Assembly (NCBI GenBank): GCA_902572735.1
Contig: CACGGX010000004.1
Location: 7,743 to 71,742 of the forward strand
Origin: an uncultured Alphaproteobacteria bacterium
Lineage (GTDB): Bacteria; Pseudomonadota; Alphaproteobacteria; HIMB59; GCA-002718135
Reading direction: 5' to 3'
DNA: 64,000 nt
Shown here: piece after piece, positions 1 to 64,000 of the stretch
Layout of the letters: every line of letters starts with the position of its first letter
Position numbering within the stretch: position 1 is the first letter of the stretch
Position numbers and translations under genes: made by a program
The notes under the pieces: model-generated
What the model was told of the DNA's origin: nothing
Databases searched by the model: none
The model's input: the letters and a program-made list of their open reading frames with translations, nothing else

Positions 1-491
1 AAACCTAATCTCTTTGCTGCTTTTTTTGAATCATTGTTTAGATTATTACATTTCCATTCATATCGTCTATAACCTAAATTATTAAATACATTACTCATCA
101 TTAAATACATTGCCTCTGTACCTTCTTTAGAATTTTGAAGAATAGGAGAATAATTTATATGACCTACCTCAATAGTGCCATGATCGGGTACTATATTGAG
201 ATAACTAGCCATTCCACAATATTGTTTTATTTTTTTTGAGTATATTGCATAAAAAAAGGGGTCGTTGCTTAAGCAAAACTTTCTTAACCACTCACTAAAA
301 TTTTGGTAAGAATTAAATGGACCATATGGTAAGTATTTCCAAATGATATTTTTTTGATCTTTTTGAAAATTTTCAAATAAAAATTTTCCATGTTTTTTAA
401 TTATAATCGGTTCTAACTTTACATATTTACCATTTAAAATTATTTTTTTTGGAATCTTTGCTTTTTTAAAACTTACTTTATTACCTAACAT
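1..491 (-). CDS. GNAT family N-acetyltransferase (RimJ/RimL-like), N-terminal part only; the C-terminus runs off the left edge
   Basis: Hand translation of the minus strand from the ATG at 491-489, with an in-frame TAA just upstream at 503-501. It gives MLGNKVSFKK...HGTIEVGHINYSPILQNSKEGTEAMYLMMSNVFNNLGYRRYEWKCNNLNNDSKKAAKRLG and stays open to position 1. The IE.GH...Q....TEA....F..LGYRR.EWKC...N..S..AA.RLG pattern is the typical Acetyltransf_3-type GNAT core. It is absent from the supplied ORF track because it is truncated. Confidence 0.7.
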   Translation of the reverse strand, partial: MLGNKVSFKKAKIPKKIILNGKYVKLEPIIIKKHGKFLFENFQKDQKNIIWKYLPYGPFNSYQNFSEWLRKFCLSNDPFFYAIYSKKIKQYCGMASYLNIVPDHGTIEVGHINYSPILQNSKEGTEAMYLMMSNVFNNLGYRRYEWKCNNLNNDSKKAAKRLG

Positions 492-687
492 TGTTTTTAT
501 TTAAAAAATTATTTTTTAATATTCGTCCATCTAATATTATCAAACCAAATATAATTATTAAAGAGCCTATTAACTCTGACATCGTTATTATTTCTTGAGA
601 TGAGATATACATTTTTTCACCTGCTTTTAGATCGCTAAAATTTTTATCTAGAATTTTAATAATATTTTTAGGCATAGTTATTAACAA
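481..687 (-). CDS. Hypothetical small protein (doubtful)
   Basis: 68-aa ORF with one hydrophobic segment (LIGSLIIIFGLIIL). It overlaps the GNAT start by 11 nt. No recognisable motif, and such an ORF could arise by chance in AT-rich DNA. Confidence 0.2.
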   Translation of the reverse strand: MLITMPKNIIKILDKNFSDLKAGEKMYISSQEIITMSELIGSLIIIFGLIILDGRILKNNFLNKNNVR

Positions 688-861
688 AAATTATGATAAT
701 AATTTTCACTTTATTTTTTTATACCAACAGTTTCGTTGATATTATAAGCTTTAATTATTAAATCATTTTAATGATTAAATGCATCTACTAGAATGCAAAC
801 CCTAATAGAAAAATTTATTAGAATGCAAATACAGTATACTAGTAACTAAAAAAAATAATTA

Positions 862-1311
862 CTAATCTTTTTTAATTGCTTCTTGTAATGAATTATTTTC
901 TTCTGATGGTTTTGAATCTTTTTTAATAGGCTGTATCTTATCAGATTTTTTAATATCACCACTAATTTGGCCGCCAAGCTTAATTTGTAAGTTTTGGTAC
1001 TCGATGTCTCCAGAAGCAACTCCTTGCTCTTGGATTGTTAAAGTGCCAGAAGCTTTTATTTCACCGTCAAATTTTCCCCAGATGTCAGCATTATGTGTTT
1101 CTATATTCCCTTTGCAATCTCCAGTAGCACCAATAACTACATTATCAGTTTTCATAGTAACATCTGCTTCACCATCAATCTGAACTTCATCAGCTTTTTT
1201 AATTTCACCATTAATTGTTACGCCGTGACCAATTACAACTTTTGCGGATCCCTTTGCAGGTCTAAATACATCAGTTGTTGAATTTGAATTATTGTCTTTT
1301 TTATCAAACAT
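862..1311 (-). CDS. Bactofilin-family polymer-forming cytoskeletal protein
   Basis: 149 aa. The central ~100 aa consist of short G/V/I/D-rich beta-strand repeats (VVIGHGVTINGEI, VQIDGEADVTMKTDNVVIGATGDCKGNI, ADIWGKFDGEI, GTLTIQEQGVASGDI, LQIKLGGQISGDI). These are flanked by polar, disordered N- and C-tails, which is the bactofilin (DUF583) beta-helix pattern. Confidence 0.8.
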   Translation of the reverse strand: MFDKKDNNSNSTTDVFRPAKGSAKVVIGHGVTINGEIKKADEVQIDGEADVTMKTDNVVIGATGDCKGNIETHNADIWGKFDGEIKASGTLTIQEQGVASGDIEYQNLQIKLGGQISGDIKKSDKIQPIKKDSKPSEENNSLQEAIKKD

Positions 1312-1420
1312 TATACCTCCCTATAGTTTTGTTAATGCAGGTATTCTACAACTGCTATAATTATGTCAAATAATTACCATATAAGCATTAATATTTGAAG
1401 ATTTATGTAATTTTTTCAGG

Positions 1421-2104
1421 TTATTTTTGATGATTTACAACATCAACAAGGATAGCAATCACCAAATTCAATATTGTAATTGAGCAAATTGAAATAAAGC
1501 TGAAAAAGTAAATCCATGCCCACCAGTAAATAGCCTGCATAGGCAGCATGACATTCTCCCAACTAGATAAAGTTAAAACTTGAAAAAGGGTAATTAGGGA
1601 TATTCCTAGATCGGCCCATCGTTCTGGATCATCTTCACCAAATAAAATAGAGCCCATTGTTGCATAAATATAGAGTATTATAAAAAGCAGTAGACTGACA
1701 AAAAATACTCTTTTTATAGAAGCTAGAATAGCTTCTATAATTTTTTTTAATTCAGGTATTACAGAAATTAATCTTAATACTCTAAAAATACGAAGAAGAC
1801 GTAAAACTAAGAAACTAGAATTATTTGGAATAGGAATGAGTGAAATTGCTACAATGATTGTATCAAATACATTCCAACCATCTTTTAGAAAATTTTTCTT
1901 TTCTTTTTCACCAATAAAACGAATAAGTATTTCAATAACAAAGAAAACAGTGATTGCATAATCAAGTAAGTGAATAGTATTTAAAAATATAGGATCTAAT
2001 TGATATGTTGTGGCACCAATAAGAATTGCATTTAATATAATTATAACAACAACAGAAAATTGAAAAATACGATTATCTTTCAACTTAGAAAAAAAATCTA
2101 TCAT
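1421..2104 (-). CDS. Voltage-gated ion channel of the bacterial NaChBac/NavAb type, with an atypical selectivity filter
   Basis: 227 aa, 6-TM layout. The S4 segment has an Arg at every third position (LRLLRIFRVLRLISVIPELKKII). The pore region ITLFQVLTLSSWENVM aligns with the NavAb/NaChBac motif TLFQVMTLESWSM. The protein ends immediately after S6 (AILVDVVNHQK). Confidence 0.8.
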   Translation of the reverse strand: MIDFFSKLKDNRIFQFSVVVIIILNAILIGATTYQLDPIFLNTIHLLDYAITVFFVIEILIRFIGEKEKKNFLKDGWNVFDTIIVAISLIPIPNNSSFLVLRLLRIFRVLRLISVIPELKKIIEAILASIKRVFFVSLLLFIILYIYATMGSILFGEDDPERWADLGISLITLFQVLTLSSWENVMLPMQAIYWWAWIYFFSFISICSITILNLVIAILVDVVNHQK

Positions 2105-2110
2105 ATTAAA

Positions 2111-3130
2111 TTAAATAGTTTTTAAGTTATCTATTTTCCTATCCATCACAAAAAACCACAAAGGAGGGATTAAAGCCATAATTAACATGATGGAGTAATT
2201 AGCAGGCATCTCTATTGCTTTTTCTTCTTGAGATAAAAGAGGATAGGGCTTCGATGCACTCTGGTGATGTTCAGCATGAAGACCTAAATTAAATGTCGAC
2301 CAATTAGCAGAGATGTGACGACTATTCCAAGAATGTAAATCTGTAAATCTTTCATACCTTCCATTTTCTTTTTTTCTTTCTAAACCATAATGCTGAATAT
2401 AATTTACTAACTCCAATAAGATAATTGAAACAAAAGAATGAAAGATAACGAAAATTAAACCATTCATACCGGCAATTAAATAAGCAAATGCTAAAAATAA
2501 AAATTCTAATACAAAATAATGAATCATTCTGTTTTGAAAACTTAAGATATTTTGATTTTTTCTATCAAGAATATTCTTTTCAATATTCCATGATGAAATC
2601 ACACTATTGATTACACAGCGAATAAAATAAAAATAAAAATTTTCACCTCTTCTTGCTGTGGCAGGATCTTCTTTAGTAGCTACATTTAAATGATGACCAT
2701 AAATATGTTCTATACGAAAATGCCCATAACAACATAATACTAATAAAAATACTCCAATGCCTCGCATAAATTTATTTTTTCGATGAATAAGTTCATGTGC
2801 AGTTGTAATGCCAATAGAACCGCCAGACATACCTACAGCTGCCCCCAAAGCTGCAGCGGTTAATAAAGTAATACTAGAATCAGAAACAACGATTAAACCA
2901 AATATAATTAAAAATAAAATGCAAGGAAGTACGATTAAAATAGAAAAATTGTGAAACACACTTTCATTTAGTTCAACATCATCTTTACTTAAGTAAGGTA
3001 ATACAAGGTCAATAATTGGAACTAATATAAAAACCCAAATAAAAGGTGAAATTGACCAAGAGGGATTAATGATTAATCCTAAAGAACTAGCAAATATCAA
3101 AATTAGCGGTGTTACAAGATATAAAATCAT
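2111..3130 (-). CDS. alkB: AlkB-like integral-membrane di-iron hydroxylase (alkane 1-monooxygenase / fatty acid desaturase superfamily)
   Basis: 339 aa, multi-TM. His boxes occur in AlkB order: HELIHRK, EHIYGHH, the NYIQHYGL (HYG) motif, then LHAEHHQ. For comparison, AlkB has HELGHK, EHNRGHH, NYIEHYGL and LQRHSDHH. It lies 6 nt upstream of the channel gene on the same strand. Confidence 0.75.
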   Translation of the reverse strand: MILYLVTPLILIFASSLGLIINPSWSISPFIWVFILVPIIDLVLPYLSKDDVELNESVFHNFSILIVLPCILFLIIFGLIVVSDSSITLLTAAALGAAVGMSGGSIGITTAHELIHRKNKFMRGIGVFLLVLCCYGHFRIEHIYGHHLNVATKEDPATARRGENFYFYFIRCVINSVISSWNIEKNILDRKNQNILSFQNRMIHYFVLEFLFLAFAYLIAGMNGLIFVIFHSFVSIILLELVNYIQHYGLERKKENGRYERFTDLHSWNSRHISANWSTFNLGLHAEHHQSASKPYPLLSQEEKAIEMPANYSIMLIMALIPPLWFFVMDRKIDNLKTI

Positions 3131-3193
3131 CGAAATAATTATATATTATTTTTTTTTCTAAACTAATACCTAAATTACTCTAAGAAAATTTAT

Positions 3194-4129
3194 ATGAATA
3201 ATAACATAAAAGGTCTTATTTTAATTATTGTGGGGATGTTGTTCATCATTACCCAGGACGTCTTAATTAAATACACCATTCATGATGCCTCTTTAATGCA
3301 AATACTCGTATTTAGAGGAGGAATAGGATTTTCTTTGTTATGTCTTTATTTAATTTATACAAAACAACCAATATTCTTTGGAACAGCGCACCCTTATATT
3401 GCTATTTTTAGAGGTTCCACCTTCTTCTTTGGCTTTACCTTGTTTTTTATTTCGTTAAGCCAAATTACTTTAGCTGAAGCAACAAGTTTGTTTTTTGTGA
3501 GTCCATTTTTTATTACTATTTATTCTTACTTTATTCTGAATATAAAAATTGGCTTGAATAGAATATTTTCAATTTTTGTTGGTTTTAGTGGAACACTTTT
3601 AATCATCAAGCCAGAATTTAATGAAATAAATATTTATATGTTATTTCCAATCATTGCTGCAGCCACCTATGCATTATCGATGACATTGGCAAAAAAAACT
3701 GCAAAAAATGATAATTTATTCCAACAAACTTTTCATATTTATATAGGTGCATTCGTTGGAGGAAGCGCAATTAGTATTTTATTACATAATTCAGACGTTA
3801 ATTTATCAATTTTTTCTATTCTTAGTAATCCTTGGATAATTAATGATCTTCAATTTATTGGATTAATACTTTTTATCTCTACAACTGGAAGTCTTGGGAT
3901 ATTTTGTTTGATTGCAGCATACAGAGTAGGGTCACCTTTAGTTAACAGTATAACTGAGTACGTCCATTTGATTTTTGCGATAATAATAGGAATTATTATT
4001 TTTTCTGAAGTGCCCGATATAAACTCATTTATTGGTATTTTCCTTATTATGGGAAGTGGTATCTTTGTTGTATTCAGAGAAAATAGGCGTGAGGAATTAG
4101 TTGTATCCAAAACTACTCTTAGAACTTAA
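3194..4129 (+). CDS. DMT superfamily (EamA-like) transporter
   Basis: 311 aa, about 10 hydrophobic helices arranged as two similar halves. The length and pattern are typical of EamA/RhaT-type permeases. Confidence 0.7.
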   Translation: MNNNIKGLILIIVGMLFIITQDVLIKYTIHDASLMQILVFRGGIGFSLLCLYLIYTKQPIFFGTAHPYIAIFRGSTFFFGFTLFFISLSQITLAEATSLFFVSPFFITIYSYFILNIKIGLNRIFSIFVGFSGTLLIIKPEFNEINIYMLFPIIAAATYALSMTLAKKTAKNDNLFQQTFHIYIGAFVGGSAISILLHNSDVNLSIFSILSNPWIINDLQFIGLILFISTTGSLGIFCLIAAYRVGSPLVNSITEYVHLIFAIIIGIIIFSEVPDINSFIGIFLIMGSGIFVVFRENRREELVVSKTTLRT

Positions 4130-4176
4130 TAGTTTTATAATATTGTAACAATTATTAAATAATATTAATAAAAATT

Positions 4177-5316
4177 ATGTATAGAAAAGCATTCTTTGCC
4201 ATTTGTTTAAATGGTTTTGCACTTGCTTTTACTTGGGGAATAACTGTAACAAATATTCCATGGTTATTTGATAGAGTTGGCATTAAAGAAACTGATTTAG
4301 GAATTTGGTTTACAATTTTTGCAGTTCTACAACTTTTTTTCAGCCAGTTATCAGGAAGAGTAGTTGTACCACTTATTGGAACTACTAAAACTTTAATGTT
4401 AGGTCAATTGAGTTTTGCAATATTTCCCTATATATTTATTACAGCTAGCAACATACAAACCTTTTTTTTGTCCAGTATTCCATTATCGATAGCTGCAGGT
4501 TTAATTTTTCCTACAATTGCTAGTAGTACTAACTTTATTGAAAATAAAACTAAAAGAATTTATCAAACATACCAACAAGCTTCATTTAGTTTTGGTTTTA
4601 TTATTAGTGGTATTTTTGCAAGTTTATTTTTTTATTTAAATTTATACCCACCACATATTTTTATAGGTTTAATATTCTTTTTAACTTTAATAGTTATTCT
4701 AACATTCATATTTGGTTTATCTTCTGAAAATGATTACTATGAAAAGTTAGCTAAATTTAAAATTCCTGAAAGAAAGGTTTTATTCTTTGGATTAAATTTA
4801 GCAATATTCATGGGCACTGTTGGTATTATGTTAGAATGGACACCATTATGGTTAAAAAGAGATCTTAATGCTTCATTGTACGTTGCATCATTATCAATTC
4901 TTTGCTGGGGAGGTGGTGAGTTTATAGGAAGAATTTATGGTGAAAAAATTGTTAATGCTTACGGCGAAAAATTTGCAGCAGGGTATTTTGGTTTAGTAGG
5001 CTGTTTAATTTTCTTTATTTCTATTTTAACTGCAAATATTTATATTATTATCTTAGCTGTATTTTTATTTGCTCTGTCCACTTCAAATTTTTATCCAGTC
5101 GTTCTAATGCAGGGATTGAAATATACTAATGAAAGTATATCAATCACAGCAGCAAATATCACAACAATTGCATTCTCAGGATTTCTAATAGGGCCGGCTA
5201 TAATTGGATTTTCAGCTGAAACCTTCGGTTTAACTTTTAATGTTATAGCTCTTTGTTTTATCTGGGCATTTAATGGACTTTTATTTATTTACTTTATTAA
5301 TCAATTAAAAAAATAA
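4177..5316 (+). CDS. MFS-type transporter
   Basis: 379 aa, about 12 predicted TM helices in 6+6 organisation with a central loop (YYEKLAKFKIPERK). No specific substrate motif recognised. Confidence 0.6.
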   Translation: MYRKAFFAICLNGFALAFTWGITVTNIPWLFDRVGIKETDLGIWFTIFAVLQLFFSQLSGRVVVPLIGTTKTLMLGQLSFAIFPYIFITASNIQTFFLSSIPLSIAAGLIFPTIASSTNFIENKTKRIYQTYQQASFSFGFIISGIFASLFFYLNLYPPHIFIGLIFFLTLIVILTFIFGLSSENDYYEKLAKFKIPERKVLFFGLNLAIFMGTVGIMLEWTPLWLKRDLNASLYVASLSILCWGGGEFIGRIYGEKIVNAYGEKFAAGYFGLVGCLIFFISILTANIYIIILAVFLFALSTSNFYPVVLMQGLKYTNESISITAANITTIAFSGFLIGPAIIGFSAETFGLTFNVIALCFIWAFNGLLFIYFINQLKK

Positions 5317-5322
5317 ATTTTT

Positions 5323-6285
5323 TTATTGCAAGAACTTACTATTTATAAGGTCAGGGCAATTTTTTTGCTGATGATTGTAATAATCATCATTATTGAAATC
5401 TAAATATAATTTTCCAGATTGTTTATGCATAATATCATTTTTATTGTCATTCACATGAGAGGATTTATTATTTTTTGCACAACTAGCAGGAAAACCTAAT
5501 GAATGAATCATTTCATGCAAAATTGTTGCTTCTGCATCACCAAAAGTAAAATCATTTTTATCATTTAGATGATCTTTGTGAGTACAAGAAAATATTCTGT
5601 CATTATTTGACAAAATTAAATCACCACCAATGTATTTTTTAAATCTAGAATATGTGTAATAAATTGCTATGTTTCCATCAAATCGTGATTTTCCACATAT
5701 ATCGTAATCAATATATTTTCTTTTTTCCCAACCTTCAAAAAAAATAATAAACTTCTTTGAAGAAAAATTATTAAATAGATGACTATTATCATTAATAATC
5801 TTTTCAATTTTCTCAGATACTTCAGTAATATCGATGTCCTGATCTTTAGTATCTAAATCGCCAAACCAATCCATAGTTTTATTAACTCGCAAAAAAGTTA
5901 CATCAAAATTTCCATTAATTTTTTTATCAAATCTAATTGTTTGATTACTTGTTTTTTTTTCAAACCAATTATTAATAGCTAGAAGTGATGCTTCTATATT
6001 TTTATTTACATCATAAAGACGATCCTTCCTTTCACATGGTAGTAAAAAGATTGGATGAAATTGGTTGCCAATATATACATCTTTTTCATCTTTATATGAT
6101 CTATTCTGATTAATATCATCCTCATGTATAACAAATTCAACTTGATTATTATTGTTGCAAGAATCTGGAAGTTTGATTTTAGGTACTAAAAATTTCCAAT
6201 CCTCATTAACAAATTGAAGATAAATCATAAAGATACTAATAATTAGAAAAAAACCAATGAAAGGTATCAAAAAATATCTGTGCAT
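5323..6285 (-). CDS. Membrane-anchored or secreted putative zinc metallopeptidase (HExxH)
   Basis: 320 aa. N-terminal hydrophobic anchor (FLIPFIGFFLIISIFMIYL) and a single HExxH motif in ATILHEMIHSLGF. The family is not identified. Confidence 0.45.
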   Translation of the reverse strand: MHRYFLIPFIGFFLIISIFMIYLQFVNEDWKFLVPKIKLPDSCNNNNQVEFVIHEDDINQNRSYKDEKDVYIGNQFHPIFLLPCERKDRLYDVNKNIEASLLAINNWFEKKTSNQTIRFDKKINGNFDVTFLRVNKTMDWFGDLDTKDQDIDITEVSEKIEKIINDNSHLFNNFSSKKFIIFFEGWEKRKYIDYDICGKSRFDGNIAIYYTYSRFKKYIGGDLILSNNDRIFSCTHKDHLNDKNDFTFGDAEATILHEMIHSLGFPASCAKNNKSSHVNDNKNDIMHKQSGKLYLDFNNDDYYNHQQKNCPDLINSKFLQ

Positions 6286-6304
6286 AGGTTTTTAATTGTA
6301 TAAT

Positions 6305-6499
6305 TTATTTTTCTATAAATTTTTTTACAGTATCGTAAAATGAAGGTGTTACTGTAAAGTAGTAGCCATTTTCTTCATGGACACTATTATTTCCAATACT
6401 ATTATCTGAGTGAAAATCTACAAGGTGCTGATAAAAGCCATTGGGGTCATCTACATGGTATTCTCTTCCATCATCTGCTTTAACTATTAAAGTTTTCAT
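6305..6499 (-). CDS. Small hypothetical protein (64 aa), using an internal start
   Basis: The track ORF 6305-6670 overlaps the GMC oxidoreductase start by 119 nt. The internal Met at 6499-6497 gives MKTLIVKADDGREYHVDDPNGFYQHLVDFHSD..., which removes the overlap and drops the low-complexity N-terminus. Confidence 0.4.
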   Translation of the reverse strand: MKTLIVKADDGREYHVDDPNGFYQHLVDFHSDNSIGNNSVHEENGYYFTVTPSFYDTVKKFIEK

Positions 6500-6551
6500 C
6501 TTGATATTAAATATAGAAACGCGTAAAAAATTAAAATAGAAAAATTTATAT

Positions 6552-8156
6552 ATGGCAAAAAAATATGATTTTATAATTGCAGGCGGTGGAACATCAGGAA
6601 TTATTACAGCAACAAAATTAATTGAACATGGCGCCTCTGTTTTAATTTTAGAAGAAGGAATTAAATCCAATAATTTACTTTTATCAATGCCTGCTGGTTG
6701 GATTAAAGGTTTAGAGAATAGCCCATATTTAAAATTCTATGAATCTATTCCACAAAAACAATTAAATAATCGTCAGCACTTTATAGCTCAAGCTAAAACT
6801 CTTGGTGGGGGATCAAAAGTGAACGGTATGGTTTATATGCGAGGGAAACCTTCAGATTATAATAAATGGGAAGAGGAGACTGAAGATAGTAATTGGAATT
6901 GGAACTCGTTGCTCAAGAATTTTGTTAAACTTGAAAATAATCAACGTATTCAAAATGAATATCATGGAAATAAAGGTAACTTAAAAGTTTCAGATCCTGG
7001 TTATATTGTAGAAGGTACAAACCTATATATCAAAACAATGCAAGCTATGGGTTTACCTTATAATGATGATTTCAATGATGGTGACCAATATGGCGTAGGA
7101 ACAATGCAATACACCATTGGCAATGGCAAAAGATGCGATGTGTACAGTGCTTTTTTACAATCAAAAACTAATAATAAAAATTTAGAAATCAAAACTAGTT
7201 CAATTGTAACAAAAGTTATTCTTGATCAAAAAAAAGCAATTGGTGTTGAATGTATATCAAATGGTAAATCAACTAAATATTTTGCGAATGATATTATTTT
7301 AACATCAGGAGCATATGTTACACCTAAAATTTTAATGCATTCTGGAATAGGGGAAGCAGAGCAATTACAACAATTTAGTATTCCAGTAATTGAAAATTTA
7401 AAAGGTGTAGGTAAAAATTTACAAGATCATCATGAAGTACCTGTCATCTCCAGAGTAAAACCTGGTTATAGTTATTATAAACAAGATGAGGGATGGCGAA
7501 TGATAAAAAATGGAATTCAGTATTTATTATTTAATTCAGGCCCTGTTCGATCTCAAGGTGTTGATAGTTGCTCTTTTTTTAACCCAGAAAATTTAGAAGA
7601 TAAAAAAGATCCTAAAATTAAACTGTATTGCGTGCCCATAATGTATACCGATAGAGATACAACAGGAATAAAACCTGATCACGGATTAACACTTACATCT
7701 TGCTTAATGAATCCAAAATCAAGAGGAGAGGTTAGAATTCAATCCTCTAACCCATTAGATTTACCTCTTATTGATCCAAATTTTTTAAGTCATGAAGATG
7801 ATATGAATGCTATGTTAAATGCTGTAAAGCTTGCAAGAAAGGTAATTCAAAAAAAGCCTTTATCCGATATTGTATTAGAAGAAACAGTTCCCGGTCAATC
7901 CATTAATTCAGATGAAGATCTCATTAATTATTCAAAAAAAATGATTAAAACAAATTGGCATCCAGTTGGCACATGTAAAATGGGTAAAGATAATGATGAG
8001 ATGGCGGTATTAAATACAAAATTGGAAGTTAAGGGAATAAAAAATTTAAGAGTTTTTGATGTGTCGATGATGCCAACAATTGTCGGTGCTAATACTAATG
8101 CTCCAGCTATGGCAATAGCAGATAAGGCTACTGATATATTATTACAGTCACGATAA
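6552..8156 (+). CDS. GMC family FAD-dependent oxidoreductase (choline dehydrogenase-like)
   Basis: 534 aa. N-terminal Rossmann FAD motif DFIIAGGGTSGIITATKL, GMC signature region GGGSKVNGMVYMRG, and a C-terminal HPVGTCKMG active-site region. Confidence 0.85.
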   Translation: MAKKYDFIIAGGGTSGIITATKLIEHGASVLILEEGIKSNNLLLSMPAGWIKGLENSPYLKFYESIPQKQLNNRQHFIAQAKTLGGGSKVNGMVYMRGKPSDYNKWEEETEDSNWNWNSLLKNFVKLENNQRIQNEYHGNKGNLKVSDPGYIVEGTNLYIKTMQAMGLPYNDDFNDGDQYGVGTMQYTIGNGKRCDVYSAFLQSKTNNKNLEIKTSSIVTKVILDQKKAIGVECISNGKSTKYFANDIILTSGAYVTPKILMHSGIGEAEQLQQFSIPVIENLKGVGKNLQDHHEVPVISRVKPGYSYYKQDEGWRMIKNGIQYLLFNSGPVRSQGVDSCSFFNPENLEDKKDPKIKLYCVPIMYTDRDTTGIKPDHGLTLTSCLMNPKSRGEVRIQSSNPLDLPLIDPNFLSHEDDMNAMLNAVKLARKVIQKKPLSDIVLEETVPGQSINSDEDLINYSKKMIKTNWHPVGTCKMGKDNDEMAVLNTKLEVKGIKNLRVFDVSMMPTIVGANTNAPAMAIADKATDILLQSR

Positions 8157-8233
8157 TTTGTTTAATCTAATATATTTAAAATTTAGAAAATAAATTTTTA
8201 CATATTCTTTAGAGCATTATATAAAAGGTATTA

Positions 8234-9442
8234 ATGTATAGAATTATATTTTTTCTATTTTTAATTTCATCCAGTGTTTATGCTACAGATCTACCTAAGA
8301 AATTTCTTGATGATAAATATATTTTTAAATTTGAGGAAAATATTAAATATCCGTATGATACTGGATTTTGGGGCCCAATAGAAACACATACTAGAATACA
8401 TCAAAACGCTTGGGCTCTTAGATATGATAATAAAATTACAAAAACAAATGAATATTCTTTGCGTTTTGAAAAAAGACTAGATGATTGTGGTGCTGAAGAT
8501 TGTAATAGAAAAGAAAAAACTTTTATTGGTCGTTCTGAACTTGGTTTCTTTGATCCTATAACTGGTGAAAAAATAAGAGGTCATTTAGGTGAATATTGGT
8601 ATACTTGGTCTTTCTATATCGATCCTGCATCCGATGGACCAAAAAATATGCGAGATTTTGTTCATATAGGCCAATTTAAAATGGATCTTGAACATGAAAA
8701 ACTAACAAGGAGTTTGCTTACTACGCAAACAATAGATGAATTTAATGTTGCTTGCCCTGAAATGAGTTTCTTTTTTTCTTGGCGTTATGATGGAATTTAT
8801 GTGGGCCGATCAGGAGTTTCTGTTTGTGATGGTAGTGATTATAAAAGAATAATTCCCCTTAATAATGTGAAGGGTAAATGGCACACTGTCTTATTAAATA
8901 TTAATTGGACTGATCAAGAAGATGGAAAAATAAAACTTTGGTTAAATGATCAGCTTATTTATCGCTTTGAAGGAAAAACTATATCAAAAATTGTAAAGAA
9001 CAAAAATGAATATCAAATGGGACCAAAATTTAGATTTGGCTTGTATAGTCAGGGTGAAAATGGTGATCAAGTTATGCACTATGAAGGAATGAAAGCAGAA
9101 AAATCATGTAACAAACTTCAATTATTTGATTGTAACTATATTCAAAAACAAGAAATTGATGTTGTTAAAACAAATCCTGCTGACCCAGATGATGGAAATC
9201 AAATAGTTGGTCAGTATGAAACAAATGACGATCAAGGTAAACGAGACAGGATTATTAATACTCTAATAAATAAAATTACCAAAGACATTATTAAAAAATC
9301 TAAAAGTAATAAAGATGATATCAAAAAATGGGTTACCACCGAAGTAAACAAATTAGATTGGGATAAAGACTTAGACAAAAGTAAGGATAGAAAAAAAATA
9401 CGTGATCAGTTGACCAAAAAGGGTAAAAAAATTTTTAAATAG
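8234..9442 (+). CDS. Secreted concanavalin-like jelly-roll protein (polysaccharide lyase / heparin-lyase-I-like fold) with a K/D-rich C-terminal tail
   Basis: 402 aa with a signal peptide (FFLFLISSSVYA). Contains RSELGF and GKWHTVLLNINWTDQEDGKIKLWLNDQLIYRFEGKT...FRFGLYSQ. That matches the W..v......dG.l.lW.dG.lv...G.t...K.G.Y signature I associate with Pfam Polysacc_lyase (PF14099). Paralogous to 14629-15630. Confidence 0.5.
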   Translation: MYRIIFFLFLISSSVYATDLPKKFLDDKYIFKFEENIKYPYDTGFWGPIETHTRIHQNAWALRYDNKITKTNEYSLRFEKRLDDCGAEDCNRKEKTFIGRSELGFFDPITGEKIRGHLGEYWYTWSFYIDPASDGPKNMRDFVHIGQFKMDLEHEKLTRSLLTTQTIDEFNVACPEMSFFFSWRYDGIYVGRSGVSVCDGSDYKRIIPLNNVKGKWHTVLLNINWTDQEDGKIKLWLNDQLIYRFEGKTISKIVKNKNEYQMGPKFRFGLYSQGENGDQVMHYEGMKAEKSCNKLQLFDCNYIQKQEIDVVKTNPADPDDGNQIVGQYETNDDQGKRDRIINTLINKITKDIIKKSKSNKDDIKKWVTTEVNKLDWDKDLDKSKDRKKIRDQLTKKGKKIFK

Positions 9443-9447
9443 GAAAA

Positions 9448-9487
9448 TGGGGCAAAACTTCCGCAGTGGAGCGGACTTTATACCCCA
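9448..9487 (+). terminator. GC-rich nested hairpin downstream of 8234-9442 (possible terminator or small structured element)
   Basis: TGGGG (9448-9452) pairs with CCCCA (9483-9487). Inside it, TCCGC (9460-9464) pairs with GCGGA (9471-9475). It is a conspicuous GC island in AT-rich spacer. There is no strong U-tract after the inner stem (only CTTTA). Confidence 0.25.
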
Positions 9488-9546
9488 AATTCATTATATT
9501 GTATCTTTTTCTTTTCTAAAACTATATTCGACCTAGATTATATAAA

Positions 9547-11121
9547 ATGAAAAAGTTTATCTTATTAATTTTGGCAATAATTATCGCAGGTGGAGGTTAC
9601 TACTATTTCTTTGTAAGCAATAATACAGAAGTAGCAACTACCAGCTATGAATATATAAAAATAGAAAAAGGAAATATAAAGAAAACTGTTTCTGCTACAG
9701 GTAAAATTATACCAACATCAACTTTAACATTATCATCCGAAATATCTGGAAAAATTGTTGAGATTAATAAAGACTTTAACGAACAAATTAGCAAAGGTGA
9801 AGTTCTAGCAATCTTTGATCAAAACCCTTTTACTTTAAGCGTAAAAGAATCTCAAACTTCAGTAGACATATCAAAATCTAAGTTAAAACAAAAACAAGCA
9901 AGTCTTGAAAAAGCAAAATCAGAATTAAACAACTCAGTTGCAAATAAGTACGGTGCTGAATCACGATTAGAAGACTCTAATTTATATTTAAGTAAGCTAG
10001 AAGAAAATCTTGAAGAACGAAAAGCTTTATTTGACAAAAAATTTATTTCTAAAAAAGAATTTGATGACACGAATTTTGATTATGAAAGTGCTATTATTCA
10101 AAATGCTACTATAAAATCAGAAATATCATCTTTGGATGCAATTATCAGTTCACGAAAAGCACAAATTGAAATTATTAAAGCAGAAATTGAAGAAGTTGAA
10201 AAAATAATTCAACAATCTGAACTGACATTAGAAAGTGAAAAACTAGACTTAACAAAAACTAAAATAGTATCACCAATAGATGGTTTTATTTTAGATAGAC
10301 ATATCAGTGTTGGTGATGTTCTTGGCGCTTATCAAAAAGACTCTATAATGTTTACTATTGCCGAAACATTATCCAATATGAATATAGAAATATTTATCGA
10401 TGAATCAGATATTGGAAATATTCAATTAGATCAGCTTGTCGAATTTTCTACTGATGCTTTTCCTGATAGAAAATTAAATGCTACTATTAGCCAAATACGT
10501 TATTCACCAATAGATGATCAGAATGTTATCACCTATGAAGTAATTGCCTCTTTTGATAATCCAGAAAATCTTCTTCTACCTGGTATGACTGCTAACGTTG
10601 ATATTATTGTTCAAAATAAAGAAGAAGTTTTAAAAGTAAAAAATTCAGCACTCTCTGTAAAACTCAATCAAAAGCCTAAACAAAATTCAGGTGGAAGCAG
10701 ATGGGGTGGGGGTGGGGCATCTCAAATGCAAGAAATCATGGCTCAAATAAATATGACTGCTGATCAACAAAACAAAATGAGAAGTGTGTATCCTAAATTA
10801 GGTAAAGTAAGAGGCTCTTTAGAAGCTAAAAACTTATCGCCAGAAAAAATAAGAAAAGAAATTCAGCTATATATTGAAAATGCATTAGTTGAATTATTAA
10901 CTGATGAACAAAGAAATAAATATTTCTCCTTAAAAGAATCTTTAAACGTTAAAAAAGTATACAAATTAGTTGATGGTTCTCATGAACAGATTGATTTGGT
11001 TACAGGTCTTAATTCTGGTGGCTACACAGAAATAATAAAAGGTGAGATTCAAGAAGGCGATGAAGTAATTTCTAAGGTTATCGTCGAAACGTCAGAAAAA
11101 AAAGCACTACGTCTATTTTAA
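9547..11121 (+). CDS. macA: MacA-type (HlyD family) periplasmic efflux adaptor with a ~95-aa insertion
   Basis: 524 aa. It has an N-terminal anchor, a lipoyl-like region (GKIVEINKDFNEQISKGEVLAIFD) and long coiled-coil hairpin heptads. It also has the barrel motif IVSPIDGFILDRHISVGDVL and a membrane-proximal end (GLNSGGYTEIIKGEIQEGDEVI). The next two genes are the ABC ATPase and the FtsX-type permease. Confidence 0.8.
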   Translation: MKKFILLILAIIIAGGGYYYFFVSNNTEVATTSYEYIKIEKGNIKKTVSATGKIIPTSTLTLSSEISGKIVEINKDFNEQISKGEVLAIFDQNPFTLSVKESQTSVDISKSKLKQKQASLEKAKSELNNSVANKYGAESRLEDSNLYLSKLEENLEERKALFDKKFISKKEFDDTNFDYESAIIQNATIKSEISSLDAIISSRKAQIEIIKAEIEEVEKIIQQSELTLESEKLDLTKTKIVSPIDGFILDRHISVGDVLGAYQKDSIMFTIAETLSNMNIEIFIDESDIGNIQLDQLVEFSTDAFPDRKLNATISQIRYSPIDDQNVITYEVIASFDNPENLLLPGMTANVDIIVQNKEEVLKVKNSALSVKLNQKPKQNSGGSRWGGGGASQMQEIMAQINMTADQQNKMRSVYPKLGKVRGSLEAKNLSPEKIRKEIQLYIENALVELLTDEQRNKYFSLKESLNVKKVYKLVDGSHEQIDLVTGLNSGGYTEIIKGEIQEGDEVISKVIVETSEKKALRLF

Positions 11122-11122
11122 G

Positions 11123-11806
11123 ATGATTAATATCAATTCTCTCTCAAAAGAATACATCATGGGAGATAACAAGCTATTAGCGCTCGATAATATTGATCTT
11201 TCAATCAATGAAGGTGATTTTGTTAGTATTATGGGTTCATCTGGCTCTGGGAAATCAACCTTAATGAATATTATAGGATGTTTAGATGTGCCATCTAGTG
11301 GGGAATATCATTTTAGAGATAATAATGTATCAACTTTAAATTCAAATAAATTAGCTGAATTACGTAACAAAGACATAGGATTTGTTTTTCAAAATTTTAA
11401 TTTACTACCAAGATTAAACGCACAAGAAAATGTTGTGTTACCACTTTTATATTCTGGTAAAAATTTAAAAGAAAGAAATCAATTAGCAATAGATGCTCTA
11501 GAAAGTGTTGGATTAAAAGATAGAGTTCATCATAGACCTAATCAGTTATCTGGTGGTCAACAACAAAGAGTATCAATTGCAAGAGCAATAGCTGGATCTC
11601 CAAAATTAATCTTAGCAGATGAACCAACAGGAGCTTTAGATAGTAAAACAGGTTTAGAAATTATGAAAATTTTAAATGATCTAAATGCAAAAGGTATCAC
11701 GATTGTTCTTGTTACACATGAAGATGATATAGCTAACTATGGTTCAAGAATTATAAAAATGAAAGATGGTAAAATTTTAGAGGATAAAAAAAATGTCAAT
11801 AACTGA
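11123..11806 (+). CDS. macB: ABC transporter ATP-binding protein (MacB/LolD type)
   Basis: Walker A GSSGSGKST, Q-loop, signature LSGGQQQRVSIARA and Walker B LILADEPTGALD. The start is 1 nt after the adaptor stop. Confidence 0.9.
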   Translation: MININSLSKEYIMGDNKLLALDNIDLSINEGDFVSIMGSSGSGKSTLMNIIGCLDVPSSGEYHFRDNNVSTLNSNKLAELRNKDIGFVFQNFNLLPRLNAQENVVLPLLYSGKNLKERNQLAIDALESVGLKDRVHHRPNQLSGGQQQRVSIARAIAGSPKLILADEPTGALDSKTGLEIMKILNDLNAKGITIVLVTHEDDIANYGSRIIKMKDGKILEDKKNVNN

Positions 11807-13019
11807 TCTTATATATCTCTCACAAAAAAGTTTACGCTCAAACATCTTAAGAAGTATTTTAACTTCTCTTGGTATCATTATTGGTGTGAGTTCAGTTATT
11901 ACTATGATCTCAATTGGTTCAGGAGCAAGAATTGAAGTTGAGCAACAAATAGAACGATTTGGATCGAACAACTTAATTGTTAGATCACAGAGTTCTTCTA
12001 ATAGAGGTGTATCGATGGGTGCTAATTCAGTTAACACGTTAACTTTAAAAGATATGGAAGCTCTTAAAGAAGAATTACCAGCAATAAAAGCTATCGCACC
12101 AAGAGTAAGTTTAAGTACACAAATTGTTGCTAACGGAAATAACTGGCTTGCTACTGTTACAGGAACAACAAATGATTATTTTGATTTAGGAAACTGGAAA
12201 TTTGAAAATGGAAGAAGTTTTGAAGAAGAGGAGCTAGCTTCAGGTTCAAGAGTTGCCATTATAGGAAAAACAGTTCAAAAAAATTTATTTGATACTGATA
12301 GTCCTATTGATGAAGTAATACGAATTAATAAAGTTCCTTTTACTGTTATTGGATTGTTAGATGCAAAAGGTGGAACAGCGTGGGCAGATTTAGATGATAC
12401 AGTTATAGTACCATTAAAAACTGCTAAACAACGATTAGTAGCAAAAAAATTTCCAGGCGATCAAATTCGCAGCATGACCATTAATGTAAGATCTTCTGAT
12501 TTACTTTTTAAAACGGAAAAAGATGTTGATACAGTTATGCGAAAACTTCATAAAATTTCAGCTAATGGTAATCCTGACTTTGTAATTCGAAACTACGCAC
12601 AATTCTTAAATGCCAGACAAGAGTCTTCAAGAGTAATGTCTATACTTCTTGCAACTGTTGCAGGTATTTCTCTAATAGTAGGGGGCATAGGTATTATGAA
12701 CATTATGCTTGTTACGGTTACAGAGAGAACAAAAGAAATTGGTGTTTGTATGTCTGTTGGCGCAAAAAAACGAGATATACTCCTTCAATTCTTAATTGAA
12801 TCATTAATGATATCTCTCATAGGAGGTCTCATAGGAATTGCATTAGGTTTAGGGGTAATATACGGTGTCAGTGAATATTTTAAATGGAAAATGAGTCTTG
12901 ATTATATGTCTATCGTACTCTCTTTTGTTTTTTCATCGTCAATTGGAATTATATTTGGATTTTATCCAGCAAGAAAAGCGGCAAACCTCAATCCTATTGA
13001 TGCATTAAGATACGAATAA
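11793..13019 (+). CDS. ABC transporter permease with MacB-type periplasmic domain and FtsX fold
   Basis: 408 aa. One N-terminal TM, a ~230-aa periplasmic domain, then three C-terminal TMs including the FtsX-family TERTKEIG motif. Overlaps the ATPase gene by 14 nt. Confidence 0.9.
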   Translation: MSITDLIYLSQKSLRSNILRSILTSLGIIIGVSSVITMISIGSGARIEVEQQIERFGSNNLIVRSQSSSNRGVSMGANSVNTLTLKDMEALKEELPAIKAIAPRVSLSTQIVANGNNWLATVTGTTNDYFDLGNWKFENGRSFEEEELASGSRVAIIGKTVQKNLFDTDSPIDEVIRINKVPFTVIGLLDAKGGTAWADLDDTVIVPLKTAKQRLVAKKFPGDQIRSMTINVRSSDLLFKTEKDVDTVMRKLHKISANGNPDFVIRNYAQFLNARQESSRVMSILLATVAGISLIVGGIGIMNIMLVTVTERTKEIGVCMSVGAKKRDILLQFLIESLMISLIGGLIGIALGLGVIYGVSEYFKWKMSLDYMSIVLSFVFSSSIGIIFGFYPARKAANLNPIDALRYE

Positions 13020-13020
13020 A

Positions 13021-13050
13021 ATTGAGGGCAAAATAATTATTACCCTCAAT
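13021..13050. terminator. Hairpin between convergent genes (candidate bidirectional terminator)
   Basis: ATTGAGGG (13021-13028) and CCCTCAAT (13043-13050) form an 8-bp stem with a 14-nt AT loop. It is flanked by A/T runs and lies between the 13019 stop (+) and the 13061 stop (-). Confidence 0.5.
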
Positions 13051-13060
13051 AAAATAAAAT

Positions 13061-13330
13061 CTACTCAACTAAAAAAACTAATTCCTGGCTATCTAAATCA
13101 ACACCAGCATCAGTTCTAAGTTTTGCTAATTCTGGGTCTTGCATTGCTGCTTGCATTTTTTCCATCGATTCAATCTCTAAAACTTGATAAATTTTAGTTT
13201 CATCATCTTTAGGGTGGCCATATGCTAAAACTTTTATTCCATATTTTTCTCTATGAGTATCAACACTGAGAAAAAGATTTTTCCATTTTTCATAACCTTC
13301 TTTTAATTTAACATTCATGATTATTTTCAT
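13061..13330 (-). CDS. Small hypothetical protein (alpha/beta-barrel-like, 89 aa)
   Basis: Intact ORF with no overlap, in a run of small cytoplasmic proteins. No diagnostic motif recognised. Confidence 0.45.
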   Translation of the reverse strand: MKIIMNVKLKEGYEKWKNLFLSVDTHREKYGIKVLAYGHPKDDETKIYQVLEIESMEKMQAAMQDPELAKLRTDAGVDLDSQELVFLVE

Positions 13331-13362
13331 AGTACGTCCTTTTTCTATTACTTTTAGCTTTT

Positions 13363-13686
13363 TTAATTTGCTTCTATAATTACTAAATTTCTCACAACAA
13401 CATCTTCTTTATTGTCACCTAAACATGCTAAAGCTTCTTGATATCGAGGATCATTGTAACCATCTATTGCGTCTTGTACGCTATTAAATTCAACAACTGC
13501 TGAATATAATAAATCAAAATTCTTTTGAATATAGAACTTTGGTTCGCTGCTAGCAGTAGGAACAAAATTTCCTGATTTCTTCTCTGCCTCCTCAGCAACA
13601 ATATTCATAAATTTCTCTAAATATTGTCCCCATTTTTCTTCATTTTTAATTTCTTTTACTTGTCCAACCCAATATCCTTTTTTCAT
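13363..13686 (-). CDS. DUF1330-family protein
   Basis: 107 aa. The N-terminus MKKGYWVGQVKEIKNEEKWGQY and overall length match the DUF1330 pattern (M.KGY.i..v.v.d.e....Y). A GGAGG Shine-Dalgarno sequence lies upstream on the minus strand (13691-13695). Confidence 0.6.
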   Translation of the reverse strand: MKKGYWVGQVKEIKNEEKWGQYLEKFMNIVAEEAEKKSGNFVPTASSEPKFYIQKNFDLLYSAVVEFNSVQDAIDGYNDPRYQEALACLGDNKEDVVVRNLVIIEAN

Positions 13687-13710
13687 AAATCCTCCTTAAA
13701 TTAAGTTTAA

Positions 13711-14031
13711 TTACATTTCTGTAGCGCCAGTCTCAGTTCTCCATATTAATCCATCTTTTTTTAATGAAACCATCATTAATGCCTCTTTATCTCCAGATGC
13801 ATAGGTATTAAAACGATGTGTAACTAAAATTTCATCATTTTCATAAATACAACGAACTTTATCTTCAGTAATATTATTAAACATTTCTAAAGTTTGCTCC
13901 TCGCTTCCTTCACTTTTTTTAAAAACTTTATTTTGCTTATGGCTAATAAATTCATGATCTTCATGGAAAAGAGCTCTGTGAGCTTTTGCATCTTTTTCTT
14001 CAAATGCTTTTTGTAATTTTTCAAATAACAT
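13711..14031 (-). CDS. Small NTF2/SnoaL-like hypothetical protein
   Basis: 106 aa. The helix-then-beta-sheet pattern (LFEKLQKAFEEKDAKAHRALFHEDHEF...) is compatible with the SnoaL-like fold. This assignment is weak. Confidence 0.4.
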   Translation of the reverse strand: MLFEKLQKAFEEKDAKAHRALFHEDHEFISHKQNKVFKKSEGSEEQTLEMFNNITEDKVRCIYENDEILVTHRFNTYASGDKEALMMVSLKKDGLIWRTETGATEM

Positions 14032-14265
14032 ACATCTCCTTTTGCTTTTTAAAACCTAAGATTAAAATTTTACAATTTTATGAATATTCTATTATTGAAT
14101 AATAATTAAGTTAAGTAAAAATAATATTATTAATAAAAAATAATAAATATTGACGAATAGTTATTCAAACCTTTTAGGTTTATTAATAAAAAGATTGTTG
14201 ATCTTCATAAATTTTTAATAAAAATTCTATCATAATTTATAATTAAATTGAAAGGAGGATGTTAA

Positions 14266-14583
14266 ATGTCAATTTTTGTATCACTTGGTATTTATTCCCA
14301 AAAAGGTGCAGATGGTATCATTAATGGAGACTCAGACAGAAAAGCAGCTATGGAAAAAATGGTTAGCAGTGTTGGAGGTAAATTAATTGATTATCATATA
14401 ACAAGAGGTCAGTATGATTTTGTCATGATAGCAGAGGCAGAGTCATTTGAAAGTATGGCTGCATGTGCTTTAAAAGCAAAAGCAGCAGGCACTCTTACAG
14501 AAGCAGTAACTTTAGAGTCAGTTGATTTAAACAAAGTAAGAGAAATGGGAAATAAAGTAGATTTTTCTCCTCCTACTTCTTAA
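14266..14583 (+). CDS. GYD domain protein
   Basis: 105 aa. N-terminus MSIFVSLGIYSQKGADGI followed by GQYDFVMIAEA, the GYD-family core. A strong Shine-Dalgarno sequence (AGGAGGA) ends 7 nt upstream of the start. Confidence 0.65.
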   Translation: MSIFVSLGIYSQKGADGIINGDSDRKAAMEKMVSSVGGKLIDYHITRGQYDFVMIAEAESFESMAACALKAKAAGTLTEAVTLESVDLNKVREMGNKVDFSPPTS

Positions 14584-14588
14584 TTAAC

Positions 14589-14613
14589 AAAGCACTCTTT
14601 TCTAGAGTGCTTT
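14589..14613. terminator. Rho-independent-type terminator hairpin between convergent genes
   Basis: AAAGCACTCT (14589-14598) and AGAGTGCTTT (14604-14613) form a 10-bp perfect stem with a 5-nt loop, followed by TTTATT. It lies between the 14583 stop (+) and the 14629 stop (-). Confidence 0.65.
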
Positions 14614-14628
14614 ATTAAAATACAAACT

Positions 14629-15630
14629 TTAGAACGGTATATTTTTCTGAGGCCACCCAGAATTTCTACATTTCGTATCTTTATTAGGTGCGGTTTCACA
14701 TAAGATTATAGCATGAGCAAAATGTGCTTGAGAATTATTCAATAACTGATCTGTCAGTTCATCACATCCAGACCAAAGGTCATCACATTTATTAGATTTT
14801 CCAATATTTGCATATTTCACATTTAGATCAGGGATATCTATATTTTCTGACGTAGCATCATCCATATAGTTTCGATAAGGACCAAACTTCATACGTATTT
14901 TATCTGCGCCTGCTAAAGTTTGACCATAGTAACTTGATACCAGTTTCCCATCAATCCATAAATGCAAGAAGCCATCATCTGCCCACTTAGCATTTATTAT
15001 TAAATTTACCCACTTACCTTTTAAGGAAATTTCATTTTGATTAAGATCAAGTGAGAAGGTATTGTAATAATTCTGCCGGCCAGCTTCATTGTTTTCTGTA
15101 AAAAATTTTTCTGAATTAAATGTCCATGAAAACCTATTATTTGAATAATTAAAAGTAGGACCTACACCTACTTCTGATTTACCTTTAATAGGCTTAAAAT
15201 CAAAAATACTTAGATTATGTTTTTTGCTAAAATATGATCCATCTAAAAAATATTCTACGCGGTACCATTTAGTTTGGTTTTTTTTGGCAACTTTTTTAAG
15301 TGGTTCCATTATCTGAAAGCGTTGAGCGTGACCGGGATTACCCCATCTTTCCCAATCCAATTTATGACCTTCATCTGAATATTTAACATTAAATTCTACA
15401 CCTTTTTCTTTGACACCAAATCTATCTTCAAATTCATCAAAAAAAGAAACTAGCCCCTTTTTCTCTTTGATATTTCTTATTGTGAAAACCATATTACCTA
15501 CTAATTCACCTCTCAAAACATATTGATCATAATTTTTCTTTTCTTTATTTTTCATTTTGTCTTCGAATTTATTTCCAAAAGATAAAGAGGGTAGTGATAC
15601 GATTAATAAAAAAATTAGAATGTATTTCAT
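14629..15630 (-). CDS. Secreted concanavalin-like jelly-roll protein (polysaccharide-lyase-like fold), paralog of 8234-9442
   Basis: 333 aa with a signal peptide (LIFLLIVSLPSLSFG). Contains GKWVNLIINAKWADDGFLHLWIDGKLVSSYYGQTL...KFGPYRN, the same signature as 8234-9442. The Cys-rich C-terminus may form disulfides. Confidence 0.5.
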   Translation of the reverse strand: MKYILIFLLIVSLPSLSFGNKFEDKMKNKEKKNYDQYVLRGELVGNMVFTIRNIKEKKGLVSFFDEFEDRFGVKEKGVEFNVKYSDEGHKLDWERWGNPGHAQRFQIMEPLKKVAKKNQTKWYRVEYFLDGSYFSKKHNLSIFDFKPIKGKSEVGVGPTFNYSNNRFSWTFNSEKFFTENNEAGRQNYYNTFSLDLNQNEISLKGKWVNLIINAKWADDGFLHLWIDGKLVSSYYGQTLAGADKIRMKFGPYRNYMDDATSENIDIPDLNVKYANIGKSNKCDDLWSGCDELTDQLLNNSQAHFAHAIILCETAPNKDTKCRNSGWPQKNIPF

Positions 15631-16016
15631 GAGAATTTTTCCTTTCTAATATAGCCAACATTAGTTGTTTTAAAGTGTTTGAAAGGAACATTAAGATCCT
15701 CAATGGCTTTAATCGTTTCATCTGTAATATTACCATAAACTTCTATTTCAAATTTATCGGCTATTTCTTGATGTTTTTCTACATATGCTACAACAGGAGG
15801 ATTATTAATGTGGTGAACCATTGCTTCACTGGTACGATAAACTTCACTCCAGGTAAATTCTAGGGGATCTGTTGGATCTTGATCAAAAGTATGGATCAGC
15901 ATATCTGGTTCTGATGAATTAACGGCGTCATCAGCTTCTTTTGCTATCTTGAGATACTCTTCAACCTTACCTTCTTTTACACGTATTCTTGCTATTAAAA
16001 TAAAAGGGTTAGACAT
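15627..16016 (-). CDS. ABM-domain (antibiotic biosynthesis monooxygenase-like) protein
   Basis: 129 aa. FILIARIRVKEGKVEEYLKIAKE...W.EVYRTSEAMVHH matches the ferredoxin-like ABM pattern. Its stop overlaps the start of the downstream secreted protein (ATGA). Confidence 0.55.
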   Translation of the reverse strand: MSNPFILIARIRVKEGKVEEYLKIAKEADDAVNSSEPDMLIHTFDQDPTDPLEFTWSEVYRTSEAMVHHINNPPVVAYVEKHQEIADKFEIEVYGNITDETIKAIEDLNVPFKHFKTTNVGYIRKEKFS

Positions 16017-16056
16017 AATTTAATAATAATAGGTTTTAATTATGTTTTAAATAGAT

Positions 16057-16806
16057 TTATTGAATTCTATAAGATGCTTCTTTCAAAAAGTTTTCTTCAG
16101 GTATCTTAGTTTTTTTCTCATTCTTTCTTAATTCTATAAGACAGTGGTCAATGAGATCAATTTTAGAATTTAAAAATTTAATATTTTGCGGAATAGGGAT
16201 GTGAATTGGGTATCCCTTGATAAACTCTACATGTAAGTCGTATCCACCCATATAAAATTCTTTTAAGATTTTCCCTTTATTTAAGAGATAATTATTCGAT
16301 GATTCATGAATAATGGCACTTGCTTTGGAATTATTTCTTTCCAGAGATTCAAATAAAGTATTATTTTTTATAATTTCCATTGTGTAGGGGTAGAGTTCTA
16401 ATTTTTTCATATCACTAAAGGATAATTCTTTATCAAAAGGTGTTAATTGTAATGTTTCTAACCTTACGTAATTTATAATTGCTGGTGTATCATCAAAGAG
16501 AGCTGCGTAAAGACTTACAACAATCCTCGTTCCTGTAAAATCAACTGTTGTAAGCTCATAGCCACATAAACTTACTTCATCTTGTTCATCAAAAACAACT
16601 AAAGGATCAAAATAAAATGTTCTTTTCGGATATTCTTGTGCTTCTGTAATAATGAGTTTGTCACTCCCTTGATCAAGGGGAAGTTCTTTTTTAATAAATT
16701 CTTTCGAACTTAATAATTGATCCCCTTTAGCAGCACCAGCTAGAAGGAGAACAATAATAAGGAGGGAGAATAGAAAAATTATAATTCTTTTGATAACTGG
16801 TGCCAC
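16057..16806 (-). CDS. Hypothetical membrane-anchored or secreted protein
   Basis: 249 aa with an N-terminal hydrophobic segment (IIIFLFSLLIIVLLLAGAA). No known motif. Confidence 0.45.
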   Translation of the reverse strand: MAPVIKRIIIFLFSLLIIVLLLAGAAKGDQLLSSKEFIKKELPLDQGSDKLIITEAQEYPKRTFYFDPLVVFDEQDEVSLCGYELTTVDFTGTRIVVSLYAALFDDTPAIINYVRLETLQLTPFDKELSFSDMKKLELYPYTMEIIKNNTLFESLERNNSKASAIIHESSNNYLLNKGKILKEFYMGGYDLHVEFIKGYPIHIPIPQNIKFLNSKIDLIDHCLIELRKNEKKTKIPEENFLKEASYRIQ

Positions 16807-16916
16807 TAAAACTTCTATAAAAATAAATTTTGATAAAAATGAGAAATCAATAAGGTAATATTAAGAACAAATCTTAATCCAAACACAATTATAATAAAAA
16901 TAAGTTTTATAAATTT

Positions 16917-17228
16917 ATGTTCAAAAAATTTATGTATATTATTTTATTTTCACCTTTAATATTTGGATTAATTTGTTTGATGATACCAATATCATTTCAT
17001 CTTTCATATGAAGAACCAATCTTTAGAAATGCAGTAGAATATTGCAAAGATAAAGATAATATAATCACCAGTGATAGAGGGACACTGCAAGATCAATGCA
17101 TTGATAAATACATGTACACACCTTGGCTTGGAGAATTATTTCTCACTTTTATAGCTTTGATATGTTTTATATTTTACATTCCTATTTTTATTTTTTATTT
17201 TTTTAAAAAAATAAGATTAATTTATTAA
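16917..17228 (+). CDS. Hypothetical small membrane protein (2 TM)
   Basis: 103 aa. Two hydrophobic helices flank a Cys-containing loop (EYCKDKDN...DQCIDKY). Confidence 0.35.
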   Translation: MFKKFMYIILFSPLIFGLICLMIPISFHLSYEEPIFRNAVEYCKDKDNIITSDRGTLQDQCIDKYMYTPWLGELFLTFIALICFIFYIPIFIFYFFKKIRLIY

Positions 17229-17229
17229 A

Positions 17230-18072
17230 TTAATATTTAGGGCTTACACCGTAAATATTTGTATCTTTTTCTCCATCGATACAATGCCATATGAGTAAAA
17301 TTATTGAACCAGCAATTGGTATAAATGAAATTAAAACCCACCAACCAGTTCGACCTATATCATGAAGACGTCGCACAGAAACAGTCAAACTAGGTATAAC
17401 AATAAATAAATAAAAAATATTCGCAAAGATACTTTCATCAACATTGAATTGACCTGTAAGACCCGAATAAAGACCTTCTATAAATGCTAGCAGTACAGAA
17501 CCTACAATAATAAAAAGAAAAAAATACCAATATTCTGATCTTCTAGCTCTTCCTTTAAAGTCAAAATATTTAGATAAACAAATTTTTATTGCTTTAAAAA
17601 ATCCTACTTTTTTATGATGTCTGGCTTGATACACAGGTGGTTCTGTATTTTGCTGATTATTATCCTCATTAGAATTAACATTTATCTCAGGTTCAGATAA
17701 TTTTTCTTCAGAAAATTCAATTTTTTCTTTTTTACTAATTTCACTTTTAGTTGAGAGGACAGAAGAATTATATTGTATATTATCTTCATCATTATTATCA
17801 ATTACTTCATCAGAAATAGTTTCTGATACCTCTTCTATATTTGATACATTTTCCTGAATTATTGGTTCTTCTTTTATTTTTTCTTTTTGAGGTTCCTTTA
17901 CTTCTACAAACTCAGAAAATATTTCTATTTCCCTAGCCTTTTTCCATTCACCTCGTATACTTGTTTTAACCATTGTATCAGGTGTAATCGAACCTCTTTT
18001 AAAAAGATCTATAGCTATCTGATCATTACGAATAACATTTTCAGTACCATTACTATCAATAAAAATTATCAT
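17230..18072 (-). CDS. GYF_2 (DUF4339)-like N-terminal domain, acidic linker, then a DUF805 membrane domain
   Basis: 280 aa. The C-terminus GRARRSEYWYFFLF...SVRRLHDIGRTGWWVLISFIPIAGSIILLIWHCIDGEKDTNIYG is the classic DUF805 (YhaH-like) signature. The N-terminus (DSNGTENVIRNDQIAIDLFKRGSITPDTMVKTSIRGEWKKAREI) looks like the bacterial GYF_2 domain. Confidence 0.7.
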   Translation of the reverse strand: MIIFIDSNGTENVIRNDQIAIDLFKRGSITPDTMVKTSIRGEWKKAREIEIFSEFVEVKEPQKEKIKEEPIIQENVSNIEEVSETISDEVIDNNDEDNIQYNSSVLSTKSEISKKEKIEFSEEKLSEPEINVNSNEDNNQQNTEPPVYQARHHKKVGFFKAIKICLSKYFDFKGRARRSEYWYFFLFIIVGSVLLAFIEGLYSGLTGQFNVDESIFANIFYLFIVIPSLTVSVRRLHDIGRTGWWVLISFIPIAGSIILLIWHCIDGEKDTNIYGVSPKY

Positions 18073-18084
18073 TAATGCTTAAGA

Positions 18085-19326
18085 CTACATTAGATCTAAA
18101 AATGACTCAACTGGTATACTCCAATTTTGAGGTGAGTTTAGATTACAATATGGTTGACAATATTCAGATCCATCATCAAGTATATGACATTCTTCTGGTC
18201 CACCTAATATTTTACAACTTGAAGTAATGCCAATTAATTCTCCAGTCTTGGTATATAATCCTCCGCCTGAATTACCTTTATCAATTGGCGCATCAGTTTC
18301 TATATATTTCAAACCACTTTCTCTTAACCAAGGAGCACTTTCAACCATTCTAGGAGGAGGGTAATTATATTTCATTGTAATTTTACCTTCAGTAGGTTTT
18401 CCTACATATCCTCTAGGATTACCAACTGCATATACAGTATCATTAATATTAATATTATCGTAATAACCTAAATTTGGAAAAGAAATGTTGTTATCACTTC
18501 CAATATCTAAGATACATCTATCTGTTAATATATCTTCTTTTATTATTGGAACATTTCGCAACCATTGACTATTATTAGGGTCACCTGCATTTTCATTAAC
18601 TGGAATTAAATTAATAGATAAATCATCTTCATATCCATGCATTTCATAACATTGTTCTATATTTTCAAAACCAAATGCTGTTGACACTTCTTTTTCTGAA
18701 TAACCTTGATCAATAAAGTGCTCAATGTATTTACATTGATAATTAGTTACAACATGACAGTTTGTGAAAACAATACCATCGCCAATATGAACAGCTGAAC
18801 CACTACCTAATTGAAAATTATCTGATATTGTTGAAAGTTGTACATAAAATGTAGATGATTGTACCTCATCTAACAAATCTCTTACTAAATCTTTTGGCAT
18901 TTTTACTTCTATCGGAGGTGCATCCTCATCTTCATCTTTTCCTGTATCTTCTTGATTTTTTCTTAATACAGGAGGTTCAATAGTCTCAATCTCAATACCT
19001 AGTATTTTATTTACAGCTTTATAAATACATTCATTGTATTTTAGAGCTCCTAACTTTATTTCAAAAACACAAATATCTTCAATGTATTCCTGGTCTTCTT
19101 TATTTGATACTTGCTGCACACTCACAATACCTTGAGCTTCAAGAGCGCTTTTAATTGATTTTACACATTCATTTTTAGTTGAGTATTTCTTTTCTTTGAC
19201 TGATTTTTTACACTCAATATTTATAGCTTCTTTTAAATCAGCTGAATAATAAGCTGCTTCTATCTTCTCTGGTAAGAAAATTGAAGCAAATGATACTAGT
19301 ATAAGAATAGATATAAATTTACTCAT
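18085..19326 (-). CDS. Secreted trypsin-like (S1/PA clan) serine protease with a Cys-rich N-terminal domain
   Basis: 413 aa with a signal peptide (ILILVSFASIFL). The catalytic His context is GSAVHIGDGIVFTNCHVV and the catalytic Ser context is DKGNSGGGLYTKTGELIGITS. Transcribed divergently from the 19432 operon. Confidence 0.75.
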   Translation of the reverse strand: MSKFISILILVSFASIFLPEKIEAAYYSADLKEAINIECKKSVKEKKYSTKNECVKSIKSALEAQGIVSVQQVSNKEDQEYIEDICVFEIKLGALKYNECIYKAVNKILGIEIETIEPPVLRKNQEDTGKDEDEDAPPIEVKMPKDLVRDLLDEVQSSTFYVQLSTISDNFQLGSGSAVHIGDGIVFTNCHVVTNYQCKYIEHFIDQGYSEKEVSTAFGFENIEQCYEMHGYEDDLSINLIPVNENAGDPNNSQWLRNVPIIKEDILTDRCILDIGSDNNISFPNLGYYDNININDTVYAVGNPRGYVGKPTEGKITMKYNYPPPRMVESAPWLRESGLKYIETDAPIDKGNSGGGLYTKTGELIGITSSCKILGGPEECHILDDGSEYCQPYCNLNSPQNWSIPVESFLDLM

Positions 19327-19431
19327 TAATTAAAGATATTTTAACCACAATTTAAAGCTAATTAAAATAGAAATAATGGGCGAAATAATTTGTTCTTTTG
19401 ATTGTTTTAAGTTAGATTTTAATTTTGATTT

Positions 19432-20799
19432 ATGAGAATTTTCTTACTTTTATCTATGGTTTTTCTCTCTTTTTCACTTAAGGCTAATGAGTCTTGTGTT
19501 AAAGAAATTTTAGAAGAAAATAATTCCATTAATCTAGCTAAGAATGAGACATCAAGCTCTGAAAAAATTGGGGTAGCTAATTTATTTTATGATCATTCTC
19601 TAAACATGAAAGGTTTTATTAAGCCATCTAATTCACTATTTAAAAATTTCATTACTACCTTAAACTCAAAGATAGCTTTAGTAAGCAACGATCAAAAATT
19701 TTATAAATATACTTACGGTATTAAACCGTTAAATAATTCTGATGTAGGAAAAATTACATCATCAGAATCTTTTTACAAATGTCCTTTAGCAGCTGATCAA
19801 TGTCCTAAGCGAAGAGCTAAATTATCAAAAATATTAAAAGTGGTTGAGAAACAAGAAGACTCTCTAATAATTATTGTAACAGATTTATTTATTGGGATGG
19901 ATGAATTAATAGGCGATGGAATTAATGCAATTCGTAATCCTATAGCTGCTGCATTAGCAAGAGGAGACTCAATTGGCGTTTATGGAATAAAGAGTCAATA
20001 CGAAGGAACAATTACAGGAATATGTTCTGGCAATAATTATAATCTAGCAACTTCTAGACCATTTTATGTATTTACTATCGGTCCAAAAGAAAACGTACTC
20101 GCATTAAAAGAAATAATGGACAAAGATGTTATCTCAAAATTTGGAGAAGAAAATTTTAAATTTAATATTTATACAAATGATATTATTAAAACTCCTTTCA
20201 TTGAAAATTCTTGGCCGTCAAATACATTTGAAATTGGCGGTGGTATATCAACAGTTAATGTATTTGGAGAAGATTTAAAATTATATCAATTTAGTGTTGA
20301 TAAAAAAAGTGATCCTTTAAAAATTAAATTTGATCTTAATAATATTCAAACCCCGTACACTCTACCAGTTAAAGATTTATATGCTGAAGTTGATGTATAC
20401 GTTCAACGTAAAGACTCAGGCACTTGTTCTAATGATTGGCGATCATATGATCCTAATAAACAAAATGTAGTTTATTTTTCAGAACAAAATGGAACAAATG
20501 TATCATTTAATTTATTTGATAAATCTAAAAATGATCGAATAAGCCTTAAAAGAGATAAAAATTATATCTTTAATATTAAATATAGAGCGAAAGGTGTAGG
20601 TGTTACATCAAATGATTATTGGATGAATGAATGGAGTTTTGTTTGTGATGATATTGGAAAATATATTGAAAGTGGAACAACTTTCTTTCCAACATTAAAT
20701 TTAGCCGCTCTTGGATCAAACATGGAAGATGTGCAATCAGAAAACTTTGAGGATCAAGTTATTTCTCAAATGAACTTAGGATTTTATTTAGAGAGATAA
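19432..20799 (+). CDS. Operon gene 1: secreted protein with a degenerate vWA-like core (hypothetical)
   Basis: 455 aa with a signal peptide (MRIFLLLSMVFLSFSLKA). VANLFYDHSLNMKGF resembles a beta-strand plus a degraded MIDAS (DxSxS becomes DHSLN). SLIIIVTDLFIG resembles the vWA hhhhhTDG strand. Assignment is by eye only. Confidence 0.6.
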   Translation: MRIFLLLSMVFLSFSLKANESCVKEILEENNSINLAKNETSSSEKIGVANLFYDHSLNMKGFIKPSNSLFKNFITTLNSKIALVSNDQKFYKYTYGIKPLNNSDVGKITSSESFYKCPLAADQCPKRRAKLSKILKVVEKQEDSLIIIVTDLFIGMDELIGDGINAIRNPIAAALARGDSIGVYGIKSQYEGTITGICSGNNYNLATSRPFYVFTIGPKENVLALKEIMDKDVISKFGEENFKFNIYTNDIIKTPFIENSWPSNTFEIGGGISTVNVFGEDLKLYQFSVDKKSDPLKIKFDLNNIQTPYTLPVKDLYAEVDVYVQRKDSGTCSNDWRSYDPNKQNVVYFSEQNGTNVSFNLFDKSKNDRISLKRDKNYIFNIKYRAKGVGVTSNDYWMNEWSFVCDDIGKYIESGTTFFPTLNLAALGSNMEDVQSENFEDQVISQMNLGFYLER

Positions 20800-20800
20800 T

Positions 20801-21352
20801 ATGCGTCATATATTTTCATTAATTGTAATATCTATTTTCGTAGGACTAATAATTGTACCTGCTTATCTAGTTTCTTTTTTTGATATTGGATTTATTGGTC
20901 GTGGTGATGCAATACAAAATATTATTTTCTACATACTTGACCAAGATCCTAATATGCCAGGTGAAGAACGTGTCTGGAATGCAGAAGACTTACAATTATT
21001 AGGCATTCAACCTTTACTTATTTATTTAACAGCTTTCTGGTTTATTTTATTTATCGTGTGGATAATAATTACTGAATTTTTAAGAATTGATAGGCCTAAT
21101 AAAGCTTTTAAATTTATGTGGATTTGGTTTTTATTTTTAGCCGTTATGTTAGCTTTATCAGGATATATGACTTATTACTTTTTATATAGTCAAAAAGAAG
21201 TTTATCAATATGTAGGGGGACCACAAATAACTTCAATAATATTCTTAACAACAATTTTATCTTTAATTTTATTTTATTTGACAACATTGTTTATTACATC
21301 GAGAGTTAATAGACCAACCGTACCACTTGCTACAATTTTGATGAGGACATAA
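20801..21352 (+). CDS. Operon gene 2: 4-TM integral membrane protein (hypothetical)
   Basis: 183 aa with four hydrophobic helices (about aa 5-25, 70-92, 103-125, 142-165). Starts 1 nt after the gene 1 stop. Its stop overlaps the gene 3 start (TAATG). Confidence 0.65.
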   Translation: MRHIFSLIVISIFVGLIIVPAYLVSFFDIGFIGRGDAIQNIIFYILDQDPNMPGEERVWNAEDLQLLGIQPLLIYLTAFWFILFIVWIIITEFLRIDRPNKAFKFMWIWFLFLAVMLALSGYMTYYFLYSQKEVYQYVGGPQITSIIFLTTILSLILFYLTTLFITSRVNRPTVPLATILMRT

Positions 21353-22857
21353 TGGCTGATTGTTATTTTATAGGTATAGGTGGAACAGGAAGTAAATGTG
21401 TAAATAATTATGTTTATTCATCTGCTGCTGGTCTTGGTCCTGATCGGTTATGGATTGGAATGGTTGATCAAGATGATGCTAATGGTAATGTTGCTGAGTC
21501 CAGATCAAATATAGAAAATTATCAACGTGTAAGACGTATCCTTAGAACACCAGGACTTAGTGATATTAATGATAAAACAGATTTATTTAAAACGAATATT
21601 ACGACTCAAGTAGGTCAAACGTCTTGGTGTCCACTTCCAGGAACAGCACCAACGCTTAAAGATGTCTTCTCTTATGATTTACTTAATAAAGATTTACAAG
21701 ATACCATAGATTGTTTGTATCACCCTCAAGAAGAATTAAATTTAGAACTAGATGAAGGTTTCCGAGCAAGACCAAGTATAGGCGCTGCTGCAATTTTATC
21801 TCGTGTTCAAGAAAATGATCCTTTCTGGGTAAATATATTTAATGCCATTGACTCGGCTAAAGCTGGAACAGAAGTTCGTATCTTCCTTGTTAGTTCTATT
21901 TTTGGAGGAACTGGTGCATCTGGTTTTCCATCAATTGCTAGATTAATTCGATCTGAAATGGATAAAAGAGGTATCAGAGACGGTGTCCATTTGGGTGGCG
22001 CTCTCATGCTTCCTTATTTTAAATTTCCAAAACCAGGTGAAGATGAAATTAAAGAAGTGGCATATGCTGAAAGTTTCTTAGAGCAATCAAGAGGTGCTTT
22101 AGATTATTATCACCGCTTATTTGAAAAAGAACAACGTAAAACTTTTGATCAATTGTATTTAGTTGGTTGGGATCCATTAATTGAATTACCAGTTTTTGAG
22201 AAAGGTGGAAATCTACAACGTAATCCTGCTTTACTTCCAGAATTATTTACTTCTCTTGCGGCTTCACGTTTCTTTATGTCGAATTCAGTAGATAATGGCA
22301 TTTTCCATATAGCTAGAAACGATGCGAATGCCTTTTCATGGGATGATTTTCCTGAAATTAATGATCAACAAAAAATTGTAAAAGATAATTTATCACAAAT
22401 GACAAGAACTGCTCTTGCTTATAGAGAAATTTATTATCCTTACTTGGTAGATCAATGGCGAAAAGTAAAAAATGAAAGTTGGTTTCGAAATACATTATTA
22501 AAGCAAGGTGTAGATTTTAATAATGATGAAACATCATTAAATTTTAATAATCTTTTAGCATACTTTGAAAATTATTTAGACTGGCTTGCTAATATGATTC
22601 ACTTTAGTCAAAATGCTACAGTTCAAGGTATTGATCTTGTGGATGTAAACATGTTTTCACAATATGAAAATAGCCAAGTAACTATAAGTGATAAAGTTAG
22701 AGATCATCAACTAAAGCAATTCAATTCATTAATTAGTGGCGTTAATAGTAGCAGTCTTGCAAAAGTATTCTTAAAAATGAATTATTCTCGTGTTCCAAAA
22801 AATAGAACTGGTATTGGTGCCTTTGTCGGAGCTTTATATGAAAGTTGTAAGAGTTAG
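21352..22857 (+). CDS. Operon gene 3: tubulin/FtsZ-superfamily-like GTPase (divergent, Tubulin_2-like)
   Basis: 501 aa with no TM or signal peptide. The T1-loop-like motif is CYFIGIGGTGSKCV (nt 21373-21396). The T3-like motif is GFRARPSIGAAA, compared with FtsZ GAGANPEVGRKAA. The T4 signature is SSIFGGTGASGFPSIA (nt 21901-21924), compared with tubulin/FtsZ GGGTG[ST]G. A GAGGA Shine-Dalgarno sequence lies 5 nt upstream. Confidence 0.7.
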   Translation: MADCYFIGIGGTGSKCVNNYVYSSAAGLGPDRLWIGMVDQDDANGNVAESRSNIENYQRVRRILRTPGLSDINDKTDLFKTNITTQVGQTSWCPLPGTAPTLKDVFSYDLLNKDLQDTIDCLYHPQEELNLELDEGFRARPSIGAAAILSRVQENDPFWVNIFNAIDSAKAGTEVRIFLVSSIFGGTGASGFPSIARLIRSEMDKRGIRDGVHLGGALMLPYFKFPKPGEDEIKEVAYAESFLEQSRGALDYYHRLFEKEQRKTFDQLYLVGWDPLIELPVFEKGGNLQRNPALLPELFTSLAASRFFMSNSVDNGIFHIARNDANAFSWDDFPEINDQQKIVKDNLSQMTRTALAYREIYYPYLVDQWRKVKNESWFRNTLLKQGVDFNNDETSLNFNNLLAYFENYLDWLANMIHFSQNATVQGIDLVDVNMFSQYENSQVTISDKVRDHQLKQFNSLISGVNSSSLAKVFLKMNYSRVPKNRTGIGAFVGALYESCKS

Positions 22858-22859
22858 AT

Positions 22860-25800
22860 ATGGTTAAAAGTCTTCTCCCACCACTCAATGATGATCATGC
22901 AGTAGCTATCCCAAGTACGCATGGTAAATGGACGGTTGATGAAAATTCTATTCTCGGACGTATCGCTAATGGCTTAAAAGATATTACAATTGAACAAGAA
23001 GTAGAAGATCTTATTTCTATACCTGATGTTTGGGCAAGAGTTGCCGTAGTTAAAAATGCTCTCTTTGATGATAAACATCCATTAAATTATACTGTTAGAG
23101 GCGAGTGGAGAGGTTTACTGGCTCTTTTTGCTTTAATGCCGTATCACGGAAAAAATTTAGAAACAATTCCAGTAAACATTCAATCCTTAAAAAATAATCC
23201 CTATCAAGTTCCGCCAAACGAAGAGGGCGTACTTGGTAATTTTGCTGAAGTGTTAGCAACGATCACACCAGGGACTACTATTGCACAAGGTCAAAATTGG
23301 TCGGAGATTGGAATAATCAAACTTGGTGGTAAGCCAGTAGGTCTTTTAACGCCAAATACTATTGTTTCTCCTGCAAGATATTATTCAGAATCTATTCCAG
23401 GCGGCATTGATTGGTTTCAAACTGGTAAATTTATTGATCCATGTGAAGCAGCGAATATTCAACAGGAACAATTTTTAGTTCTTATACGTTTCCTTGATGA
23501 AATGATTACAGGACTTCAGCAAACAGCTATGGCTGATAAAATAAATTTTGATGGTATTTTAGGTGAACTTACAAGCTTTAAAGAAGATTGTCAAAAACGA
23601 ATTAGTTCTAGTCAATCTAGTGCGGTTGATATTTTAAACTATAAAAAATTTAATGTTGTTCTTCGTGTACCACAACAACCAATTTATACTTTATTACAAA
23701 ATATTTATGAAATAGATACCGGTGGTGTCGCTGCATTTGATACCTTAATTAAAGTTAGACCTGAACTTAATTCAGTTACCAATGGCATTATTTTAATTGA
23801 TGATGAAATACCAAGTGGTATCGGTAAAGCAGCATCAGATGTAAGATTATGGAATACTATTACAGTTGAAACATTAATTGGAGATAAACAAGCAAAAAAA
23901 CGTATCCAAAAAGAAGTATCAGATGCTGGTTATCTTTTCTTACATCCAGAAGAATTATTTACAGAAAAATTATGTTTACCTGCGAGCTCTGAAAAGATTA
24001 TGAATCATAATGATCTTTTAGCTAAACCGTATTTGTTACCTTTTAATCCAATTGTTTTATCTTTTATGACGGCATCGCAGTTAAGAAATAATTTTGATAT
24101 CAAAGATAATGGCACAAGTATTAATGTATCTCTTCGTTTAGAACTTCAAAATCATATGGGTCAAAAAACTGAATACGTAATTCGAAAAGAATATTTACAA
24201 GCAAATATAGAAAATAGACTTGAATTACCATTATCAGCTCATATTTGGCCTAACTTTGTGCATCCAGCATGGAATCAATATTTTATGATGTATGCATGTA
24301 ACTTGCAGGCATCAATTGCTCTTCGATCAGTATTTTCCATTCAAGGACTCTCAAAAGAATTGGATAATTTTGAAAGTTCGGATCAAAAAATTAAAGCTCT
24401 CAATCAATTAAAAGATTTTACTGTAAAAATGTCTAATAGGTTACCTTTACAAGAAACTACTAACGTTGTTGAATTACATTTGACTGAACATCCTCCAGAG
24501 GCGCTAGTTTGTGATGCAAGTATGATTATGGACCTGCATGAATTCATACCAAGTAATGAACGTTCTGCGATGGGAATTATTCTAGCTGGAAAACCAGAAG
24601 AGGTAATGGTTAACAATGATGCATTAAGTTTTGGAATAGATTTTGGTACAACAAATACCTGTGCTTATATGCGTGTTAATGAAGAAATTCCAAAAGAAAT
24701 AAATTTTGAGAATAGATTATATTCACCATTTTCACCAAGTGATGACAAAGAATATTTAAATTACCAATTACGAGAATTTGTTCCTGAAAGAAATGTAGTA
24801 TTACCTTTCCAAACAATTTCAAGAGATAGAAATCTAGGAAAGAAACAAGGAGATATTTCATTTCCTTTACCTTTATGGAGTGCCTTTATATATTACGTTG
24901 GTGACATGAGGGATGGTTTAGATGATATTTTAAACCCAGTTCAAAGACCGCTTCATTTCAATCTTAAATGGTCTAAAGCAGAAGCAGATAGAGAGCGAAT
25001 AGAAATTTATCTAGCTCAAGTTGCTCTACAATGTATCGCGGAGGGATTGGCTAGAGGAGCAGATTTAGATAAAATAAATTGGAGTTTTTCTTATCCTGAA
25101 GCTTTTACGCCAACTCAATTGCAAAATTTTAGACGTCTATTTAATAGTGGATTACGAAAAGCTTTACAGCCATTTAATAGCAATGGTAATTTAATTCAAA
25201 CAGAGCAAAAAAGTGAAAGTTTATCAAGTGCACTTTATTTTTCATCTTTTAAAAACGCTCCATTCACCGAAAGTGTTGTAACTATTGATATTGGCGGTGG
25301 AACTTCTGATATTTCTATTTGGCAAAATCTCAATTTATTATGGAGAAGTTCAGTAACAATAGCCGGTCAACATATTCTTATAAATTATTTAAATAAAAAT
25401 CCTAATTTAATAGAGTCTCTTTCATCAAATGATAGAGTAATGCAAGAAGCGTACGAACAGTTAACAAATATTAAATCTAAAGGAGACCCGACTGCCCTGA
25501 GGAATGCTATTGAAGTCATAGTAAATTCAAAAAATTTTGCTGAAGCAATTAATTCACGTTTCCATATTGTAGATGGTCAAGATAATGGAAGAAATTTAAG
25601 ACTTATAGCTGAATTAGCGCTAGCAGGGATTCTTTTTTATGCCGGTCAAATGGTTAATCATTTAACAAATCAAGGTTTATACGACCCAAGTAAAACAAAA
25701 CAATTTAGTATTTGTCTCGGTGGACGAGCAAGTCTTTTATATAAAGTATTATTTAGTGACTCAGAAGATCGAAATGGCTTATGTCGTTTATTTGCAGCAG

Positions 25801-26315
25801 CATCAAATAATACTGTTGATATTGATAAAGTTAACTTTGTATTCACTGATAAACCAAAACATGAAGTTGCTCATGGCTTGTTGGTAGATCAAAGAGGAAT
25901 AGCTAATTTAGATACTTCTAAGCGTTGTTATGATGTTTTATTAGGTGAAGATATTGATGTAGGTGGCGAAGTAACAAAATATAACCAATCAGCAAGTGAT
26001 TTAGATCTAGATAAGGAATGGCGCGCAATAAGCTTAACAAATATGAAGCAATTTGCAGAAATGTTGAACGCAAATACAGGAATAGTTTTTGAAGTATCAA
26101 GACAAGTTGAGAATATGATTGTATCTAAAATAAATACTAACCTTGTGACAGCTCAAGAAGAGTTACAAGATGCTAAAAAAGATGGTCTTGATTATTTATC
26201 AGATGATATGAAGGGAGAGACATCAATTATAGAACCTCCATTCATTGTAGCAATAAAAGAAATACTGGAAAGAGTTTCGAAAAAAGAAATCAATCTTCTA
26301 TCGAAAAAAATTTAA
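22860..26315 (+). CDS. Operon gene 4: 1151-aa protein with an unknown ~580-aa N-terminal region fused to an Hsp70/actin-fold (ASKHA) ATPase domain
   Basis: Ordered ASKHA motifs are present. Phosphate-1 is FGIDFGTTNTCAY (aa 591-603, nt 24630-24668), compared with DnaK GIDLGTTNS. Connect-1 is SESLSSALYF (aa 785-794), compared with NEPTAAALAY. Phosphate-2 is VVTIDIGGGTSDISIW (aa 806-821; DIGGGTSD core at nt 25287-25310), compared with DLGGGTFDVS. The adenosine motif is FSICLGGRASLL (aa 949-960), compared with LVGGSTRIP. Confidence 0.7.
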   Translation: MVKSLLPPLNDDHAVAIPSTHGKWTVDENSILGRIANGLKDITIEQEVEDLISIPDVWARVAVVKNALFDDKHPLNYTVRGEWRGLLALFALMPYHGKNLETIPVNIQSLKNNPYQVPPNEEGVLGNFAEVLATITPGTTIAQGQNWSEIGIIKLGGKPVGLLTPNTIVSPARYYSESIPGGIDWFQTGKFIDPCEAANIQQEQFLVLIRFLDEMITGLQQTAMADKINFDGILGELTSFKEDCQKRISSSQSSAVDILNYKKFNVVLRVPQQPIYTLLQNIYEIDTGGVAAFDTLIKVRPELNSVTNGIILIDDEIPSGIGKAASDVRLWNTITVETLIGDKQAKKRIQKEVSDAGYLFLHPEELFTEKLCLPASSEKIMNHNDLLAKPYLLPFNPIVLSFMTASQLRNNFDIKDNGTSINVSLRLELQNHMGQKTEYVIRKEYLQANIENRLELPLSAHIWPNFVHPAWNQYFMMYACNLQASIALRSVFSIQGLSKELDNFESSDQKIKALNQLKDFTVKMSNRLPLQETTNVVELHLTEHPPEALVCDASMIMDLHEFIPSNERSAMGIILAGKPEEVMVNNDALSFGIDFGTTNTCAYMRVNEEIPKEINFENRLYSPFSPSDDKEYLNYQLREFVPERNVVLPFQTISRDRNLGKKQGDISFPLPLWSAFIYYVGDMRDGLDDILNPVQRPLHFNLKWSKAEADRERIEIYLAQVALQCIAEGLARGADLDKINWSFSYPEAFTPTQLQNFRRLFNSGLRKALQPFNSNGNLIQTEQKSESLSSALYFSSFKNAPFTESVVTIDIGGGTSDISIWQNLNLLWRSSVTIAGQHILINYLNKNPNLIESLSSNDRVMQEAYEQLTNIKSKGDPTALRNAIEVIVNSKNFAEAINSRFHIVDGQDNGRNLRLIAELALAGILFYAGQMVNHLTNQGLYDPSKTKQFSICLGGRASLLYKVLFSDSEDRNGLCRLFAAASNNTVDIDKVNFVFTDKPKHEVAHGLLVDQRGIANLDTSKRCYDVLLGEDIDVGGEVTKYNQSASDLDLDKEWRAISLTNMKQFAEMLNANTGIVFEVSRQVENMIVSKINTNLVTAQEELQDAKKDGLDYLSDDMKGETSIIEPPFIVAIKEILERVSKKEINLLSKKI

Positions 26316-28610
26316 GTGATTAAAAAAATTATCTTTTTTTTAATATTAATAGTCTTTTCAAATAATTTATTTGCATCAGAACAGAAGAGTATACGTATAG
26401 ATGTACAAAAATTTAAATGCGATTATAGAGGAGAAATTCCTCCAGAAGAAATATTTCAAAGATTTAATATTATTACTGAAGCAGAAAAAGAGGCTAATAA
26501 AAACTATATTATTGCTGAATTAAAAAAAAATAATTCAGCTCATGAATTATTTTGTAATAATCAACCTATAGCAATAGAATTTAATTATTCAATATTAGAA
26601 AATCTTCCCGTACCTATCAAAAAAGATCTTCCTGTGCCAAAAAATGAAGAAAGTGAAAATAAACAACAGTCATTAATAATAAATAATGATGATCAAACAA
26701 ATGAAGATGATTTAGAAGAAAAGCCGTTAACTGAAGGAGAAAAGAAAAGGCAAGAAAAACAAAAACAGAAAGAAAAACAAATAAAAGATGAAGAGGAAAA
26801 ACTAGATAAAGGTAAAGTTGTTAAATCTTTTATTGAAAATCAAAAAGATAAAGATGAGAACAAAATATTATTTTCAACTTCTATTGAAGAACTATCTAAA
26901 AAATTTGCTCAATATAAAGAAAATTATGAGGAGAGTGACAACTTTAACAGAACTCAATTAGAAGCATTAAAGACTGATTTTCAATCTATTAAAAATATTA
27001 TTGCAAATAATTATATGGGTTTAATAAATACCTATGATCAAATTAAATTATTTTGTAATGAATTAGATGACTTCAAATTTAAAGAAAATAAATCTGGTGG
27101 AAAAGAATTAAAAAATAATTGTAAAACTATAACAGAAGATTGGACTTCGCTTAATTGGATTAAAGTTGGTAAGCAAAATTTTATTGATTATTTTAATTTA
27201 GAAATCTATCAAATTGATTCTGAAATTAAAATTTATATAGAAAATATAGTTAGCAAAATTGAGAATATTAAAAAAGCTGAAGAAAAAAGAAAAGAAGATG
27301 AAAGAAAAGCTGATGAAAAAAGAAAAGAAGATGAAAGAAAAGCTGAAGAAAAAAGGAAAGAAGAAGAAAGACAAAAAAAATTAAAAGAAGCTGAAGAAAA
27401 AAAGAAAAAAGAAGAAGCTGAAAAGAAAAAAGAAGCTGAACGTCAAAAGAAATTAGAACAAAAAAAGAAAGAAGAAGAAGAAAAGAAAAAAGAAGCTGAA
27501 CGTCAAAAGGAATTAAAACAAATAGAAAAAGATAAAAAAGATGAATATGAAAATATTATAGTATCAATTGAAAAAATTGAAATTCAAGAATTAAACGAAA
27601 ATTTTGAAAAATTAGCCGAAAGTTATGAAGAATTATCTAATAGAGATTCATTAAGTGTAAATATTGATAAAGATTTAGATAATCTTAATGAACAAAGAGC
27701 TGAATTAGTTAGCGATGGTATTTTTGAAACAATTAAAGAAGTTAAAGATAATATAAGTATAAATGAATTACTTGATGAAGATAAAAAAGAAGATCTTTTA
27801 GAAAATCTTAAAAATAATGTTGAAAGTAAAATAGAAAAAAGAAAAAAGGAAATTGATAATTATATTAAGATTATTGAAGGTAAAATTAATTCTCAAGATC
27901 AAGCATTTAGATCTAAAATTGATGAATTAGAAAATCGAAATACTCTTTATTTATTCATTATTATTGGAACTATAGTAATATTAGGTGGTGCTATAATTTA
28001 TTTAATTCTTCGAAGATCAAAAGATGATGTACCATCTCAAACATCATCCATACGTAATACGAGTATACTTCAGCAAGAAATTGATGAATTAAAACAAATT
28101 ATACGTAACAGTCAACAACAATCAAATGTTCAACAAACACCTAATGTTACACAACAACAACCTCAAGAAGAGGTAAGACAACCAACGGAACAAGAATTAT
28201 TTGCACAAAAATTAAATGATTTAGGGCATGATTATTTAGATGCAATTACAGATCCAAATAAAATAGAAGGATTTAAAGAAAAATGGCAAGCGATTGGACT
28301 AGATAGAGAAAGCCGAGTAGGGGCATCAACAGTTACTACTCTTAAAAAAGATAATAGACCGTTTGAGAGATGTAATTTCTGGGCTGTGCCAATTAGAAAT
28401 AACTATAGAATATTTGGTGGAAGAATATTAAGAACGAATTCTGTTGCTTTAACTGCAGATGATGGCCGTATGGCAAGAGATCTCTTAACGGGCATATTTG
28501 ATATTGAATACGGAACAAGCTTTCAAATACGACAGCAAGGTGTAGCTGTAATGAAAAATCAAATATTTGAGATTACTACTAAAGGTAAAATTACTATTCC
28601 GAAAACCTAA
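26316..28610 (+). CDS. Operon gene 5: bitopic envelope protein (signal peptide, extracytoplasmic domain, E/K/R-rich helical rod, TM, cytoplasmic C-terminal domain)
   Basis: 764 aa. The GTG start directly abuts the gene 4 stop and yields a proper signal peptide (MIKKIIFFLILIVFSNNLFA|SEQ). The ER/K block runs AEEKRKEDERKADEKRKEDERKAEEKRKEEERQKKLKEAEEKKKKEEAEKKKEAERQKKLEQKKKEEEEKKKEAERQKELKQ. The TM is LYLFIIIGTIVILGGAIIYLIL followed by RRSK (about nt 27945-28010). A Q-rich linker precedes a ~140-aa C-terminal domain homologous to that of gene 6. Confidence 0.7.
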   Translation: MIKKIIFFLILIVFSNNLFASEQKSIRIDVQKFKCDYRGEIPPEEIFQRFNIITEAEKEANKNYIIAELKKNNSAHELFCNNQPIAIEFNYSILENLPVPIKKDLPVPKNEESENKQQSLIINNDDQTNEDDLEEKPLTEGEKKRQEKQKQKEKQIKDEEEKLDKGKVVKSFIENQKDKDENKILFSTSIEELSKKFAQYKENYEESDNFNRTQLEALKTDFQSIKNIIANNYMGLINTYDQIKLFCNELDDFKFKENKSGGKELKNNCKTITEDWTSLNWIKVGKQNFIDYFNLEIYQIDSEIKIYIENIVSKIENIKKAEEKRKEDERKADEKRKEDERKAEEKRKEEERQKKLKEAEEKKKKEEAEKKKEAERQKKLEQKKKEEEEKKKEAERQKELKQIEKDKKDEYENIIVSIEKIEIQELNENFEKLAESYEELSNRDSLSVNIDKDLDNLNEQRAELVSDGIFETIKEVKDNISINELLDEDKKEDLLENLKNNVESKIEKRKKEIDNYIKIIEGKINSQDQAFRSKIDELENRNTLYLFIIIGTIVILGGAIIYLILRRSKDDVPSQTSSIRNTSILQQEIDELKQIIRNSQQQSNVQQTPNVTQQQPQEEVRQPTEQELFAQKLNDLGHDYLDAITDPNKIEGFKEKWQAIGLDRESRVGASTVTTLKKDNRPFERCNFWAVPIRNNYRIFGGRILRTNSVALTADDGRMARDLLTGIFDIEYGTSFQIRQQGVAVMKNQIFEITTKGKITIPKT
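27276..27374 (+). repeat. In-frame 33-nt tandem repeat x3 inside gene 5
   Basis: The units are 27276-27308, 27309-27341 and 27342-27374. Each follows gctgaagaaaaaagaaaagaagatgaaagaaaa with a few substitutions. They encode AEEKRKEDERK / ADEKRKEDERK / AEEKRKEEERQ. Confidence 0.85.
27421..27509 (+). repeat. Direct repeat: two identical 29-nt copies spaced 60 nt apart, inside gene 5
   Basis: aaaagaaaaaagaagctgaacgtcaaaag occurs at 27421-27449 and again at 27481-27509, encoding KKKEAERQK both times. Confidence 0.85.
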
Positions 28611-30790
28611 TGTTAAAAAAAAATATTTATTTTATTTTAATAGTTATTTTTTTAATTAGTAAAAATTTATTTGCCTATAACATTCCAAATAAAAAAAACT
28701 CTTCTATTATTGATCGATTTTTTAAAGATGGTGAATATGTCCTTATAGAAGATGAAAAATTTATTCCTTTCTTAGATTTACTTAATACTAAGAATCTAAA
28801 ATTATTAGAATCATTTCCATATAAAATTTATATAAAACTAGAAGAAGAAAGATATGATTATAAAGTTGCTTATTTTTTTAATAACTATGATGACTTATCA
28901 CTTAATTATATAAGAGTTCATTGGGCGCCAACTATTGGAAATAATAAATATAACTATTCTTTTGATTGTATCAAACCAAATAAAAATGATGTTTGTAATG
29001 GTTTTAATAATCCAATTAAAGGTGAGCAAGATTTAAAAATTCTTGATAAAGTATTTTTTAAAGGTAATTATTATTCTATACCATATAAAGATATAGAAGA
29101 TAATAAATACTGTCTTTTTTCAAGAAAATATAAGCTTACAGCAAATAATGAGAAGGTTAATTACACTATTGATTATTGGACATGTTCTAATAACATAAAT
29201 TCTAAAAATATATCTAATGCAGTTCATTTTGAGCTACTTAATTCAATTAAAATTGACAACAACATAACAATTAAACAAATTAATGAACTTGTTCCATATG
29301 TTATTGATAATGTAAAAAAAGGAATAAATAATAAAAATAAAGCTGAAGAGAAAAAAAAGAAAGAGGAAGAAGCTAAAAAGAAAGCTGAAGAGAGAAAAAA
29401 GAAAGAGGAAGAAGCTAAAAAGTTAGCTGAAGAGGAAAAAAAGGAAGCTGAACGTCAAAAAAAATTAGAAGAAAAAAAGAAAGAACTTGAAAAGAAAAGA
29501 AAAGAAGAGGAAGAAAAAAGAAGAATTGAAGAAGAATTAAAAAGACAAGCAGAAGAAAAGAAAAGAAAACAGGAAGAAGAAAGAAAAAAAAGAGAAGCTG
29601 AAGAAAAAAGAAAAAAAGAATTACAAAAAAATATTCAAGATTCTAAATCAGCATTATCAGCTTCTAAAGCTAATCAAAATAAATTAATTACAGAAACAAA
29701 AAATTTAGAATTACAATTAAGAGAAATCAAATCAGCAAATACAATAAATAAGATTAATATAGTTAAACAAAAAACTGATAATATATATGATAATATACAA
29801 TCTAACCTAAAATCATTTAATACGAAGTATAAAAAAGTAGAAAAACTATTCAAAAATAATCCTGAAACAGAATTAAATTTAATCTTTAATGAATTTAAAT
29901 TATTAAATACACAGTTTAAAAATCAAAGAAAAGTAATAGAAGAATTATACTCTGATATTGAAAACAATTATTTATCTAAAAAATCTAAATTTGAAAAAGA
30001 ATTAAGAGATAAAGAATTAACTGATGCCTTTATGCGTTCAGATCAAGCTTATATATATACCTATGTGCCAATCGGAGTAGCCATTGTACTATTATTAATA
30101 CTTATCTGGAGATGGAACTCATCAGGAAGACAAATTGCTTATTTGAATAATAAAATAAGAGATCTAGAAAAAAATAACGAGAAATCAAGTTCACCAACAA
30201 CTCAGGTATCGAAGTCTTTTGATAAAATTGAGAAACAAGAGGAAACTATCACTACATCTATAAAAACTCCTGAAAAAAGTAATATTAATGAAGAAGAAGA
30301 AGAAGAAGAAGAAGTAGAAAATAAAAATATAGAAGAGCCGATAAGCAATGAAATCAAAAAATTGAATAACTTGATTGATGATAAAACGTTTATGGATAAA
30401 TATCAAAATGCTGTTAGTGATTTAAATAGCTTAAGATCTTTTACGGACGAATTTAAAGTTAAAGGTTTAGAAAGGTTTTCATCACAAAGAGTAGAAGAGG
30501 GCGTTGAATTAGAAATCAGTCAGCGTATTGTTGATAAAGCGATGTTCTGGTTAATTGAACACCCGCAAACATTTGAATTACTAATATTACCTGGAAGAGA
30601 TTTATGGTCCCGATCTCGCTTATTATTACAAGATACAAGTCGCTTTGGTTATTTAAACTTTAATGGTATTTTTGATTTATCAGAAGGTGAAGAATTTAAA
30701 TTAACAAATTTTGCTATCGTATCAGTGACAGATAAGAAAAAATATAAAATTGAACAAAAAGGAGAATTAATACTTCCTAAATCTAATTAG
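28610..30790 (+). CDS. Operon gene 6: paralog of gene 5 (signal peptide, extracytoplasmic domain, E/K/R helical rod, TM, poly-Glu linker, shared cytoplasmic C-terminal domain)
   Basis: 726 aa. The ATG overlaps the gene 5 stop (TAATG). The signal peptide is MLKKNIYFILIVIFLISKNLFA|YN. The ER/K block runs KAEEKKKKEEEAKKKAEERKKKEEEAKKLAEEEKKEAERQKKLEEKKKELEKKRKEEEEKRRIEEELKRQAEEKKRKQEEERKKREAEEKRKKELQ. The TM is YVPIGVAIVLLLILIW followed by RW (about nt 30044-30109). The C-terminal domain aligns with gene 5: FW......GR.L...S..L..D..R.....GIFD...G..F......KG...PK. Confidence 0.7.
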   Translation: MLKKNIYFILIVIFLISKNLFAYNIPNKKNSSIIDRFFKDGEYVLIEDEKFIPFLDLLNTKNLKLLESFPYKIYIKLEEERYDYKVAYFFNNYDDLSLNYIRVHWAPTIGNNKYNYSFDCIKPNKNDVCNGFNNPIKGEQDLKILDKVFFKGNYYSIPYKDIEDNKYCLFSRKYKLTANNEKVNYTIDYWTCSNNINSKNISNAVHFELLNSIKIDNNITIKQINELVPYVIDNVKKGINNKNKAEEKKKKEEEAKKKAEERKKKEEEAKKLAEEEKKEAERQKKLEEKKKELEKKRKEEEEKRRIEEELKRQAEEKKRKQEEERKKREAEEKRKKELQKNIQDSKSALSASKANQNKLITETKNLELQLREIKSANTINKINIVKQKTDNIYDNIQSNLKSFNTKYKKVEKLFKNNPETELNLIFNEFKLLNTQFKNQRKVIEELYSDIENNYLSKKSKFEKELRDKELTDAFMRSDQAYIYTYVPIGVAIVLLLILIWRWNSSGRQIAYLNNKIRDLEKNNEKSSSPTTQVSKSFDKIEKQEETITTSIKTPEKSNINEEEEEEEEVENKNIEEPISNEIKKLNNLIDDKTFMDKYQNAVSDLNSLRSFTDEFKVKGLERFSSQRVEEGVELEISQRIVDKAMFWLIEHPQTFELLILPGRDLWSRSRLLLQDTSRFGYLNFNGIFDLSEGEEFKLTNFAIVSVTDKKKYKIEQKGELILPKSN
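29342..29425 (+). repeat. In-frame 42-nt tandem repeat x2 (plus a diverged third start) inside gene 6
   Basis: Unit 29342-29383 is gctgaagagaaaaaaaagaaagaggaagaagctaaaaagaaa. Unit 29384-29425 is gctgaagagagaaaaaagaaagaggaagaagctaaaaagtta. They differ at only 3 positions and encode AEEKKKKEEEAKKK / AEERKKKEEEAKKL. Confidence 0.85.
30290..30313 (+). repeat. (GAA)8 trinucleotide microsatellite inside gene 6 (poly-Glu linker)
   Basis: Eight consecutive gaa codons encode EEEEEEEE, between the TM segment and the C-terminal domain. Confidence 0.9.
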
Positions 30791-31970
30791 CATTTAATAT
30801 AAAACTAAGCTCTTTTCTTTTATCTTCACTATCAAGCGCAGAGATCGTAATATCATTTGCTCCTGGCTCAACGTCAAATAAAATTATTTCAAAATTACCA
30901 GCACTATCTAAATCAGCTACATCATCGTTAACTAGCACTTCAATAGCTTTAATTTTTTTCATGTTAATAGTACCTTGAACAGTTACAATTCCTGATCCAT
31001 CAATATTACAAGGATCATTTGATTTTAAAATTTTGCATGGCTCATAAACATTAATTGCATTTGGCCCAGACACAACTGGTTGCACCACAGCCACATCATC
31101 TAAACTATTAATACATGAATTAAGCGCATAACCAATCAAACCTTCTTCAGTAATAATTAATGCCCAGATACCATCAGTGATACTGAGTAAACGAACTTTT
31201 TGATCTTTATTTAGAGTTTTATATTTTTTTGCATTATCAGAGTTAACTGAGCGTAAATTGACAGCATCACATGAAATTTTATCTGTCATCTCTATTGGTG
31301 AAACATTAATTTTTGGTGGTTTCTTTTTAAGTGTATCAAGTGTTTTTTTAAGAAGATCTATGTCATCATTTAATTTTGCTACTTCCTCTTCTTTTTGTTT
31401 TTGTAGATTATCTATATCCGTTTCTAAATCTTTTATACTTTGATTGCGGTTTTTTACATCAGTATTAGTATCTGATAAATCTGATTGTAATTTTTTTAAT
31501 TTTTTTTCAAGATCAGCAAATTCTTCCTTTAAATTATTAAATTGAACATCTCTAACAGTAAGACTAGCAACATAATGCCAATTCTGTTCAGTATTTGCTT
31601 TGAAAATAGTGGCATCTATTTTTCCCTTACTAATATTGCCTTCAATAGTATTATTTTTATTTGATTTATTTGTTGCAGGTCCTTTAAAGAAATTTCCGTT
31701 AAGCTTCATATCTGCAAATATATAATTTAATCTTGGTGCAAAAATAGTAATTGTTTGGTCACTTTCATTGTGCTCTACAATTAAAAGTCCAATTTTATCA
31801 TTACCTTTAAAAAGTCCTATAAGAGGAAGACTTCTAGCAAATTTATCAAGTTTACTATCTTCTTTACATACTCCTCTACATTCTATTCCTTGATAAGTTC
31901 CAGAGAAATCAAAAGCATATAAATTACCTGAAAAGAAAATAGTGCATAAAATTATTAACAATTTTTTCAT
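30783..31970 (-). CDS. Secreted coiled-coil protein with a bacterial SH3-like domain and a C-terminal Ig/beta-sandwich-like region
   Basis: 395 aa with a signal peptide (LLIILCTIFFSGNLYA). The coiled coil is FADLEKKLKKLQSDLSDTNTDVKNRNQSIKDLETDIDNLQKQKEEEVAKLNDDIDLLKKTLDTLKK. The SH3b-like segment is AVNLRSVNSDNAKKYKTLNKDQKVRLLSITDGIWALIITEEGLIGYA. Its 3' end overlaps operon gene 6 by 8 nt, in convergent orientation. Confidence 0.6.
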   Translation of the reverse strand: MKKLLIILCTIFFSGNLYAFDFSGTYQGIECRGVCKEDSKLDKFARSLPLIGLFKGNDKIGLLIVEHNESDQTITIFAPRLNYIFADMKLNGNFFKGPATNKSNKNNTIEGNISKGKIDATIFKANTEQNWHYVASLTVRDVQFNNLKEEFADLEKKLKKLQSDLSDTNTDVKNRNQSIKDLETDIDNLQKQKEEEVAKLNDDIDLLKKTLDTLKKKPPKINVSPIEMTDKISCDAVNLRSVNSDNAKKYKTLNKDQKVRLLSITDGIWALIITEEGLIGYALNSCINSLDDVAVVQPVVSGPNAINVYEPCKILKSNDPCNIDGSGIVTVQGTINMKKIKAIEVLVNDDVADLDSAGNFEIILFDVEPGANDITISALDSEDKRKELSFILNAN

Positions 31971-32035
31971 AAATCAGAAATTATATAATTAGAAAATGAT
32001 AGTAAAATCAAGGGAAAAGAAATAGATTTTAGCTA

Positions 32036-33499
32036 ATGAAAAGTAATTTTTCTATTATTTCTGTTTTTTTCATTTTTATATTCAATTTCACACCATTATA
32101 CGCAAAAGAATTAACTGAAAAAATCATAAAAGATTATTTTGAAAATCCAATATTTGAGGATTTATGGTTTGGTATTTATGACGAAAATAACATACGCTAT
32201 GCTTGGTATAACGTTAACGAATTCAAAGAAGGTGATTACTGGGTTATGGTTTTTGAATCTAAAACGAAATATTTAGAAGTAGTGGAAGATGGTCAAACTT
32301 TATTAGAAAATGAAATAATATTTTATTATAAGATTAAAGAATATTTTGACTACAATTATCCTCATTCACTTAAAAAAATAGAAACTACTCTTAAAAATAA
32401 TGATGATAATGAAACATTTGAGGCAATCATTGATAATGGTATTGCTAAAGTAAAAACCAATAATAATGGTAAAATAAATAATTTAGAATTTAAAGATATA
32501 GATATTCAATTTGGTGATTTATTAAAATTAGAATTATTACTACATAATTATGATGATTGGGAAATAGGTGAAGTTGTTAACTATAAATCTTACGATATGG
32601 ATAGTTTTGAAATTTCTGATGAAAAAGATATTCTAGAATCTATAGAAACAAAATTTTATGGTGGAGTAAAAGTTCCAGTTTATAAATTTATAACAGAGAC
32701 AAGTGACACTAGGTCTGGTTTTAGTGCTTATTATTCTTTAAATTCAAAGAGGCCTATGGAGTTCATTGATGTTTACGATATTTATTTATTAGAAAATAAA
32801 GAAACTGCTCAAAATATTTCCTTTGGTGGTGCTTCAAATGCAAGTGAGACGGTAACTGTGGATCAAATATTAGAAAATAACGAATATATAAAAAGACTGG
32901 TACTTGAAATAGATGGTGAATATGAAAAAGGATTTTATGTAGGTGATAGGCAAAATATATACTCTAAGGACGGTAAGAAATATTTAGAACTAGATTTTGA
33001 TTTAAATGATGATCCTCCTGCTAATAAAAAAGATATAGAAAAAAATTTAAGAGCTACATCTCTTTATCCATCAAATGATGAATATTTCATTAACTTAGCT
33101 GAAGGAATTATTGGGGATGTAGAAGATCCTTGGGATCAAGTACAATTATTACTAAACTATGTAGATATGTTTATTAAAGATGACTACACCGCCAATTCGT
33201 ACTCCGTTTATGATATAATAGAAACTAAAATAGGTGATTGTACAGAACATGCACTTCTATTTAATACATTAGCACGAGCAGTAGGTATTCCATCAAGAGA
33301 GATAGAAGGCATTATTAATTATGAAGATAACAAATTTGCTCTGCATGCATGGAATGAAGTAGTCGTTGATGGTTATTGGTATACGGTAGATCCAACATGG
33401 AATTATATAGTTCCACCTTTAACACATATAAAATTTGATTTATTGGAATCTGTTCCTGCAACTTATAATTTTAAAGTTATAGAAATAGAATATTATTAA
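32036..33499 (+). CDS. Secreted transglutaminase-like (papain-fold Cys-His-Asp) domain protein
   Basis: 487 aa with a signal peptide. The C-terminal core is KIGDCTEHALLFNTLARAVGIPSREIEGI...FALHAWNEVVVDGYWYTVDPTW. It contains the catalytic Cys (GDCTEHA), His (HAWNEV) and Asp (DPT) in the canonical transglutaminase-core order. Confidence 0.75.
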   Translation: MKSNFSIISVFFIFIFNFTPLYAKELTEKIIKDYFENPIFEDLWFGIYDENNIRYAWYNVNEFKEGDYWVMVFESKTKYLEVVEDGQTLLENEIIFYYKIKEYFDYNYPHSLKKIETTLKNNDDNETFEAIIDNGIAKVKTNNNGKINNLEFKDIDIQFGDLLKLELLLHNYDDWEIGEVVNYKSYDMDSFEISDEKDILESIETKFYGGVKVPVYKFITETSDTRSGFSAYYSLNSKRPMEFIDVYDIYLLENKETAQNISFGGASNASETVTVDQILENNEYIKRLVLEIDGEYEKGFYVGDRQNIYSKDGKKYLELDFDLNDDPPANKKDIEKNLRATSLYPSNDEYFINLAEGIIGDVEDPWDQVQLLLNYVDMFIKDDYTANSYSVYDIIETKIGDCTEHALLFNTLARAVGIPSREIEGIINYEDNKFALHAWNEVVVDGYWYTVDPTWNYIVPPLTHIKFDLLESVPATYNFKVIEIEYY

Positions 33500-33503
33500 A
33501 TAA

Positions 33504-33773
33504 GTGTCTAAAATACTTAAATTTCCTGATCGTAATAGTCCTGCTTCAAAAAAAGAGTTTGAAAAATTATTGGAGTACAAAAATGCCATGGAAAAAAATG
33601 AGGCAGATGCTCTTAAATACACAAAGAAATTTTTAAAAAAATTAATGAGTATCTCTAATCATTTAACACCTTTAACAAAAAAAGAAAAAAACGAATTGTT
33701 AAGAGAAATTAAGGAAGATTATAAATATAAAATAGAAGAATTAAAAAATTTATTGCATAAAAATTCTAAGTAA
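33504..33773 (+). CDS. Hypothetical small basic helical protein (GTG start)
   Basis: 89-aa ORF that is K/E-rich with no motif. It starts 4 nt after the upstream stop. Confidence 0.3.
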   Translation: MSKILKFPDRNSPASKKEFEKLLEYKNAMEKNEADALKYTKKFLKKLMSISNHLTPLTKKEKNELLREIKEDYKYKIEELKNLLHKNSK

Positions 33774-33871
33774 ATCTAAAATTAATTATATTATGGTAAT
33801 ATTAAGAAATAATCATAATCCCAACATAATTTGAACAACAAATAGTTGAAATTAAAAATTAAAAATATTCT

Positions 33872-34141
33872 ATGGAGTCCTTATCAAGAGTTATATTATT
33901 CTTAACATCCTATTTTATCGTTTTAGCGTTATCTTTTAGCATCAATATTGAATTTGAATATTTACAAAGTGGATTATTCCTATTAATTTCTATTATTATA
34001 GCAGTTTGGCTCTATTATTTACATTATAAGAAAAAACAATCTCAAGAGTTTCAAAAAGAAGTCTTATATGTCATGTTTTTTCTATGCCTTGTGACATCTA
34101 CATGGTCATTTAAATTAAATTATTTTCATTTGTATGACTAA
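33872..34141 (+). CDS. Hypothetical small membrane protein (3 TM)
   Basis: 89 aa with three hydrophobic helices. It overlaps the next ORF by 8 nt. Confidence 0.4.
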   Translation: MESLSRVILFLTSYFIVLALSFSINIEFEYLQSGLFLLISIIIAVWLYYLHYKKKQSQEFQKEVLYVMFFLCLVTSTWSFKLNYFHLYD

Positions 34142-34469
34142 TGAATTAAAAGACTTAATTAAAGAAACTAAAATGGTAAAGATTTCAATTATTTTATTTC
34201 CTATATTCATTTTTGCAAGTAGTCTTTTTGCTCACTCAGGCGGATTAAATGGACAGGGCTGTCATAATAACAAAAAAACTGGTGGATATCACTGTCACCA
34301 ATCTCCTGGATGGAATAATGGTGATTATCCAAATAGAAATATTTCTAGTTACACTTGTAGGATAACAATTGGTAATCAATACTACGAATTTGACCCGGCA
34401 AATACAAATACTCAATTAAACTTTGAATCTAAAACAGGAAAAGTAGATTTGATTTGTTTTAGAAAATAA
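34134..34469 (+). CDS. YHYH-domain secreted protein
   Basis: 111 aa. A signal/anchor segment (ISIILFPIFIFASSLFA) is followed by HSGGLNGQGCHNNKKTGGYHCH. This matches the HSGG.D..GCH.N.KTG.YHCH signature annotated as YHYH domain. Confidence 0.65.
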   Translation: MTNELKDLIKETKMVKISIILFPIFIFASSLFAHSGGLNGQGCHNNKKTGGYHCHQSPGWNNGDYPNRNISSYTCRITIGNQYYEFDPANTNTQLNFESKTGKVDLICFRK

Positions 34470-34499
34470 TTTATCAAAAAATTCTTATTACTTATTTTT

Positions 34500-34955
34500 T
34501 TATAAGAAAGATAAATCATCAAGAGGGGACATATGTCCATTTTCGATCTCATCAAGTGTTTGTTGACCTCTTTCAACAAGTTTCATTGCATTATTTAAAG
34601 CCCAAATTTGCTTAGTAGCAATGTGAACATCAAAACTTTTATGTCCTAATTCAATTTGCTTTTGCTCTTCTTGAATTTTAGTAATGATATATTCTGCAGC
34701 ACTAATTGCATTAAAAGAAACATTGGTAAGTTTAGATGCTTTTCCCATAAATTCTTTTCTCATTTTAATTGTTTCTTTAAGATCAATTCTTTCTTTTCTT
34801 TTTGAAAGCCAGCCTTCATTTGCTGCTTGTTTTCTTAATGTAGATAAAGAATAATTGAATTCTGTAGCGATATCTTGAAGAGTAGGGTACTCATTTCTCT
34901 CTCCTTTTATGTAATAATTACGCGCTTCAGTGTAATCAGGACGTTTTCTTGTCAT
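34500..34955 (-). CDS. Phage-like HTH DNA-binding protein (terminase small-subunit-like?)
   Basis: 151 aa. The N-terminal HTH-like segment is YPTLQDIATEFNYSLSTLRKQAANEGWLSKRKE, followed by helical regions. It resembles small phage DNA-recognition proteins. The assignment is tentative. Confidence 0.4.
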   Translation of the reverse strand: MTRKRPDYTEARNYYIKGERNEYPTLQDIATEFNYSLSTLRKQAANEGWLSKRKERIDLKETIKMRKEFMGKASKLTNVSFNAISAAEYIITKIQEEQKQIELGHKSFDVHIATKQIWALNNAMKLVERGQQTLDEIENGHMSPLDDLSFL

Positions 34956-35038
34956 AAAAACATTAATGCGAATGATTCTTTATAAAGAAAGTTATAGAAA
35001 AATTTTTTTGTTAAAAAAAATTTAATAACGTGAATAAA

Positions 35039-35773
35039 TTAGTTTTTTAAATTGTTTAAAAGTAAGTTTTTAAATTCTTCAACAGCAACTGTAGCAGGTT
35101 TATGAATGGCAAAATCAAATTGATCTTGATTACTTGATGGCTCAAGATTTAATTCAATTGTTGGTTTGCGCATATCTTTAAACATCGAAACGAAACCGGC
35201 AGCAGGGTAGACTTGTCCTGAAGTGCCTATAGAAACAAATAGGCTTGATTGTTCAGCTAAATCATGAATTTCATCCATTTGCATTGGCATTTCACCAAAC
35301 CATACAATGTGAGGTCTCATTTGAGAGCCGCATTTAGGGCATTTATGGGTTTCATTTAGGTCCTCTAGCCACTCAAATACATGATTATCATTCATTATAC
35401 ATCTCACTTTATTTAGCTCACCGTGCATATGAATTATTGATGATGAACCTCCAATCTCATGCAAATTATCGATATTCTGTGTAACTATATGAATTTTATA
35501 TGTTTTTTCTAATTCATGAAGTAAAATATGAGCCCTATTTGGCTTAATTCCTGAATTTAGTTCTTTTCGACGTTTATTATAAAAATCATAGACAAGAGTA
35601 GGGTTTCTATAGAAACCTTCGGGACTGGCAACATCCTCAATCCTATGATTATTCCAAAGTCCATCAGAGTCTCTAAATGTTTCAATACCAGACTCTTTAC
35701 TTATACCGGCACCAGTTAACACAAAGATACTTGAATTGGCGGGAATCTGGGGTAAATGTTCCATATTAATCAC
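35039..35773 (-). CDS. cobB: NAD-dependent protein deacylase (Sir2 family, CobB type)
   Basis: GAGISKESGIETFRDSDGLWN, VTQNIDNLHE, the catalytic His in HMHGEL, a zinc ribbon (C...CPKCGS) and RPHIVWFGE. This is the full sirtuin motif set. Confidence 0.9.
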   Translation of the reverse strand: MINMEHLPQIPANSSIFVLTGAGISKESGIETFRDSDGLWNNHRIEDVASPEGFYRNPTLVYDFYNKRRKELNSGIKPNRAHILLHELEKTYKIHIVTQNIDNLHEIGGSSSIIHMHGELNKVRCIMNDNHVFEWLEDLNETHKCPKCGSQMRPHIVWFGEMPMQMDEIHDLAEQSSLFVSIGTSGQVYPAAGFVSMFKDMRKPTIELNLEPSSNQDQFDFAIHKPATVAVEEFKNLLLNNLKN

Positions 35774-35880
35774 AATATATAGTATTTTTTTACACGTGAA
35801 AATCCTATATTTTGTATGTGAATATATTTAACGTTAGATTTATAAAATATATTACTGATTTATATATATTATATTTATGC

Positions 35881-35914
35881 TTGACTATTATTTACGATAA
35901 CTGTAATTATCGTA
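35881..35914 (+). promoter_or_regulatory. Promoter-like region with a 9-bp inverted repeat immediately upstream of the integrase gene
   Basis: TTGACT at 35881-35886 is -35-like. The inverted repeat is TTACGATAA (35892-35900), a 5-nt spacer, then TTATCGTAA (35906-35914). It ends 9 nt before the ATG at 35924 and overlaps the expected -10 / transcription start region. Confidence 0.35.
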
Positions 35915-35923
35915 ATATATAAT

Positions 35924-36982
35924 ATGGTTAAAATATCACTAAATGAAAACGTAAGTAAACTAAAGGAAAAATCCAAAGCTAAAAACACTCAGGATAAGTA
36001 TCAAGGAGATTGGTTAAAGTTTATAGATTATTGCAAAAATAAATACAATTGCAGTCCTTTAGATGTTGATGATCTAAATAGTGCTTACGCATTAACAGCA
36101 AATTATATGGATTGGCTTCATGAAGATCCAGAAGCAAAAATACTCAAAGGATCGAGCAACATACCGGGTAGAGAAAATGTAAACAACAACCCCTACTCCT
36201 CTACTGCCTATAAAGCTTCCACTATACAAAGAATCTTAGCATCTATTACATATAAATATAGAGTTAATGGATTTCAATTTGATAGAAAAAATCCAAATAT
36301 TTCTGAAACAATTAGTGCAATTGTAAGAGATGAAAAAAATAATAAATCTGGTCAAGCAAGAGAGTTATTAAAAGCAGATATTGAAAAAATTATTGATAAA
36401 ATTCCAAATGATAACGAAGATTTTAGAAACATAAGAGATAGAGCTCTTATTTTAATTGGTTTTTATAGTTTTTGTAGAAGATCTGAGCTTTTAGGCATGA
36501 AATACGAACATTTAAATTTTGAAGAAGATGGTGTTCAAGTATTAATACCTTTTTCTAAGACTGATCAAAAAGGTGAAGGAAGGATGATATACCTTCCCAA
36601 AACTAATAATGATTATTGTCCAGTAAAAGCTCTGAAGGATTGGTTAGAAGTGGCTTTAATAGATCAAGGCCCCCTGTTCTATAAAATAAATAAAGCTAAT
36701 AATATTGAGAAATATATTCTAAATAATAAAAATCAAAAAATAAGTCTTACAGATACAAGCTTTGTCCTAATACTCAAAAAAAGGGCAAGAGAAGCTGATT
36801 TAGATAATTGTGATAAAATTTCAGGCCACAGTTTAAGAATTGGTTCTATTACTCAAGCTAGAATGAACGGTGTCCCAACTCATGAAATAATGGCTCAAAG
36901 TGGGCATAAAACTACTCAAATGATTGATCGATACACTAAGCTTAGTAATATTAAAGAGACATCTGCTGCTAAAAAAATATAA
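35924..36982 (+). CDS. Tyrosine-type site-specific recombinase (phage integrase family)
   Basis: 352 aa. Catalytic residues occur in order: R in FCRRSELLGMKYEHL, K region (SKTDQKGEG), HSLRIGSIT (H-x-x-R) and GHKTTQMIDRYTK (H...Y). The N-terminal region looks like a SAM-like core-binding domain. Confidence 0.85.
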   Translation: MVKISLNENVSKLKEKSKAKNTQDKYQGDWLKFIDYCKNKYNCSPLDVDDLNSAYALTANYMDWLHEDPEAKILKGSSNIPGRENVNNNPYSSTAYKASTIQRILASITYKYRVNGFQFDRKNPNISETISAIVRDEKNNKSGQARELLKADIEKIIDKIPNDNEDFRNIRDRALILIGFYSFCRRSELLGMKYEHLNFEEDGVQVLIPFSKTDQKGEGRMIYLPKTNNDYCPVKALKDWLEVALIDQGPLFYKINKANNIEKYILNNKNQKISLTDTSFVLILKKRAREADLDNCDKISGHSLRIGSITQARMNGVPTHEIMAQSGHKTTQMIDRYTKLSNIKETSAAKKI

Positions 36983-37003
36983 TATTTTTAATTTATATTT
37001 ATC

Positions 37004-38479
37004 ATGAAAAAAATACCTAAAGTTTATTGTGCTTCCTTAGCAACAGAAACAAATACATTCTCACCTCTAAAAACTAATATGAAAAGTTTTAAAGAAACAT
37101 TTTTTGCAAAACCATATCATCATCCCAAAACACCAACTTTATGTTCTGCCCTCTTTCCACTATTACGAAAAAGAAAAACTAATGGTGAAATTAAATTAAT
37201 AGAAGGTACTGCTACTTGGGCTGAGCCAGGTGGATTAATTGATTCAAAAACATGGAATGATTTAAAAAAATTAATTCTAAAAGAAATAAAAAATGCAGGT
37301 AAATTGGATATAGTTCTTTTAGGTTTACATGGAGCAATGATAGCTAAAAACTGCGTAGACTGTGAGGGAGATCTAGTAAAAAATATTAGAAAAATAGTTG
37401 GTCCAGATGTTGTCATAGGTGTAACTTTTGATCCTCATAGTCATTTAAGTAAAAAATTTATTACGAATACTAACATTTTAACAGTGTTTAAAGAATTTCC
37501 TCATACAGATTTTGTAGAGGCAGCTAAAAATTGTATAAATTTATCTATCAAAACATTCAATAAAAATATCAAACCTAAAATCTCTGTATTTGATGTTAGA
37601 ATGATGACTATTTTACCTACAAGCAAAGAGCCAATGAGATCTTTTATAGATAAAATTAAATTATTAGAAAATAAAAGTCCTATATTGTCAATTTCAATTA
37701 TTCATGGTTTTATGGCTGGAGACTCTCCTGATCTAGGAGCCAAAATAGTAGTCATAACAAATAATAAAAAAAAATATGGTGACAAAATATCTTATGAATT
37801 AGGGATGAGTCTTTTTAGTAAAAGAAAAAATTTAGCTCCAAAAACATTCTCAGCAACAAAATCTTTGAAAGAAGCTAAAAAATTATCAATAAAAAATAAA
37901 AAACCTATTTTAATTGCTGATATTTGGGATAACCCTGGTGGAGGAGTACCTGGAGATTCAACTATCTTAATTAAAAAAGTAATATCAATGAAGTTAAAAA
38001 ATATTGCCTTAGGCTCTATCTGGGATCCTTTAGCAGTTAAATTATGTCATAGAGCGGGAGAAAATAAAGAAATAAATTTAAATTTTGGATCAAAAATTAT
38101 TAAAGGATCTGGAGGGCCAATACAAAAGAAAGTTTTAGTTAAAAAAATAAAAAAAAATGTTTATCAAAAATTTGGGACTTCTCTTGTGCCCATGGGAGAT
38201 AGTGCTTGCATAATTTTTGATGGGATTGAAGTAGTATTAAATTCAAATAGATGTCAAACATTTTCAGTAGATCTATTTAGTAAGTTAGGCATAAATATAT
38301 CAAAGAAGAATATTATAATTGTTAAATCTACAAATCATTTCTATAAATCATTTAAACCGCATGTATCAGAAATAATTTATGCTTCTATAGATGGTATCTA
38401 TCCAAATAATCCAAAAAAAAATAAATACTTTAAATTAAAAAGAAGAATTTGGCCTATTGTATCAAATCCTCATCAATAA
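37004..38479 (+). CDS. M81 family metallopeptidase (MlrC/microcystinase C-like)
   Basis: 491 aa. The N-terminus has the ATETNTFSP motif. The LGLHGAM and FPHTDF motifs follow, and the length is typical of the MlrC N+C domain architecture. Confidence 0.75.
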   Translation: MKKIPKVYCASLATETNTFSPLKTNMKSFKETFFAKPYHHPKTPTLCSALFPLLRKRKTNGEIKLIEGTATWAEPGGLIDSKTWNDLKKLILKEIKNAGKLDIVLLGLHGAMIAKNCVDCEGDLVKNIRKIVGPDVVIGVTFDPHSHLSKKFITNTNILTVFKEFPHTDFVEAAKNCINLSIKTFNKNIKPKISVFDVRMMTILPTSKEPMRSFIDKIKLLENKSPILSISIIHGFMAGDSPDLGAKIVVITNNKKKYGDKISYELGMSLFSKRKNLAPKTFSATKSLKEAKKLSIKNKKPILIADIWDNPGGGVPGDSTILIKKVISMKLKNIALGSIWDPLAVKLCHRAGENKEINLNFGSKIIKGSGGPIQKKVLVKKIKKNVYQKFGTSLVPMGDSACIIFDGIEVVLNSNRCQTFSVDLFSKLGINISKKNIIIVKSTNHFYKSFKPHVSEIIYASIDGIYPNNPKKNKYFKLKRRIWPIVSNPHQ

Positions 38480-38555
38480 AAAAATTTTTTAAATTATTTT
38501 TTTAAAATTTATAAAATCTTATTTACATATAAATAAATGTAAAACATGTTTTAAT

Positions 38556-38981
38556 CTAATAGAATGCAATTGCTGCTGCAATTAAAACTATTACTAACAG
38601 TCCTCTTCCACTCATTGTTGCTATTTTCATAATAGTTTTATTTGGTGGTAAATTATTTTTAGAGGAATTAAAAACATGAAAATTTACAAAGGCAGATAGT
38701 CCTAAAAGAAAACCTGCTGCAATTATTTTGATTGTAAATGCACTATTAATAATAAAGCCGCCATAGAGATTAATTGATAGTATAATTCCAGATATCCACA
38801 AAACAATTAGGGATACAAAACCAATATAGCCAAGTAACTTCAAAATCTTAGCTGTGGTTAAATCAGGAATTTGATTTGCTTGAGAATAAACAGATTGAAT
38901 CACTCCACCACCAACTAAAACACCACCTGAAAAAACAATTGCAAGGTAGTGTATAAACTTAAGTGTTATTATTAATGTCAT
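38556..38981 (-). CDS. Hypothetical 4-TM membrane protein
   Basis: 141 aa, four hydrophobic helices, no motif recognised. Confidence 0.45.
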   Translation of the reverse strand: MTLIITLKFIHYLAIVFSGGVLVGGGVIQSVYSQANQIPDLTTAKILKLLGYIGFVSLIVLWISGIILSINLYGGFIINSAFTIKIIAAGFLLGLSAFVNFHVFNSSKNNLPPNKTIMKIATMSGRGLLVIVLIAAAIAFY

Positions 38982-39029
38982 TAAAATTAAATATTACTTT
39001 TTCTATAATTATAGTATTAAAGTTTAGAT

Positions 39030-39566
39030 ATGAAAATAAAAAAAGGTGATATTCCAGAGTTAAAATTAAAAAAAATGGATGGATCAGATTTTGATCTAAA
39101 TAATTTTAAAGGAAAAAAAGTGTATTTAAAATATATGAGATTTGCTTCTTGTATGTTTTGTAATCTAGAAGTGAATCATTTGAAAAATAAACATAATGAA
39201 TTTGGTAAAGACTTTGAAATAGTTTTAGTATTTCATTCATCTGTTGAAAATTTAAAAAAACAAATGAAAAAGCATGGCCCTCTCCCATTTACGATTGTAG
39301 CAGATCCAGATTTTTCTTATTATAAAAAATATGAAATAGAGAGATCAATGGGAAAATTAATGAATGCTTTTATATTCAAGTTCCCTAAAGCTATAGCTGC
39401 AATGCTAAAAGGATATATTCCGATTAAACTTGGAGGATATCTCGATATAGCTACTGCTGATTTCTTCCTTGATAAAGATGGTGTTGTTTTAGAAGCAAAA
39501 TATTCTTTGAAAGATGCATTTGATGGTTTTGAATTTTCTGAAATTAAAGAATTTTCTTTAAGGTAA
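39030..39566 (+). CDS. AhpC/TSA-like thioredoxin-fold protein (peroxiredoxin-like)
   Basis: 178 aa. The sequence LNNFKGKKVYLKYMRFASCMFCNLEVNHL carries a CxxC-containing active-site region in the position typical of peroxiredoxin-like family proteins. Confidence 0.6.
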   Translation: MKIKKGDIPELKLKKMDGSDFDLNNFKGKKVYLKYMRFASCMFCNLEVNHLKNKHNEFGKDFEIVLVFHSSVENLKKQMKKHGPLPFTIVADPDFSYYKKYEIERSMGKLMNAFIFKFPKAIAAMLKGYIPIKLGGYLDIATADFFLDKDGVVLEAKYSLKDAFDGFEFSEIKEFSLR

Positions 39567-39569
39567 AAA

Positions 39570-39589
39570 GCTGGGATTTAAATCCCAGC
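39570..39589. terminator. Perfect palindromic hairpin between convergent genes (candidate bidirectional terminator)
   Basis: GCTGGGATTT/AAATCCCAGC spans 39570-39589. It forms an effective 8-bp GC-containing stem (GCTGGGAT/ATCCCAGC) with a TTAA loop. It lies between the 39566 stop (+) and the 39600 stop (-). Confidence 0.6.
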
Positions 39590-39599
39590 CTAAATGTAA

Positions 39600-40004
39600 T
39601 TAAATATATATTGTATATGAAAGTCGATAGATTAAAACAATCGCTATAATAACAAATACGTGCCCCACTATCTCATCTCCTACATCTTGTTTTGAATAAG
39701 GATCAATAATCTTAAGCCTTGTTGCCCAACCTAAAATTACCTGATGTGTTGAAACAAGAAAATTCAATACAAAAAATAACCATGCACCTTCAGGTCCTCG
39801 AAATAGTAAATAAATTCCCAAAATTAAAATTGGCAACACAAAAGTTCCAACAATTCTTATAATAGGAACTGATTTTTCTCCTAAATCATATCTAGTGACT
39901 AATGTATTAGGACTTAAAACTGTAAGAAATGCATAGTATCCTAAACCCAACATACTAATTAAATATAAAATTAGATTTAGAGTACCTCCCCAAGCTTCGA
40001 TCAT
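39600..40004 (-). CDS. Small 4-TM membrane protein, tandem paralog A
   Basis: 134 aa. It shares LFRGPEGAWLFFVLNFLV and a C-terminal Y.LS..IYI with the neighbouring gene. Confidence 0.55.
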   Translation of the reverse strand: MIEAWGGTLNLILYLISMLGLGYYAFLTVLSPNTLVTRYDLGEKSVPIIRIVGTFVLPILILGIYLLFRGPEGAWLFFVLNFLVSTHQVILGWATRLKIIDPYSKQDVGDEIVGHVFVIIAIVLIYRLSYTIYI

Positions 40005-40040
40005 ATTTTCTCCTTCATTGAATTATCGATAAAATTATAA

Positions 40041-40457
40041 TTATAAATAAATTTTATCAGATAAACCGTAAACTATAATTAAATTTATAACTAGTACTAC
40101 AACTGACACTATTGGCTGTTCAATTGTAGAGTTAACTTTATCTCTCCCATAGAGAAAAGCGATATTAAAATGAAAACAGAATTGATAAACAGTAGCCATT
40201 GCGAATACAATAATGTTTATCACAAAAAAAGGCCAAGTTCCTTCTGGTCCTGTAAACAAAATATAAAGACCAACTAAGAAAAATGCAGTTACCCAGAAGA
40301 TCCCAAAATTAGCAGCAGGTGCTGCACTTGTATCAATGTTATATTTGGCAAATTCTTTTTCTTTATTAAACAAAAAAGTAAAAGAATAATAACCAGCCAA
40401 CCCAATACTAATAATGTATAAAATTAGATAAAAAATACCGTTAAAATTTTCGATCAT
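40041..40457 (-). CDS. Small 4-TM membrane protein, tandem paralog B
   Basis: 138 aa. LFTGPEGTWPFFVINIIV and the C-terminal YGLSDKIYL are clearly homologous to 39600-40004. Confidence 0.55.
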   Translation of the reverse strand: MIENFNGIFYLILYIISIGLAGYYSFTFLFNKEKEFAKYNIDTSAAPAANFGIFWVTAFFLVGLYILFTGPEGTWPFFVINIIVFAMATVYQFCFHFNIAFLYGRDKVNSTIEQPIVSVVVLVINLIIVYGLSDKIYL

Positions 40458-40560
40458 AAATACTCCTAAAACTCACTTTATAATATTTTGTGTAGATTCT
40501 CTGACTCAAGTTGACACATTTTAGTAGCAATAATATCTAAAATTAGTTAAAAAAATATAT

Positions 40561-42390
40561 ATGAATTCTGATAGAAAATTAGCCACTATTCTTGCAACTG
40601 ATTGTGTAAACTTCAGTAAACATATGGAAGAAAATGAAGAAAAAACTCTTCGAAATTTAAATGAATGTCGCAAAATAATAGATGCTAAAATCATAGAATT
40701 TGGTGGACGAATATTTAAAACTGAAGGCGATAGTGTTGTATGTGAGTTTGCTTCACCAGTAAATTGCTTAAAAGCAGCAATGGAATTTCAAAATGAAATT
40801 TATAAAAGAAATGATCACTCTATTACAGAATTAAAGTTAGAATGGCGAGTTGGAATACATGTAGATGATGTAATAGTTGAAGGTGATAATATCATGGGTT
40901 CAGGAGTTAATGTATCAGCTAGACTCGAGAGTGAATGTGAACCTGGTGGTATTTTAATTTCTACTATTGTTAAAGATCAAGTCAATAAAAGGTTAGATGC
41001 TAAAATTGAAAACGATGGCACGAGAAATTTAAAAAATATAAGTGAAAATTTTGAAGTTTATAAAATTTCTAATTTACTTATTCATGAAGATGATTTCTTA
41101 AAAGAAGAAGAAAAACCAATTAATGAAAGTGCCCAAGAACCAATAGCTCAAACTAAAATCAATAAAGCAAAAAAAATTAAACTAGCAATTCTTCCTTTTG
41201 AAAATTTAAGTAAAGATGAAGATTCAGAATTTTTAGTAGAGGGAGTATTCAGAGATTTAATACAAGAATTTTCTCGAATGCAAGAATTTGAAATACTTTC
41301 ACATCAAACGTCTATGGATTTTAAAAAAAGTGATGAAGACGCGCTTGGTTTTGCTAAGAAACACTCAGTTGATTATTTAATTGGTGGTAATATTAGATCT
41401 GCAGGTAAAAGAATAAGAGTTAGTGTTGACTTAACTGATGCTAGCGATGGTTCCAATTTATGGGGTGAAAAATACGATAGAGTAATAGAAGATATTTTCG
41501 ATTTACAAGATGAAATCGTAATGAAAATGTCTCGACAATTACTAGGCAATATTGAAATAAGTAGTTTACAAAGGATCAAAAGAAAACCATCAGAAAATTT
41601 AAATTCTTATGAATGGTTAATAAAAGGAACTTATCATCATGTTCGATCTGGAAAAGAAAATAATTTAAAAGCTATTGAAGCACTAGATAAAGCGATTGAA
41701 ACCGATGAAACAAATGCAAGAGCTCATGCCTTAAAAGCGTGTACTATTGGTGGTGGATACGGCAAAGGTTATTATGAAGATCCAGATAAAATGATGGATA
41801 TGGGTCTTGAACATGTCAAGAAAAGTCTTGAAGCTGATGAAAATGATTTTGAAGTATTAAGAATTTCATCTGCTATAGCGCAAGGTAATAAAGATTTTAA
41901 TAAATCAATTGAACATGCAAAAAAAGGACATTCTATTAATCCTAATGACCCAAGAATTTTAGACAGATATGGTACTTGCTTAGTTAAACTTGATAATGTT
42001 GATGAAGGTTTAAAGCACCTTCATAAAGCATTAGAACTTGATCCAATTCCCCAGGGTGCAGCAACATCATGTTCACGTTATGATGCATTAACAATTGGTT
42101 ATTTTTGTAAAGAAGATTTTGAAAAATGTATTTCTTGGGGTGAAAAAATACAATACATGGGACCTTCTACTTGGTTAACAATTTTATATTCTATTTCTAA
42201 AAACGATGACATTAGTAAAGTTAAAGAACATAGTATTTACAAAAAATATGAAAATGATTTTAAGGAAACAAATTGGGAAAAAACAATACATAATATGCAC
42301 TTTAGACCTGAAGACACAAAACATACTAATCTTTTAGAATTTTCTAATAAAATGTTTCCTAATATAAAAATTGTAGAAAAAACTGCTTAA
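40561..42390 (+). CDS. Class III adenylate/guanylate cyclase domain protein with a TolB-N-like domain and a TPR-like C-terminal region
   Basis: 609 aa. The cyclase core is LATILATDCVNFSKHME...GGRIFKTEGDSVVCEFASP...WRVGIHVDDVIVEGDNIMGSGVNVSARLES. It is followed by LAILPFENLSKDEDSEFLVEGVFRDLI...LIGGNIRSAGKRIRVSVDLTDASDGSNLWGEKYD, the module commonly fused to such cyclases. The C-terminus consists of helical repeats. Confidence 0.8.
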   Translation: MNSDRKLATILATDCVNFSKHMEENEEKTLRNLNECRKIIDAKIIEFGGRIFKTEGDSVVCEFASPVNCLKAAMEFQNEIYKRNDHSITELKLEWRVGIHVDDVIVEGDNIMGSGVNVSARLESECEPGGILISTIVKDQVNKRLDAKIENDGTRNLKNISENFEVYKISNLLIHEDDFLKEEEKPINESAQEPIAQTKINKAKKIKLAILPFENLSKDEDSEFLVEGVFRDLIQEFSRMQEFEILSHQTSMDFKKSDEDALGFAKKHSVDYLIGGNIRSAGKRIRVSVDLTDASDGSNLWGEKYDRVIEDIFDLQDEIVMKMSRQLLGNIEISSLQRIKRKPSENLNSYEWLIKGTYHHVRSGKENNLKAIEALDKAIETDETNARAHALKACTIGGGYGKGYYEDPDKMMDMGLEHVKKSLEADENDFEVLRISSAIAQGNKDFNKSIEHAKKGHSINPNDPRILDRYGTCLVKLDNVDEGLKHLHKALELDPIPQGAATSCSRYDALTIGYFCKEDFEKCISWGEKIQYMGPSTWLTILYSISKNDDISKVKEHSIYKKYENDFKETNWEKTIHNMHFRPEDTKHTNLLEFSNKMFPNIKIVEKTA

Positions 42391-42398
42391 TCCTATTT

Positions 42399-43130
42399 TC
42401 ATTTTCTCTCCGTAAAAGCACTAGCCAATATACCTGCTGGTAAAGCAACCGCCCCTATTCCAAATAATGCAGTACATACTGCAGCAAATCTTCCTAAAAA
42501 TGTAATTGGAGTATAATCACCATAACCAGTGGACAATAAAGCAGCAGCACTAACCCATAAAGCTCTTGGAATGGATCCAAAAGCTTCAGGTTGTAAATCC
42601 CCTTCTACAACATAAAGTAAAGTTGCAGACAATAACATTAAACTTAAAGTAAGAAGCAGTGAGAATATTAATTCATGACGTCTATCATATATTGCATGAA
42701 GTATAAAATCTACTGACTCACTAAAGCGCCCAAAACGAAGTATGCTAAATATTCTTATAGCTCTTAACAATCGCACTAAGAAACCTTCATTGATACCAAT
42801 TAAAAATAATGGAATAAGTGCAATTGCATCAATTAAAGCAGGTACTGTAAAAATATACTTTATCTTACCTTTAAATCCTTTAAATTTATCAATTTGATCT
42901 ACGGCAATTAACCTACAAATATACTCAATTAAAAATACTATACCAAAAAAAAGTTTTGCTGAGTCAAAGAGCTGATTATATTGCTCATAAATCAATTTTT
43001 CTGACTCAATAACAACAAAAACACAGTTCAATATAATGAGAAAGAATATAATTTTTTCAATAAGAGTAAAATCCTTCTCTTCAAGACCAAAATGCAAGTG
43101 TTCGAATAAATACTTTGAAAATGAATTCAT
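42399..43130 (-). CDS. Voltage-gated-type K+ channel (6-TM, Kv-like)
   Basis: 243 aa. The S4-like segment is VRLLRAIRIFSILRFGRF. The canonical K+ selectivity filter is LSTGYGDYTP. Confidence 0.85.
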   Translation of the reverse strand: MNSFSKYLFEHLHFGLEEKDFTLIEKIIFFLIILNCVFVVIESEKLIYEQYNQLFDSAKLFFGIVFLIEYICRLIAVDQIDKFKGFKGKIKYIFTVPALIDAIALIPLFLIGINEGFLVRLLRAIRIFSILRFGRFSESVDFILHAIYDRRHELIFSLLLTLSLMLLSATLLYVVEGDLQPEAFGSIPRALWVSAAALLSTGYGDYTPITFLGRFAAVCTALFGIGAVALPAGILASAFTERK

Positions 43131-43164
43131 TTTTATATAAATTCTTTATAGCAAAAATTACAAA

Positions 43165-44841
43165 ATGAAAATTAACATTTTTTACCTACTATCTAAGATT
43201 AGCATTATTTTAATAAGCTTATTATGTATTTTATCTATTCTATTATTTTATAATAATGCAGTTACTTTAAATTCTTTATATATACTCATTTCTGTATTCA
43301 TTATTGGTTCTGTAATACAACTAAACAAATTAAAGAAATTTACACGAGTACTATTTACTATCATTATACTTCCTATTTTATCATATCTAATGGTAAATTT
43401 TTCCTATGATATAGTTATTCAAAAGGAATTTTTTTTAATTAATGAAACAGTAAGAAACCTTACAGATAAAATCTTACTGATAACTTTATATTTTATTCCA
43501 TCAATATTCATAATGATGTTTTATAAATACGAAGTATTATCACTAAATGATAAATCAGGAACAACAATACCTGAAATAATAACATTTCTTTTTCAGTTTT
43601 TATTATTTGCGATACCTGCATTTTTAGTTTTATCCTTTGTTTTTAATTTAGAACTTACAAGTATTCTTGCTGCAGGTGGTATAGTTTTTGCTGCTATTGC
43701 ACTTTCTTTACAATCAAGCTTATCAGATTTAATTAAAGGAATTTTTGTAAATATTGAAAGACCATTTGCAATAAATGACTGGATTACTGTTGATGATAAA
43801 ACAGGTTATGTAGAAAATATTACCTGGAGAAGTACAAGGATAAGGACATTTCAGAATACTGAAGTAATCATTCCAAATGAAATCGTCGCAGATTCAATTT
43901 TAACTAATTGGAGCAAACAAGATAAAGAAAAAATGAGTGAAGGATTTCATATTTTTAATAAACTATATTTTCATCCCTCTCATGATCCAGAAAATATTTC
44001 AAAGTTACTTTATAATGCTCTTAAAAAAGCTAAACCAGTTGATGGAAGAGAGCAATTAAATTTACAGTGGGTTCGTTTTATAGGTGCTAATGAGTTTGGA
44101 TTAGAATTTGTTGTTGCTTTTGATTGCACAAAAAGGATTTTAAAAAATTCGATGCAAGATAGTGTTATGATGGAAATACATAAAACTTTAAGACATGCAG
44201 GCGTTCAAATGTCAGCGGGTAAACTTTATGGAAAACTTGAAGAAGATACTGGACTACATGCTCTTGACACGCACAGAAGTCGAGAGGATTTTGAAAAAAG
44301 ACAGGTTAGTGAATTTAATCCTTATAATGAGTCAGTAAAAAATAGAGTCCTACTCCAAAAAATTCCTATTTTTATGTCTTTAAATTCTGAAGATTTAGAT
44401 GAAATTGCTGAAAATGCAGAAAGACTCCATTTTGAAAAAGATGATTACATTATTAAACAAAATGATTCTGGAGATTCTCTCTATGTTATAAATGATGGAG
44501 TAGTATCTGTTTACTTAGATAATGAAAATAAAGATAAAGATAAAGTATTTTTAGCTAAACTTGGTGTTGGGGACTTTGTTGGTGAAGGAAGTCTTCTTAC
44601 TGGTGAACCTAGGTCTGCTAATGTTATAGCTGAAACTCCTTGCATAGTTATAAAAGTAAGCAAGGATATAATAAAAGATATATTTTCTAAAAATCCTAAT
44701 GTGTATGATTATGTTGCAAATATATTAGCTCAAAGAAAGTTAAAACTTGATAAGAAAAAAAATGAAAGTCAATTAACTAAAGATGAAAATAAAAATCTTG
44801 TTAATGATATTAAAAATGCAATAATAAATTTTTTAAAATAG
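43165..44841 (+). CDS. MscS-family mechanosensitive channel fused to a C-terminal cyclic-nucleotide-binding domain
   Basis: 558 aa. It has several N-terminal TMs and the MscS pore/beta domain (LSDLIKGIFVNIERPFAINDWITVDDKTGYVENITWRSTRIRTFQNTEVIIPNE). The C-terminal cNMP-binding signature is GDFVGEGSLLTGEPRSANVIA. Confidence 0.85.
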   Translation: MKINIFYLLSKISIILISLLCILSILLFYNNAVTLNSLYILISVFIIGSVIQLNKLKKFTRVLFTIIILPILSYLMVNFSYDIVIQKEFFLINETVRNLTDKILLITLYFIPSIFIMMFYKYEVLSLNDKSGTTIPEIITFLFQFLLFAIPAFLVLSFVFNLELTSILAAGGIVFAAIALSLQSSLSDLIKGIFVNIERPFAINDWITVDDKTGYVENITWRSTRIRTFQNTEVIIPNEIVADSILTNWSKQDKEKMSEGFHIFNKLYFHPSHDPENISKLLYNALKKAKPVDGREQLNLQWVRFIGANEFGLEFVVAFDCTKRILKNSMQDSVMMEIHKTLRHAGVQMSAGKLYGKLEEDTGLHALDTHRSREDFEKRQVSEFNPYNESVKNRVLLQKIPIFMSLNSEDLDEIAENAERLHFEKDDYIIKQNDSGDSLYVINDGVVSVYLDNENKDKDKVFLAKLGVGDFVGEGSLLTGEPRSANVIAETPCIVIKVSKDIIKDIFSKNPNVYDYVANILAQRKLKLDKKKNESQLTKDENKNLVNDIKNAIINFLK

Positions 44842-44851
44842 TATAATTCCC

Positions 44852-46138
44852 CTACTCTTCATCAATTTCTTTACTAAAATCTTCTTGTAGTTTTTTTAAT
44901 TCTTTCATTGCAGCCTTCATATCAGAACTATCAAATATTTGAATATCCACGTGATTACCTTTTTTCGAATATGATTTTTTTGTTTTGCTATTTTTTTTAT
45001 TTTTAAAATCAATTACCTTGTAAGTTTTAACAGGTCTTACAAAACCTTTAGGGGTTATTTCTTTATACTCTTCGCAGTTTATTTGATTTTTAACTAAATT
45101 ATATGTTACATCAGAAATAATAATTTCATTTTCAGGAGCAATGGATTGCAATCTAGAAGCTAAATTTACAGAAGAACCTATTGCTGTATAATCACTCATT
45201 ACACTAGATCCAAAATCACCAACATTTGCAAAACCTGAAGAGATACCATATCTTACCTTTAATCCACCTTTAACACCCTGTCTGATCCAGAAAGATTGTA
45301 ATTCTTTAACTCGTTCTGTCATTTCTAAAGCCATGCTTATACAATTAATAGCATCATTCTCATCTCCTAGTGTTTCTGGAGCGCCATGAAAGGAAAGAAT
45401 TGCATCACCTATAAATTTATCAATTGTAGCATTTGAATTTATTGCAATTAAACTCATTTCACTTAGATAATTATTTAAGATTAAAGCAAGTTTTTCTGCT
45501 TCTAATGAATCAGATAAATCTGTAAAATTTACAATATCAGAGAAAAATATTGTTAAATTTTTTCTTACATAGTTCTCTTTTGTTTTTTTACCTGACTCTT
45601 CTTCATCAAAAATAGACTTATATACTTGTGGTGATAGATATTTTGATAACCTATTAGCAATATTTTCTAATCTTTTAGTTTTTTCTTCAATCAATTCTCT
45701 ATCTTTTAATTTTTGATCAAGTAATTCTTCCTTCTCCCTTCGAAGATTATATTCGTCTGTTCGATCAACAAATTGCCCTTGAATACCATTTAAAAAAGGG
45801 AAATCTTTGTTTTCAGTATAAGCAGAAAGTAAAGAATATACTTTTATTTCATCACCAATTTTAATTTCTATTTTAGGGATAATAACGAAACCAATTTTTT
45901 CTAAATTTTGTTTAAAATTTTTAATATATTCATCCCCAACTCCAAGTTGTTCTAAAATACTAGTAAAAGGAATATTATTGACAGTTTTAAGAATTGGAAA
46001 AAATTTTTTAAAATTTTTATTTACTCGCAAAACTTCTAAGTTTCGGTTAGCAAAATAAGCTGCAGTGACAGCATTAGAGAAATTAAAAAAGCTTAAATCT
46101 ATGACAGTTTTTTCGTCAAAAAACTTATCAAGTTTCAT
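44852..46138 (-). CDS. Class III adenylate/guanylate cyclase with an N-terminal sensor-like domain
   Basis: 428 aa. The C-terminal catalytic core is LTIFFSDIVNFTDLSDSL...IDKFIGDAILSFHGAPE...VRYGISSGFANVGDFGS...DYTAIGSSVNLASRLQS. The N-terminal ~170 aa are uncharacterised and are followed by a coiled-coil linker. Confidence 0.85.
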   Translation of the reverse strand: MKLDKFFDEKTVIDLSFFNFSNAVTAAYFANRNLEVLRVNKNFKKFFPILKTVNNIPFTSILEQLGVGDEYIKNFKQNLEKIGFVIIPKIEIKIGDEIKVYSLLSAYTENKDFPFLNGIQGQFVDRTDEYNLRREKEELLDQKLKDRELIEEKTKRLENIANRLSKYLSPQVYKSIFDEEESGKKTKENYVRKNLTIFFSDIVNFTDLSDSLEAEKLALILNNYLSEMSLIAINSNATIDKFIGDAILSFHGAPETLGDENDAINCISMALEMTERVKELQSFWIRQGVKGGLKVRYGISSGFANVGDFGSSVMSDYTAIGSSVNLASRLQSIAPENEIIISDVTYNLVKNQINCEEYKEITPKGFVRPVKTYKVIDFKNKKNSKTKKSYSKKGNHVDIQIFDSSDMKAAMKELKKLQEDFSKEIDEE

Positions 46139-46149
46139 TTTTTATTTAA

Positions 46150-46668
46150 TTATGGGTGATGTTTAGTAATTCCGCTAATATAATCCATTATTGCTATAAC
46201 TAATCCTGATAAAATAAATACAGCATGAATAAATATCATTAAGTAAATTTCTTCTGATGTTTTTGAACCAACATCAATAAAAGCTTCTAGCAAACCAATA
46301 CTTGAAATAGCTACTATTGAAGCAATAAGTTTTAATTTTAAACCTGAAAAATCTAGTTTACCCATCCACTCTGGCTTATCTTCAGATTGATTTGCAATAT
46401 CAATTTTTGAAACAAAATTTTCATATCCAGCAAATATAACCATTAAAACTAAATTTCCTACAAGTGCCAAGTCAACAATATGTAATACAAAGACAAGAAG
46501 TTCATTTAAAGTTAAGTCGTTTAAGTGTGTGATTTCATAAATAAATAATGCAATAACTTTGTATGTAATAACAAGTAGAGTAAGACATAGAGCAACATAA
46601 ACAGGAGCTAACGCCCATCTGCTCGAAAACATTGCTCTTTCAAGTAATCCTTCAAAAACTCTACGCAT
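46150..46668 (-). CDS. YqhA-family (UPF0114) membrane protein
   Basis: 172 aa. The N-terminus FEGLLERAMFSSRWALAPVYVALCLTLL matches the UPF0114/YqhA family signature. Four TMs. Confidence 0.7.
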   Translation of the reverse strand: MRRVFEGLLERAMFSSRWALAPVYVALCLTLLVITYKVIALFIYEITHLNDLTLNELLVFVLHIVDLALVGNLVLMVIFAGYENFVSKIDIANQSEDKPEWMGKLDFSGLKLKLIASIVAISSIGLLEAFIDVGSKTSEEIYLMIFIHAVFILSGLVIAIMDYISGITKHHP

Positions 46669-46712
46669 AAATAATAAGTAATTTTTAAATAATATTTGTC
46701 AATTAAATTTTA

Positions 46713-47633
46713 CTATTTACCCCATTTATAAGTAAGTAAATCATATCTTTTTGCAAAATTTAATAATAAATTTTTTGTATCTTGATCTAAGGGTTTAATA
46801 GGATCTCTGCAAAAATCTGATTTTATTACCCCACCCTCTTTCATTACTGTTTTTGTGGCTCTGAAACCACATTGTCTATTTTCAAAATTTATCAAAGGAA
46901 GAATACCATTATAGACTTCTTCAGCTTTATCTTTTTCATTATTCCAAAAATGATCAATTACAGGCGCAATTTTTTCTGGAAGTAATGCTGAACTCATACT
47001 GCCAGAAATTCCAGCTTCTAAGTCTGCATACAAAGTAATACTTTCTTCTCCATCAAAAGGTGCATCTAATCTAGAACTACAGTTCTTAATAAGTGCTCTT
47101 ATTTTTGATGCTGCGTTAGCACTTTCAATTTTAAAACATGTTAAATATTCAATTTCATTAATCATTTTGGTAAGAAGAGGTACTGAAAGTTCAATTCCAG
47201 ATAAAGGTGCGTCTTGTATCATAATTGGTATTCCAACTTTAGAAATTTCATTAAACTGTTCAAATATTTGATCAGGATTACCTTTTAACAATGCACCATG
47301 ATAAGGCGGCATCATCATTATAATATCTGCTTCCAGTGATTTTGCTAATTCTGCTCGAGGGCGTACAATATCAGTGGCGAAATGAGAAACAGTAACAATT
47401 GTTTTAACTCTACCATCAATTTTTTTCATACAAAGTTTTGTTAATTTTTCTCTTTCTTCATCTGAAATTAAAAATTGCTCAGAATAATTTGCTAAGATAC
47501 AAATACCTTCAACTTTTTGATCCACCATACAATCAATTACTCTATCCATTCCTTCATAATCAACTTCACCATTATCATGAAATGGTGTTGGAGCAACTGG
47601 CCACATACCATGGTATTTATATTTGTTATTCAT
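46713..47633 (-). CDS. DHDPS/NAL (DapA) family class I aldolase/dehydratase
   Basis: 306 aa. It has a TIM-barrel DapA-like pattern, with P.TPF......D at the N-terminus (VAPTPFHDNGEVDYEGM). The Schiff-base Lys is probably in FKIES. The length is typical of the family. Confidence 0.7.
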   Translation of the reverse strand: MNNKYKYHGMWPVAPTPFHDNGEVDYEGMDRVIDCMVDQKVEGICILANYSEQFLISDEEREKLTKLCMKKIDGRVKTIVTVSHFATDIVRPRAELAKSLEADIIMMMPPYHGALLKGNPDQIFEQFNEISKVGIPIMIQDAPLSGIELSVPLLTKMINEIEYLTCFKIESANAASKIRALIKNCSSRLDAPFDGEESITLYADLEAGISGSMSSALLPEKIAPVIDHFWNNEKDKAEEVYNGILPLINFENRQCGFRATKTVMKEGGVIKSDFCRDPIKPLDQDTKNLLLNFAKRYDLLTYKWGK

Positions 47634-47684
47634 TTCTTTAAGATCTTATAGAAACTTTGAGTCAATTTTAAAAGCTTTAATTAT

Positions 47685-48455
47685 TTATTTTTTTTTATTA
47701 AGGTTGTTGATAATTTTTGCAATTTCAATACTTATCTCTTCCGTGCCAAATTTATTAAAATGACAATTATCAAACCGGTAATTAATATCTAAATTATCGG
47801 TAACTTTTGTTACATAGACTTTATCTCTTTGTGCTAATTTCTTTTGTTGATTATTAAGAACATAATCTCTTTTGTTTCCACAAAAAGATGTTTGTGTAAT
47901 TATCCATTTTGCTTCTTGTATTTTTTTATCCAAAATACCAGAGAACAAATTATTACGAAAAATGTTAAACTCCTTAATATAATCAACATCAGTATTATTG
48001 TCGCTTTCACCTTGTATCCATATTAAATATTTTAAACGATGTATTTTTAAAAGATCTTTTAAATTTTTTTTTACATATTTTACCAACATGCTATCAGGAT
48101 GTGACCAATCATATATTGATGTACCGCCCCATCCATTTGTTAGAAAAATATATGGTTTTTTTGATTTTAATTTTGCAGCTATTGCTGGCGCTACAGAATC
48201 TTTGTCACCATCAGCCCCAAGTACAGGATTAGACAAGTGATAAAATTTTTTATTAAAATAATTTAAATGTTTAGATTTAGAATATTCATTACTTAATACT
48301 GAATTAGACGAATTAGATTGTCCAAATAAAACGATAATATCTCTTTGAGAAGACACCTTGATTATAGTTTTATTTTTATTAGGTTGAATTCTCTCTCTAG
48401 AAGGGAAATTTTTACCCTTCTTAGATTGAGAGGTTTTTATTCTTTTTTGTAACAC
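47685..48455 (-). CDS. SGNH/SASA-type carbohydrate esterase (sialate O-acetylesterase-like, DUF303)
   Basis: 256 aa. The ordered motifs IIVLFGQSNSSN, GWGGTSIYDW, IWIQGESD and D.CHF are typical of the SASA-domain esterase family. Confidence 0.65.
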   Translation of the reverse strand: MLQKRIKTSQSKKGKNFPSRERIQPNKNKTIIKVSSQRDIIVLFGQSNSSNSVLSNEYSKSKHLNYFNKKFYHLSNPVLGADGDKDSVAPAIAAKLKSKKPYIFLTNGWGGTSIYDWSHPDSMLVKYVKKNLKDLLKIHRLKYLIWIQGESDNNTDVDYIKEFNIFRNNLFSGILDKKIQEAKWIITQTSFCGNKRDYVLNNQQKKLAQRDKVYVTKVTDNLDINYRFDNCHFNKFGTEEISIEIAKIINNLNKKK

Positions 48456-48473
48456 AAAGATTTATTTAATTTT

Positions 48474-50306
48474 TTACTGAATATACCCTTTTTTTAGTTT
48501 TAGAGATTTATCTTTAAATATTTTCTTAATCTTATTCATATTAAATTTTGTTTTTCTATCGTAAAGATAAACTCCATTAGTTTCTTGCTCCACATCAGTT
48601 AGTTGTGTGTAACAAAATCCTTGGATGTGTTTTGTTTTTAAAACTACTTCAGTTAAGCTATCCATACGATCATAAACTTCTTGAATTGACTTAGGTCTCA
48701 CGTGGTCTCCGTGACCCCAAGAAAAAAATTTATCTCTTAGATTTAAAGGAAGCCACCAAGCTCCTCCATATTCATCGATTATATAAGGTTGATTTTTATA
48801 GGATGTTTCAAACTTTGGAAAATTTCTATAAACTCCTTTTTTTGGATTTAAAGCTTGCATTAATTTATCAGGTTTTGGTTCATAGTGATGAACTGTCCAA
48901 ATATCTGTTTTCTGATGTTGATACCCACTTGTTTCATTAACTGGTCTTGTTGGGTCAATTTTCTTAGTTACATCATATGCTAAACGCATTAATTTTTTAT
49001 GTTGAGCATTACATTCCAAAGTATTTGTTTCATTAAAAGGAGTCCATGTAATGATTGATGGATGATTTTTTAAATGCTCCACTATTTTTGGCCATTCATG
49101 CATAAAAGCAGTCTCGGTACCTTTTGCATTTTCGTTTGCTCCCCAATTACCCCACTCAGCCCATGTTATGTAGCCTAATTTATCAGCCCAATAATGAAAA
49201 CGATCTTCAAATACCTTTTCATGTAACCTGGCTCCATTAAAACCAGCCTTCATTGATAAAATAATATCATTTTTTAGAGCTTTATCAGTTGGCGCTGTCC
49301 AAATTCCATCTGGGTAAAATCCCTGATCTAAAACCAATCTTTGATAGAGAGGTTTATTATTGAGATATACTTTATTTTTCTTCACTTCTATAGAGCGCAT
49401 TCCTCCATAACTCTTAACTCTATCTAAAGTTTTGTTATTTTTTTCACTTATTAAAGTAAAAACAAAATCATAAAGGTTTGGTTGCTCAATAGACCACAAC
49501 TTTGGTTTTGGAATTTTAATTTTTATTTTTTTTACTTTTGTATTGAAAATAGAAGAAGATATTTTTTTATTTTTAAATGTAATATCAACCTTAAAATTAT
49601 CATTTAGATTTTCTGAAAAATCAGGTGTGAATTCAAAACATGAACTTTTTAAATTTGGAACAATTGAAACACTCTTTATATGTTTTTTATCAGCAGCTTC
49701 TAACCAAACAGTTTGCCATATTCCTGTTGTTCTAGTGTAAACACATTGATATGAATCTTTGAATGTAGACTGCTTACCTCTAGGTTGCGTTCTACGCTTA
49801 TCTAAATGCCATTTTTTTGCTATCGCTATTTTTTTAGGTGTAAATCTACCTTTATACCAAGGAGAAGGGTTCATACTTCCTGGACAACGCTCGTCTATAA
49901 CATAAACAATCAAATCATTATTTTTATTAAAATTTACTGCCTTTGAAATATCGAGAGAGAAAGGTGCTTGACCCCCTATATTTGAACCAACTTTAATTTT
50001 GTTTACAAATACATCACACTTATAATCAACTCCACCAAAATGAATAAATATTTTTTTATCTTTCCAATTATTATTTAATTTAAAAATTTTATGATACCAA
50101 ACTTCTTGCATGAAATCAGTATTTCCAATACCTGATAATTTACTTTCAGGACAAAAAGGTACATTAATTTTTTTTGAAAACTTTTTTGAATTTAATTTAG
50201 ATTTTTTAAAACCTTTAATATTTTTTGAATATTCACAAGTCCAAACTCCATTTAAGTTTAACCAATCTTTTCTTACAAACTGTGGTCTTGGATGTTCTTT
50301 TCTCAT
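48474..50306 (-). CDS. Glycoside hydrolase family 2 protein
   Basis: 610 aa. It has an N-terminal sugar-binding jelly-roll (WLNLNGVW..., VWYHK, HFGGVDY), an Ig-like domain and a TIM barrel with GFNGARLHEKV. The acid/base region is ITWTPFNET. Confidence 0.75.
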   Translation of the reverse strand: MRKEHPRPQFVRKDWLNLNGVWTCEYSKNIKGFKKSKLNSKKFSKKINVPFCPESKLSGIGNTDFMQEVWYHKIFKLNNNWKDKKIFIHFGGVDYKCDVFVNKIKVGSNIGGQAPFSLDISKAVNFNKNNDLIVYVIDERCPGSMNPSPWYKGRFTPKKIAIAKKWHLDKRRTQPRGKQSTFKDSYQCVYTRTTGIWQTVWLEAADKKHIKSVSIVPNLKSSCFEFTPDFSENLNDNFKVDITFKNKKISSSIFNTKVKKIKIKIPKPKLWSIEQPNLYDFVFTLISEKNNKTLDRVKSYGGMRSIEVKKNKVYLNNKPLYQRLVLDQGFYPDGIWTAPTDKALKNDIILSMKAGFNGARLHEKVFEDRFHYWADKLGYITWAEWGNWGANENAKGTETAFMHEWPKIVEHLKNHPSIITWTPFNETNTLECNAQHKKLMRLAYDVTKKIDPTRPVNETSGYQHQKTDIWTVHHYEPKPDKLMQALNPKKGVYRNFPKFETSYKNQPYIIDEYGGAWWLPLNLRDKFFSWGHGDHVRPKSIQEVYDRMDSLTEVVLKTKHIQGFCYTQLTDVEQETNGVYLYDRKTKFNMNKIKKIFKDKSLKLKKGYIQ

Positions 50307-50325
50307 AATTCCTATCTTTCTTTAT

Positions 50326-50357
50326 CAAAAAAATGGAGGTGTAAAAAACACCTCCAT
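50326..50357 (-). terminator. Rho-independent terminator or attenuator after the solute-binding protein gene
   Basis: ATGGAGGTGT (50333-50342) and ACACCTCCAT (50348-50357) form a 10-bp perfect stem with a 5-nt loop. On the minus strand it is followed by a U-run (plus-strand A-run 50327-50332). It sits between the SBP stop (50372) and the GH2 start (50306). Confidence 0.75.
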
Positions 50358-50371
50358 TATATAAAAGGAAA

Positions 50372-51616
50372 CTAACGAAGTAATTTCTTTAATTGATTAT
50401 TTGCAGACTTAAGACCTGAGTCTATGTCTTTCTCACCAAGCATTATAGCTCCAATTTCTGTGTCCAATAACTGAACAATAGCTCCATAATTTATGGAATG
50501 CGGCGTATCAGTCATTATATCGGCTGTAGATGCATACTCAGTTCTATGTGGCAAATTCAAATATGCATCACTGTTAATAACAGATGATCTATAAGACATG
50601 TGACCAGTTCTTGACCAATCAATACTGTGATCCCACATAAACTTTGCTAACTTCATAACAGCATCGTATTTTTCAGGACTTGAAGATTTTAGTGATGCTG
50701 GAATTGACCACATATGTGAGTCAGCCCATGTTGCTCCCTTATCATAAATTGTTGGCATAGACCCAACATAGTAATTGAAGTCAACATTCTGAGAATAATA
50801 ATCTACAACCCATGTACCATTATATAAAATACATGCATTACCATCCATCCAGAATTTTTCTGCACTACCATAATCAAGTTCAGGTTGGTAAGAACCTGCT
50901 GCTTTAAGATCAAGATAAAGATTTATTACATTTCTCACTTCATCAGTATCAAGAGTTGCTTTTTTTCCATCAAAGAAATTAGAATTTTGCTGCCATGTTA
51001 GACTATAAATAGCTCTAGTCATACCACTTGTTAAATAATCAGCTCCTACAGCTTTACATGCACTTGCATGTTCTAACATTTCTTCAGGACTAGTAGGATA
51101 AATTGGTTTTCCATCTTTGACTAATCCAGCTTTTGCCATAAGATCCATATTGGTATGGAACAATCCTGCATGAATATCAAGTGGCAAACCCCACATTCCG
51201 CCTTCATATGTTAAAGCATCCATCATCATTGGAACTATATCACTAGAGTCCATTCCATATTTCTCTAATTCACCACTTAAATCTGCAATAGCTCCAATTG
51301 AAGAGAATTGAGGAATACGGTGTCTATGCATGATATGGATATCAGGGGCACTATTGTCTGCATATCTTGTTTGAAGAATATTGTATGTTTGTCCCCAATC
51401 AAGAACTTCAGTATTAACATTAATATCAGGATTTTGTTCATCAAAAGCATTAATTATTGATTGAATAATACATGCCTCCCCTGATGTTGCCTTAGTATCA
51501 CTTCCTGCATCTTCACAATCACCAAAGAATCTTGCAATCGTAATATCTACAGCCGATGCACTGAAACTTAAAAGGGATAGGAATGATGCAAAAAATAGTA
51601 ATTTAATTTTTTTCAT
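50372..51616 (-). CDS. Carbohydrate ABC transporter substrate-binding protein (family 1)
   Basis: 414 aa with a signal peptide (LLFFASFLSLLSFSASA). The two-lobe SBP pattern is present, with W/Y-rich sugar-type motifs. A strong GGAGGA Shine-Dalgarno sequence lies 4 nt upstream. Confidence 0.8.
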   Translation of the reverse strand: MKKIKLLFFASFLSLLSFSASAVDITIARFFGDCEDAGSDTKATSGEACIIQSIINAFDEQNPDINVNTEVLDWGQTYNILQTRYADNSAPDIHIMHRHRIPQFSSIGAIADLSGELEKYGMDSSDIVPMMMDALTYEGGMWGLPLDIHAGLFHTNMDLMAKAGLVKDGKPIYPTSPEEMLEHASACKAVGADYLTSGMTRAIYSLTWQQNSNFFDGKKATLDTDEVRNVINLYLDLKAAGSYQPELDYGSAEKFWMDGNACILYNGTWVVDYYSQNVDFNYYVGSMPTIYDKGATWADSHMWSIPASLKSSSPEKYDAVMKLAKFMWDHSIDWSRTGHMSYRSSVINSDAYLNLPHRTEYASTADIMTDTPHSINYGAIVQLLDTEIGAIMLGEKDIDSGLKSANNQLKKLLR

Positions 51617-51630
51617 TTTTCCTCCATATT

Positions 51631-51646
51631 TACTAAACTTTTAGTA
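51631..51646. promoter_or_regulatory. Candidate LacI-family operator in the 5' leader of the SBP gene
   Basis: The 16-bp near-palindrome TACTAAAC|TTTTAGTA has 14 of 16 symmetric positions. It lies 15 nt upstream of the SBP start codon, in the divergent region shared with the LacI-family regulator gene. Confidence 0.35.
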
Positions 51647-51724
51647 TTTGTTTAGTTAATTTGCATTGAATTAAAAAATATTTCAAGTAAATTATTCATT
51701 TTTACCAACAAATTTTGATACAAA

Positions 51725-52726
51725 ATGAAAAAGAAAATCACATTAAGAGAAATAGCAAAACTTGCTAAAGTTAGTGCTGCAACAGCTTCAATAGTGCTTA
51801 ATGATAAAAAAAACCAAGGAATTTCTGAAAAAACATGGAAAAATGTCAAAAATATTGGAAAAAAATATAACTACAGTGGAAATAATAAAATTCGTAGACT
51901 TAATAAAAGAAAATTTATTTTTTTTATGGAGGAATTTTCTTACAACGAAAATGTTGCCAGTAAATTATTAGATGGTTTTAATGATTATGATTTAAAATCA
52001 CATCAATTTGTTTTTTTGTTCAATAAATTACTCGATAACAAAAAAAATATTTTTAAGGCAATAGAAGAATTTAAACCTGACGGTATAATTATTGCGAACA
52101 GTTACACAAAAAAAATAGAAATAAATTTAAATAATCTAAATTTAAGTAAAATATTATTAAATTGTTATAGTAATAATTTTAACGGCTTAACAATATTACC
52201 AGATGATTACAACGGGGCAAAAAAGGCCGTAAATTATCTTTTTCAAAATAACTTAAAGAAAATTCCGATAATATTATCAAGTGATACTTGGATGAAAGGT
52301 TATAGAGATAGATTATCAGGTTGGAGAGATGCGCATATAGAAAACAACATCGATTATAATGACAGCTTCATTGTTCAGCCGAAAAGTAATGAACAAAATG
52401 TAGGCTATATTGAAGCAAAAAAATTATTAAAAAAAAATAAAAAAATAGATGCTATCTTTTGTACATCTGATGAAATTGCTATGGGCTCATATCAAGCAAT
52501 AAAAGAAGCAGGATTTAAAATACCAAATGATATTTCAATTATTGGCTTTGATAATTCAAGAATAAGTGAGCTTGTTAAACCTAAGCTTACAAGTGTTCAA
52601 TTACCATATTCTGAAATGACACAAAAAGCCATTAAACACATAATTGATCCACAAAAATTTAATGATCACTTTAATATTTTAGTTGAGTCTCCATTAATTA
52701 AACGTGAATCTGTAAAGGGAAAATAA
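51725..52726 (+). CDS. LacI family transcriptional regulator
   Basis: The N-terminal HTH is ITLREIAKLAKVSAATASIVLND, followed by a periplasmic-binding-protein-like sugar-binding core. The stop overlaps the start of the next gene (TAATG). Confidence 0.85.
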   Translation: MKKKITLREIAKLAKVSAATASIVLNDKKNQGISEKTWKNVKNIGKKYNYSGNNKIRRLNKRKFIFFMEEFSYNENVASKLLDGFNDYDLKSHQFVFLFNKLLDNKKNIFKAIEEFKPDGIIIANSYTKKIEINLNNLNLSKILLNCYSNNFNGLTILPDDYNGAKKAVNYLFQNNLKKIPIILSSDTWMKGYRDRLSGWRDAHIENNIDYNDSFIVQPKSNEQNVGYIEAKKLLKKNKKIDAIFCTSDEIAMGSYQAIKEAGFKIPNDISIIGFDNSRISELVKPKLTSVQLPYSEMTQKAIKHIIDPQKFNDHFNILVESPLIKRESVKGK

Positions 52727-53808
52727 TGAAAATTAAAAACGACAATTTTTATGCATATTTATTAATATTACCTTTTATAGTCTTCTTTTTATCTTTTCTA
52801 ATCTATCCATTTGGTAAATTATTTTATATGAGTTTTTTTGATTGGAATTTGATGGCTGTAGCTATCAATCCAGATAACAAAAAATTTATTGGATTTGAAA
52901 ATTATATATATTTGTTAGCTGGAGAAGGTGTTTATTATGATTTTACCGTTTTTTTAACTCCAATAAAAATTTGTCTGCTTTTATTGATAATTGCTACTAT
53001 TTATATTTTTCATAAAAACGAAATATTAAAGCATAATGTTGGTTTAAAGTTTTTCTTTATATTTGCTCTAATTGTTTATTTTATGAATGGAATTAAACCA
53101 ACAGAAGATGCGTATTGGGAAGACGATCTATTTTGGAAAACAGTAAGAAATACAATTATTTTAGCTTTTTACTCTGCCTATGGTGTTACCTTCATTGCTG
53201 TCATTTTAGCCATTGCAACAAATAAAAAAGGTGTAACGTTTACCATTATTAGAACGATGTTCTGGGCAACTGGTGGTGTTGGAGTTGTAGGATTATCATT
53301 AGTATTCTCTCAACTTTTTGCTCCATATGCAAGTTTAGTAAATAATGCATTAGAGGCTTTTGGTTATGATCCTTATCCTTTTACACAAAAAACAATTGCA
53401 GGTAGATTTGTAATTATTTTTGCAACTGTTTGGTGGACAATTGGCTTGCCAATAATTTTATTTATTGCCGCCCTTCAACAAATTCCTGATGAAAGATATG
53501 AAGCTGCACGAATAGACGGTGCATCAAATAGTCAAATGTTTTGGTATATAACTTTACCAGGGGTAAGTAGAATTTTTCTTCTAGTTTCTGTTTTACAAAT
53601 TATTTCACATTTACAAATATTCGCTCAGTCACAACTTCTTACTGGAGGCGGACCAGATAATAATTCAAGAACATTAGTTCAATTAATTTATGAATATTCT
53701 TTTAGAGATATGAGAATGGGCTCAGGTGCTGCAGTTTCAGTAGTGCTATTTTTAATCATAGGTTTTTTTACCTTTTTACAATTTAGGTTATTTAGAGAAA
53801 ATGAGTAA
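52726..53808 (+). CDS. Carbohydrate ABC transporter permease (MalF/UgpA type) with an extended N-terminal half
   Basis: 360 aa. The EAA loop is AARIDGASNSQMFWYITLPGV, in a multi-TM context. Confidence 0.8.
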   Translation: MKIKNDNFYAYLLILPFIVFFLSFLIYPFGKLFYMSFFDWNLMAVAINPDNKKFIGFENYIYLLAGEGVYYDFTVFLTPIKICLLLLIIATIYIFHKNEILKHNVGLKFFFIFALIVYFMNGIKPTEDAYWEDDLFWKTVRNTIILAFYSAYGVTFIAVILAIATNKKGVTFTIIRTMFWATGGVGVVGLSLVFSQLFAPYASLVNNALEAFGYDPYPFTQKTIAGRFVIIFATVWWTIGLPIILFIAALQQIPDERYEAARIDGASNSQMFWYITLPGVSRIFLLVSVLQIISHLQIFAQSQLLTGGGPDNNSRTLVQLIYEYSFRDMRMGSGAAVSVVLFLIIGFFTFLQFRLFRENE

Positions 53809-54622
53809 AAGATTAACTCTCAATTTTTTTGTAATTTTAATAGCCTGCTTAATATGGTTTACACCAGTTGTATGGGTAATCTCCCTCTCTTTTCAACCAA
53901 ACGAATTATTACAAAAAACAACTACAAATTTCCTATTTGGATTTTTTCCTATTCCTTTTACTGTTGAAAATTATATTAAAATGTGGAGTTCAAACTTTGA
54001 TATATGGGTTATGAACAGTTTAATAGTTGCGTTATGTGCAACATTTTTCACTACAGTATTTTGCTCAATGGCAGGATACGCATTTGCAAGAATTGATTTT
54101 TTTGGTCGTAAATTTATATATCCACTTGTTCTTGGTGGATTAATGATACCCGGTGAATTATTATTCATCCCTCTCTTTACGCAGTTTAGTTCTTTAGGAC
54201 TAAATAATACGCATACAGGTTTATTTCTACCAAAGCTTGCAATTCCATTTGGTGTTTTTATTATGACACAATATTTTAAAGGTGTTCCAAAAGAAGTAGA
54301 GGAAGCTTCTGTTATTGATGGAGCTAATCGTTTGCAAATTTTTGTTAGAATTATGCTGCCATTAGCACTACCTGCGATTTTTACAGTAGCTATAGTGAAT
54401 TTTGGTGGAGCATGGAATGATTATGTATGGCCTCTTGTATCTGCCTCAGAACAGCACATGAGAACACTTCAGGTTGGTATGTCTCTTCAGTTAGGAAATA
54501 GATTGGGTATGTATATGGGCACATCCTTAGCAGGAATTATTATTTCTACTGTTCCAACTATTTTTCTTTTAGTATACTTTCAAAAATATCTACTGAGAGG
54601 TTTTGCATTAGGAACAAAATAA
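53801..54622 (+). CDS. Carbohydrate ABC transporter permease (MalG/UgpE type)
   Basis: 273 aa. The EAA loop is EASVIDGANRLQIFVRIMLPLALPA. It overlaps the upstream permease gene by 8 nt. Confidence 0.85.
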   Translation: MSKRLTLNFFVILIACLIWFTPVVWVISLSFQPNELLQKTTTNFLFGFFPIPFTVENYIKMWSSNFDIWVMNSLIVALCATFFTTVFCSMAGYAFARIDFFGRKFIYPLVLGGLMIPGELLFIPLFTQFSSLGLNNTHTGLFLPKLAIPFGVFIMTQYFKGVPKEVEEASVIDGANRLQIFVRIMLPLALPAIFTVAIVNFGGAWNDYVWPLVSASEQHMRTLQVGMSLQLGNRLGMYMGTSLAGIIISTVPTIFLLVYFQKYLLRGFALGTK

Positions 54623-54629
54623 ATTTGTT

Positions 54630-55436
54630 TTAATTAATTTTTGTTTTAATAAAATTTATACTTCTGTTAACAATATTATAAATATCCTTAGTTTTTATTA
54701 ATTCTTCAGAAAATGGCTCGAAAGAAAATTGTCCTTTATAATTATTATTTAATAGTGTTTTAATTTGAGAAATATTTTCAATAATATCTTTGTCATCAAC
54801 TATTGATCTATGACTATCTTTTAAATCAATGTCTTTGTATAAGTTTGATACTCCAGAAAAATGAACCAAGCCTGTTAGTGAAGGAAAAAAATCACTCTCA
54901 TTTGCTAGAAAATGATGAAAAGTGTCATGAACTAATTTTAATCTATCAGTTTGTAAATCGTTAATTATATTTGAAACAATAGATTTAATTCGCAAAGAGG
55001 ATTGGTTAAATCCAAGAGGCTCCACTAATCCAATTCTATTATAATCTTTAAGAATACTATTAATATGAATTAAGGAATGATTTAATAAATTTAATTTCTC
55101 ATTTCCAGATTTAATTGATCCATCATTTAAAGGAACTAAAACGATAGAATTAATATTAGCCTTCTCGGCATATTTACATAATGAAATTAATTCATCTTCT
55201 CTTTCTTTATTCCAGATATTGAATTTTTGAAGAGCGTTTATTGATAAAATATTTATTTGATTATCATTACAAATATTTTTAATTTTTATTGGTTCATTTT
55301 GAGCAATTAAATTTGTTTTTATGTCATTTCGAATTTCTATAAAATTAATATTTAATTTTTTTGTAAACAATATGAATTCTTCAAATGAAATATCTGGACA
55401 TAATATTTGATTTAATGAAAAAATATTAGAATTCAT
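54630..55436 (-). CDS. Xylose-isomerase-like TIM-barrel protein (sugar phosphate isomerase/epimerase family)
   Basis: 268 aa. The alternating beta/alpha pattern includes the FIEIRND, VEPLGF and HDTFH motifs typical of the AP_endonuc_2 fold. Confidence 0.55.
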   Translation of the reverse strand: MNSNIFSLNQILCPDISFEEFILFTKKLNINFIEIRNDIKTNLIAQNEPIKIKNICNDNQINILSINALQKFNIWNKEREDELISLCKYAEKANINSIVLVPLNDGSIKSGNEKLNLLNHSLIHINSILKDYNRIGLVEPLGFNQSSLRIKSIVSNIINDLQTDRLKLVHDTFHHFLANESDFFPSLTGLVHFSGVSNLYKDIDLKDSHRSIVDDKDIIENISQIKTLLNNNYKGQFSFEPFSEELIKTKDIYNIVNRSINFIKTKIN

Positions 55437-55444
55437 AAAATAAT

Positions 55445-56992
55445 TTATTTTATTTTTAAGAGAATAAATAAATATGATAATTTAGGTATTTTAGCCATTA
55501 AATTTTCATTTTGAAAAGTTGCTATATTAGTTTTTTTTGGAACAATTTCGTTTGGTTCGTTAATAGTGTTTGATGCATATATATTTGTATGATTAATTAT
55601 TTGCTGATCAATTATTTTAATAATTGGTAAGTTATTTATATCAAAATCTAAATCTACACTTTCTTCTTCTGATCTATTAATAATAAAAAAAGATAATGTT
55701 TTTTCTTCTTCATTTATTACAGCAGATGCATCTACATAGTTAACATCATCAGCTATATCACTTGAATACTTAGGTGAATTAATTTTAAGTTGAAGCGACT
55801 CCCCTCTTCCATATAAAGATGCAAAATAAAGCGGGTAATATACTGATTGCCTCCAGCTAATTCCATTTTTTACTGTAGAAATTGCCGGAATAACATTAAC
55901 AAGTTGAGCCATACAGGCAATTTTAACGATATGTGAGTTATTAATAAAAGTATTGATCACAGTTCCAATAAGTAAACAGTCTAACAAATTATATTCTTCT
56001 TCTAAAATTGGGTATGCTTTGGGCCAATCTTTAATATCTGAATTTAAATGAGTATTCATTTTTTTAATACTATGATACCAAGGTTGATATTCATCAAAGC
56101 TAATTTTAATATTTTTTTTTGATCTTTTTTTTGACTTTATAAAATTTATTGTGCTTTCAACATTAGATATGTATGTTTGAAGACCTATACTATTAGTTAA
56201 ATAATTAGTTGTATTATATTTGCCAATTTCTCTTTCATCAGATCTATGTTCTGAATTACTCCAATATTTATGCATAGAAATATAATCTACGGAGTCATAA
56301 GTTAAATCTAATACTTCTCTTTCCCATTCTGGAAATGTTTTCATTGTATCTGACGAACTTCCACAAACAACTAATTCAATATTTTTATCAAATAAACGCA
56401 TAGCTTTTGCAGTTTCATTGGCAAGTCTTCCGTATTCATAAGCTGTTTTATGACCAACCTGCCATTCACCATCCATTTCATTACCCAAGCACCACATTTT
56501 AATATTATGAGGGTCTTTGAATCCATGTTTTATTCGTAAATCACTCCAATAAGAGCCACTTGGATGGTTACAATATTCTATAATATTTCTTGCTGCATCA
56601 ATACCTCTAGTCCCAAGATTAATAGCATAAATAGGCTCTGTGTTAACTTTTTTACACCATTTAATAAATTCATTTAAACCAAATTCATTAGTCTCTTTAC
56701 TTTTCCAAGCTAAGTCTAATCTTGTTGGTCTATCTTCTTTTGAGCCAATGGAATCTTCCCAATTAAAAGCTGAAACGAAATTACCACCAGGATATCTAAC
56801 TGCAGGCATATTTAATTCAGAAACTAATTTCATTACATCTTTTCTAAAGCCATTTTCATCTGCCTCTGAATGATCAGGTTCGTAAATACCTTCGTATATT
56901 GCTCTTCCAAGATGTTCTAAAAATGAACTATATATTCTTTTATCAATTTGACTAATTTTATAATCTTTATGCAGAACAATTTTAACTTTCAT
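55445..56992 (-). CDS. abfA: Alpha-L-arabinofuranosidase (GH51)
   Basis: 515 aa. It carries FLEHLGRAIYEGIYEP, RYPGGNFVS and the acid/base region WCLGNEMDGEWQVGH. The nucleophile region is ISFDEY and the beta-sandwich C-terminus is typical of GH51. Confidence 0.85.
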   Translation of the reverse strand: MKVKIVLHKDYKISQIDKRIYSSFLEHLGRAIYEGIYEPDHSEADENGFRKDVMKLVSELNMPAVRYPGGNFVSAFNWEDSIGSKEDRPTRLDLAWKSKETNEFGLNEFIKWCKKVNTEPIYAINLGTRGIDAARNIIEYCNHPSGSYWSDLRIKHGFKDPHNIKMWCLGNEMDGEWQVGHKTAYEYGRLANETAKAMRLFDKNIELVVCGSSSDTMKTFPEWEREVLDLTYDSVDYISMHKYWSNSEHRSDEREIGKYNTTNYLTNSIGLQTYISNVESTINFIKSKKRSKKNIKISFDEYQPWYHSIKKMNTHLNSDIKDWPKAYPILEEEYNLLDCLLIGTVINTFINNSHIVKIACMAQLVNVIPAISTVKNGISWRQSVYYPLYFASLYGRGESLQLKINSPKYSSDIADDVNYVDASAVINEEEKTLSFFIINRSEEESVDLDFDINNLPIIKIIDQQIINHTNIYASNTINEPNEIVPKKTNIATFQNENLMAKIPKLSYLFILLKIK

Positions 56993-57079
56993 AAAATAAT
57001 TTATATTAACAAGAATTGAAAAATCATAATTAAAAAAGATTTAATTACAATAATTATTAAAATATAAATTTGAATAGAT

Positions 57080-57880
57080 ATGAATAATTTACCTGATATT
57101 GATAGTTTTTATAGTTTAGAAAATGAAAAGATTGATTTTTTTTGGAAAAATGGCTTTGTAGTATTAAAAAATGTTTTATCAAAGAGTGAAATTTCTACAT
57201 ATAGAGATGAAATAAAAAAAGTAGCAGAAGAAAGAAATAAAAATAAAGATAAAGAATTTGGTGGTGCTTTTTATCAAGCACTTAATATCCGCTATGATTC
57301 TAAGGGTGTCGAAAAATTTTGTTTATCAAAACGTTTGGGGAAAATTGCTGCTGATTTAATGAGGGTTAATGCTGTTCGAATATTTCATGAGCAAGCAATT
57401 TTTAAACATCCAGGAGATACAAAATCATATTGGCACCAAGACCAATTTTTTTGGCCCTTAGATACTAATTTACATATTGGAATGTGGATGCCTTTGATCG
57501 ATTGTACAAAAGATATGGGTATTATGCGATTTGTAAAAAATTCTCATACAATGGGTGATTTAATGGGTATATCAATAAATAAAAAATCAGAAGATCATTA
57601 TGATAAAATAATTGAAGAAAAAAATTTGGAAGTTGTTGAATTGGAATCAATAGATGCTGGTGATTGTACTTTTCATTTTGGATGGACTATTCATGGAGCT
57701 GGATTAAATAAATCAGACAAAATACGTGAAGCAATGGTTGTAACATACTATGCAGATGGATCTCGTGTAGGCAAACTTGATACAAAAGATAGAAAAGGAG
57801 ATGCTGAATTATTTCTTGGTGGAAAAAAAGCTGGAGAAATAGCCGATCATCCGATGAACAAAATTGTTTATCAGCGCTAA
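57080..57880 (+). CDS. Phytanoyl-CoA dioxygenase (PhyH) family Fe(II)/2-oxoglutarate oxygenase
   Basis: 266 aa. It has the N-terminal F...GFVVLKNVLS, the WHQDQFFWPL motif (HxD facial triad) and a distal HGAG His. Confidence 0.7.
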   Translation: MNNLPDIDSFYSLENEKIDFFWKNGFVVLKNVLSKSEISTYRDEIKKVAEERNKNKDKEFGGAFYQALNIRYDSKGVEKFCLSKRLGKIAADLMRVNAVRIFHEQAIFKHPGDTKSYWHQDQFFWPLDTNLHIGMWMPLIDCTKDMGIMRFVKNSHTMGDLMGISINKKSEDHYDKIIEEKNLEVVELESIDAGDCTFHFGWTIHGAGLNKSDKIREAMVVTYYADGSRVGKLDTKDRKGDAELFLGGKKAGEIADHPMNKIVYQR

Positions 57881-58857
57881 ATATTTATAACTTTTTTTAA
57901 TTTAAAAGATTTAATTGATGCAAGTGCAAGTTCTAAAGCTCGTTTTCCAGCTTCAGCATGTATTGGCGGTTTTTTGCCTTTAATAAAATTATTAATTACT
58001 TCTTTATAATGCTCATCAAATGTTCGTAAAAACTCTCTTTCGTAATCATTAAAAAATCCTGCTTTCCACACTTCAGCGGTTTCACTATCTTTCTTATTAA
58101 ATGTATATTTTTGTACCTGATCCTCTATTAAAATTCTTCCCTTTGAACCATTTATTTCTACATAATGAGAATTAGGATATTGATAAGATGTATCATATGA
58201 TCCAAGCAAGCTTCCAATTGATTTGTTTTTGAAATTCATTGATACAACCATCGTACTAAAACCTTTTTTTGTTTTATCTGTCATAAACGAATGAACTGAT
58301 TTTATTGGTCCATTTAAATATTCAAGCATATCAAATCCATGGCATTGAGTTTCAATTAAGTTCCCGTTAGGATCTAAATTTTTTCCACCTCCTCCACCAC
58401 CAAATCTCCATGTAATAAAATTAATTTCTCCTAACTGATTATTTTTAATAGCTTTAATCGCTTTTTTTACTGGAGTAGAATAATGCCAATTAAAATTAAT
58501 TCCAAAAAAGAGATTTCTTTTTTTAGCTTCAGTTAAAAGTTTATTTGCTTCACTCATTTTAAAAACAAGAGGTTTCTCAACAAATAAAGGAGTATTAGAT
58601 TTAATCACTTTCATTGTCATGTCGTAATGATGCTCATTTGGAAGACTTATATTTATTAAATCAGGTTTTTGATTTTTTATTAGTTCTTTGAAATCAGTAT
58701 AATATGGAACATCATAAAGTTTGGCTCTGTTTTTAGTTCTTTCTTTATTTCTTCCTAAAATGCCACAGAACTCCACTTGAGGGCATTGTGAAAGAATACG
58801 GCAATGTTGTAAAGACCAATTACCAGTTCCAATAAGTGCAACTTTTATCTTTTTCAT
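57877..58857 (-). CDS. Gfo/Idh/MocA family NAD(P)-dependent oxidoreductase
   Basis: 326 aa. The N-terminal Rossmann segment is IKVALIGTGNWSLQH, and the EKP motif appears as FVEKPL. Confidence 0.8.
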   Translation of the reverse strand: MKKIKVALIGTGNWSLQHCRILSQCPQVEFCGILGRNKERTKNRAKLYDVPYYTDFKELIKNQKPDLINISLPNEHHYDMTMKVIKSNTPLFVEKPLVFKMSEANKLLTEAKKRNLFFGINFNWHYSTPVKKAIKAIKNNQLGEINFITWRFGGGGGGKNLDPNGNLIETQCHGFDMLEYLNGPIKSVHSFMTDKTKKGFSTMVVSMNFKNKSIGSLLGSYDTSYQYPNSHYVEINGSKGRILIEDQVQKYTFNKKDSETAEVWKAGFFNDYEREFLRTFDEHYKEVINNFIKGKKPPIHAEAGKRALELALASIKSFKLKKVINI

Positions 58858-58860
58858 AAA

Positions 58861-59895
58861 TTATTTATGAACAACAGCTATTTTACCTGCATCAGATTCA
58901 GGAGAGAAAAAATGTTCGTAAGATTTTTGAACATCTTCAATATTATATTGATGTGTAATTATTTGAGATAAATATTCTTGGTTATTTTTAAGTAATTCAT
59001 GATTTGCTTCCATCTCATTGTAAGAAAAATATTCACTACCAAGAATGCTTCTTTCAGGACCTCCCATATCTGGATATTGTTCAAATTCCAAACCTTCACC
59101 ATTACCAACCATAACTAGCACACCTCTTTTAGCTAAAGCTTGAAGAGCATTTTTTCTGGCTATTGCTTTGCCTGTGGCATCAATAGCAACATCTGGGTTT
59201 TTAATTCCGTGTTGTTCCATTCCCTCTTCTAAAGATTGTTTTGATAAGTCTATAGGTAAGCCGCCCATCTTTTCCGCTAATGGCAATCTAGATGATTTAA
59301 CATCATTAATCAGAACAGGTAAATCTTTTGCAAAAGTTAATTTACTCATCGCTAAAAGTCCAAGACCTATAGGCCCTGCTCCATTTATTAGTACAGATTG
59401 GGTATCTTTATGAATTAGTTGAGCTCTTTTTGTAGCATGACCACCAGTACCCATTACATCTAAAAGCAATGTCGCATTGATTACATCTACACTTTCATCA
59501 ACTGGAAAAAAAACATAATCATTTACAAGGTAATATTCACAAAAAGCACCATCAACGTTAAAACCATAATCACAGTTTTTATGTAAACATTGATTAGTTA
59601 AACCTAATTGGCAACTGCGACATTTATGGCAATAATCATACAAGTACACAGCACCTTTCATGCCAATATCAAATTTAGCATTTTTTCCCTTATCTACAAT
59701 TACTCCAGCTCCTTCATGTCCTGGAATACATTGAGGGCTTCCATTATAAAATTGATTTCTGTCTGAGCCACACAATAAATTTGCTTTTGCTTGAATCAAA
59801 AGTTGATTATCACCTGGAGTTGGAATTTTTCTTTCTTCAAAATGTACTTTACCTTCTCCTGTAAAGATTGGAACATTCATAAATTCATTTTTCAT
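58861..59895 (-). CDS. Zinc-dependent medium-chain alcohol/polyol dehydrogenase
   Basis: 344 aa. It has CGSD, GHEGAGVIVDKG, a structural-zinc Cys cluster (CHKCRSCQLGLTNQC) and a GAGPIGL dinucleotide fold. Confidence 0.8.
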   Translation of the reverse strand: MKNEFMNVPIFTGEGKVHFEERKIPTPGDNQLLIQAKANLLCGSDRNQFYNGSPQCIPGHEGAGVIVDKGKNAKFDIGMKGAVYLYDYCHKCRSCQLGLTNQCLHKNCDYGFNVDGAFCEYYLVNDYVFFPVDESVDVINATLLLDVMGTGGHATKRAQLIHKDTQSVLINGAGPIGLGLLAMSKLTFAKDLPVLINDVKSSRLPLAEKMGGLPIDLSKQSLEEGMEQHGIKNPDVAIDATGKAIARKNALQALAKRGVLVMVGNGEGLEFEQYPDMGGPERSILGSEYFSYNEMEANHELLKNNQEYLSQIITHQYNIEDVQKSYEHFFSPESDAGKIAVVHK

Positions 59896-59898
59896 ATT

Positions 59899-60717
59899 TC
59901 AAGTAGATGAAATTATACTCTTAAAATAAAATTTTTGAAGCAAAATGAAAATAATCATGAAAGGTAAGTAAGAAATTACATATCCGGCATATGGATAAAT
60001 TGACCTAAACCCAATTTTAGAAAGAGTGACATTTAACATTTGCATATCAGCAGAGTTCATAATGATAAATGCAAGTAAATAATCTGTCCAAGAAATATAG
60101 ATAGCAAATATAATTAAAGTAATTAAACCAGGGATAGCTAATGGAAGCATAATTGAAAAAAGAATTTGTATTTCTGAACTATCATTTAATATTGCCACTT
60201 CACGTAGAGATTTTGGGATACTATTAAAAGAATTGAACATTAAAAAAAATCCAATTGGAAGAACATAAATAGTATAAATGAAAATTAAACCTAAATAACT
60301 ATCATTTAGATTAATTTTATAGAGCAAAATATATAAAGGAATAATTATTGAATAAACTGGAATTAAAAAAGGTAAAATTAATAAAATAAATATAAATTTT
60401 TTATAGGGTATTTTTAGTAATGAAATGGCATAGCCTGCTAATACATTAATAACTAATGATAATATGACAGTTCCGCTTGTTACAACTAAACTATTAAAAA
60501 AAGATTGTTTGAAAGTATTTTTATTTGTTCTTATTTCTAAATCCCAAATAGTAAAAAAATTATTCAAAGTAAATGTACTTAAAAAATTATCAAACCTAAT
60601 TTCAGTTGTAGTTTTAAGAGAAAGAATTAATATTATTAGAACAGGAAATAATATTAAAATAGATAAAACAGTATTAATCGTATAGTACCAAAACTTGTCC
60701 TTAAAAATAAAAGACAT
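59899..60717 (-). CDS. Carbohydrate ABC transporter permease, MalG type (most diverged of three tandem copies)
   Basis: 272 aa. The EAA-like loop is EVAILNDSSEIQILFSIMLPLAIPG, in which the conserved Gly of E-A-A...G is replaced (LND). The composition is highly I/L/F-rich. Confidence 0.7.
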   Translation of the reverse strand: MSFIFKDKFWYYTINTVLSILILFPVLIILILSLKTTTEIRFDNFLSTFTLNNFFTIWDLEIRTNKNTFKQSFFNSLVVTSGTVILSLVINVLAGYAISLLKIPYKKFIFILLILPFLIPVYSIIIPLYILLYKINLNDSYLGLIFIYTIYVLPIGFFLMFNSFNSIPKSLREVAILNDSSEIQILFSIMLPLAIPGLITLIIFAIYISWTDYLLAFIIMNSADMQMLNVTLSKIGFRSIYPYAGYVISYLPFMIIFILLQKFYFKSIISST

Positions 60718-60722
60718 AGCTT

Positions 60723-61619
60723 TTATTCTTTAACGGCACTTCCTGTAATACCTCTAATAAAGTATCTTTGTAAAATTGAATAAATAATAATAATTGGTAT
60801 AAAACTTATAATTGAACCTGCTGTTAAATTACCCCATTTCATTTCAAATTTAGCACCTCCGAGTGCTATTTTGGCAAGTGTAGTATTAAGCATAATATTT
60901 TCTGGACTATTTATATATATGAAAGCCAAGATGTAATCATTCCATGAAATATATAAGGCAAAAACCATTACTGTTAATAATCCTGGCACTGCCAGAGGTA
61001 TCATTATTGTAGTCATAATTCTTAATTCTGAAGTTCCCTCTAACAAAGCTACCTCTCTCAATGATGAAGGAATACTACTAAATGCATTTCTCATCATAAA
61101 AACACCAATAGGCAGCATACCTGTTGCATGTAAAAATATTAATCCAATATGAGTATCTGTTAAGCCAAGAGATTTAAGTAATTTATAGATTGGTATAATC
61201 AATGAAACTGCAGGAATTAATATCGGTAAAATTAATGCTATAAAAATTGCTTCTTTAAATGGTATCCTAAAAAAAGTTAAAGAATAACCAGCTAGTGTTG
61301 AAACGATTAAAGATAGAACAATAGTTCCTAATGTGACTATACTACTATTAAAAAAAGCTCTTTCAATACCTGCTGTTATGGTTGTACTTCCAGATATTTT
61401 TTTTTGCAGTTTAGTTCTCATTTCATCATCGAAGTTCCATGTTGTGTCATAGTACTCCCATGTCCAATTATGAGGATAGAAAGTTGGGTTACTTGTAATT
61501 AATTCATCTGGAACTTTAACAGAAGAAATAAAAGTCCAGTAAATAGGGAATAATATTATAACTACTAAAGCATAGTTTATAACATAATACCAATACCAAT
61601 CAGATGAATACCTTTTCAT
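60723..61619 (-). CDS. Carbohydrate ABC transporter permease, MalG type (copy 2)
   Basis: 298 aa. The EAA loop is EVALLEGTSELRIMTTIMIPLAVPG. The C-terminus RGITGSAVKE is nearly identical to that of copy 1. Confidence 0.85.
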   Translation of the reverse strand: MKRYSSDWYWYYVINYALVVIILFPIYWTFISSVKVPDELITSNPTFYPHNWTWEYYDTTWNFDDEMRTKLQKKISGSTTITAGIERAFFNSSIVTLGTIVLSLIVSTLAGYSLTFFRIPFKEAIFIALILPILIPAVSLIIPIYKLLKSLGLTDTHIGLIFLHATGMLPIGVFMMRNAFSSIPSSLREVALLEGTSELRIMTTIMIPLAVPGLLTVMVFALYISWNDYILAFIYINSPENIMLNTTLAKIALGGAKFEMKWGNLTAGSIISFIPIIIIYSILQRYFIRGITGSAVKE

Positions 61620-61620
61620 G

Positions 61621-62481
61621 TTACTCTTTTACGGCACTTCCAGTCACTCCCCTAACAAAGTATTGTTGAAGAAAAATATAGAAAATTATAATTGGTACAA
61701 AACTTATTATTGCTCCGGCATTTAAAAGCCCCCAAAAAGTATCAAATTGAGATCCTGCAAATGTTAATTTCATTAGGAAAACATTTAACATTTCCATATC
61801 AATCGTATTTACAAAGAGAAAAGCTAAAATAAAATCATTCCATGAACCATAAAGAGCAAAAACCATGAGTGTTAAAAGACCTGGTATGGCTAATGGCAAC
61901 ATCACAGTAAACATAATTCGTAACTCACTAGAACCCTCTAACAAAGCTACCTCACGTAAAGATGTTGGTATACTCATAAAAGCATTTCTCATTAAAAAAA
62001 CACCTAAAGTTAGCATGCCTGTGGAGTGAATTAAGATTAAGCCTAAATATGAGTTCATCAATCCAAGCTCTTTTACTAATTTATAAAGAGGAATTAGGAG
62101 TGATATTCCAGGTATTAAAATTGGCATAATTATAAGTAAAAAAATAAAATGTCTAAATGGTGTTCTTAAAATAGTAAGAGCATATGCAGCTAAAGTAGAA
62201 ATAACTGCTGAAACCACTACAGTTCCAATTGAAACAATTGCACTATTTGTAAATGCAGATCTTACATTACCTCTAGAGCTAGTGGGCTCTAAGTTCCAAA
62301 TTCTTTCATAACTTTCAAATGTTGGATTTATAGGAAAGAGTGTTGGGGTATTTGTTATTAATTCATCAGGTGGTTTTATAGATGAAACAAAAGCCCAATA
62401 AATAGGAAATGAAACAAGAACAATAAAAGTGACATTTATAAGATAATATAAATACCAATCTGTTTTATATTTTTGCATCAA
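61621..62481 (-). CDS. Carbohydrate ABC transporter permease, MalG type (copy 1)
   Basis: 286 aa. The EAA loop is EVALLEGSSELRIMFTVMLPLAIPG and the C-terminus is RGVTGSAVKE. Confidence 0.85.
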   Translation of the reverse strand: MMQKYKTDWYLYYLINVTFIVLVSFPIYWAFVSSIKPPDELITNTPTLFPINPTFESYERIWNLEPTSSRGNVRSAFTNSAIVSIGTVVVSAVISTLAAYALTILRTPFRHFIFLLIIMPILIPGISLLIPLYKLVKELGLMNSYLGLILIHSTGMLTLGVFLMRNAFMSIPTSLREVALLEGSSELRIMFTVMLPLAIPGLLTLMVFALYGSWNDFILAFLFVNTIDMEMLNVFLMKLTFAGSQFDTFWGLLNAGAIISFVPIIIFYIFLQQYFVRGVTGSAVKE

Positions 62482-62496
62482 TTAAACTAATTAAAA

Positions 62497-64000
62497 TTAA
62501 TTTTCATTAACCCATACTAACATTTCATTTTCGCCTCTGTTAGACCAGCAATAATATGGAATAAACTTGAGTGATGTTTCCATCATATCAGGTTTATCTT
62601 GAATATATAAATTATCAGTATCTTTAAATTTAAAACCTTTAGTTGTTAAAGAAATAATATCTTCAGAATTTATTTTTTCATTTTTTTCATCAAGATTATT
62701 ATTTGTATTTAAAACTAATTTATTTAAGTAATTACCATTATCATGTTCTTCTAGACAATAAAGCACAGGGCCTCTAAATAAACATGCTCTTCCTACATTG
62801 TATCTTACATTGGGATTAGTTCGAACATACCTTGGTGAAAAATCAAAATGTAATTCAATAACATCATTTTTTTTCCAAATTTTATTTATTTTTGCATACC
62901 CATTAACAACTTCATAATCGACTTTAGATCCATTAAGATTAATTTGCATATTCTTGTCCCACGATGGAATTCTAAAATAAATTGTTGTTTCCTTATTAGC
63001 TGAGTCAATTATTTCAATTTTTGAATATCCTTTATGAGGAAAATCACTAGTTTGATTTAATTTTATACCTTGAGGTTTATTCATAAAATTAGTTTCTGAT
63101 GAAATATACTGATCAACCACTAATGAATCTTCAAATCCATTGTAAATATACATATCCATACTTGCAAAGAGGCGTGTGATATTTGGAGGACAACAAGAAC
63201 ACATATGATACTCGTCCCTTATTCCGTGTCTTCTTTGTTGGGAATGTAAGTAACCAGGATTACATTCTAAATAATTATCATAGAAAAATCCCTTACCATC
63301 AAGTGAAGTGCTAGCTAGTAATAAATTATACAAACTATTTTCAACAATATCACCATACTCACTATTTAATTCCATCTTAGACATTCTATTAGCAAAATAA
63401 ATTAATGCTATTGTTGCACATGTTTCTGCATAAGCCATGTCATTAGGCAAATCATAATCAAAAGTAAATCTCTCACCTATATGAGCACTTCCTACACCAC
63501 TGTGTACATACATTCTTTTATCAACAATATTTCTCCATAGAGTTTTACAAGCTTTTAACATTTGCTTATCATTATTTAATCTTGCTAAATCCGCCATGGC
63601 AGTAAACATGTACAGAGCTCTTACAGAATGACCTTCAGCTGTTTTTTGATCAACAGGTCTTTCATGAGCCTGCCAATATTGCAAATCTCTAAATGTTTTG
63701 CCTAAGAAATCTTGATCAAAAGATGCAAAATCTCTCATTGCCGAAGGCAATAATGATAAATCAATTTCACCTTCTTTTTCCATTAATTTCTTTTTTTCTT
63801 TTACGTAATAATGATCTTCGGGTTTATCGTGTGTTCCACGTTCATCAATAAAGTAAGTTGCAAGATCAAGAAATTTTTTCTTATTTGTATGTTCATAAGC
63901 TTTTACAAGTGCTAATTCAATTTCTTGATGACCAGGATAGCCTCTCATCTTACCTTCTTCTTTTCCAAATTTAGAAATAATATGGTCAACATATCTTTCC
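62497..64000 (-). CDS. GH127 (DUF1680, beta-L-arabinofuranosidase HypBA1-like) glycoside hydrolase; N-terminus lies beyond the right edge
   Basis: The track ORF starts at an internal Met (63948). Hand translation shows the frame stays open to 64000 (...ERYVDHIISKFGKEEGKMRGYPGHQEIELALVKAYEHT...). The GHQEIELAL segment, the (alpha/alpha)6-like middle and the Cys-rich CSCCPPN zinc/catalytic motif are characteristic of GH127. Confidence 0.8.
   Translation of the reverse strand, partial: ERYVDHIISKFGKEEGKMRGYPGHQEIELALVKAYEHTNKKKFLDLATYFIDERGTHDKPEDHYYVKEKKKLMEKEGEIDLSLLPSAMRDFASFDQDFLGKTFRDLQYWQAHERPVDQKTAEGHSVRALYMFTAMADLARLNNDKQMLKACKTLWRNIVDKRMYVHSGVGSAHIGERFTFDYDLPNDMAYAETCATIALIYFANRMSKMELNSEYGDIVENSLYNLLLASTSLDGKGFFYDNYLECNPGYLHSQQRRHGIRDEYHMCSCCPPNITRLFASMDMYIYNGFEDSLVVDQYISSETNFMNKPQGIKLNQTSDFPHKGYSKIEIIDSANKETTIYFRIPSWDKNMQINLNGSKVDYEVVNGYAKINKIWKKNDVIELHFDFSPRYVRTNPNVRYNVGRACLFRGPVLYCLEEHDNGNYLNKLVLNTNNNLDEKNEKINSEDIISLTTKGFKFKDTDNLYIQDKPDMMETSLKFIPYYCWSNRGENEMLVWVNEN

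Follow-up and report, generated by a model that had tools for sequence, protein, structure and literature searches.

A predicted Hsp70-type ATPase paired with a tubulin-like GTPase in an envelope gene cassette of an uncultured alphaproteobacterium

Introduction

What might be the role of an 1151-residue protein that carries the motifs of an ASKHA ATPase behind some 580 residues without recognisable relatives, and that is encoded immediately downstream of a tubulin-like gene? The question is raised by g4, a single ATG-to-stop open reading frame on the forward strand (22860..26315) of the window, the 64,000-nucleotide stretch of DNA analysed here. A first-pass annotation had described the protein as an Hsp70/actin-fold ATPase and had proposed that, together with the product of the tubulin-like gene, it forms a two-NTPase machine loosely analogous to FtsZ/FtsA. 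The identity and architecture of g4, and its pairing with the tubulin-like gene, can now be stated with high confidence, and a role within a larger envelope cassette is proposed.

The Hsp70-type ATPase core

Translation of g4 and lists of conserved columns place the four ASKHA motifs at the residues initially reported, namely phosphate-1 (GIDFGTTNT, residues 592-600, 24633-24659), connect-1 (SESLSSAL, 785-792, 25212-25235), phosphate-2 (DIGGGTSD, 810-817, 25287-25310) and adenosine (LGGRAS, 953-958, 25716-25733), all on the forward strand. That the reading frame is an assembly or annotation artefact joining two genes, or that the motifs occur by chance, has been refuted, with a negligible residual probability. 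With the N-terminal profile of g4, 1549 representative proteins were retrieved; of the 150 matches listed, nearly all are approximately 1050-1200 aa long with the approximately 1100-aa architecture of g4. One layout is common to hundreds of independent full-length homologues of diverse origin, and their alignments run from residue 1 through to the end. The full-length protein was also modelled with confidence by AF2 (pLDDT 86.4, pTM 0.76). The motifs are far beyond chance because this fold is confident and the top PDB matches of the C-terminal half are solely Hsp70 nucleotide-binding domains (NBDs) or MreB (Foldseek, E approx. 1e-8, prob 1.00; target-normalised TM of 0.59 at most). The family is large, and is without a name or annotation.

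The NBD spans residues approximately 588-1010 (24621..25889, forward strand), as judged from Foldseek, hhalign to Escherichia coli DnaK and conserved residues. With hhalign, GIDFGTTNT is paired with GIDLGTTNS of DnaK, SYPEAF with TVPAYF, SESLSSAL with NEPTAAAL and DIGGGTSDISI with DLGGGTFDISI; PKHEVAxGLL was paired with NPDEAVAIGAA by eye. Ten residues (D594, G596, K703, E786, D810, G812, D817, G955, K1000 and E1002), the catalytic ones included, are conserved in at least 99% of 182 full-length members. In Pfam searches no HSP70 match was obtained even at E<=10, FtsA and MreB gave sub-threshold matches only, around phosphate-2, and no PilM-family match was returned. A relationship with SrfB-type proteins, a comparison suggested at first, was rejected, there being no Pfam SrfB match even at E<=10. 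Of the original Hsp70/actin-fold assignment, the ASKHA fold stands and the generic actin likeness does not: the core is specifically Hsp70-like.

The same comparison bears on the segment between phosphate-1 and connect-1, which had been considered unusually long. In E. coli DnaK the two motifs (residues 6-14 and 170-177) are separated by approximately 156 aa. The approximately 185 aa of g4 exceed this value by only about 30 aa, which makes them ordinary for subdomain IB of an Hsp70-type protein, although long with respect to actin or MreB.

The N-terminal module and the C-terminal tail

The N-terminal module (residues 1-580, 22860..24599, forward strand), defined from AF2, Foldseek, Pfam and conservation, was also folded alone (pLDDT 81.6), with confidence from approximately residue 59 onward. 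Model confidence is low for residues 1-58, which nevertheless contain the conserved motifs LLPPL, GxW and IPDVWAR; Trp, Pro and Gly residues conserved family-wide are found in the module. Foldseek returned no significant match in PDB or BFVD, at E<=1 none of 18 members gave a Pfam match, and the 580 residues have no NCBIfam match, in agreement with the lack of recognisable motifs noted at the outset.

The C-terminal tail (25890..26315, forward strand) consists of approximately 140 aa plus the stop codon, and is predicted by AF2 to form short beta strands followed by helices, with G1029, E1030, P1126 and F1128 conserved. A full Hsp70 substrate-binding domain, whose absence had been correctly recognised, would not fit into this length. 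These features weigh against the reading of g4 as a canonical folding chaperone, i.e. a divergent DnaK, HscA or HscC. The Hsp70-type motifs and fold, along with the intact catalytic residues, would be accounted for, but the absence of a Pfam HSP70 match, the short segment after the NBD, the 580-residue module ahead of it, the strict linkage to a tubulin-like gene and the absence of J-domain or GrpE genes from all 12 loci of relatives that were examined largely refute this reading, which is judged very improbable. Overall, g4 is one genuine gene encoding a predicted cytoplasmic, catalytically competent Hsp70-type ATPase with a large family-specific N-terminal module.

The tubulin-like GTPase and its pairing with g4

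The gene upstream of g4, g3 (21352..22857, forward strand, 501 aa), encodes a short GTPase of the FtsZl1/Tubulin_2 family, above the Pfam threshold (PF13809, E 7.4e-9, 35.8 bits versus a cut-off of 27). The GTP-binding signatures GiGGxGxK and SiFGGTGAxGxP are conserved in an alignment of 14 homologues. The TAG of g3 ends at 22857 and the ATG of g4 is at 22860, which leaves the 2 nt between the genes initially described. A g4-family gene directly follows a short (approximately 500 aa) FtsZl1/Tubulin_2 GTPase gene in 12/12 loci. Furthermore, locus L003 carries a second copy of the whole pair, as judged by blastp, and the same pair layout is found in L011, whose tubulin-like copy was aligned with the g3 homologues. 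Adjacency and duplication support the prediction that the two proteins are functionally paired. As to the proposed two-NTPase machine, the pairing is retained, but not the notion that the pair stands alone, since it is part of a larger envelope cassette.

The envelope cassette

Genes g1 to g6 are separated by 2 nt at most or overlap. The first, g1 (19432..20799, forward strand), encodes a secreted protein or lipoprotein of approximately 455 aa with the vWA-like, MIDAS-type motifs D-x-S-x-[SN]-M-x-G-F and VTDLF. In the loci that were aligned or compared by blastp, this position is likewise filled by a homologue, and a signal peptide or lipobox and the conserved motifs are visible in the family alignment. 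The vWA identity of g1 is tentative: no Pfam or PDB sequence match was obtained, and hhalign aligned the MIDAS motif alone with a probability <2%. It is followed by g2 (20801..21352, forward strand), which on translation yields a 183-aa polytopic inner-membrane protein with approximately four hydrophobic helices; the position holds a protein of 154-186 aa in all 12 loci, and g2 is weakly similar to its L001 and L003 counterparts in blastp. Downstream of g4, g5 (26316..28610, forward strand) encodes a bitopic membrane protein weakly matching TolA, with a signal-like N-terminus, a long charged TolA-like coiled coil, one transmembrane helix and a conserved C-terminal domain of approximately 190 aa, for which homologous domains are found in the product of the gene that follows the g4 counterpart in Ca. 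Pelagibacter FZCC0015 (E 1.6e-21) and in g6 (E 9e-12). The latter (28610..30790, forward strand; TolA-like match, E 9.8e-8) is a g5 paralogue of the same layout, and genes of equivalent size follow the g5 counterpart in L009 and L010.

Two genes on the reverse strand flank the cassette and are probably accessory components of its window-type version. The divergent one (18085..19326) encodes a secreted trypsin-like serine peptidase (Pfam Trypsin_2, E 1.2e-15) with an N-terminal hydrophobic signal-like segment; L001, L009 and L010 also have a trypsin-like gene at this divergent site. The convergent one (30783..31970) encodes a secreted coiled-coil protein with a sub-threshold Pfam SH3_3 domain and coiled-coil matches; it has SH3_3 counterparts at the corresponding site of L009 and L010, and is weakly similar in blastp to a gene beside the trypsin gene of L001.

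All 12 loci, which range from Ca. Pelagibacter to Acidobacteria, keep the order g1-g2-g3-g4, with identities of 23-36%. This order defines a core cassette of a secreted protein with vWA-like motifs, a protein with four transmembrane helices, a tubulin-like GTPase and an Hsp70-like ATPase. PADLOC defence models matched none of the core genes. What follows the core varies. In 5/12 loci ZorA-like and MotB/OmpA-like stator genes lie 3' of the g4-family gene: L002, L005, L006 and L007 encode ZorA-like (E down to 1e-7) and full-length MotB/ZorB-like (E down to 1e-17) proteins, the MotA-domain proteins being 583-706 aa long with a long tail and recognised as ZorA-like by PADLOC in three of these four loci (that of L002 has coiled-coil matches only), and in L012 a 748-aa gene precedes an OmpA gene. 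ZorAB-like genes are absent from the cassette of the window itself; in the window-type loci, which are apparently SAR11-related, TolA-like bitopic membrane proteins take their place.

The replacement bears on a further reading, by analogy, in which g4 would be the platform, on the cytoplasmic side, of an apparatus for assembly or secretion across the envelope, and g5 and g6 would be its bitopic partners. In type IV pili and type II secretion, the ASKHA-fold PilM and GspL dock onto the bitopic PilN/PilO and GspM, respectively. The paralogous, coiled-coil-containing g5 and g6, whose conserved C-terminal domain is predicted to lie across the membrane from the coiled coil, and the several secreted proteins encoded around the cassette would be consistent with such a platform. 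However, no secretin, pilin, PilB/GspE-type ATPase or other secretion marker appears in the Pfam lists of any locus, and g5/g6-type genes are limited to the window-type loci, with stator-like genes in others, making this an unlikely reading.

In keeping with an accessory character, the chromosomal neighbours of the cassette differ between L001, L010 and the window with L009. They include McrBC-like genes and a transposase in L005, a TIR protein in L007, an integrase fragment in L008, and SIR2 and an integrase in the window and L009; L002 and L005 have an SNase gene shortly before g1, and L001 has one in the vicinity. Defence-like neighbours are present at a few loci only, and in L010 the cassette sits among housekeeping genes.

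Proposed role of the g3-g4 pair

Within a larger cassette of the FtsZl1 class (Makarova & Koonin 2010, PMC2875224), which spans the envelope, the g3-g4 pair makes up the cytoplasmic part. The two proteins would form a two-NTPase module at the inner face of the membrane, in which the Hsp70-like domain of g4 may act as an ATP-gated clamp or adaptor and, through the N-terminal module, g4 may control the assembly state or membrane attachment of g3. The module would be coupled to trans-envelope partners, in the window to the TolA-like g5 and g6 through their cytoplasmic C-terminal domains, and in other phyla to a ZorA-like/MotB-like proton-driven stator through its long tail in the cytoplasm. The T6-H7 polymerisation elements could not be identified in FtsZl1 proteins (PMC2875224), and polymer control of g3 is therefore speculative; the adaptor or regulator mechanism is put forward tentatively. 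The cassette is accessory. It most likely serves in envelope surveillance or conflict, with signals passed to cytoplasmic NTPases in a Zorya-like manner, and remodelling of the envelope or membrane is a close alternative. A defence role in itself is somewhat doubtful, and the complete proposal, from the two-NTPase module to the surveillance or conflict role, is given a slight preference overall. The cassette and its surroundings encode many secreted components (the peptidase, g1, the SH3 protein and a transglutaminase), which fit envelope remodelling as well as defence.

In its purely cytoskeletal form, the remodelling alternative has g3 polymerising on the membrane, with the ASKHA protein g4 as a tether or co-polymer, so that the envelope is deformed or organised, e.g. 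in vesicle formation or in a specialised envelope structure, with no conflict role. It combines the FtsZ/FtsA analogy of the first-pass annotation with the prediction of membrane remodelling already made for FtsZl1 operons (PMC2875224), and is favoured by the invariable adjacency of Tubulin_2 and ASKHA genes, by the membrane-bound or periplasmic nature of g1, g2, g5, g6, the peptidase, the SH3 protein and the transglutaminase, and by the housekeeping surroundings in L010. However, g4 is Hsp70-like rather than FtsA-, MreB- or ParM-like, these families being sub-threshold in Pfam, around phosphate-2. Furthermore, filament formation is not known for Hsp70 NBDs, the T6-H7 elements were not identified in FtsZl1, the distribution appears patchy and accessory, and the stator genes resemble ZorAB and are not those of cell division. 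This form of remodelling is considered possible but rather improbable.

Comparison with known systems

With the NBD of Hsp70 (DnaK), g4 shares the two-lobed ASKHA fold, the Hsp70-type signatures and the conserved catalytic residues; it differs in lacking a Pfam HSP70 match, a full substrate-binding domain and a lid, as well as a J-protein/GrpE partner, and in having the 580-aa N-terminal module and an obligatory genomic pairing with a tubulin-like GTPase. With FtsA/FtsZ and PilM/GspL it has in common an ASKHA-fold gene adjoining genes for a tubulin-superfamily GTPase and for bitopic membrane proteins, which by analogy makes a tether or adaptor logic plausible, but the division or pilus context is absent, FtsA and MreB are sub-threshold and PilM is not matched.

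Four of the related loci resemble the Zorya anti-phage systems (PMC11946911, PMC11890865) in that the cassette ends with MotA-domain and full-length MotB/ZorB-like proteins, and the logic of a trans-envelope stator beside soluble cytoplasmic NTPases is the same. ZorC, ZorD, ZorE, ZorF and ZorG are absent, as are ZorAB-like genes from the window; tubulin and Hsp70 are not mentioned in these Zorya accounts. Hsp70-like NBDs and tubulin homologues outside housekeeping roles, alongside vWA proteins and membrane components, are also encountered in the DO-GTPase/GAP1 systems, GTPase-centred conflict systems with tubulin and HSP70 components (Kaur et al. 2020, PMC7159879), and with CoCoNuT CnuD (PMC11090510). 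However, DO-GTPase, GAP1, FNIII-repeat and McrBC components are all absent from the cassette, tubulin and HSP70 form non-overlapping contextual themes in GAP1-N2 systems (PMC7159879), and the ATPase motifs are degenerate in CnuD (PMC11090510) and intact in g4.

In layout the cassette resembles the FtsZl1 operons with vWA, MotA/ExbB and OmpA/MotB genes (Makarova & Koonin 2010, PMC2875224). In both, a Tubulin_2/FtsZl1 GTPase comes after a small hypothetical protein and a secreted one with motifs of the vWA type, and at the end of related loci are genes resembling MotA/ExbB and OmpA/MotB; a similar arrangement is seen in the Deinococcus operon (421-478 aa, 108 aa, FtsZl1, MotA/ExbB, OmpA). The approximately 500-aa g3 differs from the approximately 1000-aa type in having no coiled coil or C-terminal helical domain, and the 'new GTPase' and protein kinase genes are absent. 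The separate Hsp70-like protein of approximately 1100 aa after g3 is not described in PMC2875224, where the 1626-aa DnaK-like amb2961 is the sole such FtsZl1 neighbour, listed without comment in the supplement. With its Hsp70-like component, the cassette is a distinct form of the FtsZl1-centred envelope systems predicted in 2010.

The g4 product and its Hsp70-type core

The g4 gene (22860–26315, + strand) was found to be one uninterrupted frame of 1151 codons, with an AAGAG stretch approximately 7 nt 5' of its ATG and with the TAG of the preceding tubulin-like gene, g3, ending two bases before the same ATG. Translation placed the four ASKHA motifs at the residues reported in the first-pass annotation (GIDFGTTNT, 592–600; SESLSSAL, 785–792; DIGGGTSD, 810–817; LGGRAS, 953–958), in the order phosphate-1, connect-1, phosphate-2 and adenosine motif and with the acidic residues conserved, as in ASKHA proteins. 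The AlphaFold2 model, calculated with 29 homologues, has a mean pLDDT of 86.4 and a pTM of 0.76, low confidence being confined to residues 1–58. On comparison with the PDB by Foldseek, the best 50 of 608 matches at E ≤ 0.001 were only Hsp70 nucleotide-binding domains (NBDs; DnaK, BiP, Ssb and Hsc70) and MreB, the best values being E 1.1e-8, probability 1.00 and a TM score of up to 0.59 normalised to the target NBD. The C-terminal half of g4 is thus modelled as an ASKHA fold, whose two RNase-H-like lobes enclose a nucleotide cleft.

Sequence models of known families gave weaker signals. The EutA and MreB matches in Pfam, at E of approximately 3e-4, are sub-threshold (MreB_Mbl, 19.9–22.7 bits versus a cut-off of 27), as is that of FtsA (17.8 bits versus 31.8); in NCBIfam, mreB scored 20.6 bits versus a cut-off of 365 and ftsA was likewise far under its own, and all of the MreB, EutA and FtsA matches are confined to the phosphate-2 region. 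Searching the PDB with g4 by phmmer gave E 0.23, while MreB was reached at E 1.4e-4 when the family profile was run against the same database. By hhalign, g4 744–825 aligned to E. coli DnaK 141–209, and the profile-sequence alignment paired the signatures SYPEAF/TVPAYF, SESLSSAL/NEPTAAAL and DIGGGTSDISI/DLGGGTFDISI. With a 182-member family profile the alignment extended from g4 588–1066 to DnaK 2–476 (E 4.6e-5, probability 68%), with a single-sequence template on the DnaK side and an unreliable later part.

Residues D594, G596, K703, E786, D810, G812, D817, G955, K1000, E1002 and G1006 are conserved in at least 99% of the 182 full-length members, from which the ATPase site of g4 is predicted to be functional. 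When matched by eye, K703 would be the counterpart of the catalytic Lys70 of DnaK, and PKHEVAxGLL that of NPDEAVAIGAA, where the DnaK NBD ends. The insert between phosphate-1 and connect-1 had been described as unusually long; its 185 residues exceed the DnaK spacing by only about 30 and it is, therefore, not unusual for an Hsp70.

An assignment of g4 as a canonical chaperone was considered and rejected: PF00012, the Pfam HSP70 family, matched neither the whole protein nor its C-terminal half even at E ≤ 10, only approximately 140 residues remain after the NBD in the AlphaFold2 model, and no DnaJ or GrpE Pfam family was detected in the window cassette or in 11 related loci. As for the C-terminal substrate-binding domain (SBD) of Hsp70, a beta-sandwich and helical lid that follow a conserved linker, a 'VLLGEDIDVGG' stretch of g4 is by eye like the start of SBD-beta, and some Foldseek alignments of g4 with full-length DnaK are approximately 730 columns long, but with an rmsd of more than 20 Å. 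g4 works with an Hsp70-type engine without belonging to the chaperone family itself.

The N-terminal module and the g4 family

The N-terminal 580 residues, modelled alone, yielded a confident fold (pLDDT 81.6), and P55, W58, W83, P137, P165, W185, P194, P394, P457, P464 and G572 are conserved family-wide. The module has no detectable relatives. The N-terminal regions of 18 members found no Pfam match at E ≤ 1, and NCBIfam returned none for the module. A relationship with SrfB, raised earlier, did not hold, with no Pfam match to either half of g4 at E ≤ 10 or to the 18 N-terminal regions at E ≤ 1. Foldseek with the module gave no significant neighbour either in the PDB, where the best match had E 8.6e-3 and probability 0.35, or in BFVD, the results being only Ig-like or GFP-like noise; the query was multi-domain, which can mask sub-domain similarity. 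Residues 412–575 are beta-rich, with Ig-like noise as the sole structural return. The module may represent a new fold. Conserved motifs (LLPPL, GxW and IPDVWAR) are found in the low-confidence residues 1–58, which would fit a partner-binding peptide.

A first search retrieved 45 full-length homologues of 1034–1376 aa, from sources that include Ca. Pelagibacter sp. FZCC0015 and Acidobacteria MAGs, the annotated ones being 'hypothetical'. The N-terminal profile on its own was then used for an exhaustive HMM search, which returned 1549 representatives of 50% identity clusters at E ≤ 1e-3; for 681 of them E was 1e-30 or lower. Cluster look-ups gave 'hypothetical protein' annotations only. Among the 150 matches listed nearly all are approximately 1050–1200 aa long, with the module at residues 1 to approximately 560. 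This conservation of architecture in full-length relatives disposes of the concern that g4 might be an assembly fusion of two genes: it is one real gene with an intact Hsp70-type ATPase domain, in a large family of fixed architecture. A second homologue search with the family profile gave nothing beyond the proteins of the first list, and no relatives were found in the viral contigs scanned. With 1549 representatives at the 50% identity level, the family is large yet unnamed, having no Pfam, NCBIfam or PADLOC model.

The g1–g4 cassette and the pairing of g3 with g4

In the window, six co-directional ORFs, g1 to g6, extend from 19432 to 30790 (+ strand) in an arrangement that is operon-like, since the gaps are of at most 2 nt or the genes overlap. 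Promoter and terminator pattern scans performed no better than on shuffles in this AT-rich DNA (28% G+C). The g3 product (21352–22857) matches Tubulin_2 (PF13809) with E 7.4e-9 and 35.8 bits for a gathering score of 27, and its family conserves GiGGxGxK and SiFGGTGAxGxP, the lengths of g3 and 13 aligned homologues ranging from 486 to 572 aa.

The gene order was compared in 12 loci, namely the window and the related loci L001, L002, L003 and L005–L012. In all 12 the g4-family gene is directly preceded by a Tubulin_2 gene (486–532 aa), this by a gene for a membrane protein of 154–186 aa (g2 in the window, 20801–21352) and, further upstream, by a g1-type gene, the product of which is approximately 445–510 aa long in most loci; the L012 copy is truncated by the end of its contig. 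Homology of g1–g4 was confirmed by blastp for L001, L002, L003, L005 and L006. The g1 family (19432–20799 in the window) carries a signal peptide or lipobox and the motifs D-x-S-x-S-M-x-G-F and VTDLF, such as are usual in a vWA MIDAS site. Neither Pfam nor the PDB gave it a match, and hhalign of g1 with two true VWA proteins gave a probability below 2%.

In L003 a second, divergent pair of tubulin-like and g4-like genes (958–6410) was found by blastp directly upstream of g1–g4. The same layout was deduced from gene order in L011 (727–6353), where the tubulin-like copy aligns with the g3 family; over the two loci the products are 560–572 aa and 1256–1302 aa long. From these second pairs, g3 and g4 appear to duplicate as a unit. 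The strict adjacency of g4 to a short FtsZl1-type GTPase gene, within a conserved cassette of envelope-associated genes, lends synteny support from all 12 loci to the initial idea of a two-NTPase machine. The accompanying analogy of g4 with FtsA is not supported.

Lineage-specific partners and chromosomal neighbourhoods

The trans-envelope partners of the cassette vary by lineage, and ZorAB-like stators are among them. Downstream of the core in L002, L005, L006 and L007 are genes for a MotA/ExbB-domain protein of 583–706 aa with a long tail and then for a full-length MotB/OmpA protein. By PADLOC the former is ZorA-like in three of these four loci (E down to 1.3e-7), with coiled-coil matches only in L002, and the latter is ZorB-like (E down to 1e-17). 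L012 has a gene for a 748-aa protein followed by an OmpA gene. In place of stator genes, the window, L001, L009 and L010 encode one or two bitopic TolA-like coiled-coil proteins. Those of the window, g5 (26316–28610, +) and g6 (28610–30790, +), are paralogues of the same layout, in which a signal-like N-terminus is combined with a K/E-rich coiled coil of great length and one TM helix. Their conserved C-terminal domains of approximately 190 aa, which have no family assignment, are homologous to each other and to that of the protein encoded by the gene that follows g4 in Ca. Pelagibacter FZCC0015 (L001).

Further genes recur at the borders. A secreted trypsin-like peptidase (18085–19326, − strand) is encoded at the divergent flank in the window, L001, L009 and L010, and a secreted coiled-coil/SH3_3 protein (30783–31970, −) at the convergent flank in the window, L009 and L010; in L001 an SH3_3-related gene lies beside the peptidase gene, both upstream of the cassette. 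In the window-type lineage these two proteins may be part of the system. The peptidase gene of the window is adjoined by that of a DUF805 membrane protein with a GYF_2-like N-terminus (17230–18072, −), and DUF805 genes also adjoin the cassette in L001 and L009. Just past the window cassette, and also in L009, is a gene for a secreted transglutaminase-core protein (32036–33499, +; Pfam E 4.6e-18), and in L011 a few genes separate the cassette from a downstream Transglut_core3 gene.

The chromosomal surroundings of the cassette differ between loci: it lies between GatB and sox genes in L001 and among GreA and cytochrome bc1 genes in L010, and adjoins SIR2 and tyrosine recombinase genes in the window (35039–35773, −, and Phage_integrase, 35924–36982, +) and in L009. 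In the window this pair may indicate the boundary of a genomic island, although no tRNA gene was found there. An integrase fragment is near the cassette in L008. A few genes downstream of it, L005 carries McrBC-like genes (AAA_5 and DUF2357/PDDEXK_7) with a transposase fragment (18911–23181), and L007 a gene for a TIR/beta-helix protein (20664–22451). An SNase gene recurs in three distant loci, being just upstream of g1 in L002 (241–900) and L005 (5759–6334) and nearby in L001 (3978–4511), and is absent from the window. These neighbours, as observed in few loci and without statistics, hint at an accessory or defence-island character. Elsewhere in the window, polysaccharide-lyase-family genes (8234–9442, +; 14629–15630, −) flank a HlyD/ABC/MacB-type efflux operon (9547–13019) upstream of the cassette, and an adenylate/guanylate cyclase fused to TPR repeats (40561–42390, +) is encoded near an MscS-type channel with a cyclic-nucleotide-binding domain (43165–44841, +).

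Proposed mechanism and significance

g3 and g4 may be envisaged as partners on the inner face of the membrane, where ATP binding and hydrolysis would provide a conformational switch in g4, the N-terminal module would serve as the specificity or adaptor part, and the pair would receive or transmit signals via the membrane partners. For such a cassette, a role in envelope surveillance or conflict of the Zorya type is tentatively favoured; pure membrane remodelling is somewhat less likely, and a secretion or assembly platform is improbable. A speculative and somewhat unlikely reading is that g1–g4 form a new and widespread class of trans-envelope machine, with the g3 GTPase and the g4 ATPase as its cytoplasmic output or engine and with ZorAB-like proton stators or, in SAR11-type genomes, the TolA-like proteins as its drive or trigger. 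If true, this would amount to a new Zorya-like system of immunity or envelope integrity, with the tubulin/Hsp70 pair replacing nucleases.

Tubulin-fold and Hsp70/actin-fold NTPases are among the main engines of cellular organisation, and their conserved, cross-phylum pairing outside cell division has not been described previously; in this pair the Hsp70 domain is stripped of its chaperone parts and given a large module of 580 aa. SAR11 bacteria are among the most abundant in the sea and have a streamlined genome, for which an 11-kb cassette is a notable investment, and the g4 family occurs in SAR11-related genomes. The system is notable for how large its unannotated family is, for its uncharacterised 580-aa module and for its connection to ZorAB-like motors.

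Comparison with described systems

Literature searches found neither the g4 family nor the g1–g4 cassette described, nor a system combining tubulin, Hsp70 and ZorAB/MotAB, nor a SAR11 example, and PADLOC gave no defence-model match for g1–g6. Tubulin and HSP70 components both appear, as separate themes, in DO-GTPase/GAP1 conflict systems (Kaur et al. 2020, PMC7159879), from which the present loci differ in that Pfam identified neither a P-loop GTPase nor a GAP1 family in the window cassette or among the genes listed for the related loci. The CoCoNuT variants of McrBC-type systems contain Hsp70-like NBD/SBD units with degenerate ATPase motifs (PMC11090510). As to Zorya, PADLOC found no Zor match in the window cassette and only ZorA-like and ZorB-like proteins, without ZorC–G, in the related loci; the Zorya structure papers (PMC11946911, PMC11890865) mention neither tubulin nor Hsp70.

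Tubulin_2, the family of g3, corresponds to the FtsZ-like family in Makarova & Koonin 2010 (PMC2875224), where operons of FtsZl1 with vWA, OmpA-family and GTPase genes were described and a membrane-remodelling system was predicted. The supplement to the same paper lists Deinococcus operons (421–478 aa, 108 aa, FtsZl1 of 1070 aa, MotA/TolQ/ExbB, OmpA), cyanobacterial ones (vWA-FtsZl1-B7-MotB) and one Magnetospirillum operon that ends in a 1626-aa 'DnaK' gene, undiscussed in the text. The window cassette resembles these operons in having an FtsZl1/Tubulin_2 GTPase gene. However, g3 and its 13 aligned homologues are 486–572 aa long, as compared with 763–1208 aa in that study, and lack the typical FtsZl1 architecture, in which a coiled coil and a helical C-terminal domain are part of a protein of approximately 1000 aa; furthermore, an OmpA/MotB- or MotA/ExbB-like gene is absent from the window cassette and present in L002, L005, L006, L007 and L012. 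The g4 cassette belongs to the FtsZl1 class of envelope systems, with an Hsp70-superfamily ATPase among its components, and its association with ZorAB-like stators in other phyla links the membrane-remodelling prediction of 2010 to the recently solved Zorya mechanism, a hypothesis that is open to testing for both FtsZl1 and Zorya systems.

What the first reader, a model, noticed from the sequence alone, without database searches (positions are those of the whole stretch)
26316..30790. Paralogous pair of bitopic proteins with extracytoplasmic ER/K helical rods and a shared novel cytoplasmic domain
Genes 5 and 6 share the same architecture but have diverged strongly outside the rod and the C-terminus. 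Each has:
- a cleavable-looking signal peptide ending NLFA;
- a different ~250-300-aa outer domain;
- about 90-110 aa of nearly pure E/K/R/A sequence, the composition of stable single alpha-helices (ER/K motif) or TolA-like rods;
- further coiled coil;
- one TM followed by basic residues, placing the C-terminus in the cytoplasm;
- a low-complexity linker, Q-rich in gene 5 and E8 in gene 6;
- a clearly homologous ~140-aa C-terminal domain.

For the C-terminal domain, gene 5 reads ...CNFWAVPIRNNYRIFGGRILRTNSVALTADDGRMARDLLTGIFDIEYGTSFQIRQ...TKGKITIPKT. Gene 6 reads ...AMFWLIEHPQTFELLILPGRDLWSRSRLLLQDTSRFGYLNFNGIFDLSEGEEFKLTN...QKGELILPKSN.

A ~100-residue single helix would be about 15 nm long, comparable to periplasm width.

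The shared cytoplasmic domain is the obvious candidate docking site for the tubulin-like and Hsp70-like proteins.
Basis: partly seen in the sequence, partly recalled or inferred. Interest (0 to 1): 0.7.

Follow-up and report, generated by a model that had tools for sequence, protein, structure and literature searches.

The report
Two membrane adaptors with periplasmic rods
Two adjacent genes of an uncultured marine alphaproteobacterium encode single-pass membrane proteins with a fast-evolving head on a stiff charged helix in the periplasm and a conserved, undescribed domain in the cytoplasm, which probably couples the envelope to the uncharacterised tubulin-like and actin/Hsp70-like proteins encoded just upstream.

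Summary

- **Architecture.** Genes 5 (26316-28610) and 6 (28610-30790) share a signal peptide, a variable Cys-bearing head, a 100-110-aa E/K/R tract, a further helical stretch, one TM, a low-complexity linker and a ~140-aa C-terminal domain (CTD).
- **Paralogy.** The CTDs are homologous (BLASTP E 1e-14; Smith-Waterman 130 against 28±5 for shuffles).
- **ER/K tracts.** They carry a single-alpha-helix charge pattern and are built from DNA tandem repeats.
- **Topology.** N-out/C-in is supported across the family. K+R is enriched after the TM (p 2e-10, n=78), and 31 of 33 long forms have an even number of ectodomain cysteines.
- **Novelty of the CTD.** It has no Pfam, NCBIfam or PDB match by sequence or fold, although the model is confident (pLDDT 90). 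It defines a family of ~140 clusters, almost always TM-linker-CTD.
- **Linkage.** Nine of 10 sampled members lie in or next to the same secreted-protein/4-TM/tubulin-like/ASKHA operon, with one to five paralogs per locus. Cyanobacterial plasmid versions are homologous (HHalign 95.6%).
- **Divergence.** Between strains the tails are 92-100% identical and the heads 22-37%.

Best reading: ZipA/RodZ-like adaptors that couple an envelope-facing variable head to the cytoplasmic tubulin/ASKHA pair. Binding itself is inferred, not shown.

The parts
26316..28610 (+). gene 5, 764 aa: type-I bitopic membrane protein (g5-type CTD protein)
   Evidence: ORF. The GTG start abuts the stop of the upstream gene.
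26316..26375 (+). gene 5 signal peptide (aa 1-20, MIKKIIFFLILIVFSNNLFA|S)
   Evidence: Basic, hydrophobic and cleavage regions read. Hydrophobic segment. The -L-[FY]-A motif recurs in other secreted proteins of the window (30783-31970, 32036-33499).
26376..27245 (+). gene 5 distal ectodomain (aa 21-310), 4 Cys, fast-evolving
   Evidence: Cys at 35, 80, 247 and 269. Where aligned to P0018 (from aa 241), this part and the rest of the non-ER/K periplasmic region are 22-30% identical, against 92-98% for the tail.
27246..27551 (+). gene 5 ER/K tract (aa 311-412), single-alpha-helix-like
   Evidence: Composition. Tandem repeats. Charge periodicity.
27552..27953 (+). gene 5 membrane-proximal helical region (aa 413-546)
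   Evidence: About 30% hydrophobic residues, almost no G/P, patchy heptad signal.
27954..28010 (+). gene 5 transmembrane segment (aa 547-565), followed by RRSK
28011..28193 (+). gene 5 cytoplasmic juxtamembrane helix and Q/P-rich linker (aa 566-626)
   Evidence: Sequence.
28194..28607 (+). gene 5 C-terminal domain (CTD, aa 627-764)
   Evidence: Homology. AF2 pLDDT 90.2. Family search.
28610..30790 (+). gene 6, 726 aa: type-I bitopic membrane protein (g6-type CTD protein)
   Evidence: ORF. TAATG overlap with gene 5.
28610..28675 (+). gene 6 signal peptide (aa 1-22, ...SKNLFA|Y)
   Evidence: The -3/-1 small residues and +1 Tyr are conserved in orthologs P0019, P0028, P0031 and P0041.
28676..29311 (+). 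gene 6 distal ectodomain (aa 23-234), 4 Cys, g6-type head
   Evidence: Alignment A7/A8 with invariant C146 and C170. 22-37% identical to P0019. The AF2 model is poor (pLDDT 50).
29312..29647 (+). gene 6 ER/K tract (aa 235-346), single-alpha-helix-like
   Evidence: Sub-threshold TolA domain-II match: TIGR02794, E 9.8e-8, 31.6 bits against a cut-off of 59.45.
29648..30052 (+). gene 6 membrane-proximal helical region (aa 347-481)
30053..30109 (+). gene 6 transmembrane segment (aa 482-500)
30110..30349 (+). gene 6 cytoplasmic linker including the E8 run (GAA x10 at 30290-30319)
30350..30787 (+). gene 6 C-terminal domain (CTD, aa 581-726)
21352..22857 (+). gene 3, tubulin/FtsZ-like GTPase (501 aa), putative partner
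   Evidence: PF13809 Tubulin_2, E 7.4e-9, 35.8 bits against a cut-off of 27. Conserved C-terminal motif G[LI]GxFxxxL[YF]xxC.
22860..26315 (+). gene 4, 1151-aa protein with a C-terminal ASKHA (actin/Hsp70-fold) ATPase, putative partner
   Evidence: Weak MreB, EutA and Hsc70 matches around aa 759-897.
19432..20799 (+). gene 1, secreted 455-aa protein of the operon
   Evidence: Conserved synteny. No family match.
20801..21352 (+). gene 2, 183-aa multi-TM protein of the operon
18085..19326 (-). divergent HtrA/trypsin-like periplasmic protease, recurrent neighbour of the operon
   Evidence: TIGR02037, E 3e-16. The same neighbour is seen.
17230..18072 (-). GYF_2-like + DUF805 membrane protein. Orthologs elsewhere carry a CTD between the two domains.
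   Evidence: Pfam. P0048 and locus L046.

Best explanation
Genes 5 and 6 encode type-I bitopic inner-membrane adaptors of a six-gene operon: secreted protein, 4-TM protein, tubulin-like GTPase, giant ASKHA ATPase, gene 5, gene 6.

**Shown**
- After signal-peptide cleavage the N-terminal ~520 aa (gene 5) or ~460 aa (gene 6) lie in the periplasm.
- This part consists of a disulfide-bearing, fast-evolving head, a ~90-110-aa ER/K single-alpha-helix-like rod (~13-15 nm) and ~140 aa of further helix down to the membrane.
- The C-terminal ~200-225 aa lie in the cytoplasm: a short juxtamembrane helix, a low-complexity linker and a conserved ~140-aa alpha/beta domain (CTD) with no known relative.
- The CTD family is nearly always TM-linker-CTD.
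- It is genetically locked to the tubulin-like/ASKHA gene pair.

**Inferred**
- The CTD is the cytoplasmic tether or recruitment site for the tubulin-like GTPase and/or the ASKHA protein. One candidate contact is the conserved C-terminal peptide of the GTPase. The logic is that of ZipA (TM, charged/PQ linker, globular FtsZ-binding domain) and RodZ.
- The rod holds an interchangeable head near the peptidoglycan or outer membrane.
- The heads are hypervariable while the tails are near-invariant, and loci carry one to five paralogs with different heads. I therefore favour outside-in coupling: the heads bind envelope or foreign ligands, or are cut by the conserved neighbouring HtrA-like protease. 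Clustering or release of the CTDs then changes the assembly of the cytoplasmic polymer.
- The direction of coupling is the least certain step.
For: - **Paralogy:**
- **Topology:** (positive-inside p 1.7e-10; even Cys number in 31 of 33 ectodomains), plus the architectures.
- **Rod:**. Length is plastic through tandem repeats. High-GC relatives carry A/K/E-rich repeats at the same position (P0020, P0021, P0031, P0065), so the tract is not merely an AT-bias product.
- **CTD:** confident fold (pLDDT 90.2, pTM 0.84). 141 representative clusters at E<=1e-3, 87 at E<=1e-10.
- **Linkage from the ASKHA side:** every locus with >=34% identity and downstream sequence has a CTD gene directly after it (L002, L003, L004, L008, L009, L011-L014). 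L010 is the exception, where the ORF is truncated.
- **Linkage from the CTD side:** 9 of 10 sampled members lie in or beside the operon, across GC 26-67%.
- **Paralog arrays:** five CTD ORFs in L053.
- **Cyanobacterial plasmids:** the loci keep the operon, and their post-ASKHA proteins carry a homologous domain (HHalign 95.6%, E 1.3e-8).
- **Mosaic divergence:** tails 92-100% identical, heads 22-37%.
- **Tight coupling of all six genes:** junctions of -1 to +2 nt and no terminator-like site inside the operon on the + strand.
- **Conserved C-terminal motif of the tubulin-like protein:**
Against: - No interaction between the CTD and gene 3 or gene 4 was tested. The tools give no complex prediction.
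- One CTD family member (P0113, L047/L048) lies in an unrelated neighbourhood, so the domain is not exclusive to this operon.
- In the most distant tubulin/ASKHA loci (Bacteroidota-like and others) the gene after the ASKHA gene has the same layout, but its C-terminal domain is not demonstrably homologous (HHalign 3.9% and 7.6%; no bridging).
- No fold match to ZipA or any other tether.
- SignalP and DeepTMHMM were not run.
- Cleavage of the signal peptide, helicity of the ER/K tract and expression of genes 5 and 6 are unverified. Metatranscriptome contigs cover only parts of genes 1-4.
- A periplasmic head cannot easily be reached by external ligands, so the hypervariability may have another cause.
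Confidence: 0.5

Rival explanations
1. Structural envelope strut or ruler (inside-out). Genes 5 and 6 are TolA-like periplasm-spanning rods. Their job is mechanical: to set or hold the distance between inner membrane and peptidoglycan or outer membrane, or to be positioned or moved by the cytoplasmic filament. This would resemble MreB-RodZ positioning of wall synthesis. No sensing is involved.
For: - ER/K and A/K/E-rich helical tracts resemble TolA domain II (TIGR02794 sub-threshold match; high-GC relatives).
- Rod length is tuned by tandem repeats.
- The membrane-proximal helical parts have nearly equal length in both paralogs: 134 and 135 aa by the part boundaries drawn.
- Distant versions of the operon carry MotB_plug/OmpA-like peptidoglycan-binding proteins.
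- The operon is kept in a ~1.26-Mb streamlined genome (L004).
Against: - A purely structural head would not be expected to diverge to 22-37% identity while the tail stays 92-100% identical.
- It would also not be expected to multiply to five different heads per locus.
- Minimal family members have no periplasmic part at all, yet sit in the same operon (L003, L052).
- The system is patchily distributed and plasmid-borne in cyanobacteria.
Confidence: 0.2
2. Protease-gated anchors (RseA/DegS logic). The CTD sequesters the tubulin-like or ASKHA protein, or another factor, at the membrane. The conserved neighbouring HtrA/trypsin-like periplasmic protease cuts the rod or head on a signal. This starts degradation of the anchor and releases the cytoplasmic partner.
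For: An HtrA/trypsin-like secreted protease is a recurrent neighbour. It is found in the window at 18085-19326, in L002, L046, the P0059 locus and in distant loci. The bitopic layout, with a cytoplasmic binding domain and an exposed periplasmic part, fits.
Against: No site-2 protease or adaptor is seen in the operon. No cleavage motif was identified. RseA has the opposite orientation. The reading rests on neighbourhood alone.
Confidence: 0.12
3. No functional link. Genes 5 and 6 are ordinary low-complexity coiled-coil envelope proteins of an AT-rich genome that merely lie downstream. The E/K tracts are slippage products of AAR/GAR codons without a specific role.
For: The genes have 24-25% GC. 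The E/K tracts are tandem DNA repeats. Such tracts recruit many unrelated metagenome contigs. One CTD protein stands outside the operon.
Against: - Gene order is conserved from 26% to 67% GC and into cyanobacteria.
- Start and stop codons overlap.
- The CTD is under strong purifying selection.
- The charge periodicity is non-random.
- High-GC relatives keep a charged helical tract.
Confidence: 0.06

Closest known systems
ZipA (membrane tether of FtsZ in Gammaproteobacteria)
   Same: The cytoplasmic half has the same order: TM, basic/charged stretch, P/Q-rich flexible linker, ~140-aa globular alpha/beta C-terminal domain. It is encoded next to a tubulin/FtsZ-superfamily GTPase that carries a conserved C-terminal peptide. 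The minimal family members (N-terminal TM, linker, CTD; 200-290 aa) look like ZipA in outline.
   Different: There is no sequence or fold similarity to ZipA_C. The long forms add a signal peptide and a 450-520-aa periplasmic part that ZipA lacks. The partner is a Tubulin_2-type protein, not FtsZ. Binding is untested.
TolA (and TonB) periplasm-spanning proteins
   Same: A long charged alpha-helical tract rich in K, E and A lies between an inner-membrane anchor and a distal globular domain in the periplasm. TIGR02794 gives a sub-threshold match to domain II.
   Different: TolA is anchored by an N-terminal TM with no cytoplasmic domain and works with TolQR. Here the TM is C-terminal to the rod (type I, cleaved leader) and a large cytoplasmic tail follows. 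No TolA domain III is present. In the distant loci the MotB_plug and OmpA matches are below Pfam's own cut-offs, and the large multi-TM protein has no MotA match.
RodZ (bitopic linker between MreB and the periplasm)
   Same: A single-pass protein links a cytoplasmic cytoskeletal ATPase of the actin fold to a periplasmic domain.
   Different: RodZ has the opposite orientation (N-in HTH domain binds MreB). Pfam finds no family at all in gene 5 or gene 6, so no homology is detected.
ER/K single alpha-helix (SAH) domains, e.g. of myosin VI/X and caldesmon
   Same: About 75-85% E/K/R, at most 9% hydrophobic residues, no G/P, and opposite charges enriched at i+3 and i+4 and depleted at i+7.
   Different: To my knowledge, known SAH domains are cytoplasmic and mostly eukaryotic. 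Here the tract is predicted to be periplasmic. Its helicity has not been measured.
FtsZl1/Tubulin_2 operons predicted to remodel membranes (Makarova and Koonin 2010, PMC2875224)
   Same: A Tubulin_2-type GTPase (PF13809 hit) lies in an operon rich in secreted and membrane proteins. OmpA-like partners occur in distant versions.
   Different: FtsZl1 proteins are ~900-1100 aa with coiled coils, and their hallmark partners are vWA proteins and a P-loop GTPase. Here the GTPase is 501 aa and is always followed by a ~1150-aa ASKHA protein and CTD proteins. No vWA domain was detected in gene 1. FtsZl2 proteins were reported to have no conserved neighbours.
RseA-DegS regulated proteolysis
   Same: A bitopic protein with a cytoplasmic binding domain and a periplasmic part lies next to an HtrA-family protease.
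   Different: The orientation is opposite. There is no sigma factor and no homology. Only the logic is similar.

Membership tests
Sec/SPase-I secreted N-terminus (cleavable signal peptide) | Basic n-region, 7-15-residue hydrophobic core, small or neutral residues at -3 and -1 | tested here: met
   MIKK/IIFFLILIVF/SNNLFA|S and MLKKN/IYFILIVIFLI/SKNLFA|Y. In the g6-type orthologs shown, -1 is A, G or S and -3 is L, V, A or I, with a conserved +1 Tyr in four of them. This was judged by inspection only; SignalP was not available.
Type-I bitopic topology (N-out, C-in) | Positive-inside bias at the single TM and an oxidising-compartment signature in the N-terminal part | tested here: met
   K+R is 3.40 after the TM against 1.90 before it; C-side larger, equal or smaller in 60, 13 and 5 of 78; p 1.7e-10. 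Ectodomain Cys number is even and non-zero in 31 of 33. No experimental fusion was made.
ER/K single alpha-helix (SAH) | E/K/R-dominated tract of at least ~60 aa with almost no hydrophobic seam | tested here: met
   102 and 112 aa; up to 85% E/K/R in 40-aa windows, about 72-74% over the whole tracts; hydrophobic 8-9%; G+P 0 or 1.
ER/K single alpha-helix (SAH) | Opposite charges spaced i+3/i+4 (helix-stabilising salt bridges) | tested here: met
   z 6.8 and 2.6 (gene 5) and 6.3 and 6.9 (gene 6) at i+3 and i+4. Depletion at i+7 (z -2.0 and -5.8).
ER/K single alpha-helix (SAH) | Stable monomeric helix in solution | not testable with these tools
   Needs circular dichroism or SAXS of the isolated tract.
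TolA | Full-length match to TolA (N-terminal anchor, domain II, C-terminal domain III) | tested here: not met
   TIGR02794 matches only the ER/K tract: 31.6 and 15.1 bits against a cut-off of 59.45. The TM lies C-terminal to the rod. Pfam finds no family at all, so no TolA C-terminal domain.
ZipA | ZipA_C FtsZ-binding domain (sequence or fold) | tested here: not met
ZipA | Order TM, charged/PQ linker, C-terminal globular domain in the cytoplasm | tested here: met
   Gene 5 aa 547-764 and gene 6 aa 482-726. Minimal forms.
ZipA | Binds the C-terminal peptide of its tubulin-family partner | not testable with these tools
   Only a lead: a conserved C-terminal motif in gene 3 homologs.
CTD family (defined here) | ~140-aa domain with the conserved FW..., [PG]GR, ADDGR/SRFG, GIF and G..L.LP motifs, C-terminal to a TM and a linker | tested here: met
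   Both proteins seed the profile (A2, A3). 141 representatives at E<=1e-3. Architecture tally.
FtsZl1-vWA membrane-remodelling operon (Makarova and Koonin 2010) | Tubulin_2-type GTPase | tested here: met
   PF13809, E 7.4e-9, 35.8 bits against 27.
FtsZl1-vWA membrane-remodelling operon (Makarova and Koonin 2010) | vWA-domain partner and/or diverged P-loop GTPase; large (~1000 aa) FtsZl1 with coiled coil | tested here: not met
   No vWA or P-loop family in genes 1-6. Gene 3 is 501 aa. Descriptions of the family.
DO-GTPase/GAP1 conflict systems with tubulin or Hsp70 (Kaur et al. 2020, PMC7159879) | Paired DO-GTPases plus GAP1 and FNIII components | tested here: not met
   None of these is in the operon by Pfam or NCBIfam. 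Description.
Known anti-phage defence systems (PADLOC-DB 2.0) | Any component matching a defence-system model | tested here: not met
   No hit for genes 1-6 at E<=0.1.

The most novel reading that the evidence does not exclude
The operon encodes a previously undescribed envelope-spanning cytoskeletal signalling machine. Interchangeable, rapidly diversifying periplasmic heads sit on single-alpha-helix rods, which would be the first periplasmic SAH domains. The heads report envelope events, such as phage or predator attack or wall damage, through a new cytoplasmic domain. That domain nucleates or releases a tubulin-like/actin-fold co-polymer. The same three-part logic (tubulin-like GTPase, giant ASKHA protein, bitopic protein with a C-terminal beta-rich domain) extends from streamlined marine Alphaproteobacteria to cyanobacterial plasmids, and perhaps to Bacteroidota of the gut.
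Probability: 0.3. Interest if true: 0.85.

Novelty: new variant of a known kind. Interest (0 to 1): 0.68.

Why it matters
- **A missing link for the operon.** The tubulin-like/ASKHA gene pair is widespread. It occurs in marine metagenomes, cyanobacterial plasmids and gut metagenomes. All its partners are annotated 'hypothetical', and I found no paper on it. The CTD proteins supply the missing membrane link and a concrete hypothesis: a ZipA-like tether with an envelope-facing variable head.
- **A testable system.** It can be tested in genetically tractable carriers such as Picosynechococcus.
- **A new domain family.** The CTD is a confidently folding domain without sequence or structural relatives. 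It is a clean candidate for a new curated family.
- **A new setting for SAH domains.** A periplasmic ER/K single helix would extend these domains to a new compartment. It would also offer a natural, repeat-tunable molecular spacer.
- **An unusual divergence pattern.** Identical tails with unrelated heads between close strains of an abundant ocean bacterium point to strong diversifying pressure on a periplasmic protein. That pressure itself needs an explanation.

Tried and rejected
1. **Word-index protein search.** With the gene 5 CTD and with the wide alignment A3 it returned only 2-3 close hits. The closer 5-sequence alignment A1 gave 16. The exhaustive profile search was needed.
2. **The search for related loci with the CTD alignment.** The ASKHA alignment was used instead.
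3. **Homology of the CTD to the distant C-terminal domain.** This concerns the post-ASKHA proteins of the distant (Bacteroidota-like) loci. It is not supported: HHalign 3.9% and 7.6%, and six rounds of iterated HMM search did not bridge. I treat these proteins as positional analogues only.
4. **Structure of the gene 6 head.** With 6 sequences the model has pLDDT 50, too poor for a fold search.
5. **vWA idea for gene 1.** The motifs D-x-S-x-N and hhhhTD were seen by eye. Neither Pfam nor a profile search of PDB sequences supports it, so it is dropped.
6. **'MotA-like' label.** I considered it for the large multi-TM protein of distant loci. There is no Pfam support, so I do not use it. The MotB_plug, OmpA and trypsin matches stand.
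7. **Filing under known systems.** DO-GTPase conflict systems, FtsZl1/FtsZl2 operons and PADLOC defence systems were all considered. Their defining components are absent.
8. **Population variation from metagenome contigs.** It was uninformative because the AAG/GAA repeats recruit unrelated contigs.
9. **Expression.** Metatranscriptome contigs match parts of genes 1-4 at 95-100% identity. They match genes 5 and 6 only through low-complexity stretches, so there is no specific evidence, and DNA carry-over cannot be excluded.
10. **Phage or plasmid origin.** There is no ASKHA homolog in the phage collection. The single gene 5 CTD finds nothing in the plasmid collection by tblastn. Only the profile comparison does.

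Full report
**Source and setting.** The window is identical to a contig of an uncultured marine alphaproteobacterial single-cell genome (AG-891-K19). Its GC content is about 28%. It encodes a MacAB-type tripartite efflux system, so a two-membrane envelope is expected.

Six genes on the + strand are packed with junctions of -1 to +2 nt:
- gene 1, 19432-20799, secreted, 455 aa;
- gene 2, 20801-21352, multi-TM, 183 aa;
- gene 3, 21352-22857, 501 aa, Tubulin_2 (PF13809, E 7e-9, above the Pfam cut-off);
- gene 4, 22860-26315, 1151 aa, whose C-terminal half has weak MreB, EutA and Hsc70 matches, i.e. an ASKHA ATPase;
- gene 5, 26316-28610;
- gene 6, 28610-30790.

A simple scan finds no terminator-like site inside the operon on the + strand.

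**Checking the observation.**
- Both proteins start with a Sec-type leader ending NLFA.
- Each has exactly one further hydrophobic segment (aa 547-565 and 482-500), followed by basic residues.
- The E/K/R tracts span aa 311-412 and 235-346. K+E+R reach up to 85% in 40-aa windows, hydrophobic residues are 8-9%, and G/P are essentially absent.
- The charge pattern is not random. Opposite charges are enriched at i+3 and i+4 (z up to 6.9) and depleted at i+1 and i+7. This is the signature of ER/K single alpha-helices and is incompatible with a hydrophobic-seam coiled coil.
- At the DNA level the tracts are recent imperfect tandem repeats of 33, 60 and 42 nt, so rod length is evolutionarily plastic.
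- The ~135 residues between each tract and the TM have about 30-36% hydrophobic residues, almost no G/P and a patchy heptad signal. They are helical and possibly coiled-coil.
- The C-terminal ~140 aa are homologous: BLASTP E 1e-14, Smith-Waterman 130 against 28±5 in shuffles.
- The heads show no similarity to each other.

**Topology.** Dedicated predictors were not available, so I used the family. A profile of the C-terminal domain (CTD) found 141 representative clusters at E<=1e-3 among 1.84 billion proteins. In these the layout is almost always an optional leader and variable ectodomain, then one TM, then a linker (median 62 aa from the TM to the start of the profile match), then the CTD at the very C-terminus.
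- Over 78 members with complete flanks, the 15 residues after the TM hold 3.40 K+R against 1.90 before it. The C-side is larger in 60, equal in 13 and smaller in 5 (Wilcoxon p 1.7e-10).
- In 33 long forms the part between leader and TM has an even, non-zero number of cysteines in 31. Gene 5 and gene 6 have 4 each. The tails have 0-3 cysteines without parity. This is what periplasmic disulfide bonding predicts.
- Minimal members consist only of an N-terminal TM, linker and CTD (for example the Oceanicaulis ortholog, L003 15355-16233; L052).
- Another class has a leaderless GYF-like domain, the CTD and then a DUF805 membrane domain (P0040, P0048, P0058, P0112).

All of this puts the CTD in the cytoplasm and the rods and heads outside.

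**The CTD.** With only 13 sequences AlphaFold2 gives a confident model (pLDDT 90.2, pTM 0.84). It has two N-terminal helices, four strands, a helical segment and five more strands. No relative was found:
- Foldseek against the PDB: best E 0.44, TM<=0.22;
- Foldseek against viral models: best E 0.16;
- a profile search of PDB sequences: nothing;
- Pfam, NCBIfam and PADLOC: nothing.

Conserved positions include the FW motif, a [PG]GR turn, an ADDGR (g5-type) or DTSRFGY (g6-type) stretch, GIF, and a terminal G..L.LP.

**Linkage to the tubulin-like/ASKHA pair.** From the ASKHA side, a metagenome scan gave 39 loci.
- Wherever the ASKHA protein is at least 34% identical and downstream DNA is present, a CTD gene follows immediately: L002, L003, L004, L008, L009, L011-L014.
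- L010 has a truncated ORF of the same type.

From the CTD side, 9 of 10 sampled, diverse members lie directly after the ASKHA gene or beside the operon, in genomes of 26-67% GC: P0003, P0047, P0048, P0059, P0065, P0077, P0097, P0129 and P0133. For P0065 the assignment is provisional, because only a 619-aa partial upstream gene with no DNA was available. One member (P0113) stands alone between housekeeping genes.

Copy number varies. There is one copy in many loci, two here and in the related L002/L004 lineage, and five in tandem in L053. Gene 5 groups with the first and gene 6 with the second CTD protein of L004 (40% and 33% identity). The pair is therefore an old duplication that has been kept.

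Cyanobacterial plasmids (Synechococcus NIES-970, Gloeothece PCC 7822, Picosynechococcus) carry the same four upstream genes. All are annotated hypothetical except a 'tubulin-like' label. They are followed by two or three leader/TM or TM2 proteins, whose C-terminal domains are homologous to the CTD core (HHalign 95.6%, E 1.3e-8, 75 columns).

In the most distant loci (ASKHA identity at most 28%, including gut metagenomes) the next gene again encodes a leader or lipoprotein signal, a TM and a ~110-aa beta-rich C-terminal domain. Homology to the CTD is not demonstrable there. These loci add weak, below-cut-off MotB_plug and OmpA matches, plus clear trypsin-like and retropepsin-like proteins.

**Pattern of divergence.**
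- Against its closest database relative (P0019), gene 6 is 92-100% identical in the cytoplasmic part, 60-88% in the membrane-proximal rod and 22-37% in the head.
- Gene 5 against P0018 is 92-98% identical in the tail and 22-30% in the non-repeat periplasmic part.
- The g6-type head is nevertheless a recognisable family with invariant cysteines. Its structure could not be modelled (pLDDT 50).

So the outward-facing part is either under diversifying selection or swapped by recombination, while the tail is frozen.

**Mechanism.**

Shown:
- a type-I bitopic layout;
- an SAH-like rod of about 13-15 nm (0.15 nm per residue), plus about 135 further helical residues (up to ~34-37 nm if continuous);
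- a new, conserved cytoplasmic domain;
- strict operon linkage with a tubulin-superfamily GTPase and an ASKHA ATPase.

Inferred:
- The CTD tethers or recruits that pair at the membrane. The cytoplasmic half copies the order of ZipA (TM, charged/PQ linker, globular FtsZ-binding domain).
- Gene 3 homologs end in a conserved motif, G[LI]GxFxxxL[YF]xxC, after a variable stretch. This is reminiscent of the FtsZ C-terminal peptide.
- Because the heads are variable and multiplied, I favour outside-in coupling, i.e. sensing. The conserved HtrA-like neighbour (18085-19326) is a possible processing enzyme.
- A purely structural TolA-like strut is the main rival.

None of this was tested by interaction data.

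**Comparison with the literature.**
- The FtsZl1/FtsZl2 families of Makarova and Koonin (PMC2875224) share the Tubulin_2 relationship, but they differ in protein size and in their hallmark partners (vWA, P-loop GTPase).
- The DO-GTPase systems of Kaur et al. (PMC7159879) use tubulin or Hsp70 with other core components.
- Five full-text searches gave no description of this operon or of the CTD.

I therefore rate the finding as a new variant of a known kind: a membrane tether or trans-envelope rod for a cytoskeletal NTPase. It is built on a domain with no known relatives and sits inside an uncharacterised, widespread operon.

Noticed in passing
window 17230-18072 (-): A 280-aa protein with a GYF_2-like N-terminal domain (E 2e-4, below cut-off), an acidic low-complexity linker and DUF805 (E 1e-30). 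In other lineages the protein at the same position (after the protease, divergent from gene 1) carries a CTD between the two domains (P0048/L046; also P0040, P0058, P0112). Here the CTD is missing.
   Followed up: partly
window 18085-19326 (-): A secreted HtrA/trypsin-like serine protease with a Cys-rich N-terminal part, divergent from gene 1. A protease of this type recurs beside the operon in L002, L046, the P0059 locus and the distant loci (L037).
   Followed up: partly
window 22797-22857 (C-terminus of gene 3): Gene 3 homologs end in a conserved motif G[LI]GxFxxxL[YF]xxC after a poorly conserved stretch (12 sequences). It could be a partner-binding tail like the FtsZ C-terminal peptide, or an amphipathic membrane helix.
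   Followed up: partly
window 30783-31970 (-): A convergent gene overlaps the end of gene 6 by 8 nt. It encodes a leader (…GNLYA|F), a coiled coil, a weak SH3_3 match (E 1e-4) and a weak Glucodextran_B-like domain. SH3_3-type proteins (weak or faint hits) also lie near the operon in L004 and L053.
   Followed up: no
window 32036-33499 (+): A secreted transglutaminase-core protein (PF01841, E 5e-18) with the same -LYA leader ending lies next to the cluster.
   Followed up: no
window 35039-36982: A Sir2-family protein (35039-35773, -) lies beside a tyrosine recombinase (35924-36982, +), about 5 kb downstream of the operon. No tRNA gene was found in the window. Whether the operon lies in a mobile or hypervariable island was not resolved.
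   Followed up: no
L053 132-8426: Five consecutive ORFs with a CTD follow a remnant of the ASKHA gene. The first ORF joins ~100 aa of ASKHA sequence to a TM and a CTD, through deletion, fusion or mis-assembly.
   Followed up: partly
L021, L023, L024, L033, L034, L037, L039, L045 (downstream of the ASKHA gene): Distant tubulin/ASKHA loci share a conserved gene string. It consists of a bitopic protein ending ...G.A....W.V..KA.I.F (two paralogs in L033), a 520-620-aa multi-TM coiled-coil protein, one or two MotB_plug/OmpA-like proteins (weak, below-cut-off matches) and a trypsin-like or retropepsin-like protease.
   Followed up: partly
L054 13362-14618; L056 11705-12952: In cyanobacterial plasmids one post-ASKHA protein has an N-terminal TM2 domain and two tandem CTD-like domains. 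This is a different way of anchoring the same domain.
   Followed up: partly
L010 8431-9930: The ORF after the ASKHA gene has the leader typical of the 'AFHK' subgroup but stops at 500 aa without a CTD, whereas its relative P0090 has 706 aa. This is probably a frameshift or an assembly error.
   Followed up: no
window 19486-25460: Short contigs from seawater metatranscriptomes match parts of genes 1-4 at 95-100% identity. This hints at expression in situ, although DNA carry-over cannot be excluded.
   Followed up: partly
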